In this document: positions 1-49,242 of the stretch, piece after piece
How the letters are laid out: each line of letters begins with the position of its first letter
Numbering within the stretch: position 1 is the stretch's first letter
IMG/VR virus record: IMGVR_UViG_2690316195_000003
DNA: 49,242 bases
Origin: a virus
Taxonomy: Duplodnaviria > Heunggongvirae > Uroviricota > Caudoviricetes
Direction: 5' to 3' (one strand)
Notes under the pieces: model-generated
Told to the model about the DNA's origin: nothing
The model's input: the letters and a program-made list of their open reading frames with translations, nothing else
The model's database searches: none
Made by a program: the position numbers and the translations under genes

Positions 1-21
1 CTACGGTAACCCACTCTTTTG

Positions 22-67
22 TTGCCCCATTTTTGCCCCTTTTGCAGCGTTTTGCCCCATTTTTGCC
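22..67. repeat. two direct copies of TTGCCCCATTTTTGCC (22-37 and 52-67), 30 bp apart
   Basis: Exact 16-nt direct repeat read in the sequence; lies downstream of the autotransporter gene end. Confidence 0.6.
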
Positions 68-246
68 ACCGAAAAATGCGAGAATTTCTCAATCTGTAGC
101 CTGCAAATTGCGCCCATGAATTCTTTCCAAGAGAATCAGTTTCGGCTGGAAATCATTCAATACTCACACTAAAACAAAAAGCCCGCTTATGGTGGACTGC
201 AGGCTTTTAGATTCCGTGATTTAAAAACAATAGTTATAGAAACAAA

Positions 247-1533
247 TTACCAGCCTACAGCAATACCCCCTCCGATTACTGCTCCATCAGTATTATTCCA
301 TGAAGACGATGCACGAATATTGGTGTTTTCATTAAGTTTGTATTGAACACCAACAGCTACTGCATTACCGTTTCTATAGTTACCAACCCCAACGCCGGCA
401 CTAAATGTCTGGTTATTCACATACGGGATATTGGTCATTGCTGCTACGGAAGCAATACCTGCATTAGCTTTTTTAGCATTAGCTTCTATCTTATCATTCA
501 GCTGCTTAAATGTTGAATTTATCTTCCCATTAATTTGGTTAAATTTTGTATCAGTATATGCGAATGATTCTTGTTTTGCTGATTGTATGTTTTTATTAAT
601 AACACCGTTATTTTTCGTAACTTCCTGATCAGTGTATGCCATTGATTCGCTTTTGGCATTATTAATATTCTGATTTATCACAGCATTATTTTTGGTAACC
701 TGCTGATCTGTATATGCCAGTGATTCATTCTTGGCATTATTAATATTCTGATTTATTACAGCATTATTTTTGGTAACCTGCTGATCTGTATATGCCAGTG
801 ATTCATTCTTGGCATTATTGATGTTTTGATTAATTACGGTATTATTTTTAGCTATCTCATTCCCAGTATAATCTTTCAGTTGCTTAACGTTAACACCATC
901 AGTATCCTCAGTACCTGCGGCAACATGGGTCAATTGTCGATTAGTATTACCCGTCCCAAAAGATACACTATACTCTCTGTCAGTTGTACTTCCCCCGCCG
1001 ATGGCAACACTATTATTATGTTCAGCCACACTCTGTGAGCCTAGTGAGATGGCATTTTCTGCATTAGATGTAGCCCCTACACCAATAGCTAATGTATCTC
1101 CTGCAGTCGCCTGGGCGGAGGAACCAAATGCAACACTGTTTTCCCCGGTTGCTTTAGACGCAGCACCTACACTTGTAGAATTAGCGACTGCCTCACTACC
1201 CGCACCATTTGCTATAGCTGAATCACCGTTTACTTTACTAAATGAACCAATGGCTACCGAGTTATTTCCAACAACATTTGCATTTGCGCCAATAGCTGAC
1301 GATGAGTTACCTTGAGATGAAGAATATGAACCAATTGCAGTATTATAGGCTCCTTCGGTTTTTGAAACAGCGCCAATTGTTGTAGAAGAAGAACCTGAAG
1401 CATTTGCATATGCACCAATAGCTGTCGCATTACTATCAGTTGCCTGGCTATTATCACCGGCATTATAAGAATTATATGCATAAGAATTTGCTGAAACTGT
1501 AAATATAACAGAGGCTACAAATAGTTTTTTCAT
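247..1533 (-). CDS. YadA-like trimeric autotransporter adhesin (Eib-like prophage moron)
   Basis: Start moved to the internal ATG giving MKKLFVASVIFTVSANSYA (signal peptide); Ser/Ala/Asn/Gly-rich head, repeated stalk units, and a C-terminal anchor ending ...GVGNYRNGNAVAVGVQYKLNENTNIRASSSWNNTDGAVIGGGIAVGW typical of the YadA membrane anchor. Confidence 0.7.
   Translation of the reverse strand: MKKLFVASVIFTVSANSYAYNSYNAGDNSQATDSNATAIGAYANASGSSSTTIGAVSKTEGAYNTAIGSYSSSQGNSSSAIGANANVVGNNSVAIGSFSKVNGDSAIANGAGSEAVANSTSVGAASKATGENSVAFGSSAQATAGDTLAIGVGATSNAENAISLGSQSVAEHNNSVAIGGGSTTDREYSVSFGTGNTNRQLTHVAAGTEDTDGVNVKQLKDYTGNEIAKNNTVINQNINNAKNESLAYTDQQVTKNNAVINQNINNAKNESLAYTDQQVTKNNAVINQNINNAKSESMAYTDQEVTKNNGVINKNIQSAKQESFAYTDTKFNQINGKINSTFKQLNDKIEANAKKANAGIASVAAMTNIPYVNNQTFSAGVGVGNYRNGNAVAVGVQYKLNENTNIRASSSWNNTDGAVIGGGIAVGW
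538..855. repeat. tandem coding repeats of about 78 bp (3 good copies plus 1 degenerate) inside the adhesin stalk
   Basis: Near-identical units ctgatctgtatatgccagtgattcattcttggcattattaatattctgatttattacagcattatttttggtaac; encode repeated AYTDQQVTKNNAVINQNINNAKNESL. Confidence 0.75.
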
Positions 1534-2329
1534 AGAAATGACGTATGTTAAATAGATTGAAAAGATAAGATTCAAATCAATTAAATGACGCTTTAAAAAT
1601 AAGCGGCAGGATTTTATTCATCTGATAAAAATAGCGCAAGAGTTGTCTTATATGGAATATTCAGATAAGTCTTATTGAAAAAAACGGTATAACAAATACA
1701 TAACATTACGGCCATTATACATACATTATAAAAATTACAGAGATATTTAATTAAATCCAAAGCATTTTTTCAATATGGATTTCGAAGAACTTGTTATAGT
1801 ACATTAATCAATCAATTATTGGTATTTCGCTCACTGTTCATATAGTTTTAATACATCAATGCATAAGAACATTTTCTCATTCATAAAAGCGATAAAAACT
1901 GTTGTACCTTATATTGTTAATGTTTGGTAACAAAGACAAATCCAACAAGGCATTGATCATCCCCTATGATACCCATAGAAAGAATTATCTGACATATAAT
2001 AACGATATAAAGTATATTATTGCTAATGAAACTATATGATAGCTTCACATTCAGCAATACCTGCTCAACCTTATCTCTGGAAATGAACATTGCTAACTTT
2101 CCTACTCCTTAATCGTTCTCCCAGAGCGCATCATCCACACCGACAATCCCCTCAGGCATCAGCCAGGTGACATTTTCCGCTAATGGGCTGGTTCAGAGAT
2201 AAATAGTGCGTCCCCGGAAGCCAAGTCAAAGAGCATTTTTCCCCTGTGACCTTCAACGGCTACTTACTGTTTAAAAACAGCTACGATGCCAGCATAGATA
2301 CTCTTGAATACGATGTACTACGTTTTTTC

Positions 2330-3062
2330 TTATTCTGGACTGAACTCCCTAACCTGCTTCAAATCCAGGAGATTGCTCAGTTCCTCTTTCATTTCACGCT
2401 GATGACGATAAATCTCATTATTGCGATCAACCTGCGCCATAGCTGCAGCCAGCTCCTCCAGTTCCGTCATCGACAGTTTCACCTGCTGATTATCAGCATC
2501 ACTCCATGTCATAACGTCCCACTGCCCTGAGTTAGCCCCTGCAGCCATTACCACCGGGTAAAGGCGGGCCAGCGAGTCGGGGCCGCCATTCCAGGTGTGT
2601 CCGTTCCATTCGAATGTGAACGGCTGCGCTTCCTGTTCTGTGCGCCACACCTCGATTTCCCGCTTTCTGGCATCCTTTCCCACGGCGATAAGTTCTGGCG
2701 TGACGGTGAACGCAGGGCTGTCCAGTGGCGCTTTTGTTTTCGTCTCGTCCATGACGGTTTTGACAGCCTTTGGCGTGGCTGCCAGTACTTCGCTGTCGTT
2801 GTCTGTATCACTACAGAGTTGCGCCAGACCTTTTTTGTCGTGGAAGCATTGCTTCCCTTCAGATCATCAACTATCCATTGCGCCTCGTCCCTGTGCTGTT
2901 TCGCGCTCTGCTGCGCCTGCACCACAGTTTCCTGTCACCACGTCGGCAACTGTGCGCATCACACCTCTGAGGTGTTTACCCGGGATTTCAGAGTTATGTG
3001 GCATCCGTACATGGGGATGCCTGCGCCATCAATCAGCGCACCTGATATCACTACAGACATAG
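2330..3062 (-). pseudogene. side tail fiber (lambda Stf / stfR-like) remnant, truncated and frameshifted
   Basis: Minus-strand ATG at 3060 encodes MSVVISGALIDGAGIPMYGCHITLK (Stf-like N-terminus) then a stop after 33 codons; in another frame the conserved tail-fiber motif KGLAQL...LAATPKAVKTVMDETKTKAPLDSPAFT appears, continuing into the 140-aa ORF 2330..2752. Confidence 0.5.
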
Positions 3063-3083
3063 TTTTTCTCGCGATAAATTAAA

Positions 3084-3629
3084 TCAGGAAGAGGCTTCCA
3101 GAGAGACGGGCCATTCAATGGCGTTATATGAGGATTTATCAGTGATGGTGCTGAAATCCATCGCCTGCAGCGATTTCGCGTAAATGCGGTACGCTTTCAG
3201 CTTCTCCCTGTCGTCGTCACTGATTAATCCCAGCAGCAGGTCTTTTTCCCATTCGCTGGTCATGATGCTGACCCGTTGTAACAGGGCATCGCGCTCATCT
3301 TCCGCTTTAAGTTTGTAGTCGAAGACAAATTTATCGTCGCGGTAAAACCAGTAACCAGGCACGGTAATACGGCGGTTAGCGGTAATATCAGGAACTTCAA
3401 TAACACTGGCGTTACGGGGTTCAATGCCTGTCACATCCTTACCGACCCATACCACGCGCCCGTCTCCGGTGTAAACCATTTTTATGGTGTCACTGGCAAA
3501 ATTTTTCAGCTCTTCATACCAGTTTTGGTCATCTTCCGAAAAAAGCCAGGTGATACCATGTTGTTTTGTCATCTGATATTGTTCTGCGGTTTTCGGATTG
3601 CCTGCAGTAATATTTTTTAAATGCAACAT
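3084..3629 (-). CDS. tail fiber assembly protein (P2 gpG / Tfa family)
   Basis: N-terminus MLHLKNITAGNPKTAEQYQMTK...NWYEE...VIEVPDITANRR matches the Tfa signature; immediately downstream of the tail fiber gene. Confidence 0.8.
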   Translation of the reverse strand: MLHLKNITAGNPKTAEQYQMTKQHGITWLFSEDDQNWYEELKNFASDTIKMVYTGDGRVVWVGKDVTGIEPRNASVIEVPDITANRRITVPGYWFYRDDKFVFDYKLKAEDERDALLQRVSIMTSEWEKDLLLGLISDDDREKLKAYRIYAKSLQAMDFSTITDKSSYNAIEWPVSLEASS

Positions 3630-3631
3630 TG

Positions 3632-5185
3632 TTAAACACTCGCCACGTTATACCAGGTGCCGTTAATCAGTTTCTGAAGCGGTCGGTAATACACGCCGTT
3701 GACGTTATCCGCTGAATTTTTACCAGTATCCGATATCGATATCCCTGACAATCCGTGTCCCGCAGGAGCGTGATATGTCCAAGAGATTACATTGCTGCCA
3801 GGTTTGTAATACATTTCGGAACCATAGCGCACATCCTGCACGCCGCCATTTCGCTGCTGATAACGGGCATCGAAATTTCCATAGTTTGATGGGGTCATCT
3901 GTCCGTTTACAGCGAATGTGATACTGCCATCGGTATTTCTCTGGCTGTAAAAATGCCAGCCGGAATCATCACCAAGCTCTGCAACTACAGGTCGGGATGA
4001 ATTACCCCATAAATTAAACGTTGCGTTTTTCGTGGAGTTGTTGGCGCTGGATAACGTGAATTTTTTAGCATTTCCGGCCTGAATATTTTTTAACGCTATC
4101 GCCACACCATTCTGGAAACGAAATACATGCTGTCCATTCGCATAAACATCCAGAATGCCGTCGCCGTTTTGTTTTATACCTGTATCGTTATCCCCGAAAG
4201 CAATTGAGTTTCCGCCCAGCGCGTTCTGAACGCCGATACCCAGTGCACCATTGACCTGAGAACCACCGCCAACAGACACTTTATGCGACATGGATATCTC
4301 TCCTGTCCGCAAATTAATGGTGAGCGGACGCAGGGGACCAATATCTCCATTCTCGCCCTGACCTTCACTAGTAGGGATAAGGTGCAGGCACTCTTCAGAA
4401 CGGCGAAAAATAAGGCCAAAAGCCTCGTTAAAAATCCTCAATGCATTAACACCACGTATTTTCAGCTCCCCGGTCATCAAATCACCAGATTTTTTTACAT
4501 ATCGCAGATCAAAATCTGAATAGATATTGCCGGGGTTTATCACACTGAAATAGCTTTTCTCGCTATCAAGAAGGCAAATCAAAGGAATACCCTTAATGAT
4601 ATCATTCGCTACCAGCTCGGACTTGTTCCCCTTATAAAGTGGGAACGTACCAAGAACCTTTCCGCCTAGTGTTAGTTGAAGTGTCGCCGCGTTGGTATTG
4701 TTCTGAACGGGGAAAACTATAATCGGGGTTCGTAGCGTCCAATCTGTACCTCCATTAACAAAAAACGTCGAGGGAAGTTCCAGCGTCAGTGCGTTTGCAG
4801 TGCCACCAGTAACACCCGCAATATAATGACCGCTCTGAAGCTGCGCTATCTGTACGAAATAGTTTTCCGAACCACGCGTGGCAAAGTTAGCCACAACATC
4901 ATTAAGGGACCAACCTTTCGCGGTTGTTCCTTCCTGCCCACGAATGACTTTCAACACATCACCGCTTACCGATACCAAGTGACAAATCTCAAATGCAGAC
5001 TCTTTATTATCGGTAAGCGTAATTTTTGCATAGACGCGTTGCCCGTTCGATTTATTTTCAAAATCGGCAGAAAGCAATTTTGCAAATTTAGCCCCTGTAC
5101 CGGGCATTACCGGAATATCAGTCTGAATCGTGGTGATATCACCAGCCAGTGCTGAAACAACGTTATTGCCGAACCCAAGAATCAT
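3632..5185 (-). CDS. tail fiber protein with P2 gpH-like C-terminal domain
   Basis: C-terminal ~200 aa (NALGGNSIAFGDNDTGIKQNGDGILDVYANGQHVFRFQNGVAIALKNIQAG...YRPLQKLINGTWYNVASV) closely resembles the P2 H receptor-binding region. Confidence 0.85.
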   Translation of the reverse strand: MILGFGNNVVSALAGDITTIQTDIPVMPGTGAKFAKLLSADFENKSNGQRVYAKITLTDNKESAFEICHLVSVSGDVLKVIRGQEGTTAKGWSLNDVVANFATRGSENYFVQIAQLQSGHYIAGVTGGTANALTLELPSTFFVNGGTDWTLRTPIIVFPVQNNTNAATLQLTLGGKVLGTFPLYKGNKSELVANDIIKGIPLICLLDSEKSYFSVINPGNIYSDFDLRYVKKSGDLMTGELKIRGVNALRIFNEAFGLIFRRSEECLHLIPTSEGQGENGDIGPLRPLTINLRTGEISMSHKVSVGGGSQVNGALGIGVQNALGGNSIAFGDNDTGIKQNGDGILDVYANGQHVFRFQNGVAIALKNIQAGNAKKFTLSSANNSTKNATFNLWGNSSRPVVAELGDDSGWHFYSQRNTDGSITFAVNGQMTPSNYGNFDARYQQRNGGVQDVRYGSEMYYKPGSNVISWTYHAPAGHGLSGISISDTGKNSADNVNGVYYRPLQKLINGTWYNVASV

Positions 5186-5808
5186 TTTTGAATCACCGTT
5201 GTTGCATAAGAATAAATAAAAGGGAGTTTTACATATTTCTGGTCAATGGCATCTTTCAGAAAATAGCCTATACCATCACCATATTCTGGTATATGAATAG
5301 AAAAAACACTGTCCGACACAGTCACGCTCACATCAAAAGTGTGCTGCAACGGCGGGTCTATTCCGTTTTTCCCATGAATGAACCGTGCCACACGGCGCTT
5401 TAACCAGTCAATGCAGAAATGCGAACCGTCAGCCTTATAAAAATTCCAAGTTAATATTCGCTTGAAATAATCATCCGGAACATACGATGCCTGCCCCGGA
5501 ACATAATTCCGCATTGCCGCATAAGGGATTGTATTGTATTCAATGGTATCGTATGCGCCGCGTGCAATAGCCTCCTCGGAAACCTGTAGTAAAGGCCTTT
5601 CAACGCCATAAATCCCGAGAGCAATCCAGTCCAGCAATTGCCCGGTTATTGATTCCGATGTCCAGCATGGCAATGCCAGATTGTTGAGTGAATCGAGGTA
5701 TTCCTGAGCAATTTCATTGTATGCATCAAAGAACGCAACAACATTCGGATCATCTCTGTACTGCACAAACGGATAAGCAGGGAGAATTTTTTCAGTCAGA
5801 TATTGCAT
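5182..5808 (-). CDS. tail/baseplate protein (P2 gpI-position)
   Basis: ORF between the baseplate J-like gene and the tail fiber; start placed at the internal ATG (MQYLTEK) to limit overlap; start uncertain. Confidence 0.45.
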   Translation of the reverse strand: MQYLTEKILPAYPFVQYRDDPNVVAFFDAYNEIAQEYLDSLNNLALPCWTSESITGQLLDWIALGIYGVERPLLQVSEEAIARGAYDTIEYNTIPYAAMRNYVPGQASYVPDDYFKRILTWNFYKADGSHFCIDWLKRRVARFIHGKNGIDPPLQHTFDVSVTVSDSVFSIHIPEYGDGIGYFLKDAIDQKYVKLPFIYSYATTVIQK

Positions 5809-7018
5809 ACTTGTTAACTTGAACCTGTGATGCCACTGTCGAAAAATAGGAATAGGTATCGCCATAAACCAGGCTTGTGTCTTTTGCCGGAAGAACAATA
5901 TGACCATTAATGCCAATGCTCACACTGATTGTTGAGATCAACGTCGCATCAACCAGCAACCTGACAGAACTGGTAAAAATATCCTGGATACGCAGAAGAT
6001 TTATCGGGTGTCCGACTTCAATTGAATTGATGTAATCAGCAACGTTTTGCTGCACAGCCATAGCAATACCCGCCGGATCAACATAATCATCAGACACCGT
6101 GTTCCAGGTGATTAGCACCATGACGTTTTGTGATGACGGGATAACGAACGGCACCTGATAAACGTCCGGCGAAACGGTTATTGAAACCGTGCGTTTTTCC
6201 ACTGCCGCACCGGATGGATTGCTTACATCGTTGGTCAGTTTCGAAATATCCGGTACAGATTTGTAAATCGCATAAGCCACATCATACGGATCACCGCCAC
6301 CAACAACCGCAACCCATTTCCCCAGCGACGACTGCCGGAAAGAAATCAGGTTTTCTCGCACACCGCTTACTGATTTGAGCATCGCTTTATAGCAATCCGG
6401 TGTTCCCTGCACACCAAACATACCGGACTCCATGACTTCGGCGCGGTAAGATGCCCACGTCTGCGCCTCCTGACCTGGCATCCCTGCGGTAAGGTTCGTG
6501 CATTTTACAGGCTGGTCTTTTGGTACTGAGGTAATAACCTGCGTCACAGTCCCTTCCGGTACAGCCCATGAGCCTGACGTTGTGGCCACACAGTAGACTG
6601 GTTCAGTCTGCCCACTTTCCGGCACCACCGTATCGCGGGAAACTGCATACTGGTAGTTGCCATCACCGACAACAAATCCTTTAGGGATACCAAACCCCGG
6701 CAACGCCTCAAATACCACGTATACCGCCGTATTTGTACTTAATCCCTTCTGTGCTCCATAAATGTTTCCGAGTTGCATCAGTAACGGAATATTTGCGCCG
6801 TATGGGCTTACGGAGTTAATAAGGTCCACCCGCGCCTGGTCTATTAATGCCAGCGCCCCGACTGCCGTGCTGGCAAGGTCAGTAATAAGCCCCGCCGGAA
6901 GGTTGGCTGTATATCCAGGTACTTTTTCAGCAACTCTGATGATAAGATTTGCAAGCAAATCATTGGGTGGCGTAGGCTGCGCCCCCGCACTGGTCATAGT
7001 AATTGGTATTTCTGACAT
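5792..7018 (-). CDS. baseplate J-like protein
   Basis: 408-aa protein in the baseplate-wedge position upstream of the tail fiber; GGAG ribosome-binding site before the ATG at 7018. Confidence 0.6.
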   Translation of the reverse strand: MSEIPITMTSAGAQPTPPNDLLANLIIRVAEKVPGYTANLPAGLITDLASTAVGALALIDQARVDLINSVSPYGANIPLLMQLGNIYGAQKGLSTNTAVYVVFEALPGFGIPKGFVVGDGNYQYAVSRDTVVPESGQTEPVYCVATTSGSWAVPEGTVTQVITSVPKDQPVKCTNLTAGMPGQEAQTWASYRAEVMESGMFGVQGTPDCYKAMLKSVSGVRENLISFRQSSLGKWVAVVGGGDPYDVAYAIYKSVPDISKLTNDVSNPSGAAVEKRTVSITVSPDVYQVPFVIPSSQNVMVLITWNTVSDDYVDPAGIAMAVQQNVADYINSIEVGHPINLLRIQDIFTSSVRLLVDATLISTISVSIGINGHIVLPAKDTSLVYGDTYSYFSTVASQVQVNKYAISD

Positions 7019-7030
7019 ATTTACTCCATT

Positions 7031-7056
7031 AAAAAACCCGCTTTCGCGGGTTTTTT
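7031..7056. terminator. bidirectional rho-independent terminator-like hairpin
   Basis: aaaaaacccgc-tttc-gcgggtttttt: GC stem with A-run upstream and T-run downstream; sits between the stop of the nuclease-like moron and the start of the J-like gene. Confidence 0.6.
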
Positions 7057-7058
7057 AC

Positions 7059-8234
7059 TTATTCAACCTCTTCTAAACTGCTCACTCTGGACCCTCGGCG
7101 GAAATTATCATCATTTTTAACATACTCGTATGAATCCAGAATCAAACCAGATATGCGAAGTATATCTTCCGGATTAGTTATATGTATCCTTTTACCATCC
7201 GTATCAAGTCGAGCTCGTCTTATTTCATTCAACTGAACTTCACTAAGCGAAATAGGTAAAGTTATAAATGAAGATTTTTTATCATAAAATCTTAACAGCC
7301 ATCTATTAGTTTTACCATTCAATAGCACACCAAAATATGACTCAGTATCTTTATATTCTATATTATCTTCTGTTTGTATGATTTGTTTTACCCTTTCAAA
7401 TAGCTCCAATTCTTTGGCTGTGGTTATTATGTTGGGGTTTTCTTCATCAACAATGGCGTTATTAACTTGTGTATCCGTTGCATCATTTTCTTTAGTTTGC
7501 TCTACCGGTTGTGTAGATAGCCCGGAAACCACCATTGCGCTAACAGCGCGCTCAACGGCCTGTTTAACTAATGGAGTCACGAACTCAAGAAATCTCTGAT
7601 TAAGTTGTCTCTCAATATTTGAACGACTAGCAACATATCGAACAAACTCCAGATCAACTTCACGAAGACTAGAACTGATTGTTTTAGTAAATGAATTCAA
7701 ATAAACACTTTCTTCAGCCAGTGTCCGTAAAGCCTCTGGTTTGAATTTATCATAACGAAAACGAAATAATTGTGTAATATCGGAGTGAGTTAGAGAATCC
7801 ATTCTTATTTTTAAAAACGGCGTTGAATCCATTATGTTTTTTTGTTTCAAATCCGTAAAAAAACGCCATTCAACACCATTTGTAATGGCTGATATAGTAA
7901 CTTCCGGTGTTGAATTAAAATATCTTGATAGCTGTGGGCAGTGATTATCAATTTGTTCTGAAAACGATTTCGCCTCAATGAACATCACAGGAACATCATG
8001 ACAAAATAAAGCGTAATCAACCCGTTCATTAGCCTTAACCCCGGGGAAGTCAGCACTATACTCAGCTTTGACTTTTCTTGGATCATACGGAGTAAAACCA
8101 AGAATATCTAGTAATGGCATAATGAGTGCTTGTTTTGTCGTTTCTTCAGTTGTACAAAACACCCCCATTTTTGCAACATGCTCTGTGTGTATTTTTAACT
8201 TATTTGCAAAATTTTCCATGCTTGTCTCCTCCAT
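7059..8234 (-). CDS. PD-(D/E)xK nuclease-like protein (type I restriction HsdR N-terminal-like domain) with uncharacterised C-terminal half
   Basis: N-terminal region ...TKQALIMPLLDILGF...ERVDYALF...VMFIEAKSF... fits the D...(D/E)xK catalytic core; visibly AT-rich relative to flanking tail genes; strong ribosome-binding site ggaggagacaag before the ATG; own terminator. Confidence 0.55.
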   Translation of the reverse strand: MEETSMENFANKLKIHTEHVAKMGVFCTTEETTKQALIMPLLDILGFTPYDPRKVKAEYSADFPGVKANERVDYALFCHDVPVMFIEAKSFSEQIDNHCPQLSRYFNSTPEVTISAITNGVEWRFFTDLKQKNIMDSTPFLKIRMDSLTHSDITQLFRFRYDKFKPEALRTLAEESVYLNSFTKTISSSLREVDLEFVRYVASRSNIERQLNQRFLEFVTPLVKQAVERAVSAMVVSGLSTQPVEQTKENDATDTQVNNAIVDEENPNIITTAKELELFERVKQIIQTEDNIEYKDTESYFGVLLNGKTNRWLLRFYDKKSSFITLPISLSEVQLNEIRRARLDTDGKRIHITNPEDILRISGLILDSYEYVKNDDNFRRGSRVSSLEEVE

Positions 8235-8368
8235 GGTAACAATATGTATTTTGCAAATCCGAAATAATATATGTCAATATGCTCCAGCTTAGAAAATTAC
8301 TCGCCCCCCTAAAATATCTCTCTACAGCACTCCAAACCAAGGTAAAAGTTTTATCATAAAACTGTGAT
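8235..8368 (-). promoter_or_regulatory. AT-rich putative promoter region of the nuclease-like moron
   Basis: Minus-strand TTGACA at 8273-8278 followed by AT-rich spacer; no -10 element confidently assigned. Confidence 0.3.
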
Positions 8369-8716
8369 TCATACCGGCACCTGCGTCCGGTAACTGGTCC
8401 CATTAAAAAACACAACATCGATGTTATAGGTGGGGTTATCTGCTCCATCTACCTTTGAAATTGCCAGTGATGCAAAATACCCAGCAAACTGTTGCTGAAC
8501 CATGTTCACATAGTAGTCTGGGTAAATCTGCTGCACGATGCACTGCTGTGCAGGAATACCGTAATTCGCGTAAAACGGCGACTCCCCCAATCCCAGCTTT
8601 AACGTCTGAATGAGCGTCGTCAGCCAGCCGTAGGAGAAATCACCGTTGGCGTCAGATTCTACTGCAACCCATTTTTTGTTGCCGTTCGCGTCGGTGACGC
8701 GGCCCCATGTTCTCAT
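8369..8716 (-). CDS. phage baseplate protein (gpW-position), function inferred from position
   Basis: 115-aa ORF between the spike-like and J-like genes; no motif recognised. Confidence 0.4.
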   Translation of the reverse strand: MRTWGRVTDANGNKKWVAVESDANGDFSYGWLTTLIQTLKLGLGESPFYANYGIPAQQCIVQQIYPDYYVNMVQQQFAGYFASLAISKVDGADNPTYNIDVVFFNGTSYRTQVPV

Positions 8717-8916
8717 CGTGCCCCCATCACTTTAACTAACTCTGTCAGTACTGGTGAAAAGGCAAATGCTAAAGCTACGAGTGCAGCGGTGTAATACATG
8801 CGTCGTAAGGTATTGCTTTTTGCCACTAATTTTAAGGCTTTCACAATCCAGTCTCCTCCGCTAAAATTAATCACGGAAGACCTCCAAACATACGTAATCA
8901 TCCCTTGCGTATTCAA
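8713..8916 (-). CDS. hypothetical small protein
   Basis: 67-aa ORF overlapping the start of the next gene by 4 bp; may not be real. Confidence 0.2.
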   Translation of the reverse strand: MNTQGMITYVWRSSVINFSGGDWIVKALKLVAKSNTLRRMYYTAALVALAFAFSPVLTELVKVMGAR

Positions 8917-8928
8917 GGTGAGAAACAG

Positions 8929-8966
8929 AAAACCCCGACTGGGCCAACAGTCGGGGTTTTCGTTTT
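8929..8966. terminator. bidirectional terminator-like hairpin inside the tail gene cluster
   Basis: aaaaccccgactg-ggccaa-cagtcggggtttt: 11-bp stem flanked by A-run and T-run; just downstream of the spike-like gene stop. Confidence 0.55.
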
Positions 8967-8998
8967 ATGGTCAGAATTTAAAGTGAAATGAACCGGTA

Positions 8999-9712
8999 TT
9001 AACCAGGATTTGGTTTCTTCGACGTAATCGTGCTGCTGCCGCTTTGAACACCAGTCACATCGTGGCTGTGGCCGCTGACGCTCACGCCGTTGATAACTGC
9101 ATCCATCTCGACATTAAGAGGACCAATCAGCGAAGCGGTTGTATCCTTCATCTGGGCTTTGTCCTGGACGATCGGTCCATTGAGGTGAATTTTCCCGTTC
9201 AGGAAAATATCTTCGGCCTCGAGGTAAACAGCTTTCGACTTTTGCCTGATTTCTTCCAGAGCCACCATTACCGAGCTACTGCCGTCCTCTGTTTTGAGGA
9301 TCGCGCCATCCGGACCGTACAAAACGATTTTTTGCGGATCTTCGTCGGACCACTCCTTGTTTGCCAATGGCACGAAAAACAGGGGAGTGAGCGACATCGA
9401 GTAAGAAAGCGTTGCCATACCGGTTCCCAATCCGGACACACCGCGCAGTGATACATCAGCGGCAATTGTTACTCCTCGATCGCCCGGCTGTATCGGGTAA
9501 CGGATATACGGGAATGTGGCGACAGGGATTGTTATCTGCGGGAAGTTGATCCCCTCCGGCAGCATATCAAACTGAACTGTCACTATTTGCCCGCAGATAT
9601 CGACAACATGGCAGGGCAATTCGCGGCCTTTAAGCTCGGCTTGCTGGTTACCAGAACTGGTCATCATCTCCGACAGTGTTCGGAGAAACGGTAATTTTTG
9701 AGCGTTTGACAT
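8999..9712 (-). CDS. baseplate assembly protein V / central spike-like
   Basis: 237-aa protein; size, position and C-terminal ...VSGHSHDVTG... segment are consistent with gpV-type spike proteins. Confidence 0.55.
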   Translation of the reverse strand: MSNAQKLPFLRTLSEMMTSSGNQQAELKGRELPCHVVDICGQIVTVQFDMLPEGINFPQITIPVATFPYIRYPIQPGDRGVTIAADVSLRGVSGLGTGMATLSYSMSLTPLFFVPLANKEWSDEDPQKIVLYGPDGAILKTEDGSSSVMVALEEIRQKSKAVYLEAEDIFLNGKIHLNGPIVQDKAQMKDTTASLIGPLNVEMDAVINGVSVSGHSHDVTGVQSGSSTITSKKPNPG

Positions 9713-10719
9713 TACACCCTCGCCCAGTTCTCAGCATATGCCTCAAATACCGTCACCCAGGCATCGCCATCGGCTGTCAGATACGAACCAATGTGTCTGA
9801 CTGATTTCACAAGAAATTTCCCGGTGAACGTGGTCGAATTTTTTGCGATAACGCTGGGTACCGTTGTATTAGCCATCACAATCGACGCAGCGCCAGAATA
9901 TAGCCCCTCCGGCAGTTTAACCACATCACCACATCTGATATCGCCTCTCATAGGGCATTTGAAACTGACGGTAAACGGCGCTATCCATGTCGGCTGCCCG
10001 ACCAGTTCATGGGCATGAATTGTTTTTGGCTCACCCCACTTTGCCGATGCGTTATCGTAGATTCGTATTCTGTCGGAAAGAATACTGATGGCGATTCCGC
10101 TATACCTTTCATTACGCATCATCGCAATAGAGGCGTTTTTTACGACCATAGCCAGCGAACCAATCTCCGTATATTTGCCCGTCCACGGCTCTGGCAAAAC
10201 CAGGTTGTCGCTGACTGTGCAATCAATAAGTTTATTGGGATATGCTTTTTGCAAAGCGCGGACTAAAACATCACCCACCCTTTCCCCTGCTTCCCCCTGC
10301 CCCTCAATTGAAAAAGGGTTACCGTCATCGGTTTTGCGTATGCTTGGATTTATTACCAGGTTTAAAGTCTGGTTCGTGCCGATCCAGTTGGCATAGGCCA
10401 GATAAATTTCACCATAGATTACCTCCCCCTGTTGATCCTTATTTGCCAGTGGTAACCCCTGAACAAAGCCTGCTTTCATACGTACCAGACAACCCTGCAA
10501 ACTTACGCTTTGCTTCAGCATGTCAATTGGTAATCCATAGATCGTCAGCATCGTACCCGAACAGACTACATCCAGGCCGGTTACTTCAAAGTCAAATTCA
10601 ACATGCAACCCACATCCTGGTGTTTCATTGGTATCAAAAGGTCCAATGGGTTTTCCATTGCTATCCACTGGCGGCTTGCCTGTTTTAGGATTAATAATTT
10701 CCAGTCGGTAATAACGCAT
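9712..10719 (-). CDS. phage tail / baseplate hub-like protein
   Basis: 335-aa ORF immediately upstream of the spike gene (stop/start overlap at 9712). Confidence 0.45.
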   Translation of the reverse strand: MRYYRLEIINPKTGKPPVDSNGKPIGPFDTNETPGCGLHVEFDFEVTGLDVVCSGTMLTIYGLPIDMLKQSVSLQGCLVRMKAGFVQGLPLANKDQQGEVIYGEIYLAYANWIGTNQTLNLVINPSIRKTDDGNPFSIEGQGEAGERVGDVLVRALQKAYPNKLIDCTVSDNLVLPEPWTGKYTEIGSLAMVVKNASIAMMRNERYSGIAISILSDRIRIYDNASAKWGEPKTIHAHELVGQPTWIAPFTVSFKCPMRGDIRCGDVVKLPEGLYSGAASIVMANTTVPSVIAKNSTTFTGKFLVKSVRHIGSYLTADGDAWVTVFEAYAENWARV

Positions 10720-10985
10720 TACGAAACCTCAAACTGATTCGTACTTTCGCGAAAAACAAGTTTCCCCGGAGAGCAAGGCAGCGCCAGATTGATGTCGTAA
10801 CTGTCAGGTGACGCGATCAAAGGCATGTATACAATCACGTCGCCTGAACTGTCTTTCAGTTCCAGGTAGTAACGATTTGCATACAGATTAAACGGAACGC
10901 GGGCGAATGTTTCATATTCTCCGATTCTGGCAGTGAACTGAAATGGTCCTCGCCCGTCAGGTTTGAAAGGAATTAACGTTGTCAT
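10719..10985 (-). CDS. phage tail protein, small
   Basis: 88-aa ORF translationally coupled to neighbours. Confidence 0.35.
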   Translation of the reverse strand: MTTLIPFKPDGRGPFQFTARIGEYETFARVPFNLYANRYYLELKDSSGDVIVYMPLIASPDSYDINLALPCSPGKLVFRESTNQFEVS

Positions 10986-11650
10986 AAGCCAAAACCAAAC
11001 TCCTGCACGACCTGGTTCTTAATACCTGACCACGATAGCGCCCCGTATGACGGCATCCCTTTATCAAATTTATCCAGAACGCTCGCCAGCGTTTTTACCG
11101 TTTGTTCGACAGACGACAATGGTTGCTCAAACTCAATCTGCCAGGTGTGCTGAACCTGCTTGTTCTGCTCAGAGAAACCGGATGTATCGATAAACGACCG
11201 CATCAGACAGCGCGTGTAGATGAAAGATGGCGTCATTACGGTGTAACAACCGCCATACTGGTTATGCATATCGAGCGCCATTTTCAGCGCCGTGAATGTC
11301 ATCCCCTTAGTGATGTAGCCACCGTCCTCCGTTGATGCCGGACGGATCATCTGCATGACTACCCGGTTAGGCTTCTTGACGGTCGCATTCGCTGCCGTTA
11401 CCTGGTTATAGAAATTCAGGTTGCAAATATCCTGCTGAACCAACGTTGTCCCCGCCATCGGGGTAAATGCCGCCATCGAGCGTGTACGAATCTCGCCATG
11501 CAGCAGACCGTTCACAATGCTTAGGCCTTCGGTCAAAACAGCAATCGGCATCACCCCGCCGGGAATTTTCGACGCTATGCCATCAACTAAAAGAATGGGC
11601 GATACTTCAAACGCCAGTTTGAAAGCTTGTCCAAAGTAATTAAGTGACAT
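10982..11650 (-). CDS. phage tail assembly protein
   Basis: 222-aa ORF directly downstream of the tape measure gene. Confidence 0.4.
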   Translation of the reverse strand: MSLNYFGQAFKLAFEVSPILLVDGIASKIPGGVMPIAVLTEGLSIVNGLLHGEIRTRSMAAFTPMAGTTLVQQDICNLNFYNQVTAANATVKKPNRVVMQMIRPASTEDGGYITKGMTFTALKMALDMHNQYGGCYTVMTPSFIYTRCLMRSFIDTSGFSEQNKQVQHTWQIEFEQPLSSVEQTVKTLASVLDKFDKGMPSYGALSWSGIKNQVVQEFGFGL

Positions 11651-11653
11651 GGT

Positions 11654-13732
11654 TTACCCCGGTATTTGTTGCATTCCGGCGAGTTGTGCCAGTATGTCGG
11701 AACCTGGTTTTTGTTGAACGTCGAGCCTGATTACCTGAGAAGTATTATTTGGTGAATATACCTTCCCCCGGTTCATTGCCAGCGCCCGCATCACATCATC
11801 GCCACTTACTGCACGAGCGGCGTCCCCATTTTCATGGTTAATAATGCCCTGAATTAGCTTTCTCATTATCTCAAAATTAGAACCATCGATTTTCTCCTTA
11901 ACACCTAATCCAGTGTACTGAGAGAGATAGCTTTTATAGGACGATGTGTTATTTCCATCAGATGAAGGGGCATAAATATCAATAATCTGATCAATCGTAT
12001 TTTTGCCGCGTTTCAGGTATAGCATTACTTGCCGATCTAAGGCAGCAATGCCTTCCAGCATCGTCGGGAAGCTGGCAAAACGGGCATTTGGCCCCGATTC
12101 CAGGGTAGCCCCTTTTTGTCCTGCGAAATTAAGATTTCCGGGATTGTTATTCCTGATCCCTCTGGATAAATATGCAGATCTGTTTACTTGATTTGAAAAT
12201 CCCTGCAATCCTCCAGGCCAGACCTTACCCGGATTGTTTTTTTGCCACTCCTGCACTTCGTTAAAATAATCAAAGTTGAAACGCCCCTCCAGCCCTTTCA
12301 TTTCCTCACTGGTGGTAGGTGTGTCATTTGTAGGAATAGCCAATCCAGCTACTGTTCCGGCTGTAGCCCCAAGAAGACTTCCACCAACAACACGGGCGGC
12401 AACTCCGGTCGTTGTGGCTGCCACAGCACCAACTCTCGATGGTCCAGCAAGTACTGCGGCCCCAAAAAGCCAGGGATGTTCAACCGCAAAACCAACAAAC
12501 CCGCTAAGTGCCTTAACAACCTTTGCAACATTTTCGGCAAAATTATTCAGGTCGTTATTAAAATGCGGGCCATTTACATACTTACCAAGTTTATCCAGAC
12601 CTGTTTCAACATCAGTCAAAATTCTTTTAAAGTTCTCACCGTTAAGGAAATTTAGACCAGCATTCTTTACACCATTAGATATTCTAATTAGCTGTACAGA
12701 GTTACCCGACATTGCCCCCTGAAATCCGCTGGTAAGTTGATCCCAGTTATTTTCTAAGTTGCTGGTAAGATTCTGATACTGGCTTGTATGTCCAGAGGTG
12801 AGCAACGAGTCATTCTGAGAAGCTCGCGATAAAAACTCTTTGTTGAGTTCAGGTATTTTGTCCTGATATTTGACTAACTGGTTAGCAATACCAAAATTTA
12901 CCCATCCAAGGCCACGACCTCTGAGCATGCTCTGAGTAAGTCCGGTTCCCTCATACTCCTTTGCAAGAGCAGCAACTCTTTCTAACAATACAGGAAGATT
13001 TTCTGCTGCCCCTTTTTTAGGATTTATCCCTAATCCAATTAGCCCGTTGTAGGCAGGATGCTGAGTGTCATTTTGCGCGGCTGCCAGTGTATTGAGCAAA
13101 TTACCAACACCGGAAAAATAAGGCGAATAAGTGCTTTCTGCCGCCTTTAGCTCTCCTGGCGTTGCCTGCAATTCATCAGCATTTTTCTGTTTCTCTACAA
13201 CATTACGAGCCATCATGCCAAAGCCAAACGGCCCGGCAACGCCCATAACCGCAAGTTTTGTCCCCCACGATACGGTGGTTTTAAACAGGTTGTTTAATCT
13301 CGAAGTGGTCGTCCGTAGCGTAGAATTGATCTGCTTGTAAGTTTTCAGCGTCTGTTTGGCTTTTTTCCCCAGCCCGCTGAGGTACTTATCAAACATCGTT
13401 TCGCCGCGACCTTTATAGTTGCTCACCAGCGAATCAGGTGTTTTCCCGCTGCCAACAAAGCGCCATTTTTCATCCCTTAAACGTCCATCAGTGGAAGCAG
13501 CCAGAACTGGCGCGGGTGAAGATGGTTTCCTGGGAGCCTGATTGGCTTCTCCGCCTGTGGTTGTCTGCCAAGAGCCACCTCCCGGACCTGTATTTGAAGG
13601 TATTTTAAGCGGCGTACCGGCAGGGCCAATCATCAGTCCGTTGCGATACTTTTCAAATATCGCCTCAAGCCGCCTGAGGTGTTCTTCATTAACATCCAGC
13701 GTCAGAACTGGCATCTGGTTACCAGCCATCAC
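11654..13732 (-). CDS. tail tape measure protein
   Basis: 692 aa; Gly/Ala-rich hydrophobic segments (e.g. GAAVLAGPSRVGAVAATTTGVAARVVGGSLLGATAGTVAGLAIP); located after the sheath/tube/chaperone genes. Confidence 0.6.
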   Translation of the reverse strand: MMAGNQMPVLTLDVNEEHLRRLEAIFEKYRNGLMIGPAGTPLKIPSNTGPGGGSWQTTTGGEANQAPRKPSSPAPVLAASTDGRLRDEKWRFVGSGKTPDSLVSNYKGRGETMFDKYLSGLGKKAKQTLKTYKQINSTLRTTTSRLNNLFKTTVSWGTKLAVMGVAGPFGFGMMARNVVEKQKNADELQATPGELKAAESTYSPYFSGVGNLLNTLAAAQNDTQHPAYNGLIGLGINPKKGAAENLPVLLERVAALAKEYEGTGLTQSMLRGRGLGWVNFGIANQLVKYQDKIPELNKEFLSRASQNDSLLTSGHTSQYQNLTSNLENNWDQLTSGFQGAMSGNSVQLIRISNGVKNAGLNFLNGENFKRILTDVETGLDKLGKYVNGPHFNNDLNNFAENVAKVVKALSGFVGFAVEHPWLFGAAVLAGPSRVGAVAATTTGVAARVVGGSLLGATAGTVAGLAIPTNDTPTTSEEMKGLEGRFNFDYFNEVQEWQKNNPGKVWPGGLQGFSNQVNRSAYLSRGIRNNNPGNLNFAGQKGATLESGPNARFASFPTMLEGIAALDRQVMLYLKRGKNTIDQIIDIYAPSSDGNNTSSYKSYLSQYTGLGVKEKIDGSNFEIMRKLIQGIINHENGDAARAVSGDDVMRALAMNRGKVYSPNNTSQVIRLDVQQKPGSDILAQLAGMQQIPG

Positions 13733-13793
13733 AATACTCCTGCGGGATTTTTGAATTTGAGCAGCTCACGAAACTGAGCTGCTGTTTTTACAT

Positions 13794-14423
13794 TTAGGCC
13801 GGAATCTGCACAGATGTCTCTGAATCCGGCTCCGGCTGAGTAGTCGAGGATGTCGCTGATGACGTGTTCGCCGTCGCGCCAGAACTGGCGGCTGATTTCA
13901 ATGTCGGCAATGAAGCGATCCATTCCGTAAGATTCAATAACGAGCATTGAGTGCTCCATACTCCATTGACCACATCCATAGTCCCCTTCGCCTGCTCCGG
14001 TGAATTTATCGACGAGACGCATGTAAAAAAAATGAGCTCACCCGCCACTTCATCCAAATCAATGATTTCACGCTCCAGCGCCATATCGAGAGGGATTGTG
14101 TCGTAGCCTTTACCCTCCACTGGGTAAACAAGGTTTGCCAGGCGAATGACCTCATTAACAAGTGTATTACGGACCCCTTTATCACCTTCCCAGATATTAG
14201 AATCACGCGAGATCCGCTCCAGCATCAAAAAAGCGATACGCGGACCCGCAACGACGCCAAGACCTTCTGAAAAAATGGCAGAAAAAGTTTTACTCAGAAT
14301 GAAGAAATGCTCTTTAAACACCTCTTTGCTGATCGGCGTGGCATGGATCCAGCCATTACCCTTTTCTGTCCGGACAGGAATAATCAGGTTTAAATTTCGC
14401 GCGATTTTCATACCAGATCCCAC
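13794..14423 (-). CDS. tail assembly protein (chaperone position)
   Basis: 209-aa ORF between tube and tape measure genes. Confidence 0.4.
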   Translation of the reverse strand: MGSGMKIARNLNLIIPVRTEKGNGWIHATPISKEVFKEHFFILSKTFSAIFSEGLGVVAGPRIAFLMLERISRDSNIWEGDKGVRNTLVNEVIRLANLVYPVEGKGYDTIPLDMALEREIIDLDEVAGELIFFTCVSSINSPEQAKGTMDVVNGVWSTQCSLLNLTEWIASLPTLKSAASSGATANTSSATSSTTQPEPDSETSVQIPA

Positions 14424-14851
14424 ATTTCAGAGTTGATGTAATACGTACCAGTAATGGTGATGGCCACACCCGGCTCGCCCCCGGCGAAGGTCATATCCTG
14501 CACGTTGGTGATCGCCGTGTTATAGATATCGAAGTCACCGAACACCGTGCTGTCGCTATACACTTTTGCGTCGCCGATCGTGGCATTCTTTTCCCATTGC
14601 GCCTTGAATTGTTTTCCCAGCGCCTGGCTACGCAGCAGATGAACACGCGCCTGTAAAATCATGTATGGCTGCGGCGACTGCACGGCTCCCGTCATAGCGG
14701 GTAAAAACTCCGTGATATTGCCCTGAAAGGACAATTCGACGCCTTCTTTTGCCAGAAAAGAGGCGGACACATTCAGTTCAGAATGGGAGGTGAATTTAAC
14801 GCTGGCGCGAACCCGGTTAAGGGTGCCAACGGGGAGCATTGGATTAGGCAC
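14408..14851 (-). CDS. tail tube protein
   Basis: 147-aa ORF immediately downstream of the sheath gene. Confidence 0.5.
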   Translation of the reverse strand: MPNPMLPVGTLNRVRASVKFTSHSELNVSASFLAKEGVELSFQGNITEFLPAMTGAVQSPQPYMILQARVHLLRSQALGKQFKAQWEKNATIGDAKVYSDSTVFGDFDIYNTAITNVQDMTFAGGEPGVAITITGTYYINSEMWDLV

Positions 14852-14862
14852 GGTTCAGTCCC

Positions 14863-16200
14863 TCACGAAAGCTGCATTGTCACATTGATGTTAAAAATGA
14901 TTTCGACAAATCCGCGCATCGGCGTATAGGAGGCCGAAAGGCCTGCATAACGCCCGATACCGTAATCATTGGGCTTAGTGTTGATATACTGGCGGAAAGG
15001 CACTGCATCGACGACAGGCTGACCGTTGACCAGGCCGTAAGATACGCCCGTATTGAACACCGCCTGTGCGACCTGCTGTAGACGGTCGATCCCGTCCTGG
15101 TTGTAGTAAAGCGGGTTAATTGAGTTATTGCTGCCGTTGATCACCGTGTTGGCGAGCTGCATATCAACATTAATCTGCACCCAGTCCACGGAATACCAGT
15201 ACGTCATATCGTTACCGTCACTGGTAACGCCTTTCACCAGAATCGTGTTGGAAATTCCCCCCTCAGCCCCCGTGTCGACGTAGTTAATATTCTGCTTCGT
15301 CATCGTGACCAGAATTGAAGTTTTGCCCTTGTGGGCGTTTACCGCCTGTAGATAGCGAAATACCATCGGCGGCACCTTGTTGATTTCTGAAGGTGATGCG
15401 GAAACATAGTTCCACATTACGGCTGCTGCCGCGTTTGTCGCCGGGTACGTATCATCCGCCGTTGCAATAACCGACTTAATACCGGCATAAGGCGAAACGT
15501 AATTCGTGTCGTCCGGCGTTTTCGTCAGCACGAAGAAATACTGCATCGCTTCGTTGGCGGTGTGGAGTTTTGCCAGACTGATAAACTCTGCGTCACCATC
15601 CCACGGCTGCGGCACCAGATACGCATAAAAACGCAGGAGCGGATCTTCCATATAAGCTTTCAGTGCAGCTATTTCCTTACTGACCCCACCTTTCTGTACT
15701 CCCAGCTCCAGCAGGTAAATCCCAACTGAATTTCCCTGGGCAAAAAACGTGTTTACTGCCGTCACCAGATTTTCACTGCCAACAATGGAAAACTGCCCCA
15801 GTGTCACTGGCGAACCGGAAAGCTGAGAATCAGCAATCGTCCAGGTCAGTGTTTTTTCATCCGTGACGGTAGCAGTATATTCGCCATTCCACGCGTCGGG
15901 CGAACACCCGGAAACAACAATTTTCACCTCAGAACTGTTTTCGCGTCGGATGTTGCTCCCTTCCGGAAGCGTCATCGTAACGGTGACGTTTGCCGCAGAT
16001 TTTCCTGCAGCAGCCGCCGACAACGCAGCAATCGGATTTCTTACCAGATCGTTAATATCCTGATTACGGGTGAGTAATACAGGCTTTCCCGGCTCATGAG
16101 TCGTGGAGCCAAACGAGAGAACAGCGGACATCTGCTGCAAATTCGAGGGAATGGCCCCGATGGTCTGGGACACATTCACCGTGACGATATTAAACCCCAT
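14863..16200 (-). CDS. contractile tail sheath protein
   Basis: 445-aa ORF preceding the tube gene; size and position typical of myophage sheath. Confidence 0.55.
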   Translation of the reverse strand: MGFNIVTVNVSQTIGAIPSNLQQMSAVLSFGSTTHEPGKPVLLTRNQDINDLVRNPIAALSAAAAGKSAANVTVTMTLPEGSNIRRENSSEVKIVVSGCSPDAWNGEYTATVTDEKTLTWTIADSQLSGSPVTLGQFSIVGSENLVTAVNTFFAQGNSVGIYLLELGVQKGGVSKEIAALKAYMEDPLLRFYAYLVPQPWDGDAEFISLAKLHTANEAMQYFFVLTKTPDDTNYVSPYAGIKSVIATADDTYPATNAAAAVMWNYVSASPSEINKVPPMVFRYLQAVNAHKGKTSILVTMTKQNINYVDTGAEGGISNTILVKGVTSDGNDMTYWYSVDWVQINVDMQLANTVINGSNNSINPLYYNQDGIDRLQQVAQAVFNTGVSYGLVNGQPVVDAVPFRQYINTKPNDYGIGRYAGLSASYTPMRGFVEIIFNINVTMQLS

Positions 16201-17144
16201 TATTTAACCTCATATTTACAAATGACTTTTTCAATCAACTGCCGGGATATTTCCCGGGCGGTGCTCTGGTAGTAATTCACGTCAAAATCGACAATCTTTT
16301 TCTTCGCCAGAGCGTTGATTTCAACCTGTCCCGACTTTGCGTCCTGAACCACCGGAATATTGGTTACACCAAACTTTTCCTCCTCCAGCGCCCTGTTCAC
16401 CACCGAGTCGACAAGATCCAGCGCCATTTTGTTGCTGAATCCGTAAAGCGTCAGGCGAACCGAATCCTGGACGAGCTGGAATCGCTCACCACCGAAAACA
16501 ACGGGAGCCACCTGCAAAGGAATACTGTTGCGAACATCCACCGCGATATACGGAGGGCGAAGGTTCTGCGGTACCAGGTAAGACGGATACACGGTCGCGG
16601 CATCTTTCATTTGCAGCCAGATCGGGATGCTGTTGGATATGATCTGCTCGTCGCTGATATCCTCCTCACAGTCGATAATCTGGGAACGCATGGTTGGCAA
16701 AATCGCCATGCCGCGATAATGAAAAATACCCGACTGCTGATAGCGGCTCTCCATTCGAGAAAAAGCGAACTGGACGCCGCCGTACTCACCGAGATAGATC
16801 GCATCGGGATTTTCCACATTAAAATCATCAACCTGCTGAACAGGCGTGAAAATAATGTTGTTCACATCCTTCGAGACAGACTCGTCCTGAATCGCAATAA
16901 CCTGACGATGCAGGCTGCCTTTGATTTTCAGACGAGTTGGTGACTCAATATTCAGACGACACAGTTCATCGCAACTGATGATTTCCGCATTAACCCAATA
17001 GACAAAACCATCCAGCGGCAGAACCTGCCGGACATAGAGCCTGAACGTGATTTCCTGGTCTGACGAGATGGTTTCAACTGCGGATTTAAGAACGGACGAG
17101 AGCTGCGAACTGTGCTGTTCGGCTAATTCTTCAAGACTCGGCAT
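16200..17144 (-). CDS. phage structural protein (neck / tail completion region)
   Basis: 314-aa ORF; stop/start overlap with the sheath gene. Confidence 0.35.
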   Translation of the reverse strand: MPSLEELAEQHSSQLSSVLKSAVETISSDQEITFRLYVRQVLPLDGFVYWVNAEIISCDELCRLNIESPTRLKIKGSLHRQVIAIQDESVSKDVNNIIFTPVQQVDDFNVENPDAIYLGEYGGVQFAFSRMESRYQQSGIFHYRGMAILPTMRSQIIDCEEDISDEQIISNSIPIWLQMKDAATVYPSYLVPQNLRPPYIAVDVRNSIPLQVAPVVFGGERFQLVQDSVRLTLYGFSNKMALDLVDSVVNRALEEEKFGVTNIPVVQDAKSGQVEINALAKKKIVDFDVNYYQSTAREISRQLIEKVICKYEVK

Positions 17145-17586
17145 TGTTATCTATCCACGCTATAAAGCTGCCCTTAAACAGGCCACCATCTATGAATGAC
17201 GGGCGCCGCTCCCCGGTATATTTGTCCTTAAGCCTTGAGTTAACACCCTGTAACGCAGCCTGGGTTGGGACCTGATTTCCGTTGATCGTCATTCCGGCCA
17301 TTTCTTCGGTTTCAAGAAATATATGGAAAATCTTCCCGGTCCCTTCCAGAAAATGCTCGCCAGGTAGCGGAGCCTTATACTTGAAGTGATTGACCAACTG
17401 GTACGCCAGTTCAGTACCTGCCTCCTGGATAATCTCGTCCTTATGCATTTCCCAGAAGTGCGTAAAAATTTCGTATCGCTCCTCGAGGTCACAGGCCACG
17501 TCAAACGTGGTTTTTCCCAGTTCGTCGCCGTAGTCATACGGCTGGTCGATAACCCCAAAACAAAGTTTCATGGCGTGTAACCCCAT
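17131..17586 (-). CDS. head-tail joining protein (putative)
   Basis: 151-aa ORF in the connector region. Confidence 0.3.
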   Translation of the reverse strand: MGLHAMKLCFGVIDQPYDYGDELGKTTFDVACDLEERYEIFTHFWEMHKDEIIQEAGTELAYQLVNHFKYKAPLPGEHFLEGTGKIFHIFLETEEMAGMTINGNQVPTQAALQGVNSRLKDKYTGERRPSFIDGGLFKGSFIAWIDNNAES

Positions 17587-18008
17587 ACCGTGCCCATCTG
17601 CATCAGCACCGCAACAACCTGTCGTCCATACGGATCCTGTAACATCTGCAAATCCAGCAAAGACAGATTACTCAGCGCGTCGCTGATGGTGATCGAACCA
17701 GATGTCCCCTGGTCTGCTGCCGCGCTGACAAGCCCGGTAGCCAGTTTCCCAAGGTTGAGTTTTTTTCTCAGGTCGGCAAACCACGAGCCGGGAGCGAAAT
17801 TCAGGAGAAATGAGGCGGCAGCGTTATAAACCGTTCGCACATAGATGATGGGTAAACGCTCCAGCCCCTGATCGTGAGGGATTAGCTCCATCGCAGACTG
17901 AAAGCAACATTCCAGCGTCGGATCATCGTCAGCAATAGCGTGAACCGGTACTTTCATGTCGTCACGAACAAAGCGAATAAATCCCTCCAGTGACGGACGC
18001 AAGGTCAT
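17568..18008 (-). CDS. head-tail joining protein (putative)
   Basis: 146-aa ORF in the connector region. Confidence 0.3.
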   Translation of the reverse strand: MTLRPSLEGFIRFVRDDMKVPVHAIADDDPTLECCFQSAMELIPHDQGLERLPIIYVRTVYNAAASFLLNFAPGSWFADLRKKLNLGKLATGLVSAAADQGTSGSITISDALSNLSLLDLQMLQDPYGRQVVAVLMQMGTVWGYTP

Positions 18009-18505
18009 TATTTTTTAACCTTAATATTTCGCTTTGTGCTGGGCGGATTTTCCTGTTCAGTGTTAATCGCTTCCCCGGTGATTTCCATTTCAATACCACC
18101 CGGTTGAGGTTTTTCGCCACTTTGAATCACTGCCTGATCCACTGCGTTATTCAGCGATACGGCGCTGGCTGCAAGAATTTCTTCTGACAGGGATTCCAGA
18201 TTTTCCGTTTTCTGCTCCGCGCAATCCTCAATGCGACCGACGCTCACAGGTTTATCGATGGAATAGCAGATACCGGAAAAATTCTTGTCCACCTTGTCAC
18301 AACGCTGGAATCCGTAAGGCTCATGCTGTCGGATGATGTGGTCGATAATATCGGACTGATTTTCGATCATATGCTGACGTCCGGACGGAATTGTCACACC
18401 GAACGACTGCGTTTTTTCGGGGAGTTTGTAGTTGAACGTGTGCGGCTGACGTGAGCAGTTAGCGATGTAGAGCTTCATAAATTTTTCCCACAAAAAAGGG
18501 AGCAT
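18008..18505 (-). CDS. head completion protein (putative)
   Basis: 165-aa ORF directly downstream of the capsid gene. Confidence 0.3.
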   Translation of the reverse strand: MLPFLWEKFMKLYIANCSRQPHTFNYKLPEKTQSFGVTIPSGRQHMIENQSDIIDHIIRQHEPYGFQRCDKVDKNFSGICYSIDKPVSVGRIEDCAEQKTENLESLSEEILAASAVSLNNAVDQAVIQSGEKPQPGGIEMEITGEAINTEQENPPSTKRNIKVKK

Positions 18506-18534
18506 TTAGCTCCCCGCGTTATCAGAGTGAACGT

Positions 18535-19563
18535 TTATGCGTATTTGGCAGACAACAGGGTGATCCCCTCAGGGCGGAAGTTCCAGCCCGGCGTCGCGCG
18601 CATGGTATACAACGTGGTCAGGCCGCCATCCGGCATAGGGGACGGGATTTCCGTCGGCGCTGCCATATCACAGAACATCACGTTGACGGCCTGCTGGTTA
18701 GGTACCAGCGTGGAGAAAATATTGGTGTTAATGGTGTGACGCGCTTCCGGAACCTCAATCGTCGGGTTCGTAACGATGATTAGGTCATTACCACCAGCGC
18801 CTTTACCGATCAGCGTGTCGTCCTGGCAGAACATGATGTCGTCGCCTGTCGCCTTATCGGCGACGTCTTTAACCATCGTTCCCACCGTTCCGGTACCACC
18901 ACCAGGACGCTGGTAACTGGTCAGCTCAACAATTCCTGTCCACTCCAGCGCCTTCATGAATCGCTGTGGGCTCAGAATAACAGTCGTTAATGGCTGCCCC
19001 AGCAGCAACATGCGGGTTTTCTGGTCAGCAATCAGGCCAAGCATAAATTTAGCCATCTCGCCGGAATCCCAGGTGGTGTACGAATCGTTACCTTTGCTGT
19101 CGTTGCCCAGATTCAGCGTCACTGCGTTCGGTGAGTTGGTGATCCCCTCGTTATTAGCTGCATTCACGCCATACAGCAGCATATTACGCAACATTTGAGC
19201 GTGTCCCTGACGGTTAGCCAGGCGCAGGCCTTCAATCAGAGAATAGCCCCAGCGATCTGCTGCATCAGTATCGAGATAGCTGTATTGCGAGCGGGAAGAA
19301 ATTCGGTAAGTCATCATTCCGTCATAGCCGCCAGAGATACTGGAAGACGGTAACTGACCCGGCAGAGACTGGCTGACCTGCGCCTGCGAGGTCATGCGCA
19401 GATATTTCTGATAGACCATCAAATCACTGGAACTGATTTTTACCGCTGGAGCACCACCAGCCAGGACTTCAAACGCCCCGGAAGCCATGCTCTGTTGCAC
19501 GATCATTTCCGGCAGCACCATTGACGGCGACACAATAGTAGTCGCAGGAGTAAATGCGCTCAT
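18535..19563 (-). CDS. major capsid protein
   Basis: 342-aa ORF following the scaffold/protease-like and decoration-like genes. Confidence 0.55.
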   Translation of the reverse strand: MSAFTPATTIVSPSMVLPEMIVQQSMASGAFEVLAGGAPAVKISSSDLMVYQKYLRMTSQAQVSQSLPGQLPSSSISGGYDGMMTYRISSRSQYSYLDTDAADRWGYSLIEGLRLANRQGHAQMLRNMLLYGVNAANNEGITNSPNAVTLNLGNDSKGNDSYTTWDSGEMAKFMLGLIADQKTRMLLLGQPLTTVILSPQRFMKALEWTGIVELTSYQRPGGGTGTVGTMVKDVADKATGDDIMFCQDDTLIGKGAGGNDLIIVTNPTIEVPEARHTINTNIFSTLVPNQQAVNVMFCDMAAPTEIPSPMPDGGLTTLYTMRATPGWNFRPEGITLLSAKYA

Positions 19564-19577
19564 TAATTAATATCCCC

Positions 19578-20195
19578 TTAAATTAAAAACAGGCCGCACG
19601 GTTTGCCGATTTCCCAGACAACGTTACCGCCATCCTCTTTTTTCACCGTCAGGTTTCCGTCAACTGAAACCATCAGCAGCTTAATATCCACTTTCGGATT
19701 AGCGCCGGGTGATCCCGAATAAACATCAACCATGTTTTTCGTCAGATCCCACACAAAACCACTGGCAGCAACGGTGTTATTTCCATCAGCCAGCGCAACA
19801 ACTTCTGCACTGACAGGGAGAGGAATGCGGGCACCTGAGCCAACGCGGTAATAGTGAACAAAGCCACCCGCGAGATATAACGGCACCGGATTATCCGGCG
19901 TGGTAATGCCATGAAATGCCTGATTAAAGACAGTAAAGGCGTTACAGGCGTCATTCGTGGCTTGTTTAATTACCGCGCCGTTAACGCTGTCTTTCGCGGG
20001 AGCAATGCACTCCATAACTCCAACGCCACCCCATACCGGTTCAGTGATTTTGCTGTCCAGTCGACCGGAGCAAAGTTGCAGACGAATTGCCGGATCATCC
20101 TGCGCATCCCCCTGCATCAGCCCACGGGATTCGACGTTAAAAAGGCCACCAAATGCTCCACGGTTTTTAAACGGATGAAAGTTAATATCAGCCAT
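19578..20195 (-). CDS. head structural / decoration protein (putative)
   Basis: 205-aa ORF between the scaffold and capsid genes. Confidence 0.35.
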   Translation of the reverse strand: MADINFHPFKNRGAFGGLFNVESRGLMQGDAQDDPAIRLQLCSGRLDSKITEPVWGGVGVMECIAPAKDSVNGAVIKQATNDACNAFTVFNQAFHGITTPDNPVPLYLAGGFVHYYRVGSGARIPLPVSAEVVALADGNNTVAASGFVWDLTKNMVDVYSGSPGANPKVDIKLLMVSVDGNLTVKKEDGGNVVWEIGKPCGLFLI

Positions 20196-21510
20196 TGTTC
20201 AGGCTCCCTTGAGTGTTAATTTTTGCCAGACGACGCCCCGGAATTTTGAAAGCACTCAGCCAGACGTTCGGATCGCCCTGATATTCAGTAATGCGACGTC
20301 CGGCTTCATCGTTGCGGATACGTTTATGCAGTTGCCCCTGCGTACTCATCATTTCTTTTTCGATGGACTGACGGGCGGCACTGAAAATTGCGTCCTCAAG
20401 CACAGCCAGCGTTGCAGAATCCGCAATCGCGCGAATATTGACGTCCTTATGTGCCGGAGAGTGTTTCTGCATAGCGATTAGCGCACGCTTGCGGTAGTCC
20501 AGCGCATTTTCACCAGAAAACGGTGCTGGCGCGTTTTTACCGCAGGCACTGAATGCGGAGTCGGCTTTTGCCTGTGCTTCTGCCAGGGCTGAGTCATTGC
20601 GTTCTTTTTCTGCCTCCTCGGCAGCCTTACGCTGTTCTTCCGCTTCGGAATCAGCCTTTGCTTTCTCCTCAGCGTCTTTAGCTGCCGCCTCGTCAGCTTT
20701 GGCTTTTTCTTCCGCCTCCTTTGCCGCAGCTTCATCAGCTTTACGTTGTTCCTCTGCGGCTTCATCGGCTTTGGCCTTTTCTTCGGCCTCTTTTTTCGCC
20801 TGTTCTTCGGCATCCGCCCGCGCTTTGTCCCGCTGCTCCAGTGAGTCCATGCGCGTAACGACACCATCGATTTTCTGATTAATGCCTTGCAGGGCATCGC
20901 TCACAACCCCCTGTAACAGGGCCTGGAGTTCTTCTTTTTCCATCTCGATTTCACCTGTGTTTGTCACTTCAACCCCTGCGGGGATCCGGTCTTTATCCCA
21001 CACACCCAGCGAGCCGTGGGCTTTCGTCACCAGGGCGATGTGATCAACCAGGAAAGGAACGCCCTCGATTAAAAAATTGGTGTCACCTTCCTGTACTTCC
21101 ACATTTCCTGATGTGCTGTTGAACACCACCGACGGACTTGTCGAAACATCCCCCTCAGTGATTTCTTCAACAATGCTCTGGAGGTAAACGCGGCACACCG
21201 CCCATACCTCATCACCCCGGATATACGGCAGCATGACGCTACCGACGATCCGCGATTTAAAATCCTCCTCCGTCAGAACTGCGTCGTCAGGATGGTTTGT
21301 GATAACCGGAAGGCCATTGCATCGCCTTAAAAACTCCTCGTTCAGATAGAGCTTTGGATCACGCCAGACGTGCTCTTTCAGCCCGGCGCGATAGGCAAGC
21401 CCGGTTCCGGTTATGCGCAAATTCACCAACCACATGTTGGAGAATTTCACCGGAGACGGTACGGTTCCGTCCCTGATGCGTTCTGCCACTTCAAGCTCGG
21501 TTAAACTCAC
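20188..21510 (-). CDS. head scaffolding / maturation protein with central Ala-Glu-Lys coiled-coil repeats
   Basis: Central region AEEQAKKEAEEKAKADEAAEEQRKADEAAAKEAEEKAKADEAAAKDAEEKAKADSEAEEQRK; follows the portal and morphogenesis genes. Confidence 0.5.
   Translation of the reverse strand: MSLTELEVAERIRDGTVPSPVKFSNMWLVNLRITGTGLAYRAGLKEHVWRDPKLYLNEEFLRRCNGLPVITNHPDDAVLTEEDFKSRIVGSVMLPYIRGDEVWAVCRVYLQSIVEEITEGDVSTSPSVVFNSTSGNVEVQEGDTNFLIEGVPFLVDHIALVTKAHGSLGVWDKDRIPAGVEVTNTGEIEMEKEELQALLQGVVSDALQGINQKIDGVVTRMDSLEQRDKARADAEEQAKKEAEEKAKADEAAEEQRKADEAAAKEAEEKAKADEAAAKDAEEKAKADSEAEEQRKAAEEAEKERNDSALAEAQAKADSAFSACGKNAPAPFSGENALDYRKRALIAMQKHSPAHKDVNIRAIADSATLAVLEDAIFSAARQSIEKEMMSTQGQLHKRIRNDEAGRRITEYQGDPNVWLSAFKIPGRRLAKINTQGSLNNG
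20600..20830. repeat. imperfect tandem repeats encoding the EEKAKADEAA coiled-coil
   Basis: Repeating gcttcatcagctttg/gcctttgcttcggcctc units visible in the DNA. Confidence 0.5.
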
Positions 21511-22324
21511 GTTTGCCCTTCTCCGTTAAAAATTCGTCGGGTAGTTTCTGAGGGGCGTAGATCGGCAGAGCATCGCAACTGCAATAAACCTCCTCCCCGG
21601 CAGCAGTGATTTCGTCATAAAAACCATATACGGGCTTAATAAGCCCCTGCTCCAGCGCCCACGAATCGCGGAGGAGATAAATTTTCTCGTCGCGCTCTTT
21701 GTGGTCCTGTCGGTATTTGTAGCCCGGACGCCGCCAGTTAGAATGCCAGCGCAGAGCAATCGCACCACTCTGAACAGCCAGCAGATACTTAACGTTGCTC
21801 GCCAGCTTATGTCCCTGGTCAATTGCCACCCGGCGACTGATAAAATCCATATCCTTCACGGACTTCTGAAAACCGGACTTCACTTCCCGGCGATCAATTT
21901 CGCTCACCCCGTCAGGCGGAATGGACGTAACCCATCCCTGAAAACGCTGTATGGTTTTCTCGATAGCCTGTTCGCGGTTGAGTTTTATCAGGTTGGCACT
22001 GGCGAAAATTCGCCTGTCTAGTTCCTTGCGAAACTCAGGTTTCAGTTTTTCAACAGTGATTTTTTTAGGGCCGTCAGGAGGCTGATCCCGTAATGCCCCG
22101 CCGTCGATGACAAGACGGCTGTAGATAGCGGTGAGGTGTTTTCTGGCTACGGTATCATCAGGGGTTTCTCGCTGAGCGGCTACACGGAGTTTCCGGCACC
22201 ATTCGAGCAATGATTTTTCGCTATCCCACCCGTGATTTACGTAGTAGTTAACGGCATCCGTCAGAACCTCATATAGCGTCCTGATCCGTTTCTTCTTCCT
22301 CACCGCCCGGCTGGAAATTGCCAT
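21491..22324 (-). CDS. head morphogenesis protein (minor head protein, Mu F-like position)
   Basis: ORF downstream of the portal gene; start placed at the internal ATG (MAISSRAV...) to reduce overlap with portal; start uncertain. Confidence 0.4.
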   Translation of the reverse strand: MAISSRAVRKKKRIRTLYEVLTDAVNYYVNHGWDSEKSLLEWCRKLRVAAQRETPDDTVARKHLTAIYSRLVIDGGALRDQPPDGPKKITVEKLKPEFRKELDRRIFASANLIKLNREQAIEKTIQRFQGWVTSIPPDGVSEIDRREVKSGFQKSVKDMDFISRRVAIDQGHKLASNVKYLLAVQSGAIALRWHSNWRRPGYKYRQDHKERDEKIYLLRDSWALEQGLIKPVYGFYDEITAAGEEVYCSCDALPIYAPQKLPDEFLTEKGKREFNRA

Positions 22325-23708
22325 CAGGCGTCTCCTGCTTCGGTGGTTCATAATTCGCCAGCGCGTCCACATCAATGATGAGTGGAGCTTCGCCATAGGT
22401 TTGCGTGGCATTAACAAGGCTTGCCAGCCATTCAGTGACGGCGGCACGGTTTTCAGGATCAACCTGTGGCGACACGGCAGAGAAAAGTGCTATCGCCTGT
22501 TGAATCACTTTACTGTCGCTTTCCCGGCGTTTGTCCGGCGACTCCTCCACCAGCTCCTGCCATGTCGCGGTAAATTCACGTCGCCACTGGTAAAACGTGG
22601 TTTTATAGTCATCAGTTATGATGTCCGGGTAATCATTTTTCAGCGACTGATAAAATTCCTCGTTCCAGGCGATGTACTGCACCAGGCGTTCGAAATAATC
22701 CATCACGGGTTCAATCTGCTGGCGTACACCATCGATATACTGGCTGATGGCTTTCGAATCTTCGGTCCCCTCACCGAAACCATTCGAAAAGGCTTCCTCT
22801 TTGATGAGGATCGCCGGAACGTCACTCCCTGACGCAATATCGGAAATAATATTGTCGCGTGCAGCGTTTAGCGCACCATCGATGTTTTGTAGATTTAGCG
22901 AGGTAACGTCCTCATCCTTCCCGATACTAAGCACACCTTTATTTTTTGCCTCTTTGACGTTTTCCCTTTTTCGTCCCGTGGCGGCAGCCATGATCCCGTC
23001 AAGTTTCGAACCGTACTGCACAACTTTAGCTACCAGTACGCCCGCCTTCTGGCTGACGAGATCATTCGCCTCCATCGTGTTGATATAGGATTTCAGGGAA
23101 TAAAGAACGCGCTGAAACACACTACGTCCGGTGAATCCGAACGATGAACTCTGAAACTCCAGATAAATCGGTGTGCCGTTGAAGATTTTCAGTGTGCGTG
23201 ACGGATGCCAGTCTTTCCCACCAATCTTCAGTTTTTTATTGGCTTCCTGGAAAAACGGGCTGTTGGGGTTCTGGTCAGTCACCATCGAACCGGAAGCGTT
23301 CAACGGGTCCCACGCGTTGATATACACGTCATCTTCTGTCAGTCCGAACGTCGGAAGCGGTTCACGACATGGAACGCTGTCGGTGCCCACGCCGATCGCT
23401 GCAGCACCGTAGCAACGAGACAGAAAAAACAGATTTTTAATCTTCTCGTTGACCTTCATGCGTTCCCATACCTCCTGAAAACGCCTCACAACCCTCTCGT
23501 CAGGGTCTGTCTCCACGTTATACTGGCGCGGCTTACACATCGCCATCAGTATGGGTTTTTCGACAAGTTTTCCGCCCAGAGGATGGAATTGCCACAGCTG
23601 CTTACACAATTCATAGCCAATGTCGGTTCCCGGCTGAATTTCTTCAGCCTCAAGAATATGCATCAGTGCTGAACCGAGGCCGCCAGTAATCTCGATCTCT
23701 GCCATCAA
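22269..23708 (-). CDS. portal protein
   Basis: 479-aa ORF immediately downstream of the terminase large subunit; acidic C-terminus. Confidence 0.6.
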   Translation of the reverse strand: MMAEIEITGGLGSALMHILEAEEIQPGTDIGYELCKQLWQFHPLGGKLVEKPILMAMCKPRQYNVETDPDERVVRRFQEVWERMKVNEKIKNLFFLSRCYGAAAIGVGTDSVPCREPLPTFGLTEDDVYINAWDPLNASGSMVTDQNPNSPFFQEANKKLKIGGKDWHPSRTLKIFNGTPIYLEFQSSSFGFTGRSVFQRVLYSLKSYINTMEANDLVSQKAGVLVAKVVQYGSKLDGIMAAATGRKRENVKEAKNKGVLSIGKDEDVTSLNLQNIDGALNAARDNIISDIASGSDVPAILIKEEAFSNGFGEGTEDSKAISQYIDGVRQQIEPVMDYFERLVQYIAWNEEFYQSLKNDYPDIITDDYKTTFYQWRREFTATWQELVEESPDKRRESDSKVIQQAIALFSAVSPQVDPENRAAVTEWLASLVNATQTYGEAPLIIDVDALANYEPPKQETPDGNFQPGGEEEETDQDAI

Positions 23709-23723
23709 AAATATCCTGATTTT

Positions 23724-25052
23724 TTACAACGCCGCGTAATTACCGTGCGCGATAATCAATCCATAGGTATAACAATCGAAAAGGTCATCAGCACGTTTAT
23801 GCGCGTCTTTGTCTGCCAGGTGGAACCCGGCGATTTGTTTAATGAGGTGGTTTGCGGTGGTACGTTTGAATGAAACGGTCTTGTCGTAAGCCTCCCGGAC
23901 GATTTTGCACATCCCCTGATAGTGGTAGCTGGATGCCATCACCGCCCGTTCTTCTTTACCTTTGCTGGTTAGTGCCGATTTAATCGGCGTCATATCCCAG
24001 CCTTCGGTTTCCGCCTTCTGGTTGAGGATTGCCCCCATCGCGGCGTCTTCCATAAAAATTCCCTGGCAGCCCAGACGCGGACGGCATAATTTCGCGAGGC
24101 GCTCGAGGTTTTCATAAACGCCGGGGATATATTCAGGAAGCAATGACGCTTTAATTTGCGTCACATCCCAGTCAATAATCGTCAGTTTTGGCTCGTCCGA
24201 ATACGTTGACTCATAAGCGAAATACAACACGCCAGTACCATCATTTTCGGTCCCGCCTTTCAGCGCCGTATCCATCACTGCGAAAATCATGTCGCAGTAC
24301 GGCGGCATCTCAATCGGCTGACCGTCCACCAGCAGCTTATCGACATCGAGTAACGCGTCTTTGGACCAGTCCACGAACTCGGCAAGATATTCCTGCTGCC
24401 AGACACGCGGATCGGATTTCTTCTCCGTTTCCTCCAGTTCTTCTTTCGGAATATACGGATTCGATGAAGTTGGCGCATGGTGCATGACAAATCCCAGGGA
24501 TTCATCGTGGCATATCGCGTAGAAAAAATTGCTCTCGTCGATACCGTTTGGTGTGGAAAATACCCACGCACAGCCACGGTAATCAACAAGCGTCGGGCGT
24601 ATAGCGCGGGGCCAGATTTCCTCGAGCATTTCCGGCGATTTAGTGAATGCGGCCTCATCAATCAGCACAGCGTGATATTTACGCCCACGCCCGGCCAGTT
24701 TGTTATTGTCCGTTACCCAAAAGTCGATGCGCCCCCCATTACGGAGAATAATGCGCTTTTCATTTTTTGACTGGCTGAGGATCAGCGGTTGCAGAACGGC
24801 GCTAATTTCATCCCAGATTTCCTGGTACTGGCGGTATTGTGCGGTAAAAATCCCCACCCTACCCGCGATAAGTTGCCCGGTGGTAGGAACGGCAAATTTC
24901 CGCGTAGCGAAACTGGTAGCGATGTTTACCAGCATCACCGTTTTACCCCAGCGACGACCACAGCATACCGCGTGGAAGCGTTCCTCTATTGCCGCCGTCC
25001 ATGCAGCTATTTGCCCCTCATGAGGTTTTGGGAGGTAGATTTCAATCGACAT
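23724..25052 (-). CDS. terminase large subunit
   Basis: Walker A-like CCGRRWGKT near the N-terminus, a Walker B-like HAVLIDEAAF stretch, and a C-terminal nuclease-like region; 442 aa. Confidence 0.8.
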   Translation of the reverse strand: MSIEIYLPKPHEGQIAAWTAAIEERFHAVCCGRRWGKTVMLVNIATSFATRKFAVPTTGQLIAGRVGIFTAQYRQYQEIWDEISAVLQPLILSQSKNEKRIILRNGGRIDFWVTDNNKLAGRGRKYHAVLIDEAAFTKSPEMLEEIWPRAIRPTLVDYRGCAWVFSTPNGIDESNFFYAICHDESLGFVMHHAPTSSNPYIPKEELEETEKKSDPRVWQQEYLAEFVDWSKDALLDVDKLLVDGQPIEMPPYCDMIFAVMDTALKGGTENDGTGVLYFAYESTYSDEPKLTIIDWDVTQIKASLLPEYIPGVYENLERLAKLCRPRLGCQGIFMEDAAMGAILNQKAETEGWDMTPIKSALTSKGKEERAVMASSYHYQGMCKIVREAYDKTVSFKRTTANHLIKQIAGFHLADKDAHKRADDLFDCYTYGLIIAHGNYAAL

Positions 25053-26133
25053 TATCCACTCCCGGCATCGGCAGAGAGTTGTGGATAATTATTTCGTTAT
25101 TCTCACCACCCACGCCTTTTTTGAGGTTTTCAATCTCAGTGCGCAGCTTTTCGTTGCGAAGCCTCAGTCCTTCAAGCTCCAGATCATTGCGACTGTCAGT
25201 TGCACCACCAGCAGAACTTCCTTTCGTCGCCATTATCAGCTTGATAAGTTCGCGCCGGGCGGCAGCCTTATCCTCCAGCAGGATCTCAACACCAAATTTC
25301 CCGAGCTTTGCCCCTGCATATAATTGTCGCGCATCCCCATCAAGCAGAGTGGTATCAGCCATATAAAGCTGTCCCGTTCCCTCACCGCAGCACTTCGGAC
25401 AATCCGGATTGGGTATGGCGTTATCAACAAAGCCGAGGCCTCCATATTCCGGCTCGGGTTTGCCATCTCTGGAGGCCTGTGCCGCTGCCTTATCGAATTC
25501 TGCAATATCACGCCACTGGTAGAGATGATTCTCGCCCCAGCAATAACGGCAGTTAACACGGCGAAATTGTGCCAACTGATTGGGGTCGGCCTGGACAATA
25601 GCCATCAACTGACTCACCAGTAAATCCAGGTCTGCGGTATAGCGTTTCTGATACTGATTGCGGAAGTAGCTGATAGCACGATAAACCCTGGCATTTCTAA
25701 GCATACGGCTGGCGTTGCTGTTAGCTGTCGCACCTTGCCCCTCATAACCAGCCAGTCGGTATGCCTCTGTCGGCTTTTTCCCCTGAGCAACAAGCATCGC
25801 AAACTTAGCCTGCTGGTCAGAAATGCCGAATTCATCGGGGCAGAACGAAAATTCCTCCGCGTCGCCCTCATTCAGGCACGCATCGGATACTGGCTTTTTT
25901 TTCTGAGATTTTCCGTTCCGCTTTTGCGCAGTCTGCGCAGATTTTTTCTGCGCACTTTGTTGCGCAGTTTTGCGCATTTCTGTCTGCGCATTTTTCGGAG
26001 GTTTTTTGATGTAACGACGGGCTGTTGCGTAATTCAGTCCCCTTGCCTCACACCATGCCACCGGAGATACACCGGAGCGGGTGTATTCAGCAATATATTC
26101 CTGCTGCAACGCCCCCCAGTCCGGTCTGCTCAT
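25042..26133 (-). CDS. terminase small subunit (HTH N-terminus, Cys-rich C-terminal region)
   Basis: N-terminal ...YIAEYTRSGVSPVAWCEARGLNYATARRYIKK helix-turn-helix-like; directly upstream of and overlapping the terminase large subunit. Confidence 0.55.
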   Translation of the reverse strand: MSRPDWGALQQEYIAEYTRSGVSPVAWCEARGLNYATARRYIKKPPKNAQTEMRKTAQQSAQKKSAQTAQKRNGKSQKKKPVSDACLNEGDAEEFSFCPDEFGISDQQAKFAMLVAQGKKPTEAYRLAGYEGQGATANSNASRMLRNARVYRAISYFRNQYQKRYTADLDLLVSQLMAIVQADPNQLAQFRRVNCRYCWGENHLYQWRDIAEFDKAAAQASRDGKPEPEYGGLGFVDNAIPNPDCPKCCGEGTGQLYMADTTLLDGDARQLYAGAKLGKFGVEILLEDKAAARRELIKLIMATKGSSAGGATDSRNDLELEGLRLRNEKLRTEIENLKKGVGGENNEIIIHNSLPMPGVDNVD

Positions 26134-26136
26134 TAG

Positions 26137-26388
26137 TTAGTCCTGATTTTTATCCACCCTGAGTAGTTCACGCAGGGCAAAGGCATCCCCTTTTCTGGCA
26201 AGCTTAAACAATGCCGCCCGTAGTTCGGCTTCACCTTTCGCTCTGCCCTTACGGATGGATGCGTAAAAATCTGTCATTGCTTCCCGATTTTCTTTCAGTC
26301 GGTTCAGATCAACATCCAGAACGTCAGCGATTTGTTGTGCAGTCATCCGGCACGCTGCCAGAGACTCGACTTTCGAATACGGAATCAT
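26137..26388 (-). CDS. hypothetical small protein
   Basis: 83-aa ORF, stop 4 bp from the terminase small subunit start. Confidence 0.3.
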   Translation of the reverse strand: MIPYSKVESLAACRMTAQQIADVLDVDLNRLKENREAMTDFYASIRKGRAKGEAELRAALFKLARKGDAFALRELLRVDKNQD

Positions 26389-27274
26389 TTGTCACCCCCA
26401 TTGATATGCAGGGTGTCTTCTTCCTGTATTTTTCGTGAAGGATTTTTACTGCAGCGTTGTTCCAAGTGACCTGATGGTGAATGCGTTTATGGCTGGCCCC
26501 CATCAGTGAGATTTTTACGCACGAGGGCGCATACATGACGGAGTAAAAACTTTTAACGTAGGTTCCGGAATCCAGATACAGCTCGGTCATTCCGCCGCTG
26601 TTTTTCTGCGTCTGTTTCTGCCCTAACTGGACAGCACCGATCGTCATAAACAATTCACCACAGCGACCGAGATTCGTGTACGTATTCACATCCTCGTTAA
26701 TGCGCCCCATGAATGAGAACGGTCGATCAACCGAACAGATAAAGCTGTTCATTGCCTTGCGTTTCACCCACGAAGCATGGCCGCCATTGTCACCAAGAAA
26801 ATCCCCGCCCTGCGACATAGCGATGGAAAGCGCAGGTATTGATTCGTAGTACGCCAGCATTTCAGAAAGGATCGCATCCAGTTTTCTTATCGGGAAATAG
26901 GCCTGGTCATAGTTGCGATCCACCCGAAACTGGAACTCGTGATAATCATCATCGAGCTGAATGAAGTATTTACACCCGACCAGTTTTGCCAGGTCGAAAC
27001 AGGCATTACGGGCGTAAAAAATTGAGCGGCGATCACCGAAATTATCGGCTTCGTCAAAACGACTGGCTATATCGGCTTTGGAAAACACCAGCACCTGTTC
27101 ACCAAATTCAACTATGTACTGATGCCGTGTCTTATCTTCATCATCAACAACGATAAAAATTTTCCCGGTATAGCCAGCACGACGCAACGTCCGGTAAGTC
27201 AGAACTTTGTCCGGTCGCCCGTGAGTCAGAATAAAGGCGCAAAAATCATCACGCATATTCCTCCTCCCCGCCAT
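26324..27274 (-). CDS. hypothetical protein, possible GT-A-like transferase (DxD motif)
   Basis: IFIVVDDEDK and KYFIQLDDDYHEF motifs resemble the nucleotide-binding and DxD motifs of GT-A fold transferases; assignment tentative. Confidence 0.35.
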   Translation of the reverse strand: MAGRRNMRDDFCAFILTHGRPDKVLTYRTLRRAGYTGKIFIVVDDEDKTRHQYIVEFGEQVLVFSKADIASRFDEADNFGDRRSIFYARNACFDLAKLVGCKYFIQLDDDYHEFQFRVDRNYDQAYFPIRKLDAILSEMLAYYESIPALSIAMSQGGDFLGDNGGHASWVKRKAMNSFICSVDRPFSFMGRINEDVNTYTNLGRCGELFMTIGAVQLGQKQTQKNSGGMTELYLDSGTYVKSFYSVMYAPSCVKISLMGASHKRIHHQVTWNNAAVKILHEKYRKKTPCISMGVTNDSVFESRVSGSVPDDCTTNR

Positions 27275-28037
27275 GCATGATCTCCACCATGTGCTGCGTC
27301 ATCCGGACAAATCCATTTTCAATAGCCTGCTGATAATCAATGATCACCAGCGCCGACTCCTCAAAAAGGCGCTGAATTTCAGCGGGGGCGTGAGCGTAAT
27401 AATCCGCAATTCTGCTGAAATTAAACACCGTGTGGCGTTCTGCCGCGCACAGGAGGAATTTTTCGATATCAGGCTCAAGGGACGCCGAACGTATCCGGCT
27501 GATCAGCTCCTGAGTTTTCGTATCGTCGTACAGTTCACTGATATCCGGTTTATCGCCCGACGGCTCATAAACAGGCGTATCAATTTTCGTCGTATACTGC
27601 TCCTCCTCATTTCCGGTACCTGGCAAAACTTCCATCAACAGTTCATCAATTTCTGTTGGGCTGAATCCTGTCAGGGAGATATCAAAATCAGCATTGATTA
27701 GCTCCGACAGTTCCACCCGTAACAGTTCTTCATCCCAGCCAGCGTTGAGCGGCAGGCGATTATCTGCCAGGCGGTACGCCTTTTTCTGATCATCCGTCAG
27801 GCCAGACAGAACAATGACCGGAACAGAATCCATTTTGAGCACCTCAGCCGCCATCACGCGACCGTGACCAGCAATAATTTCGCCCTTTTCGTCAATCAGC
27901 ACCGGATTGGTCCAGCCGAATTGCTTAATGCTTTCTACCAGTTGTGCCACCTGCTCAGGGCTGTGTGTCCTGGCGTTGTGCGCATACGGAGACAGTTTTT
28001 GCAACGGGCGATAGACGATCTTCAATTTCTCGCTCAT
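27249..28037 (-). CDS. ParB-like nuclease domain protein
   Basis: N-terminus ...LSPYAHNARTHSPEQVAQLVESIKQFGWTNPVLIDEKGEIIAGHGRVMAA matches the ParB/Srx N-terminal domain including the GxGR-type motif. Confidence 0.7.
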   Translation of the reverse strand: MSEKLKIVYRPLQKLSPYAHNARTHSPEQVAQLVESIKQFGWTNPVLIDEKGEIIAGHGRVMAAEVLKMDSVPVIVLSGLTDDQKKAYRLADNRLPLNAGWDEELLRVELSELINADFDISLTGFSPTEIDELLMEVLPGTGNEEEQYTTKIDTPVYEPSGDKPDISELYDDTKTQELISRIRSASLEPDIEKFLLCAAERHTVFNFSRIADYYAHAPAEIQRLFEESALVIIDYQQAIENGFVRMTQHMVEIMHGGEEEYA

Positions 28038-28160
28038 ACAGCCTCGCTTTATGAATAAAAAAGCCCGCTATCGGCCAGTGCGCTGGGTGCGCGGCGGGTG
28101 CTGATAACGAGCTTTGACATTATCGCAGCCCCTCACACTGAAGGGCTGCTGTAATGCCTG

Positions 28161-28460
28161 TTACTCAGTAACAACTGCGCCTTCCGGTAATTTCATACCG
28201 GCAAATACCGGACAACCAGGATGACAATCATCTTCTGTTGCTTCCAGCATTGACTCACCAAACCACTCCGTCGTGGCGCGACCATCAGCTGCTTTGTAGT
28301 GGATCAAGTACTGGTTTTCGCCATCCGCATACTGCGCGCGGGCTTTAACCTCCCCCCATTCATCACTGATGCGCATCTCCACCAGTTGAGACAACTCAAA
28401 CTTAAACGGAGCAGCATCAGCACCAATTACAATCGGTTTGTTTTTTGTTTTTTCCATCAT
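28161..28460 (-). CDS. hypothetical protein
   Basis: ORF with start placed at the internal MMEKTK; no recognised motif. Confidence 0.3.
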   Translation of the reverse strand: MMEKTKNKPIVIGADAAPFKFELSQLVEMRISDEWGEVKARAQYADGENQYLIHYKAADGRATTEWFGESMLEATEDDCHPGCPVFAGMKLPEGAVVTE

Positions 28461-28595
28461 CGTCTCCTGATATCGAAGCCCGCCGCCGCACCGGGCGCTG
28501 ATCAACATTTGAGTATTCGCAGCGAAAGAAAGAATTTATTTTATTGAGTAGCCACAAACACAGAATTTCGTGCTTTCCAGACGATGGCGCATCCT

Positions 28596-28814
28596 TCATT
28601 TTTCAGCAAAATATTCTGCTCTTACAGGCGATAAGTTCTGCAGACACTGCCGAACACCGTCAACAATTTCGCAGACCTGAGAAGCCGTATCGAAAAGCTG
28701 GCGCGCCTTATCCAGGCTAACGCATCCCACCAGGAAAAAAGGCACCAGTATCGCTACCAGTGCCCATTTCGCCGCCGTTCGCGGCATTCTGTGTGTCCAG
28801 TGTTTTCTGCTCAT
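28596..28814 (-). CDS. putative lysis-associated lipoprotein (o-spanin-like)
   Basis: Internal start gives MSRKHWTHRMPRTAAKWALVAILVPFFLVGC: signal peptide with an LVGC lipobox; located just after the endolysin gene. Confidence 0.3.
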   Translation of the reverse strand: MSRKHWTHRMPRTAAKWALVAILVPFFLVGCVSLDKARQLFDTASQVCEIVDGVRQCLQNLSPVRAEYFAEK

Positions 28815-28828
28815 AACACACCTGGTTA

Positions 28829-29212
28829 TCAGCGTTTCAACTGAAAGTGAGGCCCGTCTTTCAGTGTTTTCCAGTCCCCGCCCCATTCGATGGCAGTTCC
28901 CAGCTCTGCGGCAGCCTTCTTAAATGCCTGCGCGATTTTCTCGTACAGAGGCCAGTCCCATGACACCTGGCTGCCAACCCAGGCAACAACATCCACCGCA
29001 TCACCGGTCAGGTGGCGGCTGTTCATGGTCTGGCTTTTCCCTTCCGCGACCAGCTGTTTCTGGCGTTCTTTCGTGCGCAGCCCTTCCGTAATACCGAAAT
29101 CAACCTCCGTCAGCTCCAGCGCACGGCGAACGACAGCAACCAGCTGTGGTTTAACGCCCTCCAGATTTTTTTCACTGCGACGGCTGAATCTGAATTTACC
29201 CGACATATTCAC
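28829..29212 (-). CDS. endolysin, peptidase M15-type (L-alanyl-D-glutamate peptidase-like)
   Basis: SRHLTGDAVD and GPHF metal-ligand motifs typical of M15 cell-wall peptidases; 127 aa; follows holin genes. Confidence 0.7.
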   Translation of the reverse strand: MNMSGKFRFSRRSEKNLEGVKPQLVAVVRRALELTEVDFGITEGLRTKERQKQLVAEGKSQTMNSRHLTGDAVDVVAWVGSQVSWDWPLYEKIAQAFKKAAAELGTAIEWGGDWKTLKDGPHFQLKR

Positions 29213-29484
29213 CTCAACAATGGAAAGATTTTTGTGACGTTCCCGCGTGCGCGTATCACCAGCACGCAGAACAGCAGGTTAAAAAACACTTCCAGCCAGC
29301 CCGTTGCTAACGGGCGACCACACAGATAGCTGAGGGGCGCAAAGGCATACAGCAGCATCAGCAGCCACGCCAGCCATGACATCAGCGGTTTATGTCTGGA
29401 ATCACGGCGACGATAAAAAAAGAGCGTCAGCACGATAACCGTGCATAACGCTACATTCAGCAATCCGGGAAGGTTACTTAACAT
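29209..29484 (-). CDS. holin-like / lysis membrane protein
   Basis: 92-aa protein with hydrophobic helices; strong ribosome-binding site ggaggagg before the ATG; 4-bp overlap with the endolysin start. Confidence 0.5.
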   Translation of the reverse strand: MLSNLPGLLNVALCTVIVLTLFFYRRRDSRHKPLMSWLAWLLMLLYAFAPLSYLCGRPLATGWLEVFFNLLFCVLVIRARGNVTKIFPLLR

Positions 29485-29866
29485 TGCCGCCTCCTCCACC
29501 CCGCAGACGGGAGAACAGGCCGGACACCAGTGATGCAATATCCTGCTGGTGGATGAACGAGAGAATCTTCACCGACACCACTGACACCAGCACTGCACAC
29601 AGTGCGTCGACAGGCGCACCGTCAAACCCTGTATGCTTTACCAGCCAGGATGCCAGAACCTCTGCGCCCAGCACGCCGATAATGAACGACACCAGAAAAT
29701 GCGCCGCCACACGCCAGGCTGAAAGCGCCTGCGGCATCGTTGCCACAAATAACGCCCCGGCGAACGCACCAAACACAATCCCGAAATCCGTTCCGGTAAA
29801 CAGCCCGAATACCGTCGCCCCGCCGAGCGCCACAGCCGTACCGGAACCGGATAAGGGTTCAGACAT
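29474..29866 (-). CDS. holin
   Basis: 130-aa protein with Gly/Ala-rich hydrophobic segments; ribosome-binding site gggagg before the ATG; first gene of the lysis cassette. Confidence 0.5.
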   Translation of the reverse strand: MSEPLSGSGTAVALGGATVFGLFTGTDFGIVFGAFAGALFVATMPQALSAWRVAAHFLVSFIIGVLGAEVLASWLVKHTGFDGAPVDALCAVLVSVVSVKILSFIHQQDIASLVSGLFSRLRGGGGGNVK

Positions 29867-30041
29867 GCTTTTTCCTCCCACAAATAAAAAAGGGCCTCCA
29901 GCGGCCCGTAAAAACACCCTGTCAAAGGCACCCGCAGATGCCTTTTGTGTGGTGTTATCTGATGTGATGTGCGCCGGGCGCGGCGCGGATATGAAAAAGG
30001 CCCGCCGCAGCGAGCCTGTTTTCAATGAGTGCAAAATTCAA

Positions 30042-30785
30042 TTATTCTTGAGTAACACTTAAACTCATCTCATTGAATGCAGCCATCCTGTAACCTGCCG
30101 GTGTAACACCAAAATAACTCCTGAATACGCTGATAAAATAAGATGTAAAATTATAGCCGCACTGAGCAGCGATTCTGTTGATGGCGCAACGAGATTGATT
30201 CAACAGCATTGCTGCCATTCTCATTCTCTCTGTAAGCAACAACTCACTGAAACAGGTGCCTTCTTCTTTCAGTCTTTTTTTTAACAAACTTTCACTGATA
30301 CATAACCGCGAAGACACATCTCTCAGAGTCCAGTTTGCTGCAATGTCCGTACGAAACAATGCACTAAGCCTGTCACTAATATTGCTAATACACGCGGTCA
30401 GAAACGACGAAAACATCTTCTCTGATGAGAAAAACGCCAGACACGAAAAGGAAAGCATTTCCGCTAAATTGTCCGTATGAATCTTTTCCTCACAAAGATA
30501 ATCAATCAGGATGCCCATCAATTCTGCCTTCGGAAAACTCACGCAAAGATATCGTGGTATTTGCCGGACTAAAACTACATCCTGTTTTTCGTCTCCACAC
30601 AACAGGTAACGGCTAATTGTCGATTCACTGAGACTTATTCGCCGAAAACATTCCGAAAAGGGCAATAACGATCCAGCTCCCCCCCTGACAAGAAGTGCAC
30701 TACCACTTTCAAGAGAGAGCTCTTTTCCTTCAAAGAGCACAACAAACGGGGAATGAACAAAAACAACAGAACAGGCTTCATTCAT
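30042..30785 (-). CDS. AraC-family transcriptional regulator (prophage moron)
   Basis: C-terminal AraC-type helix-turn-helix region (WTLRDVSSRLCISESLLKKRLKEEG...INRIAAQCGYNFTSYFISVFRSYFGVTPAGYR); start placed at MNEACSVVF; sits between the Q-dependent terminator and the holin. Confidence 0.8.
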   Translation of the reverse strand: MNEACSVVFVHSPFVVLFEGKELSLESGSALLVRGGAGSLLPFSECFRRISLSESTISRYLLCGDEKQDVVLVRQIPRYLCVSFPKAELMGILIDYLCEEKIHTDNLAEMLSFSCLAFFSSEKMFSSFLTACISNISDRLSALFRTDIAANWTLRDVSSRLCISESLLKKRLKEEGTCFSELLLTERMRMAAMLLNQSRCAINRIAAQCGYNFTSYFISVFRSYFGVTPAGYRMAAFNEMSLSVTQE

Positions 30786-30905
30786 ATCAATTGCCCTGAC
30801 ATTACTGGTCACAAGATAAGTATATATCGATTTACAAAAATACAAGCCGAAAGACCAGTATTCGCAACCACCAGCACGTTTTATGTTCTCTGCCGTTTTT
30901 CGGAC

Positions 30906-30931
30906 ATAAAAAACCCGCTCAATGGCGGGTT
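30906..30931 (-). terminator. tR-prime-like intrinsic terminator downstream of Q
   Basis: Minus-strand hairpin aacccgcc-attga-gcgggtt followed by a T-run; located between the Q-like gene stop and the late genes. Confidence 0.45.
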
Positions 30932-31014
30932 GTATCAAAGTTCATGCGCTTGGTTCACCTCGCGATACAGCTTTGCGAAGCTTAGCAAAATTGAAGCGGT
31001 TTATGCGTAAAAAA

Positions 31015-31557
31015 TCAAGCCGTTTTTTGAGCGAATGATTCTCGCATAGGAATGTATAGCGCATACTCAGCAACGGCCAACCAATTAGCAATTCGCTTTT
31101 CGCATGTGCTAAAACACCACTCTGGGTGTGCATCATTTAGCAATTCAGCCATTTTGCGTTTGGTCATCCCCCGCCCCTCATACCGTTGACGAAGGACGCT
31201 AATCAATCCTGGATGCTCTGCCAGCACCTCACTTATGACCCGATCAATACATAACGCCTCTGCATCAGTACAATGCGCCAGCCAGCTCTTTTGCTTACCG
31301 TTAATCATATCCCGCAAAAAAGCCTCAAGTTCAGACTTGTTCAGACCTGCTTTTTTCATCCTCCGGAGCGCCTCGTTAATTGCCGTTTTTGTCAGCTTTT
31401 TAGAGGCCAACAACTGGTTGAACATATTCCCCGTCTTACCGCCGCCAATATACGACCAGCGCCCCCACATGCGCAGTTTTCCCTGAATCCAGACACTTTC
31501 CAGCGTGGTGAGACGAAGGTGTTCCCCGCTTTTGCCTGTATTTGTTGGGTAAATCAT
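31015..31557 (-). CDS. late-gene antitermination protein Q-like
   Basis: Position after YbcN/YbcO-like genes and before a terminator and the lysis genes; ribosome-binding site ggagaaagg before the internal ATG (MIYPTNTGKS); family call by position rather than motif. Confidence 0.5.
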   Translation of the reverse strand: MIYPTNTGKSGEHLRLTTLESVWIQGKLRMWGRWSYIGGGKTGNMFNQLLASKKLTKTAINEALRRMKKAGLNKSELEAFLRDMINGKQKSWLAHCTDAEALCIDRVISEVLAEHPGLISVLRQRYEGRGMTKRKMAELLNDAHPEWCFSTCEKRIANWLAVAEYALYIPMRESFAQKTA

Positions 31558-31844
31558 AAATAACCTTCCTTTCTCCAGATTTCTTGCGTGCGAAAAACAC
31601 CTTCTGCATGCATCAGGCGTAATTCTTCTTTGGTGTAATCGCTTGTTTTTACCCGCCCGTCGATTAAATCGTGGCACGAGCTACAGGCAATCGCTGCCTG
31701 CATATCGTGTGGCTTTATCGCCGTTCCGCACGTTCCCGCCAACCTGTAATGCGCCAGCACAGAAGTTTCGGGATTGTGATTGCAGTAGCCAGGGATTCTG
31801 ACCTGGCACATCTGGCCCCGCGCCGCTTTACGTAAATCCACCAT
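31554..31844 (-). CDS. YbcO-like (DUF1364) protein
   Basis: N-terminus MVDLRKAARGQMCQVRIPGYCNHNPETSVLAHYR resembles the DLP12 YbcO family. Confidence 0.55.
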   Translation of the reverse strand: MVDLRKAARGQMCQVRIPGYCNHNPETSVLAHYRLAGTCGTAIKPHDMQAAIACSSCHDLIDGRVKTSDYTKEELRLMHAEGVFRTQEIWRKEGYL

Positions 31845-32443
31845 TACGCAAACTCCAGTAGCTGCGCGGCCACATTTTCGACTTGTTCCGGAGAGGAAAA
31901 TTTACGGAACAGAATCCAGTTCCACAGCACATTCAGTACAGATTTATAAACCTGCTGAAACTCGGTTTCGTCCATATTCGCAAACGCGATGGATTTCGCC
32001 CGACGCCCACGACTACCGTCCGGATAAATATGCTCGGTGTAAAATCCGGCCTGAATGGTTACCCACTCGCGGAAAGCCTCAAACGACTTTAGCAATGCCG
32101 TATCACGGGTTCTGTGTGTCGCAACTGTATTCAGATATTGCTCTGCGGCTTCGCTCAGAGCTGGCGTATGTTCCCGGCCTACTGATTCACACAGGTAATC
32201 AACGAAACCGGACACCAGTTTTCGTTCGCGAGGCGTGATCGCCCCACCGACCGGAGTCCAGTAATCGAAACCCAGTTGCAGGAGTTTGAAAAAACGCTTG
32301 TGGAATGCGTAGTTACGCACACGCTTAAAGTCTGCGTGTATCCACTCACCTATTTTGATTTGATGCAGAAAATCGCAACTCTCCGGCGTCGCCGGGAGAA
32401 GTAAACCAGAAGAAGTTTGTTTGACCAGTTGTATATGCGCCAT
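31844..32443 (-). CDS. YbcN-like (DUF1367) protein
   Basis: 199-aa ORF in the nin-region position upstream of the YbcO-like gene. Confidence 0.5.
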   Translation of the reverse strand: MAHIQLVKQTSSGLLLPATPESCDFLHQIKIGEWIHADFKRVRNYAFHKRFFKLLQLGFDYWTPVGGAITPRERKLVSGFVDYLCESVGREHTPALSEAAEQYLNTVATHRTRDTALLKSFEAFREWVTIQAGFYTEHIYPDGSRGRRAKSIAFANMDETEFQQVYKSVLNVLWNWILFRKFSSPEQVENVAAQLLEFA

Positions 32444-32716
32444 TTCTCAATCTCTCGATGGCGCAGTGCAGCAGATGCCAGTTGTTCAGGCTGACGAATG
32501 AAGTATAAATAAACTGGCTCCAGTGTAAAGCCCCCACATTGATGGAATAAAAACCAAACAACAGATTGCTGGGATAAAAACAACGCTTATTATTAAAAGC
32601 GGTTAGACAAATTAAATTTTAATGTTATGCAAATCTGCCAGATTAGCATAATATTTCATTTGAAAACCGCTGAAATAACAATCTTATCGGGATTAATCAT
32701 ATTAAGGTGAGTAAAT

Positions 32717-32803
32717 ATGGAAAACAACAAATCTGCACATTACGCTCCTTTTTTATCTGTAATACTTTTTGTATTTTGTTGTGTATGGGCGGTATTTTTA
32801 TAA
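32717..32803 (+). CDS. 28-aa hydrophobic peptide (MENNKSAHYAPFLSVILFVFCCVWAVFL)
   Basis: ATG preceded by aaggtga ribosome-binding site and followed 18 bp later by a perfect hairpin; polar head plus single hydrophobic helix. Confidence 0.3.
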   Translation: MENNKSAHYAPFLSVILFVFCCVWAVFL

Positions 32804-32820
32804 AACACACCCATAAATAA

Positions 32821-32846
32821 ATCAAACCCGCTACAGCGGGTTTGAT
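32821..32846. terminator. bidirectional terminator hairpin
   Basis: atcaaacccgc-taca-gcgggtttgat: perfect 11-bp stem; 12 nt downstream of the S8 protease stop (minus strand) and downstream of the small plus-strand ORF. Confidence 0.6.
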
Positions 32847-32857
32847 TTATATAGTTG

Positions 32858-35122
32858 TTATACGGAAACTGGCACACGAGCAGGCAATGGATAGTGAGCC
32901 CAGTTATTAGCACTTAAAGCTCTTACGCCATCAGCATAAACTTGTGTGTTTCCATCTAATGATTTTAAAGTTACTACAATAGTTACAGGTAAAGGCTCCA
33001 TTAAGGCCGGTTCATTCGCTCTCAACGTTGTTTTAGCTTGAAGAGCCCAGTTACCCGAAGTAATTCCTTTATTAAATGCCTTGCGATGAATTTTTACTGG
33101 TGACCACTTTCCACCATGCTCAATTTGAGCTCTCTCATATCCAGATTGACCGTTTTCTCCTTCCATAGGTACTTTTCCTTTTATAGTATTATTCTCAATT
33201 AAGCCAAAACTTAGCTCTACGTTCGCGCGAACATATTCACTGCCGGCATTAGGGTTCAGTGGTGGTGCATATGCAGCAGTAATTACAATCTCACCTTTAA
33301 ATTTTCCATTTTGAATAAGTGCCGATGGTATGGGATAGTTTTCCTTTCTCCACCTCACCCCAGGAACCAAGAATGTTTGGAAAATCAGAGTAAACCTATC
33401 ATCACTATCATATAAGGTCTCAATAACCTCATTAGGAATTCCCGCTCCCAAATAGCGTCTTTCACTTGGCGAGTAATCAGGAGAAGATAATTGAGCGGAA
33501 TGAATTAATAATGCTTTAATCAATGATGGTGAAACATTAAAGTCTGAATTAGTGGCTATTCTCTGCCATGTATGCGCAGCTAAACTTGCCACAATTGGAG
33601 CAGCAAAACTAGTACCAAAATTAGAGCAAAGCCTATTATCTGGCCCTACGACCTTTAAACTGCTTGCTCCTACATTCCAAGGTCTATGAACCCCACCGCC
33701 AGCATGGATTATATCTGGCTTTGGAGTAAATACAGGCCCAGGGCCACGACGAGTATATGGTGTCGGTGTTCCAATTTCACTTAAAGCATCATTAGCTTCC
33801 ATATGAGAAACTGAACCAACTGTTAGTGCTCGGACTGACTCTCCAGGAGAGGAAATTAAATCAGCACCTCCAAGCGGATCAGGATTTGGCCATGTACGTA
33901 TAGGTTCATCTACATAATTACCTGCAGCAACTACAAACAAAATACCAAATTTATCGCTGAGCCGATCTAACTCCATCGCAAAATCACTAAACATCTGCTC
34001 ATTACATGGTCCGCCTCCCAAAGACAAATTCCAGACTTTTATATCTGGTCTTTTATTTACAGCATCTGCTAGCCTCAGAATTAAATCTGATATATAAGAT
34101 CCATTTTCATCTAAAGCACAAACATCATGGATTTTAGATTTTGTATCAGGAATCCATGGATGATTGTCATTTAAAAAATGAGCGCCTGATATCAATGAAG
34201 ACACCATAGTCCCATGTTCATAACTCGTATCAGGAGGAATTACGTATGTTTCCCTACTCACTACCCAAGGAGTAATTGTTGCCGCGATGGGGCTTACCCC
34301 AGTGTCAAATACAGCAACAATGGGTAATTCTTCTGATGGTACGGGAAAGCTATTTGTTTCAATGCCAACAGAATCACTTACACTAACCGGGAATGCTGAA
34401 TATTTTGGTTCTGGAATTAACGTTCTTATACCCGGGTAATCAATGAGAATGTCTAATATATATCTATCATTTGGGGATAAATCCATTATCCTTAATAAGG
34501 GAAGACCACATTTTTGTCTAATCTCATCATATTTAACTCCGTGTTGTTCTAATATAGAAATAACGTTTTCATAGTTGTTGTAAGTTGCATCTTCACCTGT
34601 GTACTCAAATAGTCGTACAAGGATGTTTGATGATTCAAACAAACCATCAGTGCCTCCTGGAACCTTCCTATTCTCATCCCAAGGTTCAATGCGCTCAATC
34701 GCGCTTAGATTAGCCAAAATCGCTTTAATATTCCGATGTAAAATGACTGACTCTAATACGTCAAAACAGCCGGCATGAGCAGCAACCAACATTTCATCTA
34801 TTTTGGCATGACCGGCATTTTGCAATCCAGCCTCTTGAGCAATTTTGTTCGGCCTATGCGTTTTGGCTATTCCCTGGTCTCTTAATTTGAAAACCAAAGT
34901 ACCCAAGCTTCCAGGGTACTCTGAAAGTTTGGATTCTAAATAATGTTTACTGGTTGTTAAATTTCTTACTAACCCTTGTCTATATTCGGCTGTTACATCA
35001 ACCAATACCTTTGCCCCACCGCCAGCGTTTACTATTGCACCCAAGTCACTACTGGAAAAAGGGATTCTTAACATTGGGTTTGTAACTTTTGCGTTACTAA
35101 ACTGTGTACCCCTTCTGCTCAT
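32858..35122 (-). CDS. S8 subtilisin-like serine protease, cytoplasmic (no signal peptide), with extra N- and C-terminal domains
   Basis: Catalytic triad motifs in canonical order: IVAVFDTGV (Asp273, codon 34304-34306), YEHGTMVSS (His303), GTSFAAP (Ser505), plus NLSLGGG and VVAAGN subtilase motifs; 754 aa; AT-rich. Confidence 0.85.
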   Translation of the reverse strand: MSRRGTQFSNAKVTNPMLRIPFSSSDLGAIVNAGGGAKVLVDVTAEYRQGLVRNLTTSKHYLESKLSEYPGSLGTLVFKLRDQGIAKTHRPNKIAQEAGLQNAGHAKIDEMLVAAHAGCFDVLESVILHRNIKAILANLSAIERIEPWDENRKVPGGTDGLFESSNILVRLFEYTGEDATYNNYENVISILEQHGVKYDEIRQKCGLPLLRIMDLSPNDRYILDILIDYPGIRTLIPEPKYSAFPVSVSDSVGIETNSFPVPSEELPIVAVFDTGVSPIAATITPWVVSRETYVIPPDTSYEHGTMVSSLISGAHFLNDNHPWIPDTKSKIHDVCALDENGSYISDLILRLADAVNKRPDIKVWNLSLGGGPCNEQMFSDFAMELDRLSDKFGILFVVAAGNYVDEPIRTWPNPDPLGGADLISSPGESVRALTVGSVSHMEANDALSEIGTPTPYTRRGPGPVFTPKPDIIHAGGGVHRPWNVGASSLKVVGPDNRLCSNFGTSFAAPIVASLAAHTWQRIATNSDFNVSPSLIKALLIHSAQLSSPDYSPSERRYLGAGIPNEVIETLYDSDDRFTLIFQTFLVPGVRWRKENYPIPSALIQNGKFKGEIVITAAYAPPLNPNAGSEYVRANVELSFGLIENNTIKGKVPMEGENGQSGYERAQIEHGGKWSPVKIHRKAFNKGITSGNWALQAKTTLRANEPALMEPLPVTIVVTLKSLDGNTQVYADGVRALSANNWAHYPLPARVPVSV

Positions 35123-36251
35123 ATGCTCCTGACTCCTTCAGAATGTTTGAAATTACTCTTGATGTAAGTTTGTACAAATTAGCAAGAACTCTGATAGAAA
35201 ATAATTTTTTATCTTTAGAACGTAACCAACGAATTTCATCTTCGTAAGTGCTTAAATTTACACCTTCCATAAGCGATTGAGCAAGATACAAACGCCTATA
35301 CAATTTATGGTGATTTATCACACTTGCACCTTCAATAACTGCATCCCTACGTGCATCCAAGCTCACCTGTTCAATTATTGCTCCGGATAATCCTTCCGAT
35401 TTTCTTGATAAATCACTTAAATCTAGATCGCTACATATCATATTCTTTAAACGATTTTTCCAAATTAACTCTCTCTGATGTATGTCAGGCAGAGGCATTG
35501 GAATTCTGAAGCTAAATCGCCTCCAGATTGCAGGATCCAGAAGTTGCTCATGGTTAGTTGAGGCAATAATTACCGTATCCTCTGATGCCGCATCCATATT
35601 CTGCAATAGTGAAATGACAACTCGCTGAAGCTCACCTATATCTCTCTCATTACCTCTTGCTCCAGCTAAAGCATCAAATTCGTCTAAAAAAAGCACTGAT
35701 GGCCTCTGCATTACATAATCGAAAACCTGTCTAAGATTTTTGCTGGTTTGTCCCAATAAACTACTAATCAAAGTATCGCAACGCACTGTAAGAAGTGGAA
35801 AATCTAAGCGGGTAGCGATGTACTTAGATAACATAGTCTTACCTGTTCCTGGCTTTCCATACACGAGCATACGACTCGGCAATGCTGCATCAGCTTTAAC
35901 AAACTCATCATAACGTTGAACATTAGTGATAAACTCTTCAACACGGGTACTGATTGCTGCAGGCAGAAAAATCTCTGAACTGTCTAATTTAGGATAACTG
36001 ACATCAACAGTGTTGAGTCGACTATCAATATCTACCGGTAATGAGCCCAGAGATATCCCACCTCCAGCCCTTTGAGCTCCTGCCAACGCCTGGGGAGCTC
36101 TAAGCAACCTTTCTCTTATCATTCTGGCTTGCTTGACCTCCCCTTTTTGTTCGAGCTTATCTGCCAGCAACCCAGCATAATTACTAGCCATCGAAGCATT
36201 TGCCTTTGTTGCACCTTCAATGATTTTTAACACTTCTGATAAATAATCCAT
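35097..36251 (-). CDS. classical AAA+ ATPase
   Basis: Walker A YGKPGTGKTML, Walker B VLFLDEFDAL, and sensor / second region of homology IIASTNHEQLLDPAIWRRFSF; 26-bp overlap with the downstream protease gene indicates an operon. Confidence 0.85.
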   Translation of the reverse strand: MDYLSEVLKIIEGATKANASMASNYAGLLADKLEQKGEVKQARMIRERLLRAPQALAGAQRAGGGISLGSLPVDIDSRLNTVDVSYPKLDSSEIFLPAAISTRVEEFITNVQRYDEFVKADAALPSRMLVYGKPGTGKTMLSKYIATRLDFPLLTVRCDTLISSLLGQTSKNLRQVFDYVMQRPSVLFLDEFDALAGARGNERDIGELQRVVISLLQNMDAASEDTVIIASTNHEQLLDPAIWRRFSFRIPMPLPDIHQRELIWKNRLKNMICSDLDLSDLSRKSEGLSGAIIEQVSLDARRDAVIEGASVINHHKLYRRLYLAQSLMEGVNLSTYEDEIRWLRSKDKKLFSIRVLANLYKLTSRVISNILKESGAYEQKGYTV

Positions 36252-36444
36252 TCAACACTCCCACAACAAAAAGCCACAGCAATCAAAAAATGAGCACGCA
36301 GAATCAAAATACTCTCTAATCGTAACGCATTTTGAGATTTTTGATACGTTTTTTTGTGATTATGTAACGCCAAATGGTCATTTTGTGTCAGAAAAATAAA
36401 TCTTAGTACCGAGAATATGTAGCTTCCATCCTTCATCGTTCTAT
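36252..36444 (-). promoter_or_regulatory. AT-rich putative promoter region for the AAA+/S8 operon
   Basis: About 190 bp AT-rich non-coding DNA immediately upstream of the ATPase start; no -35/-10 elements confidently assigned. Confidence 0.3.
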
Positions 36445-36891
36445 TCATCCCTGATCTCCAAGCCTCTCTCGAAAACCATTCTGATAAAACGCCAGCACAC
36501 GCTGCATAACTTCGCTCTTCCGGCACTCGCGACAGATTATGTTCTGACGCCTGTCGTAGCGGCGTATTTCTCCGTCTGGTAATGACCAGATAAGGTCCGG
36601 ATCAACCACAACCGGTTTCTTCATCTTTGCCCTTGAGAGCTTTTTACGGGCATTTTGCCAGTCCTTACGCGCCTGTTCAGACGGGAATAACCCGTAACCA
36701 GAGTTGTATACATCGCCGCTGGCAACCAGCTCTCTTGCGAGAACGCTCATCAGATATCTTGTCGCACCTGTCTTGACTTCCAGTTGCCGTAACGTCTCGC
36801 GCCCATTCTGGCGCACGAGTTCAACAACCTGCCCCTTAATTTTTTCCCGCTCTTCTTGTGTAAATACTTTTGCCATAAGCGCCTCCGGCAA
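36445..36891 (-). CDS. hypothetical phage early protein
   Basis: 148-aa ORF; basic C-terminal region with CxxC (CRECRK). Confidence 0.35.
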   Translation of the reverse strand: MPEALMAKVFTQEEREKIKGQVVELVRQNGRETLRQLEVKTGATRYLMSVLARELVASGDVYNSGYGLFPSEQARKDWQNARKKLSRAKMKKPVVVDPDLIWSLPDGEIRRYDRRQNIICRECRKSEVMQRVLAFYQNGFRERLGDQG

Positions 36892-37653
36892 TCACTTTTC
36901 CGATACAACACAGCGGGAAGAATCAGTAATCTGGCGAACAATATCCCGGTGCTTGTTCAACTCCCGCAGCGCGGCGCAGACACGCTCCCACTTCTGGACA
37001 TGGCTTTTCGCCCGACGCAGTTTGCGGTTTGCCAGATGCAGCGATGGCAAAATCAAATCATCCGCCCGCGTTTCGGTAAACGATGGCAACGACTGCACAA
37101 TGTCCGCTACAGTATCTGTTTTAATTTCTTCCTGTGTTGCAGCCTCCTGTACTGGTAACGCAACACCTGCGGGCTGAGGAAAAGCCTTACCATCAGTTTC
37201 CGCTACCGATGCTGCTTTCGGCTCTGCTGGTAAATTATCGCCCGGTATGCAGTAACGAAATTTACCGCCCTGATTTACGCGAATCAGACGACCTTTGCTG
37301 ATTGCCATTGCCAGCGTTGAAGCCACTTTGCGTGATGTGGTACCAAACAATGTAGCCAGCTCATCAGCCGTTTGTGGTCCGCGTTGTTCAATCGTCGCGG
37401 TTAAATCGCACTCTGAGATTTTCGCTACTGTTGCTGTGGTGGTTTCTTCCGGCAGTTCTGCCTGCTCTGGCTGTTCCTGCTGAACGTTGTTATCAGCCAC
37501 ACGCCAGGTGTATACGCTTTTATCAACGAAACCAGCCTTTTTCAGTTCCCACAGCTCGTTCAGTACCTCTTCACGACTGATATCAAGTCGCGCAGCGAGT
37601 TCTACCGACGTGGCTTTTCCCATTGCTTTCAGTGCGTCAAAAACAGTCTCCAT
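36892..37653 (-). CDS. putative DNA-binding protein (winged-helix-like N-terminus), phage early region
   Basis: N-terminal [43 protein letters not shown] resembles a winged-helix DNA-binding domain. Confidence 0.4.
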
Positions 37654-37686
37654 TAAAATTTGCTCCCGGTAAAATTACTTATCAAC

Positions 37687-38229
37687 TCAAACAAAACCAG
37701 CCGCTTTCCGGCGTTCATATTCCTGTTTCAGCAACTCAATTGGTGTTGGCCCCGACGGGCGTTCTGGTGCTGCCAGTTGCCGCCGTACGGGCGGAACGCT
37801 GAAGCCGTCACCAACATGCTTTGCCCATTTCGCCAGTTGCCGTTCTGCAAGTCGTTTTAACTCCCCTTCGGTCATCTGGCGCTCAATCCCCTTTGAACGC
37901 ATCTCGAGGCAAATGTGATACAGCACAGGCTGAGACCACGGGTATTTATCGCTTCCGTCGTATCGCCAGGACTCGTTGCGCCAGCGTCGGTACTCCTCCA
38001 TCACAGCATCCACCGTCAGACCGAATGGATTGGCCCCGCTTTCCGAAATCAGCGCCACAAACTCAGCCAGGTCCGGAGGCCATGTTTCACCCGTCCGGCA
38101 GCGGTCCATGCACTGGCGGCAGACCTGTCGGATTTGCTGCTCAGTCATCGCACCAATCTGTGCAATCCAGAGCTTCGAAGGTGCGGCCCCGTTCTTCTGG
38201 GTCCAGCGGTTCGAATAAACCTCCCCCAT
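37687..38229 (-). CDS. replication protein P-like (helicase loader)
   Basis: C-terminal region (...[39 protein letters not shown]...) resembles the C-terminal region of lambda P; start uncertain (ORF extends to 38352). Confidence 0.5.
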
Positions 38230-39247
38230 GAGTTCCCACAACTTCCAGGCCGTTTCCGTCGCTGATAAATCCGTTTTCACGTTCCCACTGCTCACGTGCT
38301 GCCCGAATTTCCTGAACTGCCCGTGATGCGGTGCCACCTGGTGCTGCTGCATGGTTCACCCCCTTGCTGACTGGTTTAACCTGCGCCCTGACGTGATTTA
38401 CGTGACGGGCGAATTTCTGCTCCCACTGAACCTGCGTGAAAACTTTCCCCTCCGCTGCCCAGTAGTCCCGGAAGGCGGCAAGTTCAGCTGGTGTAAATTC
38501 CGGCTCCGGCAGAGCCACTCCCCACAGAGCTGCCCGCCGTCGAAAATCCAGCGACGGATGCCAGCCATCAGTCATCGGAAATTTCCCGATGGGTTCGTTC
38601 AGGCCTTCCAGGTAATCAGGTTCCGCTGTCTGCAACGGCACGCCATTTGCCTCACTGGCCGGAGCACTCTCGCGCACGCGCGCGTTATGTGTGGGGTTTA
38701 TATATCTGTTATCTGTTATCTGGATACCGCATGACAAAGCGTTAGCCTTATCCTTAGGCTTATCCTCAGGCAAAGGGATTGCCTTATCGAATGCCATCCC
38801 CAAAGCCTCAGAAACCCCATAGGACGCGGCTCTCAGCGATTCCCTGGCCTCCCATTTGAGAGGACAATCAGGAATTAAAGCGAATGCCTTTGCCCAGGAT
38901 TTAATGACATTTATCGAGTTTGGCGGATTGTGTTTCGCAGCATTCGGGAGCCAAAAAACTCTGGCTTTGATATCTGCTTTCACCATGCCAAGATTCATGG
39001 CTTCGCCTAAGGCTAAGTCAAAGGCTTCGATATCCCACCCCAACTCTTCAGCCATTGCTGCCCGCCCGGCTTTAAACAACCCAGGAATAATCCCGGTAAA
39101 TGGACTGGTCAGCAGATAAATAAACAAACTCTGTCCACTTGGAGGCAGAGGAGATAACGCCCTAAATTTGGGATCATCCCATATCGTTATTTTTACCTTG
39201 CGATAAGGCTCATTGTTTGCCTTAGTTTTTGGCATGGGATTTGGCAT
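38141..39247 (-). CDS. replication initiation protein (O-like), contains ori-like repeats
   Basis: Position immediately upstream of the P-like gene; internal clustered repeats; start uncertain (ORF extends to 39319). Confidence 0.45.
38700..38790. repeat. iteron / DnaA-box-like repeat cluster (putative ori) inside the O-like gene
   Basis: ctgttatctgttatctgg then ccttatccttaggcttatcctcagg then gccttatcg; TTATCCTCA is one mismatch from the DnaA box consensus TTATCCACA. Confidence 0.4.
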
Positions 39248-39344
39248 ATTTTTAGCCTTAACCATAATTGCCTCATCTGGTGTCGAACCTTCCTCCGGAT
39301 ATAATCTGTGATTCCCCAATCAACAGAACCAAAGGAGGTTCGAC

Positions 39345-39596
39345 ATGTCTTTTACATTTGATAAGTCTGCTCCATTCCCCCAAAAATTTTGGGTGGACAG
39401 TATTACTGGAACCGAGTCAAAAATTTTTAGCACCTCAGGAATGCTCAATCGCGGAGGAGTAAAAATACTTGCCCAGGAATTCCACACACAGGAGCTAAAT
39501 TACGGGGCTTATCACAAACTAGAGTTGATAATGGATGCAACCCAAATTGATGAACTGATCGTTGCCCTACAAAAGCTAAAAGAAAAGATGTCATAA
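39345..39596 (+). CDS. hypothetical protein (antisense-embedded moron candidate)
   Basis: 83-aa ORF with strong ribosome-binding site aaaggagg before the ATG; on the opposite strand to all neighbouring early genes. Confidence 0.4.
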   Translation: MSFTFDKSAPFPQKFWVDSITGTESKIFSTSGMLNRGGVKILAQEFHTQELNYGAYHKLELIMDATQIDELIVALQKLKEKMS

Positions 39597-39899
39597 TCAC
39601 CCCCTAAAAATTACGTGGCGCAGCGGTTGAGCTTTGCTGTAGTCGATCTCATCGCCATACTCAATATCAAGAGCTTGTCCCTGCGCCAGTTCCATCCACC
39701 GAATGTGTTCTGCGGCTTTTTCTTTATCTTTGATATTGATGAACAACAGCGTTGACGAGGGATACCCGTTAACAAGATGGCGATGCAGAGAGAGTCGTAT
39801 GGCATACCAGGCAACATTTCGGGCTATACGCTGAAGCAATGTTTCGCCTTCCAGTGTTTTAAGTCGGTATTTTTTCAGTTCATATTTTTCCATCACCAC
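39597..39899 (-). CDS. hypothetical protein
   Basis: 100-aa ORF starting 7 bp after the YdaT-like gene stop; its stop abuts the stop of the convergent 83-aa gene. Confidence 0.35.
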   Translation of the reverse strand: MVMEKYELKKYRLKTLEGETLLQRIARNVAWYAIRLSLHRHLVNGYPSSTLLFINIKDKEKAAEHIRWMELAQGQALDIEYGDEIDYSKAQPLRHVIFRG

Positions 39900-39905
39900 A
39901 TCACC

Positions 39906-40328
39906 TTAATGAACAACAACAGAATCGCCGGACGAACCACCGCCGCTGAAATGCGCTTTCCGGTAAACGGCCTGGACTGCATCATCATGCGCATCAATTG
40001 CCGTACTTAACGCTTCCTGCGCCGCCAGTAATGCACGGCGTTCCAGGGTATCGAAGATGCAGAGTCGGTGACGCAACTCGCGCGGAAGGATTGCCAGAAT
40101 TGCTGGGATCAGCTTCTGAATTTTTTCTCTTTGCGTTTTCGTTTCACCTTTCAACCAACGGTGATAGATATTCTGCTGATTGTTCCAGTCCTTGCCTGGA
40201 ACCAGGGGCAATTCGCCGCCCCCCTGGCGCAGATATTCTTCAGTAATTGCATTGGCTACCCATGCCTGCCCTTTTTCGGCTGCCAGGGCAAACAACACTG
40301 ATTCGATGTGCTCATGCTTGATTTTCAT
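39906..40328 (-). CDS. YdaT-like protein (Rac prophage CII-position protein)
   Basis: N-terminus MKIKHEHIESVLFALAAEKG...; 140 aa; immediately downstream of the Cro-like gene. Confidence 0.55.
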   Translation of the reverse strand: MKIKHEHIESVLFALAAEKGQAWVANAITEEYLRQGGGELPLVPGKDWNNQQNIYHRWLKGETKTQREKIQKLIPAILAILPRELRHRLCIFDTLERRALLAAQEALSTAIDAHDDAVQAVYRKAHFSGGGSSGDSVVVH

Positions 40329-40350
40329 GAATCATTTGCCTCTTGATGTT

Positions 40351-40647
40351 TCAGGTATGATCAAATGAGGATTTGTTACTGTCATTTAGTTGCTTCACTG
40401 ACATATTCTGCGAACAACATGCCGAACGTCGTAAATATGACCAGTCAATATCAGGACGAAGCTCTTCGCACAGAACCTCACCTCTTGTTGCTCGTTCAAT
40501 TGCTGGACATCTCTCGGCAGGCAATTGACGTACCCCTTTGATCCATTGATTTACGCTTGGAGGTGATACACCTAAAAGCCTAGCCATTGCTGATTGCCCA
40601 CCGACAACAGCACAAGCTTGCTTGAATGAATAGTTCTCTTTTTTCAT
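40351..40647 (-). CDS. Cro-like HTH regulator (YdaS-like)
   Basis: 98-aa protein with helix-turn-helix (ACAVVGGQSAMARLLGVSPPSVNQWIKG); divergent from the repressor gene. Confidence 0.6.
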   Translation of the reverse strand: MKKENYSFKQACAVVGGQSAMARLLGVSPPSVNQWIKGVRQLPAERCPAIERATRGEVLCEELRPDIDWSYLRRSACCSQNMSVKQLNDSNKSSFDHT

Positions 40648-40675
40648 CGAATGAACTCCAAAAACACACAGAAAT

Positions 40676-40755
40676 ATTAGGCGACGCCTAACATAAATGT
40701 CAATAGGCTATGCCTAATGCGATAAAGGTAGGGATTGCCTAATGCAATGAGCATA
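40676..40755. promoter_or_regulatory. operator cluster in the divergent promoter region (OR-like)
   Basis: Palindromes TTAGGCGACGCCTAA and TAGGCTATGCCTA plus a third partial site, between the Cro-like and repressor genes. Confidence 0.55.
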
Positions 40756-40770
40756 GGAGAATATTAAGCA

Positions 40771-41247
40771 ATGCTTAGTGGTAAAGACTTAGGCCGAGCG
40801 ATAGAGCAGGCCATTAACAAAAAAATCGCATCGGGATCCGTCAAATCAAAGGCGGAGGTCGCACGCCACTTCAAAATCCAACCACCATCAATTTATGACT
40901 GGATTAAGAAAGGCTCCATAAGTAAAGATAAACTTCCAGAATTATGGCGTTTCTTTTCTGATGTTGTTGGTCCAGAGCATTGGGGGCTTAACGAATACCC
41001 CATACCAACCCCCACCAATTCAGATACAAAAAGTGAACTTTTAGATATAAACAACCTTTATCAAGCAGCCTCTGATGAAATAAGAGCGATTGTAGCTTTC
41101 CTGTTATCTGGAAATGCTACAGAACCAGATTGGGTTGACCACGATGTTCGCGCCTACATAGCAGCGATGGAAATGAAAGTGGGTAAGTATCTGAAAGCTC
41201 TAGAATCTGAACGGAAAAGCCAGAACATCACAAAAACTGGAACTTAA
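40771..41247 (+). CDS. racR: prophage repressor (RacR-like)
   Basis: 158-aa protein with N-terminal helix-turn-helix (MLSGKDLGRAIEQAINKK...AEVARHFKIQPPSIYDWIKKG); divergent from the Cro-like gene; flanked by operator palindromes. Confidence 0.65.
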   Translation: MLSGKDLGRAIEQAINKKIASGSVKSKAEVARHFKIQPPSIYDWIKKGSISKDKLPELWRFFSDVVGPEHWGLNEYPIPTPTNSDTKSELLDINNLYQAASDEIRAIVAFLLSGNATEPDWVDHDVRAYIAAMEMKVGKYLKALESERKSQNITKTGT

Positions 41248-41320
41248 ACTTATATGGTCTGACGGAAAACTCCTGGATTCCGTTATTTAACCCCCCATCA
41301 CTTTCTCCTGTCGCCATCAC

Positions 41321-41385
41321 CTATTAGGTTACACCCAAAACATTAGGCATAGCCTATTGACAATCAATTAGGCATTACCTATAGT
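41321..41385. promoter_or_regulatory. second operator cluster (OL-like)
   Basis: ATTAGGCATAGCCTAT is the reverse complement of the site at 40704-40719; an additional partial copy is adjacent. Confidence 0.45.
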
Positions 41386-41554
41386 TCCAGCATACCACCC
41401 ACCCCGCCCCACAGAACGCCGGGCAATACTTCGAGTTACCAGGCAGTGGTAAGGGGTTAAGTAGCCAGCCCGAGGCGTATGAACATGACGGCGGGATTCA
41501 AATTTTGCAGTGCAGCAGTTAGTTCCGCCACCCGGCGTTAAGGGGAGAGATAAG

Positions 41555-41689
41555 ATGGTGCATTACGAAGTAGTTCAGTATTTGATGGATTGTTGCGATA
41601 TCACTTACAGCCAGGCTGTACAGGCTCTACGCAGCAACGACTGGGATCTCTGGCAGGCAGAAGCCTCTATCCGCAACAACAAAATGTGA
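41555..41689 (+). CDS. small early protein (44 aa)
   Basis: ATG preceded by aggggagaga ribosome-binding site; MVHYEVVQYLMDCCDITYSQAVQALRSNDWDLWQAEASIRNNKM. Confidence 0.3.
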   Translation: MVHYEVVQYLMDCCDITYSQAVQALRSNDWDLWQAEASIRNNKM

Positions 41690-41699
41690 GGTGCGAAAA

Positions 41700-41852
41700 A
41701 TGCAAAAAATCGACCTCGGCAATAACGAATCCCTGGTGTGCGGCGTGTTCCCCAACCAGGATGGAACGTTCACCGCCATGACGTATACCAAAAGCAAGAC
41801 ATTCAAAACTGAAACGGGCGCACGTCGCTGGCTTGCCAGAAATACTTGCTAA
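41700..41852 (+). CDS. small early protein (50 aa)
   Basis: ORF starting 10 bp after the previous stop; MQKIDLGNNESLVCGVFPNQDGTFTAMTYTKSKTFKTETGARRWLARNTC. Confidence 0.3.
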   Translation: MQKIDLGNNESLVCGVFPNQDGTFTAMTYTKSKTFKTETGARRWLARNTC

Positions 41853-42260
41853 TCCATTATTTGGATTAATTCAATATTCTCGCTGTAGGGGTATAGCAGA
41901 AACCACCAAAGCCCGGAGGTGGTGAAATAAAACCGGGCACAACACGAAGTCGCATTTCCGATATCCATAAAGAGTCGGTCTTGTCTGTTAAATTTAAATG
42001 GTGGGAGTGCGCCTCCGGTTGTGGATAACAACACTGCTGTGTGTAGTCTTGGCGGCATCAGTTTTTTCTTGAAGTTCGACTGATGTCCGCCCTTTTTAAA
42101 GTGAATTTTGTGATGCGGTGAATGCGGCTAAGCGCACGCGGCACAGTTAAAAGTCATGTTAGTCCTTATTGGTTTGGGTGGGAAAGCCGACTGTAATTGT
42201 TAACTGGTTGCAGTCACCTGGAGGCACTAGGCACCGCATCAACAAAGTTCATTTGTAAAA

Positions 42261-42494
42261 ATGGAGATAATTATGATTGCACATCACTTCGGAACTGATG
42301 AAATACCACGTCAGTGTGTGACTCCTGGTGACTATATTCTTCATGAAGGCCGGACATATATTGCCTCGGCAAACAATATTAAAAAGCGAAAACTTTATAT
42401 TCGTAACCTGACTACAAAAACATGCATTACTGACTGCATGATTAAAGTCTTCCTCGGTCGTGATGGTTTACCTGTAAAGGCGGAGTCATGGTGA
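42261..42494 (+). CDS. hypothetical early protein
   Basis: 77-aa ORF; overlaps the next gene via ATGGTGA. Confidence 0.35.
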
Positions 42495-42664
42495 TGACTA
42501 AGAAAATAAAATGTGCTTACCACCTTTGCAATAAAGAAATTGAAGAAAGCAAAAGTATTAAAAGACCACTTCATTTCATGCGTGGAGTTATCCCAACGAC
42601 GGAAATGAAAAAATATTGTAGTGAAAGTTGTGCCGAAAAAGACCAGATGGCACACGAACTTTAA
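42488..42664 (+). CDS. small Cys-rich (zinc-ribbon-like) protein
   Basis: 58 aa with Cys pairs CAYHLC and CSESC. Confidence 0.35.
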
Positions 42665-42738
42665 TTAACTGACTATTCGAAACTGAATTTATGCCAGCAA
42701 TGGCAGGGATTCGCTCAACCTTAATTAAGGAGAAAAAC

Positions 42739-43014
42739 ATGATTACCAATTATGAAGCCACTGTTGTAACTACCGATGACATTGTTCACGAGGTTAATCT
42801 GGAAGGAAAGCGTATTGGCTACGTGATTAAAACAGAAAATAAAGAAACCCCATTCACTGTGGTTGATATCGACGGTCCATCAGGCAACGTAAAAACACTT
42901 GATGAAGGTGTCACAAAAATGTGCCTGGTTCACATCGGAAAGAATCTGCCCGCAGAAAAAAAAGCCGGATTTCTGGCAACTCTGATTGCAATGAAATTAG
43001 GCGGTGAAATCTGA
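42739..43014 (+). CDS. hypothetical early protein
   Basis: 91-aa ORF with strong ribosome-binding site aaggag before the ATG. Confidence 0.4.
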   Translation: MITNYEATVVTTDDIVHEVNLEGKRIGYVIKTENKETPFTVVDIDGPSGNVKTLDEGVTKMCLVHIGKNLPAEKKAGFLATLIAMKLGGEI

Positions 43015-43115
43015 AAGAAATAGCCTGCGCCATACGCAGGCTATGAACAGTGTGTATCCGGCAAGATCATTCACTGAACAAAACGAATTTTAATCTGAGT
43101 TGAGGTTAAAAAACA

Positions 43116-46100
43116 ATGAGCACAAAACCACTCTTCCTGTTACGGAAAGCGAAAAAATCATCCGGTGAACCTGACGTCGTCCTGTGGGCAAGCGACGATT
43201 TTGAATCGACCTGTGCCACTCTGGACTACCTGATCGTTAAGTCAGGTAAAAAACTGAGCAGCTATTTTAAAGCTGTTGCCACGAATTTTCCTGTCGTTAA
43301 TGACCTGCCCGCTGAAGGTGAGATCGATTTTACCTGGAGTGAACGCTATCAACTCAGCAAAGACTCCATGACATGGGAACTAAAACCGGGAGCAGCACCA
43401 GACAACGCTCACTATCAAGGCAATACCAACGTCAACGGCGAAGACATGACTGAGATTGAGGAGAATATGCTACTCCCAATTTCTGGCCAGGAACTGCCCA
43501 TTCGTTGGCTTGCTCAACACGGCAGCGAAAAACCGGTAACGCACGTTTCACGCGACGGACTCCAGGCATTACACATTGCTCGGGCTGAAGAACTACCGGC
43601 TGTTACTGCCCTGGCTGTTTCCCACAAAACCAGCCTGCTCGACCCGCTGGAAATTCGCGATCTCCACAAACTGGTTCGTGACACTGACAAAGTTTTCCCT
43701 AATCCTGGTAATTCAAACCTGGGACTGATAACTGCTTTTTTCGAAGCATACCTGAACGCTGACTACACCGATCGAGGACTGCTGACAAAAGAGTGGATGA
43801 AGGGTAATCGTGTTTCACACATCACTCGCACGGCTTCCGGTGCTAATGCTGGCGGCGGAAACCTCACCGATCGCGGCGAAGGTTTCGTACACGATCTGAC
43901 GTCACTGGCGCGCGACGTAGCCACTGGCGTACTGGCCCGTTCAATGGATCTGGACATCTATAACCTTCATCCGGCACACGCTAAACGCATTGAGGAAATT
44001 ATCGCTGAAAATAAACCACCCTTTTCTGTTTTCCGCGACAAATTCATCACCATGCCTGGCGGGCTGGATTATTCCCGCGCCATCGTGGTTGCGTCCGTAA
44101 AAGAAGCACCAATTGGGATCGAGGTCATCCCCGCGCACGTCACTGAATATCTGAACAAAGTACTGACTGAAACCGATCATGCCAACCCTGATCCGGAAAT
44201 CGTGGATATTGCCTGCGGTCGCTCCTCTGCCCCGATGCCGCAGCGAGTAACAGAAGAAGGAAAACAGGATGATGAAGAAAAACCGCAACCATCTGGAACA
44301 ACGGCAGTTGAACAGGGAGAGGCTGAAACAATGGAACCGGACGCAACTGAACATCATCAGGACACGCAGCCGCTGGATGCTCAGTCACAGGTAAATTCTG
44401 TTGATGCGAAATATCAGGAACTGCGGGCAGAACTCCATGAAGCCCGGAAAAACATTCCATCAAAAAATCCTGTCGATGCCGATAAATTGCTTGCTGCATC
44501 ACGTGGTGAATTTGTTGACGGAATTAGCGACCCGAACGATCCGAAATGGGTTAAGGGGATCCAGACTCGCGATTCTGTGTACCAGAACCAGCCAGAAACG
44601 GAAAAAACCAGCCCGGATGTGAAACAACCTGAGGCAGTAGTGCAACAGGAACCGGAAATAGTCTGCAATGCCTGCGGTCAGACTGGCGGAGATAACTGCC
44701 CTGACTGTGGGGCGGTGACGGGCGACGCAACATACCAGGAAACATTCGATGAAGAGAATCAGGTTGAAGCTAAGGAAAAAGATCCGGTGGAAATGGAAGG
44801 CGCTGAACATCCGCACAATGAGAATGCTGGCAGCGATCCGCATCGTGATTGCAGTGATGAAACTGGTGAAGCGTCAGCTCCTGTAGCAACTGAAATCATG
44901 TGGCCGTCATATTTCGAGCCTGGCCGCTATGAAAACCTCCCGAACGAGGTTTATCACTCCGCCAACGGAATAAGCAGCACGATGCTGAAGGATGCCCGTA
45001 TCAGCCTGATGTATTACCACGGACGGCACATTGCCGGAACTATTCCGAACGAGGAAAGTGATGCACTGCTGCGTGGGCGGATCATTCACAGCTATGTTCT
45101 GGAAACGGATAAATTCGCTGATGAATATGCCATTCCGGTACCGGTTCCTGAATATGTGGTTACTACTTCTAGCGAACTGATCGCCATCATTAAAAAACAC
45201 AATGCCAGTCTGCCAGCACTGATGACACCAGAGCAGATGAAAGAGTGGATCGAAAGCTACAACAGCACTCTTATACAGCCACTGTCTGTAAGTGCCGGGG
45301 CCGAAGAAACAGGCATCCTTTACGGTTCGCTTCCGGTGGAATTTCGGCGTATTCCTGAGGGGGAAAAACACACAGCATCAGCAATGAAAGCCTGTATTAA
45401 AGAATACAACGCAAGCCTCCCTCCTCTGTTGAAAACCAGTGGAGCACGGGAGCAGCTTCTGGATCAAATTGAAACTGTAGACCCAGAACTGGCAAAAAAA
45501 GAACGTGCTAAATCTTTGCCTTACAACATCAGTGGCACAAAAGAGCAATTAACCGAAATCGCACGGAAAATTCGCCCGGAACTGGTGACACTGGAGGACT
45601 GGCAAAAACGCCAGCAAGAAGAAAATGCCGGGAAAACGTTTATCAGTCCTGAGATGTATGAACAGGCAAAAAATATTCACGCGGCACTGCAAAACAATAC
45701 CGATGCAGCAAGGCTACTCAACCACCCGGATCGCAAATCTGAAATCAGCTATTTCGGGTTTGATGAAGAAACCGGGCTGGAAATCAGGGTCCGTCCTGAT
45801 ATCGAAATCCGGCTGCCATACGAAAGCATTTGCGCTGACGTGAAGTCAGTCAGCCTCGGTTATGTGCGACAGGAACGACTTAAAGATCGCCTGCACCGTG
45901 AAATTATTGAGCGTGATTATCACCTCAGCGCCGCAATGTATTGCGATGTGGCAAACCTGGACAAATTTTTCTGGATCTTCGTCAACAAAGATGCTGGCTA
46001 TCACTGGGTGGCAGTCGTGGAAGCCTCGCAGGAACTCCTGGAACTTGGTCGACAGGAATATCGCCGGACGCTACGCCAGATAAACGAAGCCCTGGAGACA

Positions 46101-46187
46101 AACAACTGGCCAGCACCGATTACCGAAAGTTATACCGACGAATTAAACGACTTTGATCTTCGTCGTCTTGAAGCACTGAGCATCTGA
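43116..46187 (+). CDS. recE: exodeoxyribonuclease VIII (RecE), long form
   Basis: N-terminus [26 protein letters not shown]... and overall architecture match Rac RecE as recalled; 1023 aa. Confidence 0.8.
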
Positions 46188-46198
46188 GGAAGGACACA

Positions 46199-47251
46199 AT
46201 GAACGAATTAACTCAACAAGAAAATATTAACTCTAATGTTGCGGTTTTCAGCCCTCAGTCCCTGGCTGCAATTCAGACATTTTCCCAGGTAATGGCTTCC
46301 GGCATGGCTACTGTACCGGAACACCTCCGGGGAAATCCATCAGACTGCATGGCCATCACCATGCAGGCGATGCAGTGGCAAATGAACCCTTACGCAGTAG
46401 CTCAGAAAACTTTCGTTGTGAATGGTGTGCTCGGATATGAAGCGCAACTGGTTAATGCCGTAATCAGTACTCGTGGGCCGCTAACCGGGCGTATTGAATA
46501 TGACTGGTTCGGGCCGTGGGAAAAAATTATCGGGAAATTTGAAATCAGGAAGAGCGACAAAGGGAAAGAATATCGTGTACCTAGCTGGAAGCTGGCCGAT
46601 GAAAACGGGATCGGTGTTCGTGTCCAGGCAACACTACGCGGCGAAAGTAAACCACGCGTACTGGAATTACTTCTGGCGCAGGCCAGAACACGTAACTCAA
46701 CGCTATGGGCCGACGATCCTCGCCAGCAGCTTGCCTATCTAGCGCTGAAACGCTGGGCGCGCCTTTATTGCCCCGAAGTGATTCTTGGAGTGTACACCAG
46801 GGACGAACTGGACGAGCCACAGGAAAAAATCATTAATCCGGTTCAGGAACATAAAAACACTTCCGCTTGCCGCGCGGAACGTGAAACAACAATTATTGAG
46901 CAGGATGCCGGGGAAAACTGGATCGATGCTTTCCGTGAACGTATTGAGCAGGCACAAAGCACCGGGGAAACAACAGCACTTCGCCAGGAAGTGGAAGATC
47001 ATAAAAATACACTTGGCGCTCTCTATACGGAACTTAAAGGAAAAGTGGTTCAGCGTCATCACCGTCTCAATGCTATTGCCCGTATCGAGAAGATGATAAA
47101 TGACCTACCTTCTTCAGGTGATCCAGAAGCAGAACAAAAATTTACTGCTCTGGAAAATACGCTGAATGCTGCCCGGCCACATCTGGGTGAATTATATGAG
47201 GCGTATAAAACGACACTGACAGATATGAAACCAGAATATATCGGCTCCTGA
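46199..47251 (+). CDS. single-strand annealing protein partner of RecE (RecT/Red-beta-like; family uncertain)
   Basis: Occupies the recT position directly after recE; sequence differs from canonical K-12 RecT as recalled. Confidence 0.45.
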   Translation: MNELTQQENINSNVAVFSPQSLAAIQTFSQVMASGMATVPEHLRGNPSDCMAITMQAMQWQMNPYAVAQKTFVVNGVLGYEAQLVNAVISTRGPLTGRIEYDWFGPWEKIIGKFEIRKSDKGKEYRVPSWKLADENGIGVRVQATLRGESKPRVLELLLAQARTRNSTLWADDPRQQLAYLALKRWARLYCPEVILGVYTRDELDEPQEKIINPVQEHKNTSACRAERETTIIEQDAGENWIDAFRERIEQAQSTGETTALRQEVEDHKNTLGALYTELKGKVVQRHHRLNAIARIEKMINDLPSSGDPEAEQKFTALENTLNAARPHLGELYEAYKTTLTDMKPEYIGS

Positions 47252-47314
47252 TATTGACTTTGGCGGTGTAGCCTCACCGCCATCACAAAATTTTATTTTA
47301 TGAGAGAAAAGACA

Positions 47315-47509
47315 ATGCGGTATGAAAAAGTCAAACCATGCCCTTTTTGTGGTTGTCCATCAGTAACGGTGAAAGCCATTTCAGGATATTACCGCGCGAA
47401 GTGTAACGGATGCGAATCCCGAACCGGCTATGGTGGAAGTGAAAAAGAAGCACTCGAACGATGGAATAAACGAACCACTGGAAATAATAATGGAGGTGTT
47501 CATGTATAA
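47315..47509 (+). CDS. lar: restriction alleviation protein Lar
   Basis: 64-aa protein ...KPCPFCGCPSVTVKAISGYYRAKCNGCESRTGYGGSEKEALERWNKR... matches the Lar (RalR) family of Rac. Confidence 0.8.
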   Translation: MRYEKVKPCPFCGCPSVTVKAISGYYRAKCNGCESRTGYGGSEKEALERWNKRTTGNNNGGVHV

Positions 47510-47690
47510 AATTACCGCCACTATTGAAAAGGAAGGTGGCACTCCTACTAACTGGACAAGGTACTCAAAAACAAAATTAACCAAATCAGAATGCGAAAAA
47601 ATGCTCTCAGGTAAAAAAGAAGCAGGCGTTTCCAGAGAGCAGAAAGTAAAACTGATAAATTTTAATTGCGAGCAACTTCAGTCCTCGTGA
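47502..47690 (+). CDS. small early protein (YdaC-position)
   Basis: 62-aa ORF with ribosome-binding site ggagg before the ATG; overlaps the lar stop. Confidence 0.45.
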   Translation: MYKITATIEKEGGTPTNWTRYSKTKLTKSECEKMLSGKKEAGVSREQKVKLINFNCEQLQSS

Positions 47691-47789
47691 ATTGCATTGT
47701 ATTCAAATTAAAACTTCATAGCTGATTATTAATAATCAACATCGGGCGTCAATTTCAGTCTAACATTGGCGCCTGCCAGAGGTGATGCG

Positions 47790-48005
47790 ATGGCACAAGT
47801 AATCTTTAATGAAGAGTGGATGGTTGAATACGGCCTGATGCTTCGCACTGGTCTGGGGGCCAGACAAATTGAAGCATACCGCCAGAACTGTTGGGTGGAG
47901 GGCTTCCACTTCAAACGAGTATCTCCTTTAGGTAAGCCAGACAGCAAACGAGGGATTATCTGGTACAACTATCCAAAGATAAATCAGTTTATCAAAGACT
48001 CATGA
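47790..48005 (+). CDS. excisionase
   Basis: 71-aa protein [44 protein letters not shown]... immediately upstream of the integrase. Confidence 0.7.
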
Positions 48006-48006
48006 T

Positions 48007-49242
48007 ATGTCTAAATTACCAACAGGTGTCGAGATTAGAGGTAGAAACATTCGCATCTGGTTCATGTTTCGAGGAAAACGATGTCGGGAAACATTAAAAG
48101 GCTGGGAGATTACAAACAGTAATATTAAAAAGGCCGGAAATTTAAGAGCGCTGATAGTTCATGAAATAAACTCCGGTGAATTTGAGTATTTAAGACGTTT
48201 TCCCCAGTCCAGCACTGGGGCAAAAATGGTGACAACGAGAGTCATAAAAACGTTCGGGGAGCTTTGTGATATCTGGACAAAAATTAAAGAGACAGAGTTA
48301 ACAACAAACACAATGAAGAAAACGAAATCACAATTAAAAACACTCAGAATAATAATTTGTGAAAGTACCCCGATATCATATATTCGTTATAGCGATATCT
48401 TAAACTACCGGAATGAACTGCTGCATGGAGAAACGCTTTACCTGGATAATCCAAGATCCAACAAAAAAGGAAGAACCGTGCGCACAGTTGATAACTATAT
48501 CGCCCTGCTCTGTTCGCTGTTACGTTTTGCGTATCAGTCGGGATTTATATCAACCAAACCATTTGAAGGAGTAAAAAAATTACAGCGAAACAGAATAAAG
48601 CCTGACCCGTTATCTAAAACAGAATTCAATGCATTAATGGAAAGTGAAAAAGGACAGAGCCAAAACTTGTGGAAATTTGCCGTTTACTCCGGGCTTCGTC
48701 ACGGGGAACTGGCAGCTCTGGCGTGGGAGGATGTGGATTTCGAGAAGGGAATTGTGAATGTCAGAAGAAACCTGACGATACTTGATATGTTCGGTCCCCC
48801 AAAAACAAATGCCGGGATCCGGACGGTAACATTACTACAGCCAGCTCTTGAAGCACTGAAGGAGCAATACAAACTGACCGGGCATCATCGCAAAAGCGAA
48901 ATCACTTTTTATCATCGGGAGTACGGCAGAACCGAAAAGCAAAAACTGCATTTTGTTTTCATGCCCAGGATGTGTAACGGAAAACAGAAACCTTATTACT
49001 CGGTAAGCAGTTTGGGTGCGAGATGGAATGCAGCAGTAAAACGTGCTGGTATTCGCCGCCGTAATCCGTACCATACGCGACATACTTTTGCCTGCTGGCT
49101 GTTGACGGCAGGAGCGAACCCGGCATTTATAGCCAGCCAGATGGGGCATGAAACTGCGCAGATGGTGTATGAAATTTACGGTATGTGGATTGATGACATG
49201 AACGACGAACAGGTAGCTATATTGAATGCGCGGTTATCGTAG
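48007..49242 (+). CDS. intR: tyrosine integrase (Rac IntR-like)
   Basis: 411-aa protein with C-terminal catalytic region (...RHGELAALAWEDVDF...HTRHTFACWLLTAGANPAFIASQMGHET...Y...); stop codon is the last 3 nt of the window. Confidence 0.85.
   Translation: MSKLPTGVEIRGRNIRIWFMFRGKRCRETLKGWEITNSNIKKAGNLRALIVHEINSGEFEYLRRFPQSSTGAKMVTTRVIKTFGELCDIWTKIKETELTTNTMKKTKSQLKTLRIIICESTPISYIRYSDILNYRNELLHGETLYLDNPRSNKKGRTVRTVDNYIALLCSLLRFAYQSGFISTKPFEGVKKLQRNRIKPDPLSKTEFNALMESEKGQSQNLWKFAVYSGLRHGELAALAWEDVDFEKGIVNVRRNLTILDMFGPPKTNAGIRTVTLLQPALEALKEQYKLTGHHRKSEITFYHREYGRTEKQKLHFVFMPRMCNGKQKPYYSVSSLGARWNAAVKRAGIRRRNPYHTRHTFACWLLTAGANPAFIASQMGHETAQMVYEIYGMWIDDMNDEQVAILNARLS

What the first reader, a model, noticed from the sequence alone, without database searches (positions are those of the whole stretch)
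32821..36444. AT-rich two-gene operon: classical AAA+ ATPase + cytoplasmic S8 subtilase, inserted in the prophage nin region - candidate anti-phage defense system
Two overlapping genes (26-bp overlap, so co-translated) encode an AAA+ ATPase with intact Walker A, Walker B and arginine-finger motifs, and a 754-aa S8 protease with a complete Asp-His-Ser triad, no signal peptide, and about 250 aa of unassigned sequence on each side of the catalytic core. The cassette is visibly AT-rich, has its own AT-rich upstream region and a perfect terminator hairpin, and sits between the replication and Q/nin genes, a variable hotspot in lambdoid phages. An ATPase plus subtilase pair matches the gene content I recall for the IetAS-type defense system from defense-island surveys, but whether this pair belongs to that family or is a distinct ATPase-gated protease system cannot be settled from sequence reading. 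A cytoplasmic subtilase gated by an ATPase suggests an abortive-infection style effector.
Basis: partly seen in the sequence, partly recalled or inferred. Interest (0 to 1): 0.85.

Follow-up and report, generated by a model that had tools for sequence, protein, structure and literature searches.

The report
Known IetAS anti-phage system in prophage
The two genes are a textbook copy of IetAS, an already catalogued ATPase-plus-protease anti-phage / toxin-antitoxin module that NCBI already annotates in dozens of E. coli genomes, here riding as swappable cargo in a Rac-like prophage, so the finding is correct but ordinary.

Summary
Two minus-strand genes overlap by 26 bp: a 384-aa AAA+ ATPase at 35097-36251 and a 754-aa S8 peptidase at 32858-35122.

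It is not a new system. Both proteins match the PADLOC IetA/IetS models end to end and pass NCBI's equivalog cut-offs (IteA 526.6 bits against 510; IteS 1042.4 against 900). IetA is identical to RefSeq WP_000385105.1. The same DNA at 99% identity or more is annotated iteA/iteS in 78 of 5426 complete E. coli genomes and occurs in phage vB_EcoS-683R6.

It is cargo, not a core phage function. A 99% identical prophage in strain A17 carries hokD plus a KilA-N gene in its place. The same pair sits in other prophage slots in Klebsiella, Leclercia, Morganella and Providencia.

The mechanism of IetAS is still unpublished. The best inference is abortive infection, in which the ATPase restrains a toxic cytoplasmic protease until a phage protein triggers release.

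Minor additions from this work:
- The N-terminal region of IetS folds as two ferredoxin-like, prodomain-type modules.
- A 37-nt upstream block travels with the cassette.

Novelty: already known. Interest: low.

The parts
35097..36251 (-). ietA (iteA): 384-aa classical-clade AAA+ ATPase, the antitoxin/regulator partner
   Evidence: - ORF.
- PADLOC IetA PDLC02196, E = 8.9e-143, residues 1-374.
- NCBIfam NF042959, 526.6 bits against a cut-off of 510.
- Pfam AAA, residues 128-253.
- K138, D190/E191, R244/R245 present; pore-loop-1 position reads S164-L165-L166-G167.
- Identical to WP_000385105.1.
32858..35122 (-). ietS (iteS): 754-aa cytoplasmic S8 subtilase, the toxin/effector partner
   Evidence: - ORF.
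- PADLOC IetS PDLC02197, E = 1.3e-300, residues 12-753.
- NCBIfam NF042956, 1042.4 bits against a cut-off of 900.
- D273/H303/N402/S505 invariant.
- Two residues different from WP_032183377.1.
35097..35122 (-). 26-bp ietA/ietS overlap, with AGGAG 3 nt upstream of the ietS ATG (probable translational coupling)
   Evidence: -.
- The same 26-bp overlap occurs in the Klebsiella, Leclercia, Morganella and Providencia cassettes, as read from the called-gene coordinates.
- N15 and P16, which lie upstream of the alternative start M17, are nearly invariant in homologues, supporting the long form.
32817..32850 (-). Terminator-like hairpin 8 nt after the ietS stop codon; it also marks the left recombination junction of the cassette
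   Evidence: - 15-bp perfect stem.
- dG -25.9 kcal/mol, z = -6.7.
- Homology with the IetAS-less A17 prophage ends at 32842.
- A diverged version of the hairpin follows hokD in A17 and 042.
36252..36444 (-). AT-rich (GC 0.347) upstream intergenic region. It contains a conserved 37-nt block at 36319-36355, a candidate promoter/operator.
   Evidence: - GC content.
- No sigma-70 consensus match.
- The block is about 95% conserved against Klebsiella while the coding DNA is about 70% identical.
- The core of the block is kept in Leclercia and Morganella.
32843..36480 (.). The swapped cargo module as a whole (3638 bp), relative to the near-isogenic prophage of E. coli A17
   Evidence: - BLAST: window 29000-32842 and 36481-40000 match L002 at 99.2% and 99.1%.
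- Between those stretches, A17 has 2.3 kb holding hokD, a KilA-N gene and a hypothetical gene.

Best explanation
This is a canonical two-gene IetAS module (spelled iteA/iteS by NCBI), carried as exchangeable cargo (a "moron") in a Rac-like lambdoid prophage. It sits in the variable slot between the replication genes and the nin/Q genes.

IetS is a cytoplasmic subtilisin-family protease and acts as the toxic effector. IetA is a classical AAA+ ATPase of the ring-forming, protein-remodelling kind. It uses ATP to keep IetS harmless in uninfected cells.

When another phage infects the lysogen, a phage protein disturbs this restraint. IetS then cleaves cellular and/or phage proteins, and the infected cell stops growing before the phage completes its cycle (abortive infection).

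Shown here:
- the identity and family membership of both genes;
- intact catalytic motifs;
- the cargo status and mobility of the cassette.

Taken from the literature on homologues:
- the toxin-antitoxin behaviour;
- the requirement for protease activity;
- the abortive-infection phenotype and triggering by a phage protein.

Inferred only:
- that IetA acts directly on IetS;
- that the N-terminal prodomain-like modules of IetS take part in the restraint;
- that this particular allele is expressed and protective in the lysogen.
For: **Membership.**
- Full-length PADLOC IetA and IetS hits.
- NCBIfam equivalog cut-offs passed.
- IetA is 100% identical to RefSeq IteA WP_000385105.1, and IetS differs by 2 aa from WP_032183377.1.
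- 78 of 5426 complete E. coli genomes hold the same DNA at 99% identity or more, annotated iteA/iteS.

**Active enzymes.**
- The catalytic residues are present and invariant.

**Cargo status.**
- The near-isogenic A17 prophage has hokD plus KilA-N at this slot; 042 has QueH plus hokD; C7 has small ORFs plus hok.
- The same pair occurs in phage vB_EcoS-683R6.
- It occupies other prophage slots in Klebsiella, Leclercia, Morganella and Providencia, and a non-phage chromosomal site in Burkholderia.
- PHROGs holds both proteins as recurrent phage families of unknown function.

**Mechanism, from the literature.**
- PMC13069673 states that IetAS was first described as a plasmid-stabilising toxin-antitoxin pair, with the protease as toxin and the ATPase as antitoxin. 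It also reports that protease activity is needed for defence, that an ietA mutant could not be cloned, and that the anti-phage mechanism is unknown.
- bioRxiv 10.1101/2022.08.27.505566 reports that B. cereus ietAS is toxic when co-expressed with the SPbeta gene yosG. Cultures collapse at high MOI, which indicates abortive infection.
- bioRxiv 10.1101/2022.08.21.504612 cloned the E. coli ECOR52 ietAS and notes that the system is often prophage-borne.
Against: - The identity of the tested ECOR52 or Gao et al. systems to this sequence could not be verified.
- The cloned E. coli ietAS alone gave only limited protection against a 29-phage panel.
- The abortive-infection and trigger data come from a distant Bacillus homologue.
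- No consensus sigma-70 promoter lies upstream, so expression in the repressed lysogen is unproven. The cassette could be transcribed only by read-through from the early operon after induction.
- The IetA pore loop has Leu-Leu-Gly where threading AAA+ unfoldases usually have an aromatic residue. A simple "unfold IetS" model may therefore be wrong.
Confidence: 0.9

Rival explanations
1. The module is primarily an addiction (post-segregational killing) module that stabilises the prophage, as IetAS does for plasmid pTiC58. Phage defence would be secondary or absent for this allele.
For: - IetAS was first described as a plasmid-stabilising toxin-antitoxin system (Yamamoto et al. 2009, as cited in PMC13069673).
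- In sister prophages the same slot holds hokD/hok, another toxin-antitoxin killer gene.
- The prophage carries further toxin-antitoxin and killer genes, such as RalR/RalA at 47508-47686.
- The E. coli ietAS alone gave limited protection.
Against: - The two roles are not exclusive.
- Homologues have measurable anti-phage activity that depends on the protease.
- Lysogenisation by IetAS-carrying Pf phages correlates with resistance (PMC11878078).
- A chromosomally integrated prophage gains less from post-segregational killing than a plasmid does.
Confidence: 0.25
2. IetA and IetS form a two-component ATP-dependent protease, with an unfoldase ring feeding a peptidase as in ClpXP, PAN-proteasome or FtsH. 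It would selectively degrade an incoming phage protein and protect the cell directly, without suicide.
For: - IetA belongs to the classical AAA+ clade, which includes the proteasomal ATPases, FtsH and Cdc48. NCBIfam secondary hits include PAN (1e-35), CDC48 and FtsH, and the PDB search gives p97/Cdc48 at 1e-53.
- The tight gene coupling is conserved across genera.
Against: - The toxin-antitoxin genetics do not fit: the protease is toxic without an active ATPase.
- The abortive-infection phenotype of the Bacillus homologue does not fit either.
- The pore-loop aromatic residue is replaced by Leu.
- Subtilases are open-cleft monomeric endopeptidases, not gated chambers (fold matches).
Confidence: 0.12
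3. The pair is a core phage function, for example a regulatory protease needed for the prophage's own replication or lysis decision. This would explain its place in the early operon.
For: - It has the same orientation as the early genes, with no terminator between DUF977 and ietA.
- No consensus promoter of its own was found.
Against: - A 99% identical prophage lacks it.
- Only 78 of 5426 E. coli genomes carry it, although DNA matching the flanking DUF977/DUF1367 genes occurs in more than 4000 genomes.
- The pair occurs at unrelated positions (next to the integrase, inside the lysis cassette) and outside phages.
- Its GC content is about 10 points lower than that of the phage backbone.
Confidence: 0.02

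Closest known systems
IetAS defence system (Gao et al. 2020, Science 369:1077; NCBIfam IteA NF042959 / IteS NF042956; PADLOC IetA/IetS)
   Same: - Same two proteins, full length.
- Same gene order and overlap.
- Intact ATPase and protease motifs.
- IetA is identical to the RefSeq protein carrying that name.
   Different: Nothing detectable at sequence level. Only the particular prophage backbone and flanks differ between carriers.
IetA/IetS toxin-antitoxin pair of Agrobacterium Ti plasmid pTiC58 (Yamamoto et al. 2009, J Bacteriol 191:4656; cited in PMC13069673)
   Same: AAA-ATPase antitoxin plus subtilisin-like serine protease toxin; this pair is the founding member of the family.
   Different: - It is plasmid-borne and was described for plasmid stability and incompatibility, not phage defence.
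ietHAS (Liu-DS4), the three-gene variant with an SNF2-type helicase IetH (PMC13069673)
   Same: It shares the IetA and IetS components and the requirement for protease activity.
   Different: The window has no helicase. The upstream gene is a 148-aa DUF977 protein and the downstream gene is DUF1367. This is therefore the canonical two-gene form.
Bacillus cereus m1293 ietAS (Stokar-Avihail et al., bioRxiv 10.1101/2022.08.27.505566)
   Same: Same family. It is the only member with a known trigger (SPbeta yosG) and a demonstrated abortive-infection phenotype.
   Different: It comes from a distant Gram-positive host. The trigger gene has no known counterpart among coliphages, so transfer of the mechanism to this E. 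coli allele is an inference.
Pro-subtilisins / I9 propeptide inhibitors (pro-subtilisin E 3whi, ProN-Tk-SP 3afg, POIA1 1v5i, PCSK9 prodomain 2w2m)
   Same: - IetS has two beta-alpha-beta-beta-alpha-beta modules directly N-terminal to the catalytic domain.
- Pro-forms give the longest whole-chain alignments, 316-370 residues.
   Different: - The similarity is at fold level only (10-14% identity) and the ferredoxin-like fold is very common.
- There is no Pfam Inhibitor_I9 hit.
- IetS is cytoplasmic, has two such modules, and no evidence of autoprocessing.

Membership tests
IetAS (two-gene form) | An IetA-family AAA+ ATPase that matches the family HMM over its full length | tested here: met
   - PADLOC PDLC02196, E = 8.9e-143, residues 1-374 of 384.
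- NCBIfam equivalog NF042959, 526.6 bits against a cut-off of 510.
- Identical to WP_000385105.1, named anti-phage ATPase IteA.
IetAS (two-gene form) | An IetS-family S8 peptidase that matches the family HMM over its full length | tested here: met
   - PADLOC PDLC02197, E = 1.3e-300, residues 12-753 of 754.
- NCBIfam equivalog NF042956, 1042.4 bits against a cut-off of 900.
IetAS (two-gene form) | The two genes are adjacent on one strand, with ietA upstream of ietS | tested here: met
   - The genes are adjacent with a 26-bp overlap.
- The same arrangement is seen in five other genera.
IetAS (two-gene form) | Catalytically competent ATPase (Walker A/B, Arg finger) and protease (Asp-His-Ser) | tested here: met
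   K138, D190/E191, R244/R245; D273, H303, N402, S505, all invariant in 64 homologues. This was tested at sequence level only.
IetAS (two-gene form) | Confers resistance to phage infection when expressed | not testable with these tools
   Only literature on homologues is available.
IetAS (two-gene form) | Toxin-antitoxin behaviour: IetS is toxic without active IetA | not testable with these tools
   Reported for pTiC58 and ietHAS. It needs cloning of ietS with and without ietA.
ietHAS (helicase-containing variant) | An SNF2-family helicase gene (ietH) in the same operon | tested here: not met
   The neighbours are DUF977 (148 aa) and DUF1367 (199 aa). There is no helicase within the cassette.
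CBASS/CD-NTase-associated TRIP13-HORMA regulators | A TRIP13-type AAA+ ATPase next to HORMA and a cyclase | tested here: not met
   - The TRIP13 models hit only weakly (E = 2.4e-16) through the shared AAA domain, far below the IetA match.
- There is no HORMA or cyclase gene nearby.
Canonical AAA+ proteases (FtsH, Lon, ClpXP, PAN-proteasome) | An ATPase ring coupled to a self-compartmentalised peptidase (M41, S16, S14 or T1), with an aromatic pore loop | tested here: not met
   - The peptidase is an S8 subtilase.
- The pore-loop-1 position reads Leu-Leu-Gly rather than aromatic-hydrophobic-Gly.
- FtsH and PAN models score far below their cut-offs.

The most novel reading that the evidence does not exclude
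IetS may be a cytoplasmic zymogen-like subtilase.
- Two N-terminal ferredoxin-like, propeptide-type modules (about residues 74-147 and 167-237) could keep the active site closed.
- These modules carry an invariant, flexible A86-K87-x-H89-R90-P91 loop.
- The IetA ring, whose pore loop is the non-aromatic Leu-Leu-Gly, might grip rather than thread this region in an ATP-dependent way.
- A phage protein that competes for or poisons IetA would then release an autoprocessing protease.

In addition, a 37-nt operator-like block (36319-36355), which travels with the cassette across at least four genera, may be the autoregulatory site of the module.

Neither feature is described in any paper found in the library searched here.
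Probability: 0.25. Interest if true: 0.45.

Novelty: already known. Interest (0 to 1): 0.12.

Why it matters
For genome annotation, this simply confirms a known defence system.

Biologically, it is one more clear example of lambdoid prophages exchanging toxin-antitoxin and defence cargo at a fixed slot between the replication and nin/Q genes. Here IetAS replaces hokD in a 99% identical backbone.

The one open scientific question is how IetAS works: its trigger, its substrates, and how an AAA+ ATPase restrains a subtilase. This E. coli allele is compact, occurs in a cultivable phage (vB_EcoS-683R6), and now has a confident structural model of IetS. It would be a convenient system for answering that question, but the finding itself does not advance it.

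Tried and rejected
1. **Founding papers not held.** Gao et al. 2020 (DOI and PMC7985843) and Yamamoto et al. 2009 (PMC2704731) could not be read. Their content is cited only through PMC13069673. I therefore could not verify which strain's IetAS was originally tested or its phage spectrum.

2. **No true empty site.** A synthetic query joining DUF1367 directly to DUF977 matched no complete E. coli genome over more than 50% of its length. The slot always holds some cargo. The comparison with A17, 042 and C7 replaced this test.

3. **No promoter found by consensus.** The sigma-70 scan found nothing in the 193-bp upstream region, in either the standard scan or a relaxed scan at 8 of 12 positions.

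4. **Flanking regions unassigned by sequence.** A Pfam scan at E<=10 of IetS residues 1-267, IetS residues 560-754 and IetA residues 1-96 gave nothing usable.

5. **No solved structure.** A PDB sequence search found no IetA or IetS structure.

6. **No mechanistic paper.** A literature search for ietAS plus cryo-EM found no structural or mechanistic study. A search for ietA, ietS and "Ti plasmid" together found nothing.

7. **ECOR52 not located.** Strain ECOR52, the source of the cloned E. coli ietAS, was not among the 60 of 78 genomes listed. Identity to that tested clone remains unverified.

8. **Rejected readings.**
   - TRIP13/CBASS and BrxF/DolB/mad8: only weak P-loop hits.
   - Type VII mycosin: 26.9 bits against a cut-off of 278.
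   - Secreted subtilase: no signal peptide or TM segment.


Full report
**1. Observation**

The window holds two minus-strand ORFs: 35097-36251 (384 aa) and 32858-35122 (754 aa). They share 26 bp.

The first protein has a Pfam AAA domain at residues 128-253. Its Walker A motif is GKPGTGKT with K138, and its Walker B motif is VLFLDE with D190/E191. In a HMMER alignment to p97, R244 and R245 fall on the arginine-finger positions of the second region of homology. The pore-loop-1 position reads S164-L165-L166-G167, where p97 D2 has M-W-F-G.

The second protein has Pfam Peptidase_S8 at residues 268-544. It carries D273, H303, N402 and S505, and all four are invariant in an alignment of 64 homologues.

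Neither protein has a hydrophobic N-terminus or a TM-like segment. The flanking 267 and 210 residues of the protease, and the first 96 residues of the ATPase, match no Pfam family even at E<=10.

The cassette has GC 0.397, against 0.496 and 0.489 in the flanks. A perfect 15-bp hairpin at 32817-32850 follows the ietS stop codon, with dG -25.9 kcal/mol and z = -6.7.

The AT-rich upstream region contains no recognisable sigma-70 promoter.

**2. What it is**

Both proteins hit the IetA and IetS models of PADLOC over their whole lengths, at E = 8.9e-143 and 1.3e-300. Both pass NCBI's curated equivalog cut-offs for "anti-phage ATPase IteA" (526.6 bits against 510) and "S8 family anti-phage peptidase IteS" (1042.4 against 900).

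The DNA of the two genes is found at 99% identity or more in 78 of 5426 complete E. coli genomes. It is always chromosomal and single-copy, and in nearly all of the 60 records listed RefSeq annotates it as iteA/iteS. The window's IetA is identical to WP_000385105.1, and its IetS differs at two residues from WP_032183377.1.

The cassette is also present at 99.7% identity in the deposited phage genome Escherichia phage vB_EcoS-683R6 (ON470595). There it is labelled only "S8 family peptidase" and "cell division protein FtsH". PHROGs lists both proteins as recurrent phage families of unknown function.

The answer is that it is a member, of the canonical two-gene form. There is no helicase, so it is not the ietHAS variant.

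**3. Context and mobility**

The window is a Rac-like lambdoid prophage. It contains:
- an integrase at 48007-49242;
- the RalA sRNA at 47508-47686;
- RecE and RecT at 43116-47251;
- tail, head and terminase genes to the left.

On the minus strand, the gene order around the cassette is as follows:
- DnaT-like replication protein, lambda-P-like protein, DUF1627, DUF977;
- IetA, IetS;
- DUF1367, YbcO, DUF1133/Q-like antiterminator, AraC-family regulator, holin.

The prophage of E. coli A17 is 99.2% identical to window 29000-32842 and 99.1% identical to window 36481-40000. Between those stretches it carries 2.3 kb with hokD, a KilA-N gene and a hypothetical gene, instead of the 3638 bp at 32843-36480. 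E. coli 042 has QueH plus hokD at this slot, and strain C7 has a string of small ORFs plus hok.

No complete E. coli genome has the two flanks directly joined. The slot is therefore always occupied but its content varies.

The left junction falls inside the terminator hairpin. A diverged copy of that hairpin follows hokD in A17 and 042.

The AAA-plus-S8 gene pair was found in five other genera, each at its own location. In the four enterobacterial loci the called-gene coordinates give the same 26-bp overlap.

| Host | Location |
|---|---|
| Leclercia | same kind of slot: replication genes, then ietAS, then DinI, DUF1367, NinG, Q |
| Klebsiella | directly after the lambda-P-like gene |
| Morganella | next to integrase and excisionase |
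| Providencia | between holin and lysozyme |
| Burkholderia | ordinary chromosomal location, 53-bp overlap |

In Pseudomonas, IetS follows a longer 478-aa AAA protein and lies next to Fic and AAA_15/21 genes.

This is the behaviour of a mobile cargo cassette, not of a core phage gene.

**4. How it most likely works**

No paper in the searchable library gives a mechanism. [quoted passage not shown]

Published information on homologues:
- IetAS was first described as a plasmid-stabilising toxin-antitoxin pair, with the protease as toxin and the ATPase as antitoxin. Protease activity is needed for defence, and an ietA mutant could not be constructed.
- The B. cereus system becomes toxic when the SPbeta gene yosG is co-expressed, and cultures collapse at high MOI, which indicates abortive infection.
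- An E. coli (ECOR52) ietAS gives limited protection alone, and the system is often prophage-borne.
- Pf prophages of P. aeruginosa also carry it.

The sequence adds the following.
- IetA is a classical-clade AAA+ ATPase with arginine fingers, the clade of ring-shaped protein remodellers. Its best PDB relatives are p97/Cdc48, and its NCBIfam secondary hits are PAN, CDC48 and FtsH. Its pore loop is non-aromatic.
- The core is followed by a beta-sandwich domain and preceded by two beta-alpha-beta-beta-alpha-beta modules at about residues 74-147 and 167-237.
- This region carries an invariant A86-K87-x-H89-R90-P91 loop of lower model confidence.

My best-supported reading has four steps.
- IetS is a cytoplasmic, possibly zymogen-like protease.
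- IetA keeps it inactive at the cost of ATP.
- A phage product breaks this control.
- Proteolysis then arrests the infected cell.

I put about 0.9 on the identity of the module and about 0.5 on this mechanism. The contact between IetA and IetS, the role of the prodomain-like modules, and expression in the lysogen are all inferences.

**5. Rivals**

- **Addiction module for the prophage.** This is plausible and not exclusive. The slot otherwise holds hok, and IetAS began its history as a stability determinant.
- **Bona fide ATP-dependent protease that degrades phage proteins without killing the cell.** The toxin-antitoxin genetics, the abortive-infection phenotype, the non-aromatic pore loop and the open-cleft nature of subtilases all count against it.
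- **Core phage function.** The comparative data refute it.

**6. Small additions**

A 37-nt block at 36319-36355, lying 68-104 nt upstream of the ietA ATG, reads AAAAAAACGTATCAAAAATCTCAAAATGCGTTACGAT.
- It is about 95% conserved in the Klebsiella cassette, whose coding DNA is only about 70% identical.
- Its core is kept in Leclercia and Morganella and partly in Providencia.
- It contains imperfect inverted half-sites, CGTATC and GTTACG, and a -10-like TACGAT.
- It is a candidate promoter or operator that travels with the cassette. This is untested.

**7. Verdict**

The finding is real and correctly interpreted, but it is already known and already annotated in public genomes. Interest is low, at 0.12. 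Its residual value is as a convenient E. coli model for the unsolved IetAS mechanism.

Noticed in passing
window 36319-36355 (minus strand): A 37-nt non-coding block lies 68-104 nt upstream of ietA. It is about 95% conserved between the E. coli and Klebsiella cassettes, although their coding DNA is only about 70% identical. Its core is kept in Leclercia and Morganella. It has imperfect inverted half-sites (CGTATC / GTTACG) and a -10-like TACGAT, making it a candidate promoter or operator of the cassette.
   Followed up: partly
window 7059-8234 (minus strand): An AT-rich (GC about 0.35) 391-aa ORF is inserted next to the Baseplate_J tail gene. Pfam HSDR_N and HSDR_N_2 (the nuclease-like N-terminus of type I restriction R subunits) match only within roughly the first 135 residues. 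It matches phrog_4225 "endonuclease" (E = 4.7e-149) and has no PADLOC hit. It may be a second, uncharacterised cargo or defence gene among the tail genes.
   Followed up: partly
window 247-1575 (minus strand): An AT-rich (GC 0.35-0.38) 442-aa YadA-like trimeric autotransporter adhesin, with head repeats, stalk and membrane anchor, lies at the left edge of the window. It is possibly prophage-end cargo or adjacent host DNA.
   Followed up: no
window 30042-30938 (minus strand): An AraC-family regulator (298 aa, local GC 0.425) is inserted between the Q-like antiterminator and the holin. This is another moron position, and the gene is also present in the A17 and C7 prophages.
   Followed up: no
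window 47508-47686 (minus strand): A full-length RalA antitoxin sRNA (Rfam RF02694, 215 bits) lies next to the RecE/RecT and integrase genes. It marks the element as Rac-like and adds another toxin-antitoxin module to the prophage.
   Followed up: no
L002 10143-12473; L003 10211-11269; L004 9900-12925 (slot equivalent to window 32843-36480): The slot between DUF977 and DUF1367 in sister Rac-like prophages always carries a hok-family toxin gene plus variable extras (KilA-N, QueH, small ORFs). In the window, IetAS replaces the hok module entirely, so one toxin-antitoxin-type cargo has been swapped for another.
   Followed up: partly
L013 1496-5896 (Providencia) and L011 1860-6847 (Morganella): The same ietAS cassette sits inside a lysis cassette, between holin and lysozyme, in a Providencia prophage. 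In a Morganella prophage it sits next to integrase and excisionase. The cassette therefore moves between several classic moron slots.
   Followed up: no
L014 1605-3041 (Pseudomonas aeruginosa): The IetA partner of a 56%-identical IetS is 478 aa rather than 384 aa, which suggests an extra N-terminal domain in the Pseudomonas subtype. Its neighbours are a Fic protein and an AAA_15/AAA_21 gene, which looks like a defence island.
   Followed up: no

Follow-up and report, generated by a model that had tools for sequence, protein, structure and literature searches.

A small plus-strand gene, here called B, is embedded in the minus-strand early-right operon of an E. coli prophage and faces a second small gene, A. 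This locus raises the question of whether the two orphan genes form a unit, and what such a unit would do at the border where the decision genes of a phage give way to those for replication. The window that we analysed is a stretch of 49,242 nucleotides (IMG/VR record IMGVR_UViG_2690316195_000003). It comprises a complete prophage, from the tail genes through recET, ralA and the integrase gene. Judged by the surrounding genes, the prophage is of the Rac/CP-933P-type lambdoid group.

Location of the gene pair in the early-right operon

On the minus strand, the cro-like ydaS (40351-40647) is followed by ydaT (39906-40328), gene A (39597-39893), gene B in antisense (39345-39596, plus strand), a replication initiator gene with a DnaT domain (38141 to about 39265) and a lambda-P-like gene (37687-38352). 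The repressor gene is located on the plus strand at 40771-41247. This order bears out the antisense embedding of B that was described in the initial annotation. ydaT is the CII equivalent (Pfam YdaT_toxin, 3.9e-11; PHROG 'CII-like', 2.4e-37) and forms the right-hand border of an accessory slot. The replication initiator gene forms the left-hand border. Its start is likely the ATG at 39265, which is located 16 nt past the hairpin described below. In the related locus L002, a homology break and the start of ydaU both coincide with this ATG.

An inverted repeat resembling the YdaT operator, TTGATTTTCATGAATCAT, is found at 40318-40335, at the ydaS/ydaT junction. The YdaT operator of CP-933P, TTGATTN6AATCAA, occupies the same position (PMC9986795). 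The analogue of PRE is therefore placed at this junction, and the promoter of B, which was considered for the role, was rejected.

A and B are conserved as coding sequences

Gene B encodes 83 residues and starts with ATG. A Shine-Dalgarno (SD) sequence, GGAGG, is located at 39334-39338 on the plus strand, 6 nt 5' of the start codon, in agreement with the strong ribosome-binding site noted initially. Gene A is read in the operon sense, directly after ydaT. Its ATG at 39893 is 12 nt past the ydaT stop and is accompanied by its own SD, AAGGTGA. All homologues and the RefSeq entry start at this ATG. A is an orphan of 98 residues, and the 100 residues initially assigned to it, counted from a GTG at 39899, are to be shortened accordingly. 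A and B end on abutting stop codons, as had been reported. The junction reads TAA/TCA, with zero intergenic bases.

Both genes were compared with copies of about 80% protein identity in Citrobacter freundii (L004) and in a metagenome contig (L008). The dN/dS ratio is 0.09-0.14 for A and 0.19-0.34 for B. Since these values are well below 1, they indicate that both are genuine protein-coding genes. In several genera, both also persist as open reading frames (ORFs) at identities as low as 35-40%. Synonymous rates are two- to three-fold lower in B than in A (0.3-0.4 versus 0.8-1.3).

Both families are small. A forms about 20 clusters, and every cluster with a named source is from Enterobacteriaceae. 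Its N-terminal helix, ETLIQRIARNVAWYALRIARP, is strikingly conserved, as is the C-terminus, PVPLHHVIFRG. B is represented by 11 clusters among 5.8 billion proteins, each at least 65% identical, and five further, more distant clusters emerged when 1.84 billion representatives were scanned exhaustively with HMMER. The conserved parts of B are the strands FTFDK, FWVDS and VKILAQEF and a C-terminal helix, QIDELIxxLQxLK. In RefSeq, B is WP_000010975.1, a 'hypothetical protein'.

The initial annotation recognised no motifs in either protein, and our searches gave the same picture. Neither single sequences nor family alignments of A and B gave a usable match in Pfam, PHROGs, NCBIfam, PADLOC or PDB sequences. 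In PADLOC-DB, B had no match. The only match of A was to HEC-05 (E=0.0028, 14.6 bits, 45 residues of a 583-position profile), and it was not reproduced by the A family profile against the PDB. Judged by eye, both proteins lack an obvious signal peptide or hydrophobic segment. AlphaFold2 models from shallow alignments had pLDDT values of 49.7 (B) and 43.2 (A) and are unusable. With the B model, Foldseek found hits only at E>2 and TM<0.3, none of them a structural match.

Several possible identities were discarded. For B, a relation to ArfB/YaeJ (RF-1 domain) was suggested by a local 23-residue match, AQEFxxQELN (hhalign 38%). B contains no GGQ and has no Pfam match, and this lead was dropped because the motif is missing in distant B relatives. 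A PC4-like fold that binds single-stranded DNA and a BssS-like relation each reached 1.2% in hhalign. For A, ETLLQRIARN resembles ESLLERITRK of lambda CIII, the FtsH inhibitor. The hhalign value is 4% over 18 columns, and there is no Pfam match. Two weak single-sequence matches of A to the N-terminal region of DUF262/BrxU were not reproduced with profiles. The genes also do not fit a type II toxin-antitoxin system, in which two genes form a co-directional operon; they are convergent and have no Pfam, NCBIfam or PADLOC family match.

A and B form one mobile cassette

The convergent arrangement of A and B, with stops that abut or slightly overlap, is found in at least 10 independent loci from E. 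coli, Citrobacter, Enterobacter, Salmonella and metagenomes. It is kept down to 35% protein identity of B, or 47% where both genes are present. The pair is located behind ydaT in L004, L008, L009, L013, L014, L016 and L018. In L011 and L012 its place in the operon is different: it is flanked by cro and a true lambda-type cII. The A partners are homologous in all pair loci of both types.

The coupling was also examined in head-bearing loci, which were gathered independently via the head element described below. Among about 120 head-bearing matches listed, an A-like ORF is present only with B-like cargo and never with other cargo. In two more diverged cassettes, L074 and L118, the operon-sense gene is remotely homologous to A (hhalign 91-93%), and the small antisense protein has no detectable homology to B. 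The overlap of the convergent partners ranges from 21 to about 180 nt over L012, L074 and L118, and is about 170 nt in the latter two. Two exceptions to the coupling show that each gene can persist alone. L010 contains B without A. L019 contains a full A after a truncated A-like ORF and an antisense gene unrelated to B, with no adjacent B homologue. L010 also carries a degenerate second head copy downstream of B.

The cassette is rare. It is present in 19 of 5,426 complete E. coli genomes, and its flanks match in 1,485. It is combined with different replication modules (DnaT/P-type or ydaU/ydaV) and with different immunity regions, and in L003, L151 and L152 the slot is filled by other genes. 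A and B thus form one mobile, rare cassette in a variable slot between the decision and replication genes. In tblastn searches of 50,697 sequenced phage records, neither A nor B had a match. A search of the literature found no description of the gene pair, the accessions or the head sequence.

A conserved head precedes B

The most conserved part of the locus is not a gene. It is a 70-bp promoter/hairpin element, here called the head, which was absent from the initial annotation. The head spans 39277-39347. On the plus strand it contains the putative promoter, the 5'UTR, the SD and the ATG of B. On the minus strand it encodes a 65-nt imperfect hairpin followed by CCA. The DNA alignment shows hardly any change within 39277-39347 in copies whose coding regions diverge by 15-20%. 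The head is near-invariant at 35-80% protein identity, and is still recognisable where B is only 35-57% identical. The SD region, AAGGAGGTTCGACATG, is kept in nearly all related heads and differs only in the most divergent locus, L010.

A sigma-70-like promoter of B is predicted at 39277-39305 on the plus strand. The putative -35, CTGGTG (39277-39282), reads TTGGTG in most relatives. It is separated by a 17-nt spacer from a perfect -10, TATAAT (39300-39305), and TAnnnT is present at the -10 position in all 36 distinct heads. Both elements were read from the sequence. A 5'UTR of about 33 nt, from a predicted transcript start near 39312, leads to the GGAGG and the ATG. A generic consensus scan did not call this promoter because of its weak -35, and the promoter therefore stays a prediction. 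On the plus strand, no terminator-like site is found downstream of B to 40800, and none is found between B and the repressor gene. Since no terminator separates the abutting stops, a transcript of B is expected to continue over A and ydaT.

The head is shared by many unrelated cargos

The 3' half of the head, GAACCNNAGGAGGTTCGACAT, was used to search IMG/VR and identified at least 120 prophage loci. Among the matches listed, the ATG of the head opens at least 12 unrelated ORF families. Among these cargos are a BssS-family protein, a 97-aa family (phrog_4753), two distinct families of 151 aa, a protein of 131 aa whose N-terminus is hydrophobic, and several proteins of 70-88 aa. Most have no known function. 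Where markers are recognisable in the matches listed, head and cargo are nearly all located between the replication-initiator gene and ydaT, antisense to both. The head is 16-50 nt upstream of the next operon gene, a replication gene or cII, again among the matches listed.

The head is far more widespread than the A-B cassette. It is present in 635 of 5,426 complete E. coli genomes, with up to four copies per genome, and in only two of the 50,697 phage records. In O157:H7 EDL933, it is found in CP-933P (1,257,144-1,257,213 of that genome) directly after paaR2-ydaS-ydaT, where it precedes and would drive the 'ECs1072 family phage-associated protein'. ECs1072, a cargo of the same head, is among the growth-phase-regulated genes of uninduced O157 Sakai (PMC2241611), so its expression can be detected without induction.

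In other cassettes, too, the cargo is paired with a conserved ORF in the operon sense, and the two overlap convergently. A 125-137-aa family accompanies one of the 151-aa cargos, and a 160-186-aa family accompanies the other. On the basis of these partners, a two-gene convergent design seems common at the slot. No homology to A was found for the partner ORFs (X137, X186) of these cassettes.

The minus strand of the head encodes a structured RNA candidate

The head is an imperfect inverted repeat with arms at 39281-39290 and 39336-39345. The hairpin z-scores on the two strands are -4.3 and -4.1. Across 36 distinct heads, standard pairs amount to 96.7% on the minus strand versus 80.9% on the plus strand, and in 35 of the 36 the minus strand folds more stably than the plus strand (mean -31.3 versus -23.5 kcal/mol). 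Several positions alternate between U.G, U-A and C-G, and the apical helix contains true double changes. Neither the pairing nor the covariation score was matched by any of 500 shuffles, and pairing fell to 32-53% in slid controls. The 36 heads were collected with a pattern that fixes one hairpin arm, so independent evidence comes only from the other arm and the apex. Overall, the analysis favours selection of the hairpin on the minus strand, which is the operon sense.

The first pair of the minus-strand helix is G-C, and the helix is followed by (A/U/G)CCA. All 36 heads have the CCA; here the sequence is A-CCA, with the CCA at 39280-39278. In this respect the end of the predicted helix resembles a tRNA acceptor end. 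The same CCA bases also form part of the putative -35. An Rfam cmscan of 38900-40900 at E<=10 gave three chance-level matches only. None of these was C4, and the hairpin was for this reason not assigned to the C4 family.

The apex of the hairpin in the E. coli head variant is TGATT-N4-AATCA, a short-spaced look-alike of the YdaT operator. Its spacing is wrong for that operator, and the motif is missing from other head variants.

On the plus strand, a transcript that starts after the -10 would lack the left arm, leaving the SD of B free. In a transcript that enters from upstream of the head, the SD of B would be paired. Part of the conservation of the head could come from its use as a recombination joint between cassettes and not from function. 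Taken jointly, we hold it very probable that the structural description is correct, comprising the cassette, the hot spot, the shared head and the operon-sense hairpin.

A model for reciprocal control of A and B

As our best reading, we tentatively propose, at somewhat less than an even chance and by analogy with a known system, that B is a gene of the lysogenic state, that A is its partner in the lytic state, and that head-on transcription controls them reciprocally. In the lysogen, the early-right promoter would be repressed. Only the head promoter would fire, and B would be made. Its transcript would run antisense over A and ydaT, keeping both silent. Upon induction or infection, strong early-right transcription would allow A to be translated right behind ydaT. 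The early-right transcript would then cross B in antisense and collide head-on with the B promoter. It would also carry a hairpin RNA fully complementary to the 5'UTR, SD and AUG of B, which would turn B off. In addition, the hairpin may act in RNA processing or stabilisation, immediately ahead of the replication gene.

In this model B would be an accessory or defence factor of the lysogenic state, and A its lytic-state antagonist that provides self-immunity, as in Tha/Ith. Because neither protein has a detectable homologue of known function and the models are unusable, we infer the roles of effector and antagonist purely from gene geometry.

Alternative explanations

B may instead be a one-gene moron that acts in the lysogen, for example in superinfection exclusion or anti-defence, and A a functionally unlinked neighbour in the early operon. 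We regard this as unlikely, although several features agree with it. Many single small cargos occupy the slot behind the same head, B is found once without A (L010), and the head would give B an autonomous promoter and SD, as predicted above. The initial annotation had called B a typical moron. This is upheld in so far as the slot is polymorphic for presence and absence and holds other genes elsewhere, a promoter-like element is conserved, and the translation start is strong. It is not upheld in two other respects, as the gene has no terminator of its own and B is coupled to A. For the exclusion or counter-defence role suggested at the same time, the PADLOC profiles, the inspection of both proteins by eye and the fold search with the B model gave no evidence. 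The coupling also argues against the one-gene reading. A-like genes are found only beside B-like cargo in the matches listed, the pair moves jointly into the cro-cII position, and other cargo families have their own matched operon-sense partner.

A second possibility is that the unit acts chiefly at the RNA level. Head-on transcription and the hairpin would tune early-right read-through into the replication genes or cII, and the proteins would be passengers. Antisense transcription from oop, pRE and paQ tunes early-right expression in lambda. Conservation of the head rather than the cargo fits this explanation, as does the short distance of the head from the next operon gene (16-50 nt in the matches listed). 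The lower synonymous rate of B relative to A hints at constraint at the nucleotide level. The position and orientation of the head mirror those of lambda oop (PMC7067206). However, the cargo ORFs are intact and under purifying selection, and all cargos retain a near-perfect SD, which would be needless in a device that acts purely through RNA. Many related prophages also have no insert at the slot. One of them is presumably the Rac prophage of K-12, in which we take ydaT to be directly followed by ydaU. We consider it improbable, to about the same degree as the one-gene moron, that the proteins are passengers.

An addiction or abortive-infection module would reverse the roles of the two genes. 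A would be a toxin that is made upon early-right derepression, and B, as a protein and/or antisense transcript, would be a constant antidote in the lysogen. Type I systems such as par of pAD1 and txpA/RatA are convergent, with overlapping 3' ends. The fully overlapping 3' ends of convergent genes in this module would be similar, and the small size of the proteins, their strict association and the prophage setting also fit. The neighbours ydaS and ydaT are reportedly toxic when derepressed (PMC5700377), which was counted in favour of this reading. On the other hand, neither protein has toxin or antitoxin family similarity in Pfam, NCBIfam or PADLOC. By eye, neither resembles a hydrophobic peptide, and the two genes lack the operon arrangement of type II systems. 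A toxin at the position of A would also harm the phage, since A is located upstream of essential replication genes in its own lytic operon. These objections make the toxin-antitoxin explanation somewhat less probable again.

A bolder version of our model, to which we assign a similarly small chance as to the toxin-antitoxin module, assigns two functions to the head as a docking platform. The plus strand would provide a standard promoter and ribosome-binding site for interchangeable lysogeny cargo. The minus strand would encode, within the early lytic transcript, a tRNA-acceptor-like hairpin (first pair G-C, discriminator, CCA) that an enzyme such as RNase P or RNase III would excise. The product would be a universal antisense RNA that silences all head-driven cargos, including those of co-resident prophages, as soon as one of these prophages enters the lytic state, and the cut would leave a protected 5' end on the message of the replication gene. 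Partners such as A would then be cargo-specific protein antidotes.

Annotation noise, with one or both ORFs a chance frame opposite a real gene, might be suspected from small orphan ORFs with no family matches and poor structure models, but it is effectively refuted, because A and B do not overlap each other, both have many synonymous changes and a dN/dS far below 1, and both ORFs are kept in several genera at identities down to 35-40%.

Implications

By itself, the gene pair is an ordinary-looking orphan cassette. If the proposed reciprocal control is correct, the border between decision and replication genes in Rac/CP-933P-type prophages, including those of O157:H7, would be a standardised cargo slot, and dozens of uncharacterised small genes would be located behind one control element. 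A search for the head would then provide a handle for prophage functions expressed in lysogeny and for their built-in off-switches. The operon-sense hairpin with its CCA tail is a candidate for a new phage regulatory RNA directly upstream of replication genes, in a prophage family with an actively studied switch (RacR/YdaS/YdaT, PaaR2).

Comparison with known systems

The closest parallel in gene geometry is the Tha/Ith 'noncontiguous operon' of Staphylococcus aureus prophages (Rostol et al. 2024), in which a defence gene and a small overlapping antisense inhibitor gene are expressed reciprocally (PMC11087260). Polymerase collision and double-stranded RNA set the two genes to opposite states, which protects the prophage in lysogeny and spares it harm on induction (PMC11087260). 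Similarly, B is a small antisense gene with its own promoter, here predicted, and is nested in a prophage operon with transcripts that would overlap the partner. A and B, however, have no sequence or domain relation to Tha and Ith, and no HEPN domain. The roles would be reversed, as here the nested gene would belong to the lysogenic state and the operon gene to the lytic state. The host clade is also different, and the operon is the early-right operon, not the cI operon. If our model holds, it would extend the staphylococcal logic of a nested antisense gene to enterobacterial lambdoid phages.

In lambda, oop is a 77-nt non-coding RNA that ends at its own terminator. Like the leftward oop/pO, the promoter predicted here points against the operon at the border between cII and the replication gene, and its transcript would run antisense to the last part of the early-right decision genes. 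In contrast to oop, the B transcript is protein-coding, has no predicted terminator, is unrelated in sequence and has no Rfam match. An OOP equivalent is found at the matching position in the Salmonella prophage BTP1 (PMC7067206).

The hairpin itself is reminiscent of a different group of phage RNAs. C4 of P1/P7, CI of P4 and CA of N15 are structured RNAs that are cut from an early phage transcript by RNase P. They contain a helix like an acceptor stem and a 3' CCA, and block translation or transcription of a downstream antirepressor or replication gene. The minus-strand hairpin shares the G-C start and the CCA, its location in the early transcript before a replication gene, and its complementarity to a translation start. 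It differs in that its putative target is read from the other strand of the same DNA, and it is not matched by the Rfam C4 model.

Lambdoid morons such as bor, lom, rexAB and sieB are dispensable and polymorphic, have their own promoter and are often oriented opposite to the surrounding operon. The A-B unit is likewise optional and polymorphic, with its own predicted promoter and an antisense gene. It differs from them in having no terminator of its own, in consisting of two convergent genes, and in its standardised head, which is common to many cargos at a fixed slot. This conserved head, found in over 10% of E. coli genomes and serving many cargos at one slot, and the candidate structured RNA that it encodes in the operon sense are what the locus adds to these known systems.

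Organization and possible exchange of the cargo cassettes

In the sister cassettes, two conserved ORFs on opposite strands overlap by ~190-320 nt. This arrangement is found in L151 (3584-4217) and in six other related loci (L033, L052, L110, L029, L034 and L040). A 151-aa cargo ORF is paired with a partner of either 125-137 aa or 160-186 aa. Public annotation of these ORF pairs is uneven. Both ORFs are called in PP818812, and only one is called in the RefSeq entries of L003 and L152, indicating that the other gene is systematically missed.

A second copy of the head, the 70-bp promoter/hairpin element that precedes the cargo genes, is located at 1618-1698 in the related locus L010. This copy is degenerate and lacks the ATG. 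It is found downstream of gene B, the plus-strand cargo ORF, immediately before the end of ydaT. The degenerate copy resembles a scar left by an earlier cassette, which hints at cassette exchange through recombination at the head.

Among isolated-phage records, the head is present in only two, PP818812.1 (labeled Actinobacillus phage vB_Apl-pPE4) and OM284015.1 (labeled Elizabethkingia phage EKP1). Over an 89-nt stretch, PP818812.1 matches the E. coli window with 100% identity, and its gene order is Rac-like. The assignment of this phage to Actinobacillus may therefore be wrong.

Neighboring defense and regulatory genes

The minus strand of the window also encodes a 754-aa subtilase (32858-35122; Pfam Peptidase_S8) and a 384-aa AAA ATPase (35097-36251; Pfam AAA). 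The two genes (32858-36251) have the replication module on one side and the gene for the Q-like antiterminator on the other. Their products match IetS (PADLOC, E=1e-300) and IetA (PADLOC, E=9e-143), respectively, the components of the IetAS anti-phage system, so the prophage already has one recognized defense system. The Q-like antiterminator region (31015-31677; DUF1133/Phage_antitermQ) adjoins a minus-strand gene for a 298-aa AraC-family regulator (30042-30938; HTH_18/HTH_AraC), which is not a usual accessory gene in the late-control region of lambdoid prophages.

The Rfam family RalA is matched over its full length at 47508-47686 on the minus strand, with 215 bits against a gathering score of 170. 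The match adjoins recE (43116-46187) and recT (46199-47251). In the Rac prophage, ralR and ralA form a type I toxin-antitoxin pair in which the RalA sRNA acts as the antitoxin.

YdaT operator-like sites

The apex of the head hairpin contains YdaT half-sites, TGATTCCCCAATCA (39309-39322), separated by a spacer of 4 nt instead of 6 nt. This is the sole exact occurrence of TGATTCCCCAATCA within the window. The other head variants do not contain it, and the half-sites at the apex are therefore probably coincidental. Another sequence, TTGATTTTCATGAATCAT at 40318-40335, differs by one mismatch from the published YdaT operator TTGATTN6AATCAA (PMC9986795). It lies where ydaS and ydaT meet and spans the start codon of ydaT. 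The operator-like sequence has the same placement in CP-933P, the O157:H7 prophage with the paaR2-ydaS-ydaT switch, which suggests that a PRE-type promoter region is conserved in the window prophage.

Follow-up and report, generated by a model that had tools for sequence, protein, structure and literature searches.

Organization of the racR locus

The DNA analyzed here (IMG/VR record IMGVR_UViG_2690316195_000003; 49,242 nucleotides, hereafter called the window) carries between positions 40300 and 41700 a segment that is 100% identical to the corresponding region of Escherichia coli EC11 and 97.7% identical to that of K-12. The EC11 copy belongs to a full-length prophage integrated beside ttcA, and the locus in the window in all likelihood serves as the immunity switch in a full-length lambdoid prophage of E. 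coli of the Rac type. Based on the RefSeq annotation of EC11, the 100% identical strain, and on Pfam searches, the gene order is replication genes, then ydaT and ydaS on the minus strand, racR on the plus strand, and then, also on the plus strand, a ydaG-like gene, ydaF, kilR, ydaE, racC, recE, recT, ralR, xisR and intR (Table 1). The genes from ydaG to intR, all on the same strand, constitute the early-left operon that the original prediction had placed downstream of the repressor gene. In the orientation of the window, the PR promoter of ydaS-ydaT reads leftward and the PL promoter of ydaG to intR reads rightward.

Protein family searches agreed with the predicted identities of the two regulators. 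RacR scored well above the cut-off of 200 bits for the equivalog family NF049929, and YdaS, with 36.8 bits, exceeded the gathering threshold (30.2) of the Pfam family P22_Cro. A helix-turn-helix stretch, PPS(I/V)xxWIK, is common to both proteins. In the Pfam search of RacR, the only match was a sub-threshold HTH_17, with no C-terminal Peptidase_S24 domain; since this domain was searched for and is absent, RacR is not an autocleavable repressor of the CI/LexA family. The hairpin just past the racR stop codon is weak (-11 kcal/mol, z-score -1.5), and its counterpart in strain B7A (ACGGGAA...TTCCCGT) has a matched insertion in both arms.

Table 1. Genes, promoters and operator sites at the racR locus (positions in the window)
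Feature	Position	Strand	Evidence or remarks
ydaT, CII-like regulator, second gene of the rightward early operon	39906-40328	-	Pfam YdaT_toxin, 43.7 bits (cut-off 21); RefSeq EC11
Exchangeable immunity cassette (cro-like gene, OR, racR, OL/PL)	40335-41392		Comparison with the E. coli F9792 prophage
ydaS, Cro-like, divergent from racR	40351-40647	-	Pfam YdaS_toxin, 107.7 bits; P22_Cro, 36.8 bits
PR-like promoter of ydaS-ydaT	40674-40703	-	-35 TTGACA 40698-40703, 18-nt spacer, -10 TAATAT 40674-40679; 10/12 consensus
OR1, TAGGCGACGCCTA	40678-40690		Exact; over spacer and first two bases of PR -10
OR2, TAGGCTATGCCTA	40704-40716		Exact; abuts PR -35; exact reverse complement of OL2
OR3, TAGGGATTGCCTA	40729-40741		1 mismatch; over racR promoter region
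Fourth, weak site, TAAGCAATGCTTA	40765-40777		2 mismatches; spans racR ATG and leaderless transcription start
racR, prophage repressor, 158 aa	40771-41247	+	NCBIfam NF049929 equivalog, 245 bits; 99% identical to K-12 RacR
Hairpin (ACGGAA...TTCCGT, then TATTT), possible weak racR terminator	41260-41285	+	Fold
Conserved block CATCACCTATTAGGTT with variable right half	41313-41337		Possible degenerate third left operator TAGGTTACACCCA, 3 mismatches
OL2, TAGGCATAGCCTA	41344-41356		Exact; abuts PL -35; identical in K-12
Predicted PL-like promoter	41357-41385	+	-35 TTGACA 41357-41362, 17-nt spacer, -10 TATAGT 41380-41385; 11/12 sigma-70 consensus
OL1, TAGGCATTACCTA	41369-41381		1 mismatch; over spacer and first two bases of PL -10
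Conserved untranslated leader of the PL transcript	41392-41546	+	Common to heteroimmune lambdoid phages
ydaG-like gene, first of the leftward early operon	41555-41689	+	RefSeq
ydaF, second gene of the leftward early operon	41700-41852	+	Pfam DUF1391, 100.9 bits; RefSeq

Operator palindromes and promoter geometry

A search of the window for TAGGC-N3-GCCTA (TAGGCNNNGCCTA) revealed three exact matches, at 40678, 40704 and 41344, against 0.03 expected, and none of 100 shuffles reached three. Allowing one mismatch added 40729 (TAGGGATTGCCTA) and 41369 (TAGGCATTACCTA), for a total of five observed against 0.94 expected (0 of 100 shuffles reached five), with no sixth such palindrome anywhere in the 49-kb window; at two mismatches, the window-wide count was at the level of chance (12 observed, 13.6 expected). 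All five sites adjoin racR: the divergent region between ydaS and racR holds three, and the other two lie roughly 100 bp beyond the stop codon of racR. Half of the 14 TTAGGC hexamers in the window fall within 40677-41373. The span 40676-41385 opens with the first right-hand site and closes with the -10 box of the early-left promoter.

Palindromes had been predicted on both sides of the repressor gene, and they do lie there, although two details required correction. The cluster of three in the divergent region is real but comprises two exact sites and one with a single mismatch, along with a fourth, weak site; the 123-bp gap between racR and ydaS holds or touches all four (40678, 40704, 40729 and 40765). 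The downstream palindromes had been described as exact reverse-complement copies of the upstream ones, which is true of one pair only. Specifically, 40698-40719 and 41341-41362 form a 22-nt inverted repeat of 100% complementarity containing one site and a TTGACA -35 box, whereas the second downstream site, at 41369, copies none of the upstream sites. Farther upstream on the left-hand side, the block at 41313-41337 hardly varies in its left part among 54 Escherichia sequences but varies strongly in its right part. This block may represent a third left operator; the candidate TAGGTTACACCCA, at 41325, is missing from distant relatives, and only its left half is conserved in Escherichia. Pooling of 75 distinct sites from all loci gave the extended consensus ATTAGGC-N3-GCCTAAT, a 17-bp operator in which the half-site centres are about one helical turn apart.

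The right-hand and left-hand promoters share a common cassette, consisting of a site, TTGACA, 6-7 nt, and a second site overlapping the -10 box. The centre-to-centre spacing is 26 bp for OR1-OR2 and 25 bp for OL1-OL2, and the distance between OR2 and OL2 is 640 bp. The PR hexamers are those of the K-12 promoter PydaS, which has been mapped by primer extension and mutagenized (PMC9638921). Beyond the repressor gene, the second operator cluster (41344 and 41369) overlaps the predicted PL, which reads into ydaG-ydaF-kilR-recET-xis-int. Since in each pair one operator lies at the -35 box and the other extends over the spacer into the -10 box, occupancy of either pair by RacR would exclude RNA polymerase.

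Conservation of the sites in Escherichia and in distant relatives

In 54 distinct Escherichia RacR-type sequences, 6 of 60 half-site columns (10%) were variable, compared with 88 of the 245 other intergenic columns (36%; Fisher P = 4e-5, with the sequences being related and the column counts not fully independent), 7 of 18 columns in the N3 centres, and 16% in the racR coding sequence. The half-sites of OR1 were invariant in this set, and variants of the PL hexamers each occurred in single sequences only. OR3 is conserved in K-12, B7A and E. ruysiae, even at its mismatched base; the mismatch of OL1, a change of G to A, falls within a half-site, and seven relatives have T at this position. Between the window and K-12, all eight differences in the right-hand region are outside the half-sites. 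On the left-hand side the two are identical between 41337 and 41571, where the alignment ends, a segment that takes in both sites and the promoter.

Distant relatives with repressors sharing 43-66% protein identity were found in Mixta, Morganella, Proteus, an Achromobacter MAG and Pigmentiphaga. The right-hand cluster is present in all five, including the ATG-spanning site, which is nearer to the consensus than in the window (TAGGCAATGCTTA, 1 mismatch). All five also have one downstream pair with 25-bp spacing, in the form site-TTGAC-N6/7-site-(A/T/C)TAT, and in each of them an exact site followed by TTGAC occupies the OL2 position; a downstream pair at such spacing occurred in 0 of 2000 shuffles per locus at the five loci. 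The location of the pair relative to the repressor gene varies. In Pigmentiphaga it is 1.2 kb past the stop codon of the repressor gene, and the gap holds small ORFs, placed much like rexAB in lambda; in Achromobacter it directly follows a longer repressor gene.

The repressors of Achromobacter and Pigmentiphaga consist of the N-terminal domain of RacR fused to Peptidase_S24 (51 and 56 bits). RacR residues 39-73, in the DNA-binding domain, are nearly invariant across the relatives, even where the C-terminal domain is Peptidase_S24. Since the S24-fused repressors retain both the RacR DNA-binding domain and the operator, the operator tracks the DNA-binding domain and not the rest of the protein.

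No downstream pair was found at the locus of Klebsiella sp. R390. This locus, which has neither a cro gene nor any longer a PR -35 box, was rejected as a counter-example, being a decayed racR remnant. A separate observation concerns a contig inside a Nanosynbacter MAG, which is probably a misbinned E. coli contig.

Exchange of the immunity cassette

Comparison with a Rac-like prophage of E. coli F9792 revealed 99.2% identity up to 40334 and 98.5% identity from 41393, with unrelated sequences in between. The swapped segment extends from the ydaS/ydaT junction to the predicted start of PL, thereby enclosing both operator sets, and in F9792 the repressor that it encodes is a different one, of the HTH_3 type, as is the small HTH protein, which also differs from that of the window. 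The F9792 cassette has its own repeat, ATG(T/A)AC-N5-GTACAT, present in pairs 24 bp apart at both positions flanking the repressor gene. In this swap the two operator sets, and hence the immunity specificity, have been exchanged together with the repressor, and in the five distant taxa the half-sites of Rac accompany the conserved DNA-binding domain. The lambda-like OR/OL layout of the original prediction is supported by this co-replacement, together with the cassette shared by the two promoters, the conservation of the half-sites and the recurrence of the arrangement in distant relatives.

The PL leader and a 30-bp block at the start of ydaT flank the exchangeable cassette in heteroimmune phages. 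The leader is also present in DicA/DicC-type phages carrying ydfC, DicF and dicB downstream. Folding of the single sequence gave a z-score of -1.84, and RNAalifold of seven sequences predicted 33 pairs with 0 compensatory changes, the sequences being too conserved to tell. An Rfam scan of 39500-43200 at E<=1 gave no match at the operators or the PL leader; farther downstream, upstream of kilR, Rfam matched a DicF-like sRNA and an STnc100-like element.

Relation to previous work on RacR

Few transcription factors of E. coli K-12 are essential; RacR is among them, and it has attracted intensive study since 2017. Cells do not survive the zygotic induction of Rac, and silencing of kil depends on Rho. 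Three GCCTAA/TTAGGC repeats were noted in the 123-bp intergenic region of K-12, to which RacR was shown to bind by ChIP-qPCR, with a gfp reporter and in EMSA, where three complexes formed (Krishnamurthi et al. 2017, PMC5700373). Subsequently, PydaS (TTGACA, TAATAT) and three racR promoters were mapped, and a RacR DNase I footprint gave the consensus (T/A)TAGGC-n3-GCCTA(T/A), with operators named O1-O3 (Wisniewska et al. 2022, PMC9638921). Our OR1 is the published O1, protected at the lowest RacR concentration, and our ATG-spanning site is O3, which lies over the ATG (PMC9638921) and is among the "four inverted repeats" of Gucwa et al. (2023, PMC11014345). EMSA, footprinting and reporter fusions are therefore already on record for the right-hand cluster of K-12 (PMC5700373, PMC9638921).

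The K-12 Rac operators involve the same protein (99% identity), the same consensus and the same right-hand sites over PydaS, the racR promoters and the ATG. The published operator papers, however, confined their analysis to the region between ydaS and racR and the beginning of racR (PMC5700373, PMC9638921, PMC11014345), although the left-hand sequence is identical in K-12; binding and repression by RacR have been demonstrated by others only for the right-hand side in K-12. In a search of the freely accessible literature, we found no mention of the pair at 41344-41381 or of a promoter between racR and ydaG. The right-hand half of the switch was already established; the left-hand half is, as far as we know, unreported, yet it is exactly what the lambda paradigm predicts.

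Several published data bear on the left-hand side. The genes xisR and intR are derepressed about 100-fold when RacR is lowered, and the RacR regulon beyond ydaS-ydaT, including a "racR-proximal operon ydaFG", has been called uncharacterized (PMC11014345). RNA-seq revealed a 40- to 70-fold induction of ydaF, ydaG, kilR, ydaE and racC (PMC6765115). As evidence of RacR acting on the left-hand set, these RNA-seq and qPCR data (PMC6765115, PMC11014345) are indirect. In addition, CRISPRi roadblocks on racR itself induce ydaG...intR (bioRxiv 10.64898/2026.09.06.749655). Because ydaG and the genes beyond it are still induced by these roadblocks, we infer that a RacR-sensitive promoter downstream of racR is required, and the predicted PL would be the obvious candidate. 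Derepression of the left operon on loss of RacR could be partly indirect, through YdaS or YdaT.

Judging from the match to the footprinted consensus, the geometry and the conservation, it is very likely that RacR binds the left operators and represses PL; the half-site mismatch of OL1 speaks against this. A related reading, in which the downstream sites would be bound mainly by YdaS, or by YdaS and RacR alike but in opposite orders of preference, and would serve mainly to damp early-left transcription in lytic growth and not to maintain lysogeny, seems improbable. It draws on the PPS(I/V)xxWIK stretch common to RacR and YdaS, on autorepression of PydaS by YdaS in K-12 (PMC9638921, PMC11879457), and on CP-933P, in which PaaR2 and YdaS both repress PL933P (PMC8630535). 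The sites nevertheless fit the RacR footprint consensus, and binding by YdaS is compatible with binding by RacR and would add to it rather than exclude it; in Rac, moreover, YdaS was reported not to repress racR, leaving its site preferences unclear (PMC9638921).

Even less probable is that duplication or gene conversion of the right-hand promoter region left the downstream palindromes behind as a non-functional relic, with the early-left genes controlled indirectly (YdaS/YdaT) or by read-through that starts at the racR promoters and is limited by Rho. The perfect inverted repeat of 22 nt does resemble a copied segment, the Rac prophage of K-12 is cryptic and decaying, and one group attributed the silencing of kil to Rho-dependent termination inside racR, reporting the terminator to be protective against kil expression (PMC4150792); such termination implies that some transcription enters from upstream. 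However, the pair and its geometry persist in relatives whose sites are not copies and whose flanks are unalignable, conservation of the half-sites and hexamers contrasts with variation in the bases around them, the heteroimmune cassette has its own matching pair at the same place, and ydaG...intR remain inducible by roadblocks placed on racR.

It is extremely unlikely that the palindromes work at the RNA level, as terminator or attenuator hairpins, and not as protein-binding DNA sites. A consensus scan flagged two minus-strand segments, 40674-40694 and 41344-41356, as terminator-like stem-loops with T-rich tails, but such matches were not above shuffles (2 vs 1.4), and the stems, which close 3-nt loops, have only 5 pairs at 41344 and 9 at 40674 (3 G-C). 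Distant relatives keep the positions relative to -35/-10 whereas they do not keep the T-rich tails, and RacR footprints the DNA (PMC9638921). All three alternatives are weakly supported.

Comparison with lambda, CP-933P and Qin

The analogy between lambda and the Rac switch has been drawn repeatedly (PMC5917428, PMC9638921). Our comparison, based on textbook knowledge and on published work (PMC8630535, PMC11014345), showed that the two have in common a divergent repressor-cro pair, a repressor gene lying between the operator sets and co-directional with PL, 17-bp pseudo-palindromic operators about 23-26 bp apart over PR, PRM and PL, a leaderless repressor mRNA, and a repressor that forms octamers. 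They differ in that RacR is without the Peptidase_S24 autocleavage domain and has a C-terminal fold unrelated to that of CI (PMC11014345), in the OL-OR distance (640 bp in Rac, about 2.3 kb in lambda), in the number of clear left sites (two in Rac, three in lambda), and in the reported lack of racR repression by the Rac YdaS (PMC9638921). The likeness is therefore one of working and not of family membership, RacR not being homologous to the C-terminal domain of lambda CI.

In organization, the switch resembles those of two other prophages. CP-933P has a Rac-like backbone with ydaS-ydaT, an octamerizing repressor (PaaR2), a PL whose -35 and -10 boxes are identical to those of its PR, and matching operators beyond the repressor operon (PMC8630535). 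PL933P has been tested in reporters and is repressed by both the repressor and YdaS, whereas the left operator of Rac is predicted from its sequence; CP-933P also differs in having another repressor and operator (GTTTAGTAA-type repeats) and a toxin-antitoxin pair between the repressor gene and OL (PMC8630535). The Qin dicA/dicC system likewise has a short repressor that is not SOS-cleavable (Gifsy/DicA/RacR group), with operator sets at the dicC promoter and at dicBp, the PL-like promoter of dicB (PMC10448788), but its operator sequence and repressor specificity are different. In short, the Rac switch works like lambda OR/OL and is organized like those of CP-933P and Qin.

A model for the Rac switch

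We propose that RacR dimers would recognize the 17-bp operator ATTAGGC-N3-GCCTAAT, and that RacR on OR1/OR2 and OL1/OL2 would exclude RNA polymerase, occluding PR and PL so that both early operons stay silent. OR3 and the ATG-spanning site, lying over the racR promoters, would mediate autoregulation of the largely leaderless racR transcript, and YdaS, with the shared recognition-helix stretch, probably competes for the same sites. RacR was found to be an octamer by size-exclusion chromatography, and the octamer was interpreted as four dimers on the four adjacent right-hand repeats and not as a loop (PMC11014345). The left pair offers a testable alternative, in which the octamer would bridge the left and right operator sets, 640 bp apart, with the loop enclosing racR. 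Such a loop is possible, with a chance that we put at rather under even. The composite view, namely that the left pair is a genuine RacR target, that the octamer bridges OR1-OR2 and OL1-OL2 over a 640-bp loop enclosing racR instead of covering the four right-hand repeats, and that the DNA-binding domain and operator form an ancient portable module, is offered tentatively and, taken as a whole, is less likely than not.

If RacR does operate a promoter past racR, the left operators would directly explain the RacR-dependent silencing of ydaG, kilR, recET and xis/int. This promoter would supply the missing direct link to the induction of kilR, recET, ralR and xis/int (and so excision), to lethal zygotic induction and to the need for Rho. 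If the composite view is true, the loop would couple the silencing of ydaST, the silencing of kilR/recET/xis-int and the autoregulation of racR in one complex, and the module would be common to phages of Gamma- and Betaproteobacteria, joined either to an SOS-cleavable S24 domain or to the non-cleavable C-terminal domain of RacR. In a wider view, Rac would be another lambdoid phage built on the lambda blueprint.

Conserved segments of the immunity region

We found that the untranslated leader following PL, the promoter of the leftward ydaG-ydaF-kilR operon, retains 76-99% identity across many lambdoid phages, in which the repressors encoded upstream of it are mutually unrelated (RacR, DicA-type and CI-type). 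Matches were found in 3794 of 5426 E. coli genomes, most of them due to this leader alone, with up to seven copies per genome and annotation usually absent. A scan of the leader against Rfam gave no match, and no covariation was seen when it was looked for, because the aligned sequences were too conserved. Possible roles of the leader include a Rho-loading signal, an antitermination signal or a recombination 'linker' in module exchange. At the other side of the region, the left edge of the exchangeable immunity cassette is marked by a 30-bp block, which is shared by phages Evi, Tritos and vB_EcoS-640R1 and looks like a second conserved junction for modular recombination.

Between racR and PL, two further elements were located (Table). 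The hairpin 3' of racR has in strain B7A the form ACGGGAA...TTCCCGT, that is, a matched insertion in both arms; its thermodynamic signal was weak (z-score -1.5), and it may be a weak terminator that shields the genes of the PL operon from racR transcription. In the block before the left operators, CATCACCTATTAGGTT was nearly invariant and the bases to its right highly variable, and two outward-facing, half-site-like pentamers, ACCTA and TAGGT, lie within the block. It was absent in the distant relatives compared (Mixta, Morganella, Proteus, Achromobacter and Pigmentiphaga), and could represent a third left operator of degenerate sequence, or else the place where another factor binds.

Downstream, the position between ydaF and kilR, which is occupied by sieB in the Rac prophage of K-12, instead contains a DicF-like and an STnc100-like element. 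Phage Tritos has a stretch that aligned to this part of the window, and a DicF annotated there is situated just upstream of that stretch and overlaps it.

Table. Features of the immunity region and loci of racR relatives (relatives in their own coordinates)
Feature	Location	Strand	Remarks
Conserved 30-bp block	40305-40334		Start of ydaT; ~97% identity among otherwise unrelated immunity regions
Hairpin ACGGAA-N10-TTCCGT, then TATTT	41260-41285	+	Just past racR stop codon
CATCACCTATTAGGTT plus variable bases on right	41313-41337	.	54 Escherichia sequences
Untranslated leader, ~155 nt	41392-41546	+	Predicted PL start to just before ydaG ATG
DicF-like sRNA	42038-42092	+	42.8 bits, under gathering score 48; E = 3e-7
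STnc100-like element	42094-42280	+	33.9 bits vs 47; directly after DicF-like sRNA
Rac immunity region	L006, JARKOR010000130.1, 5.2 kb		'Candidatus Nanosynbacter' MAG contig
racR homologue locus	L010, 2400-4304		Klebsiella sp. R390
Repressor	L012, 2501-3598		Achromobacter MAG; RacR-type N-terminal DNA-binding domain + Peptidase_S24
Repressor	L013, 2501-3406		Pigmentiphaga daeguensis; RacR-type N-terminal DNA-binding domain + Peptidase_S24

racR relatives in other genomes

The region in the 'Candidatus Nanosynbacter' contig shared 99% identity at the protein level with the E. coli Rac immunity region and had all five TAGGC-N3-GCCTA sites; the contig almost certainly comes from E. coli and was misbinned into a Patescibacteria MAG. 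The Klebsiella locus, which looks like a remnant that has decayed or been domesticated, has kept the right-hand sites, with the -35 element of PR (the promoter of ydaS-ydaT) destroyed; neither a cro-like gene nor the downstream operator pair was found there, and the racR homologue is followed by an ORF of 386 aa, in which a type I restriction domain, HSDR_N, is present.

In the two betaproteobacterial repressors, the N-terminus was 73-74% identical to the RacR DNA-binding domain over 77 aa, the C-terminal domain being LexA/CI-like, and TAGGC-N3-GCCTA sites were present at both PR and PL, as in the window. Since the DNA-binding domain and the operators are shared and the C-terminus is Peptidase_S24, these loci are predicted, judging from sequence, to couple the immunity specificity of RacR with another induction domain, and to do so in a different class of Proteobacteria.
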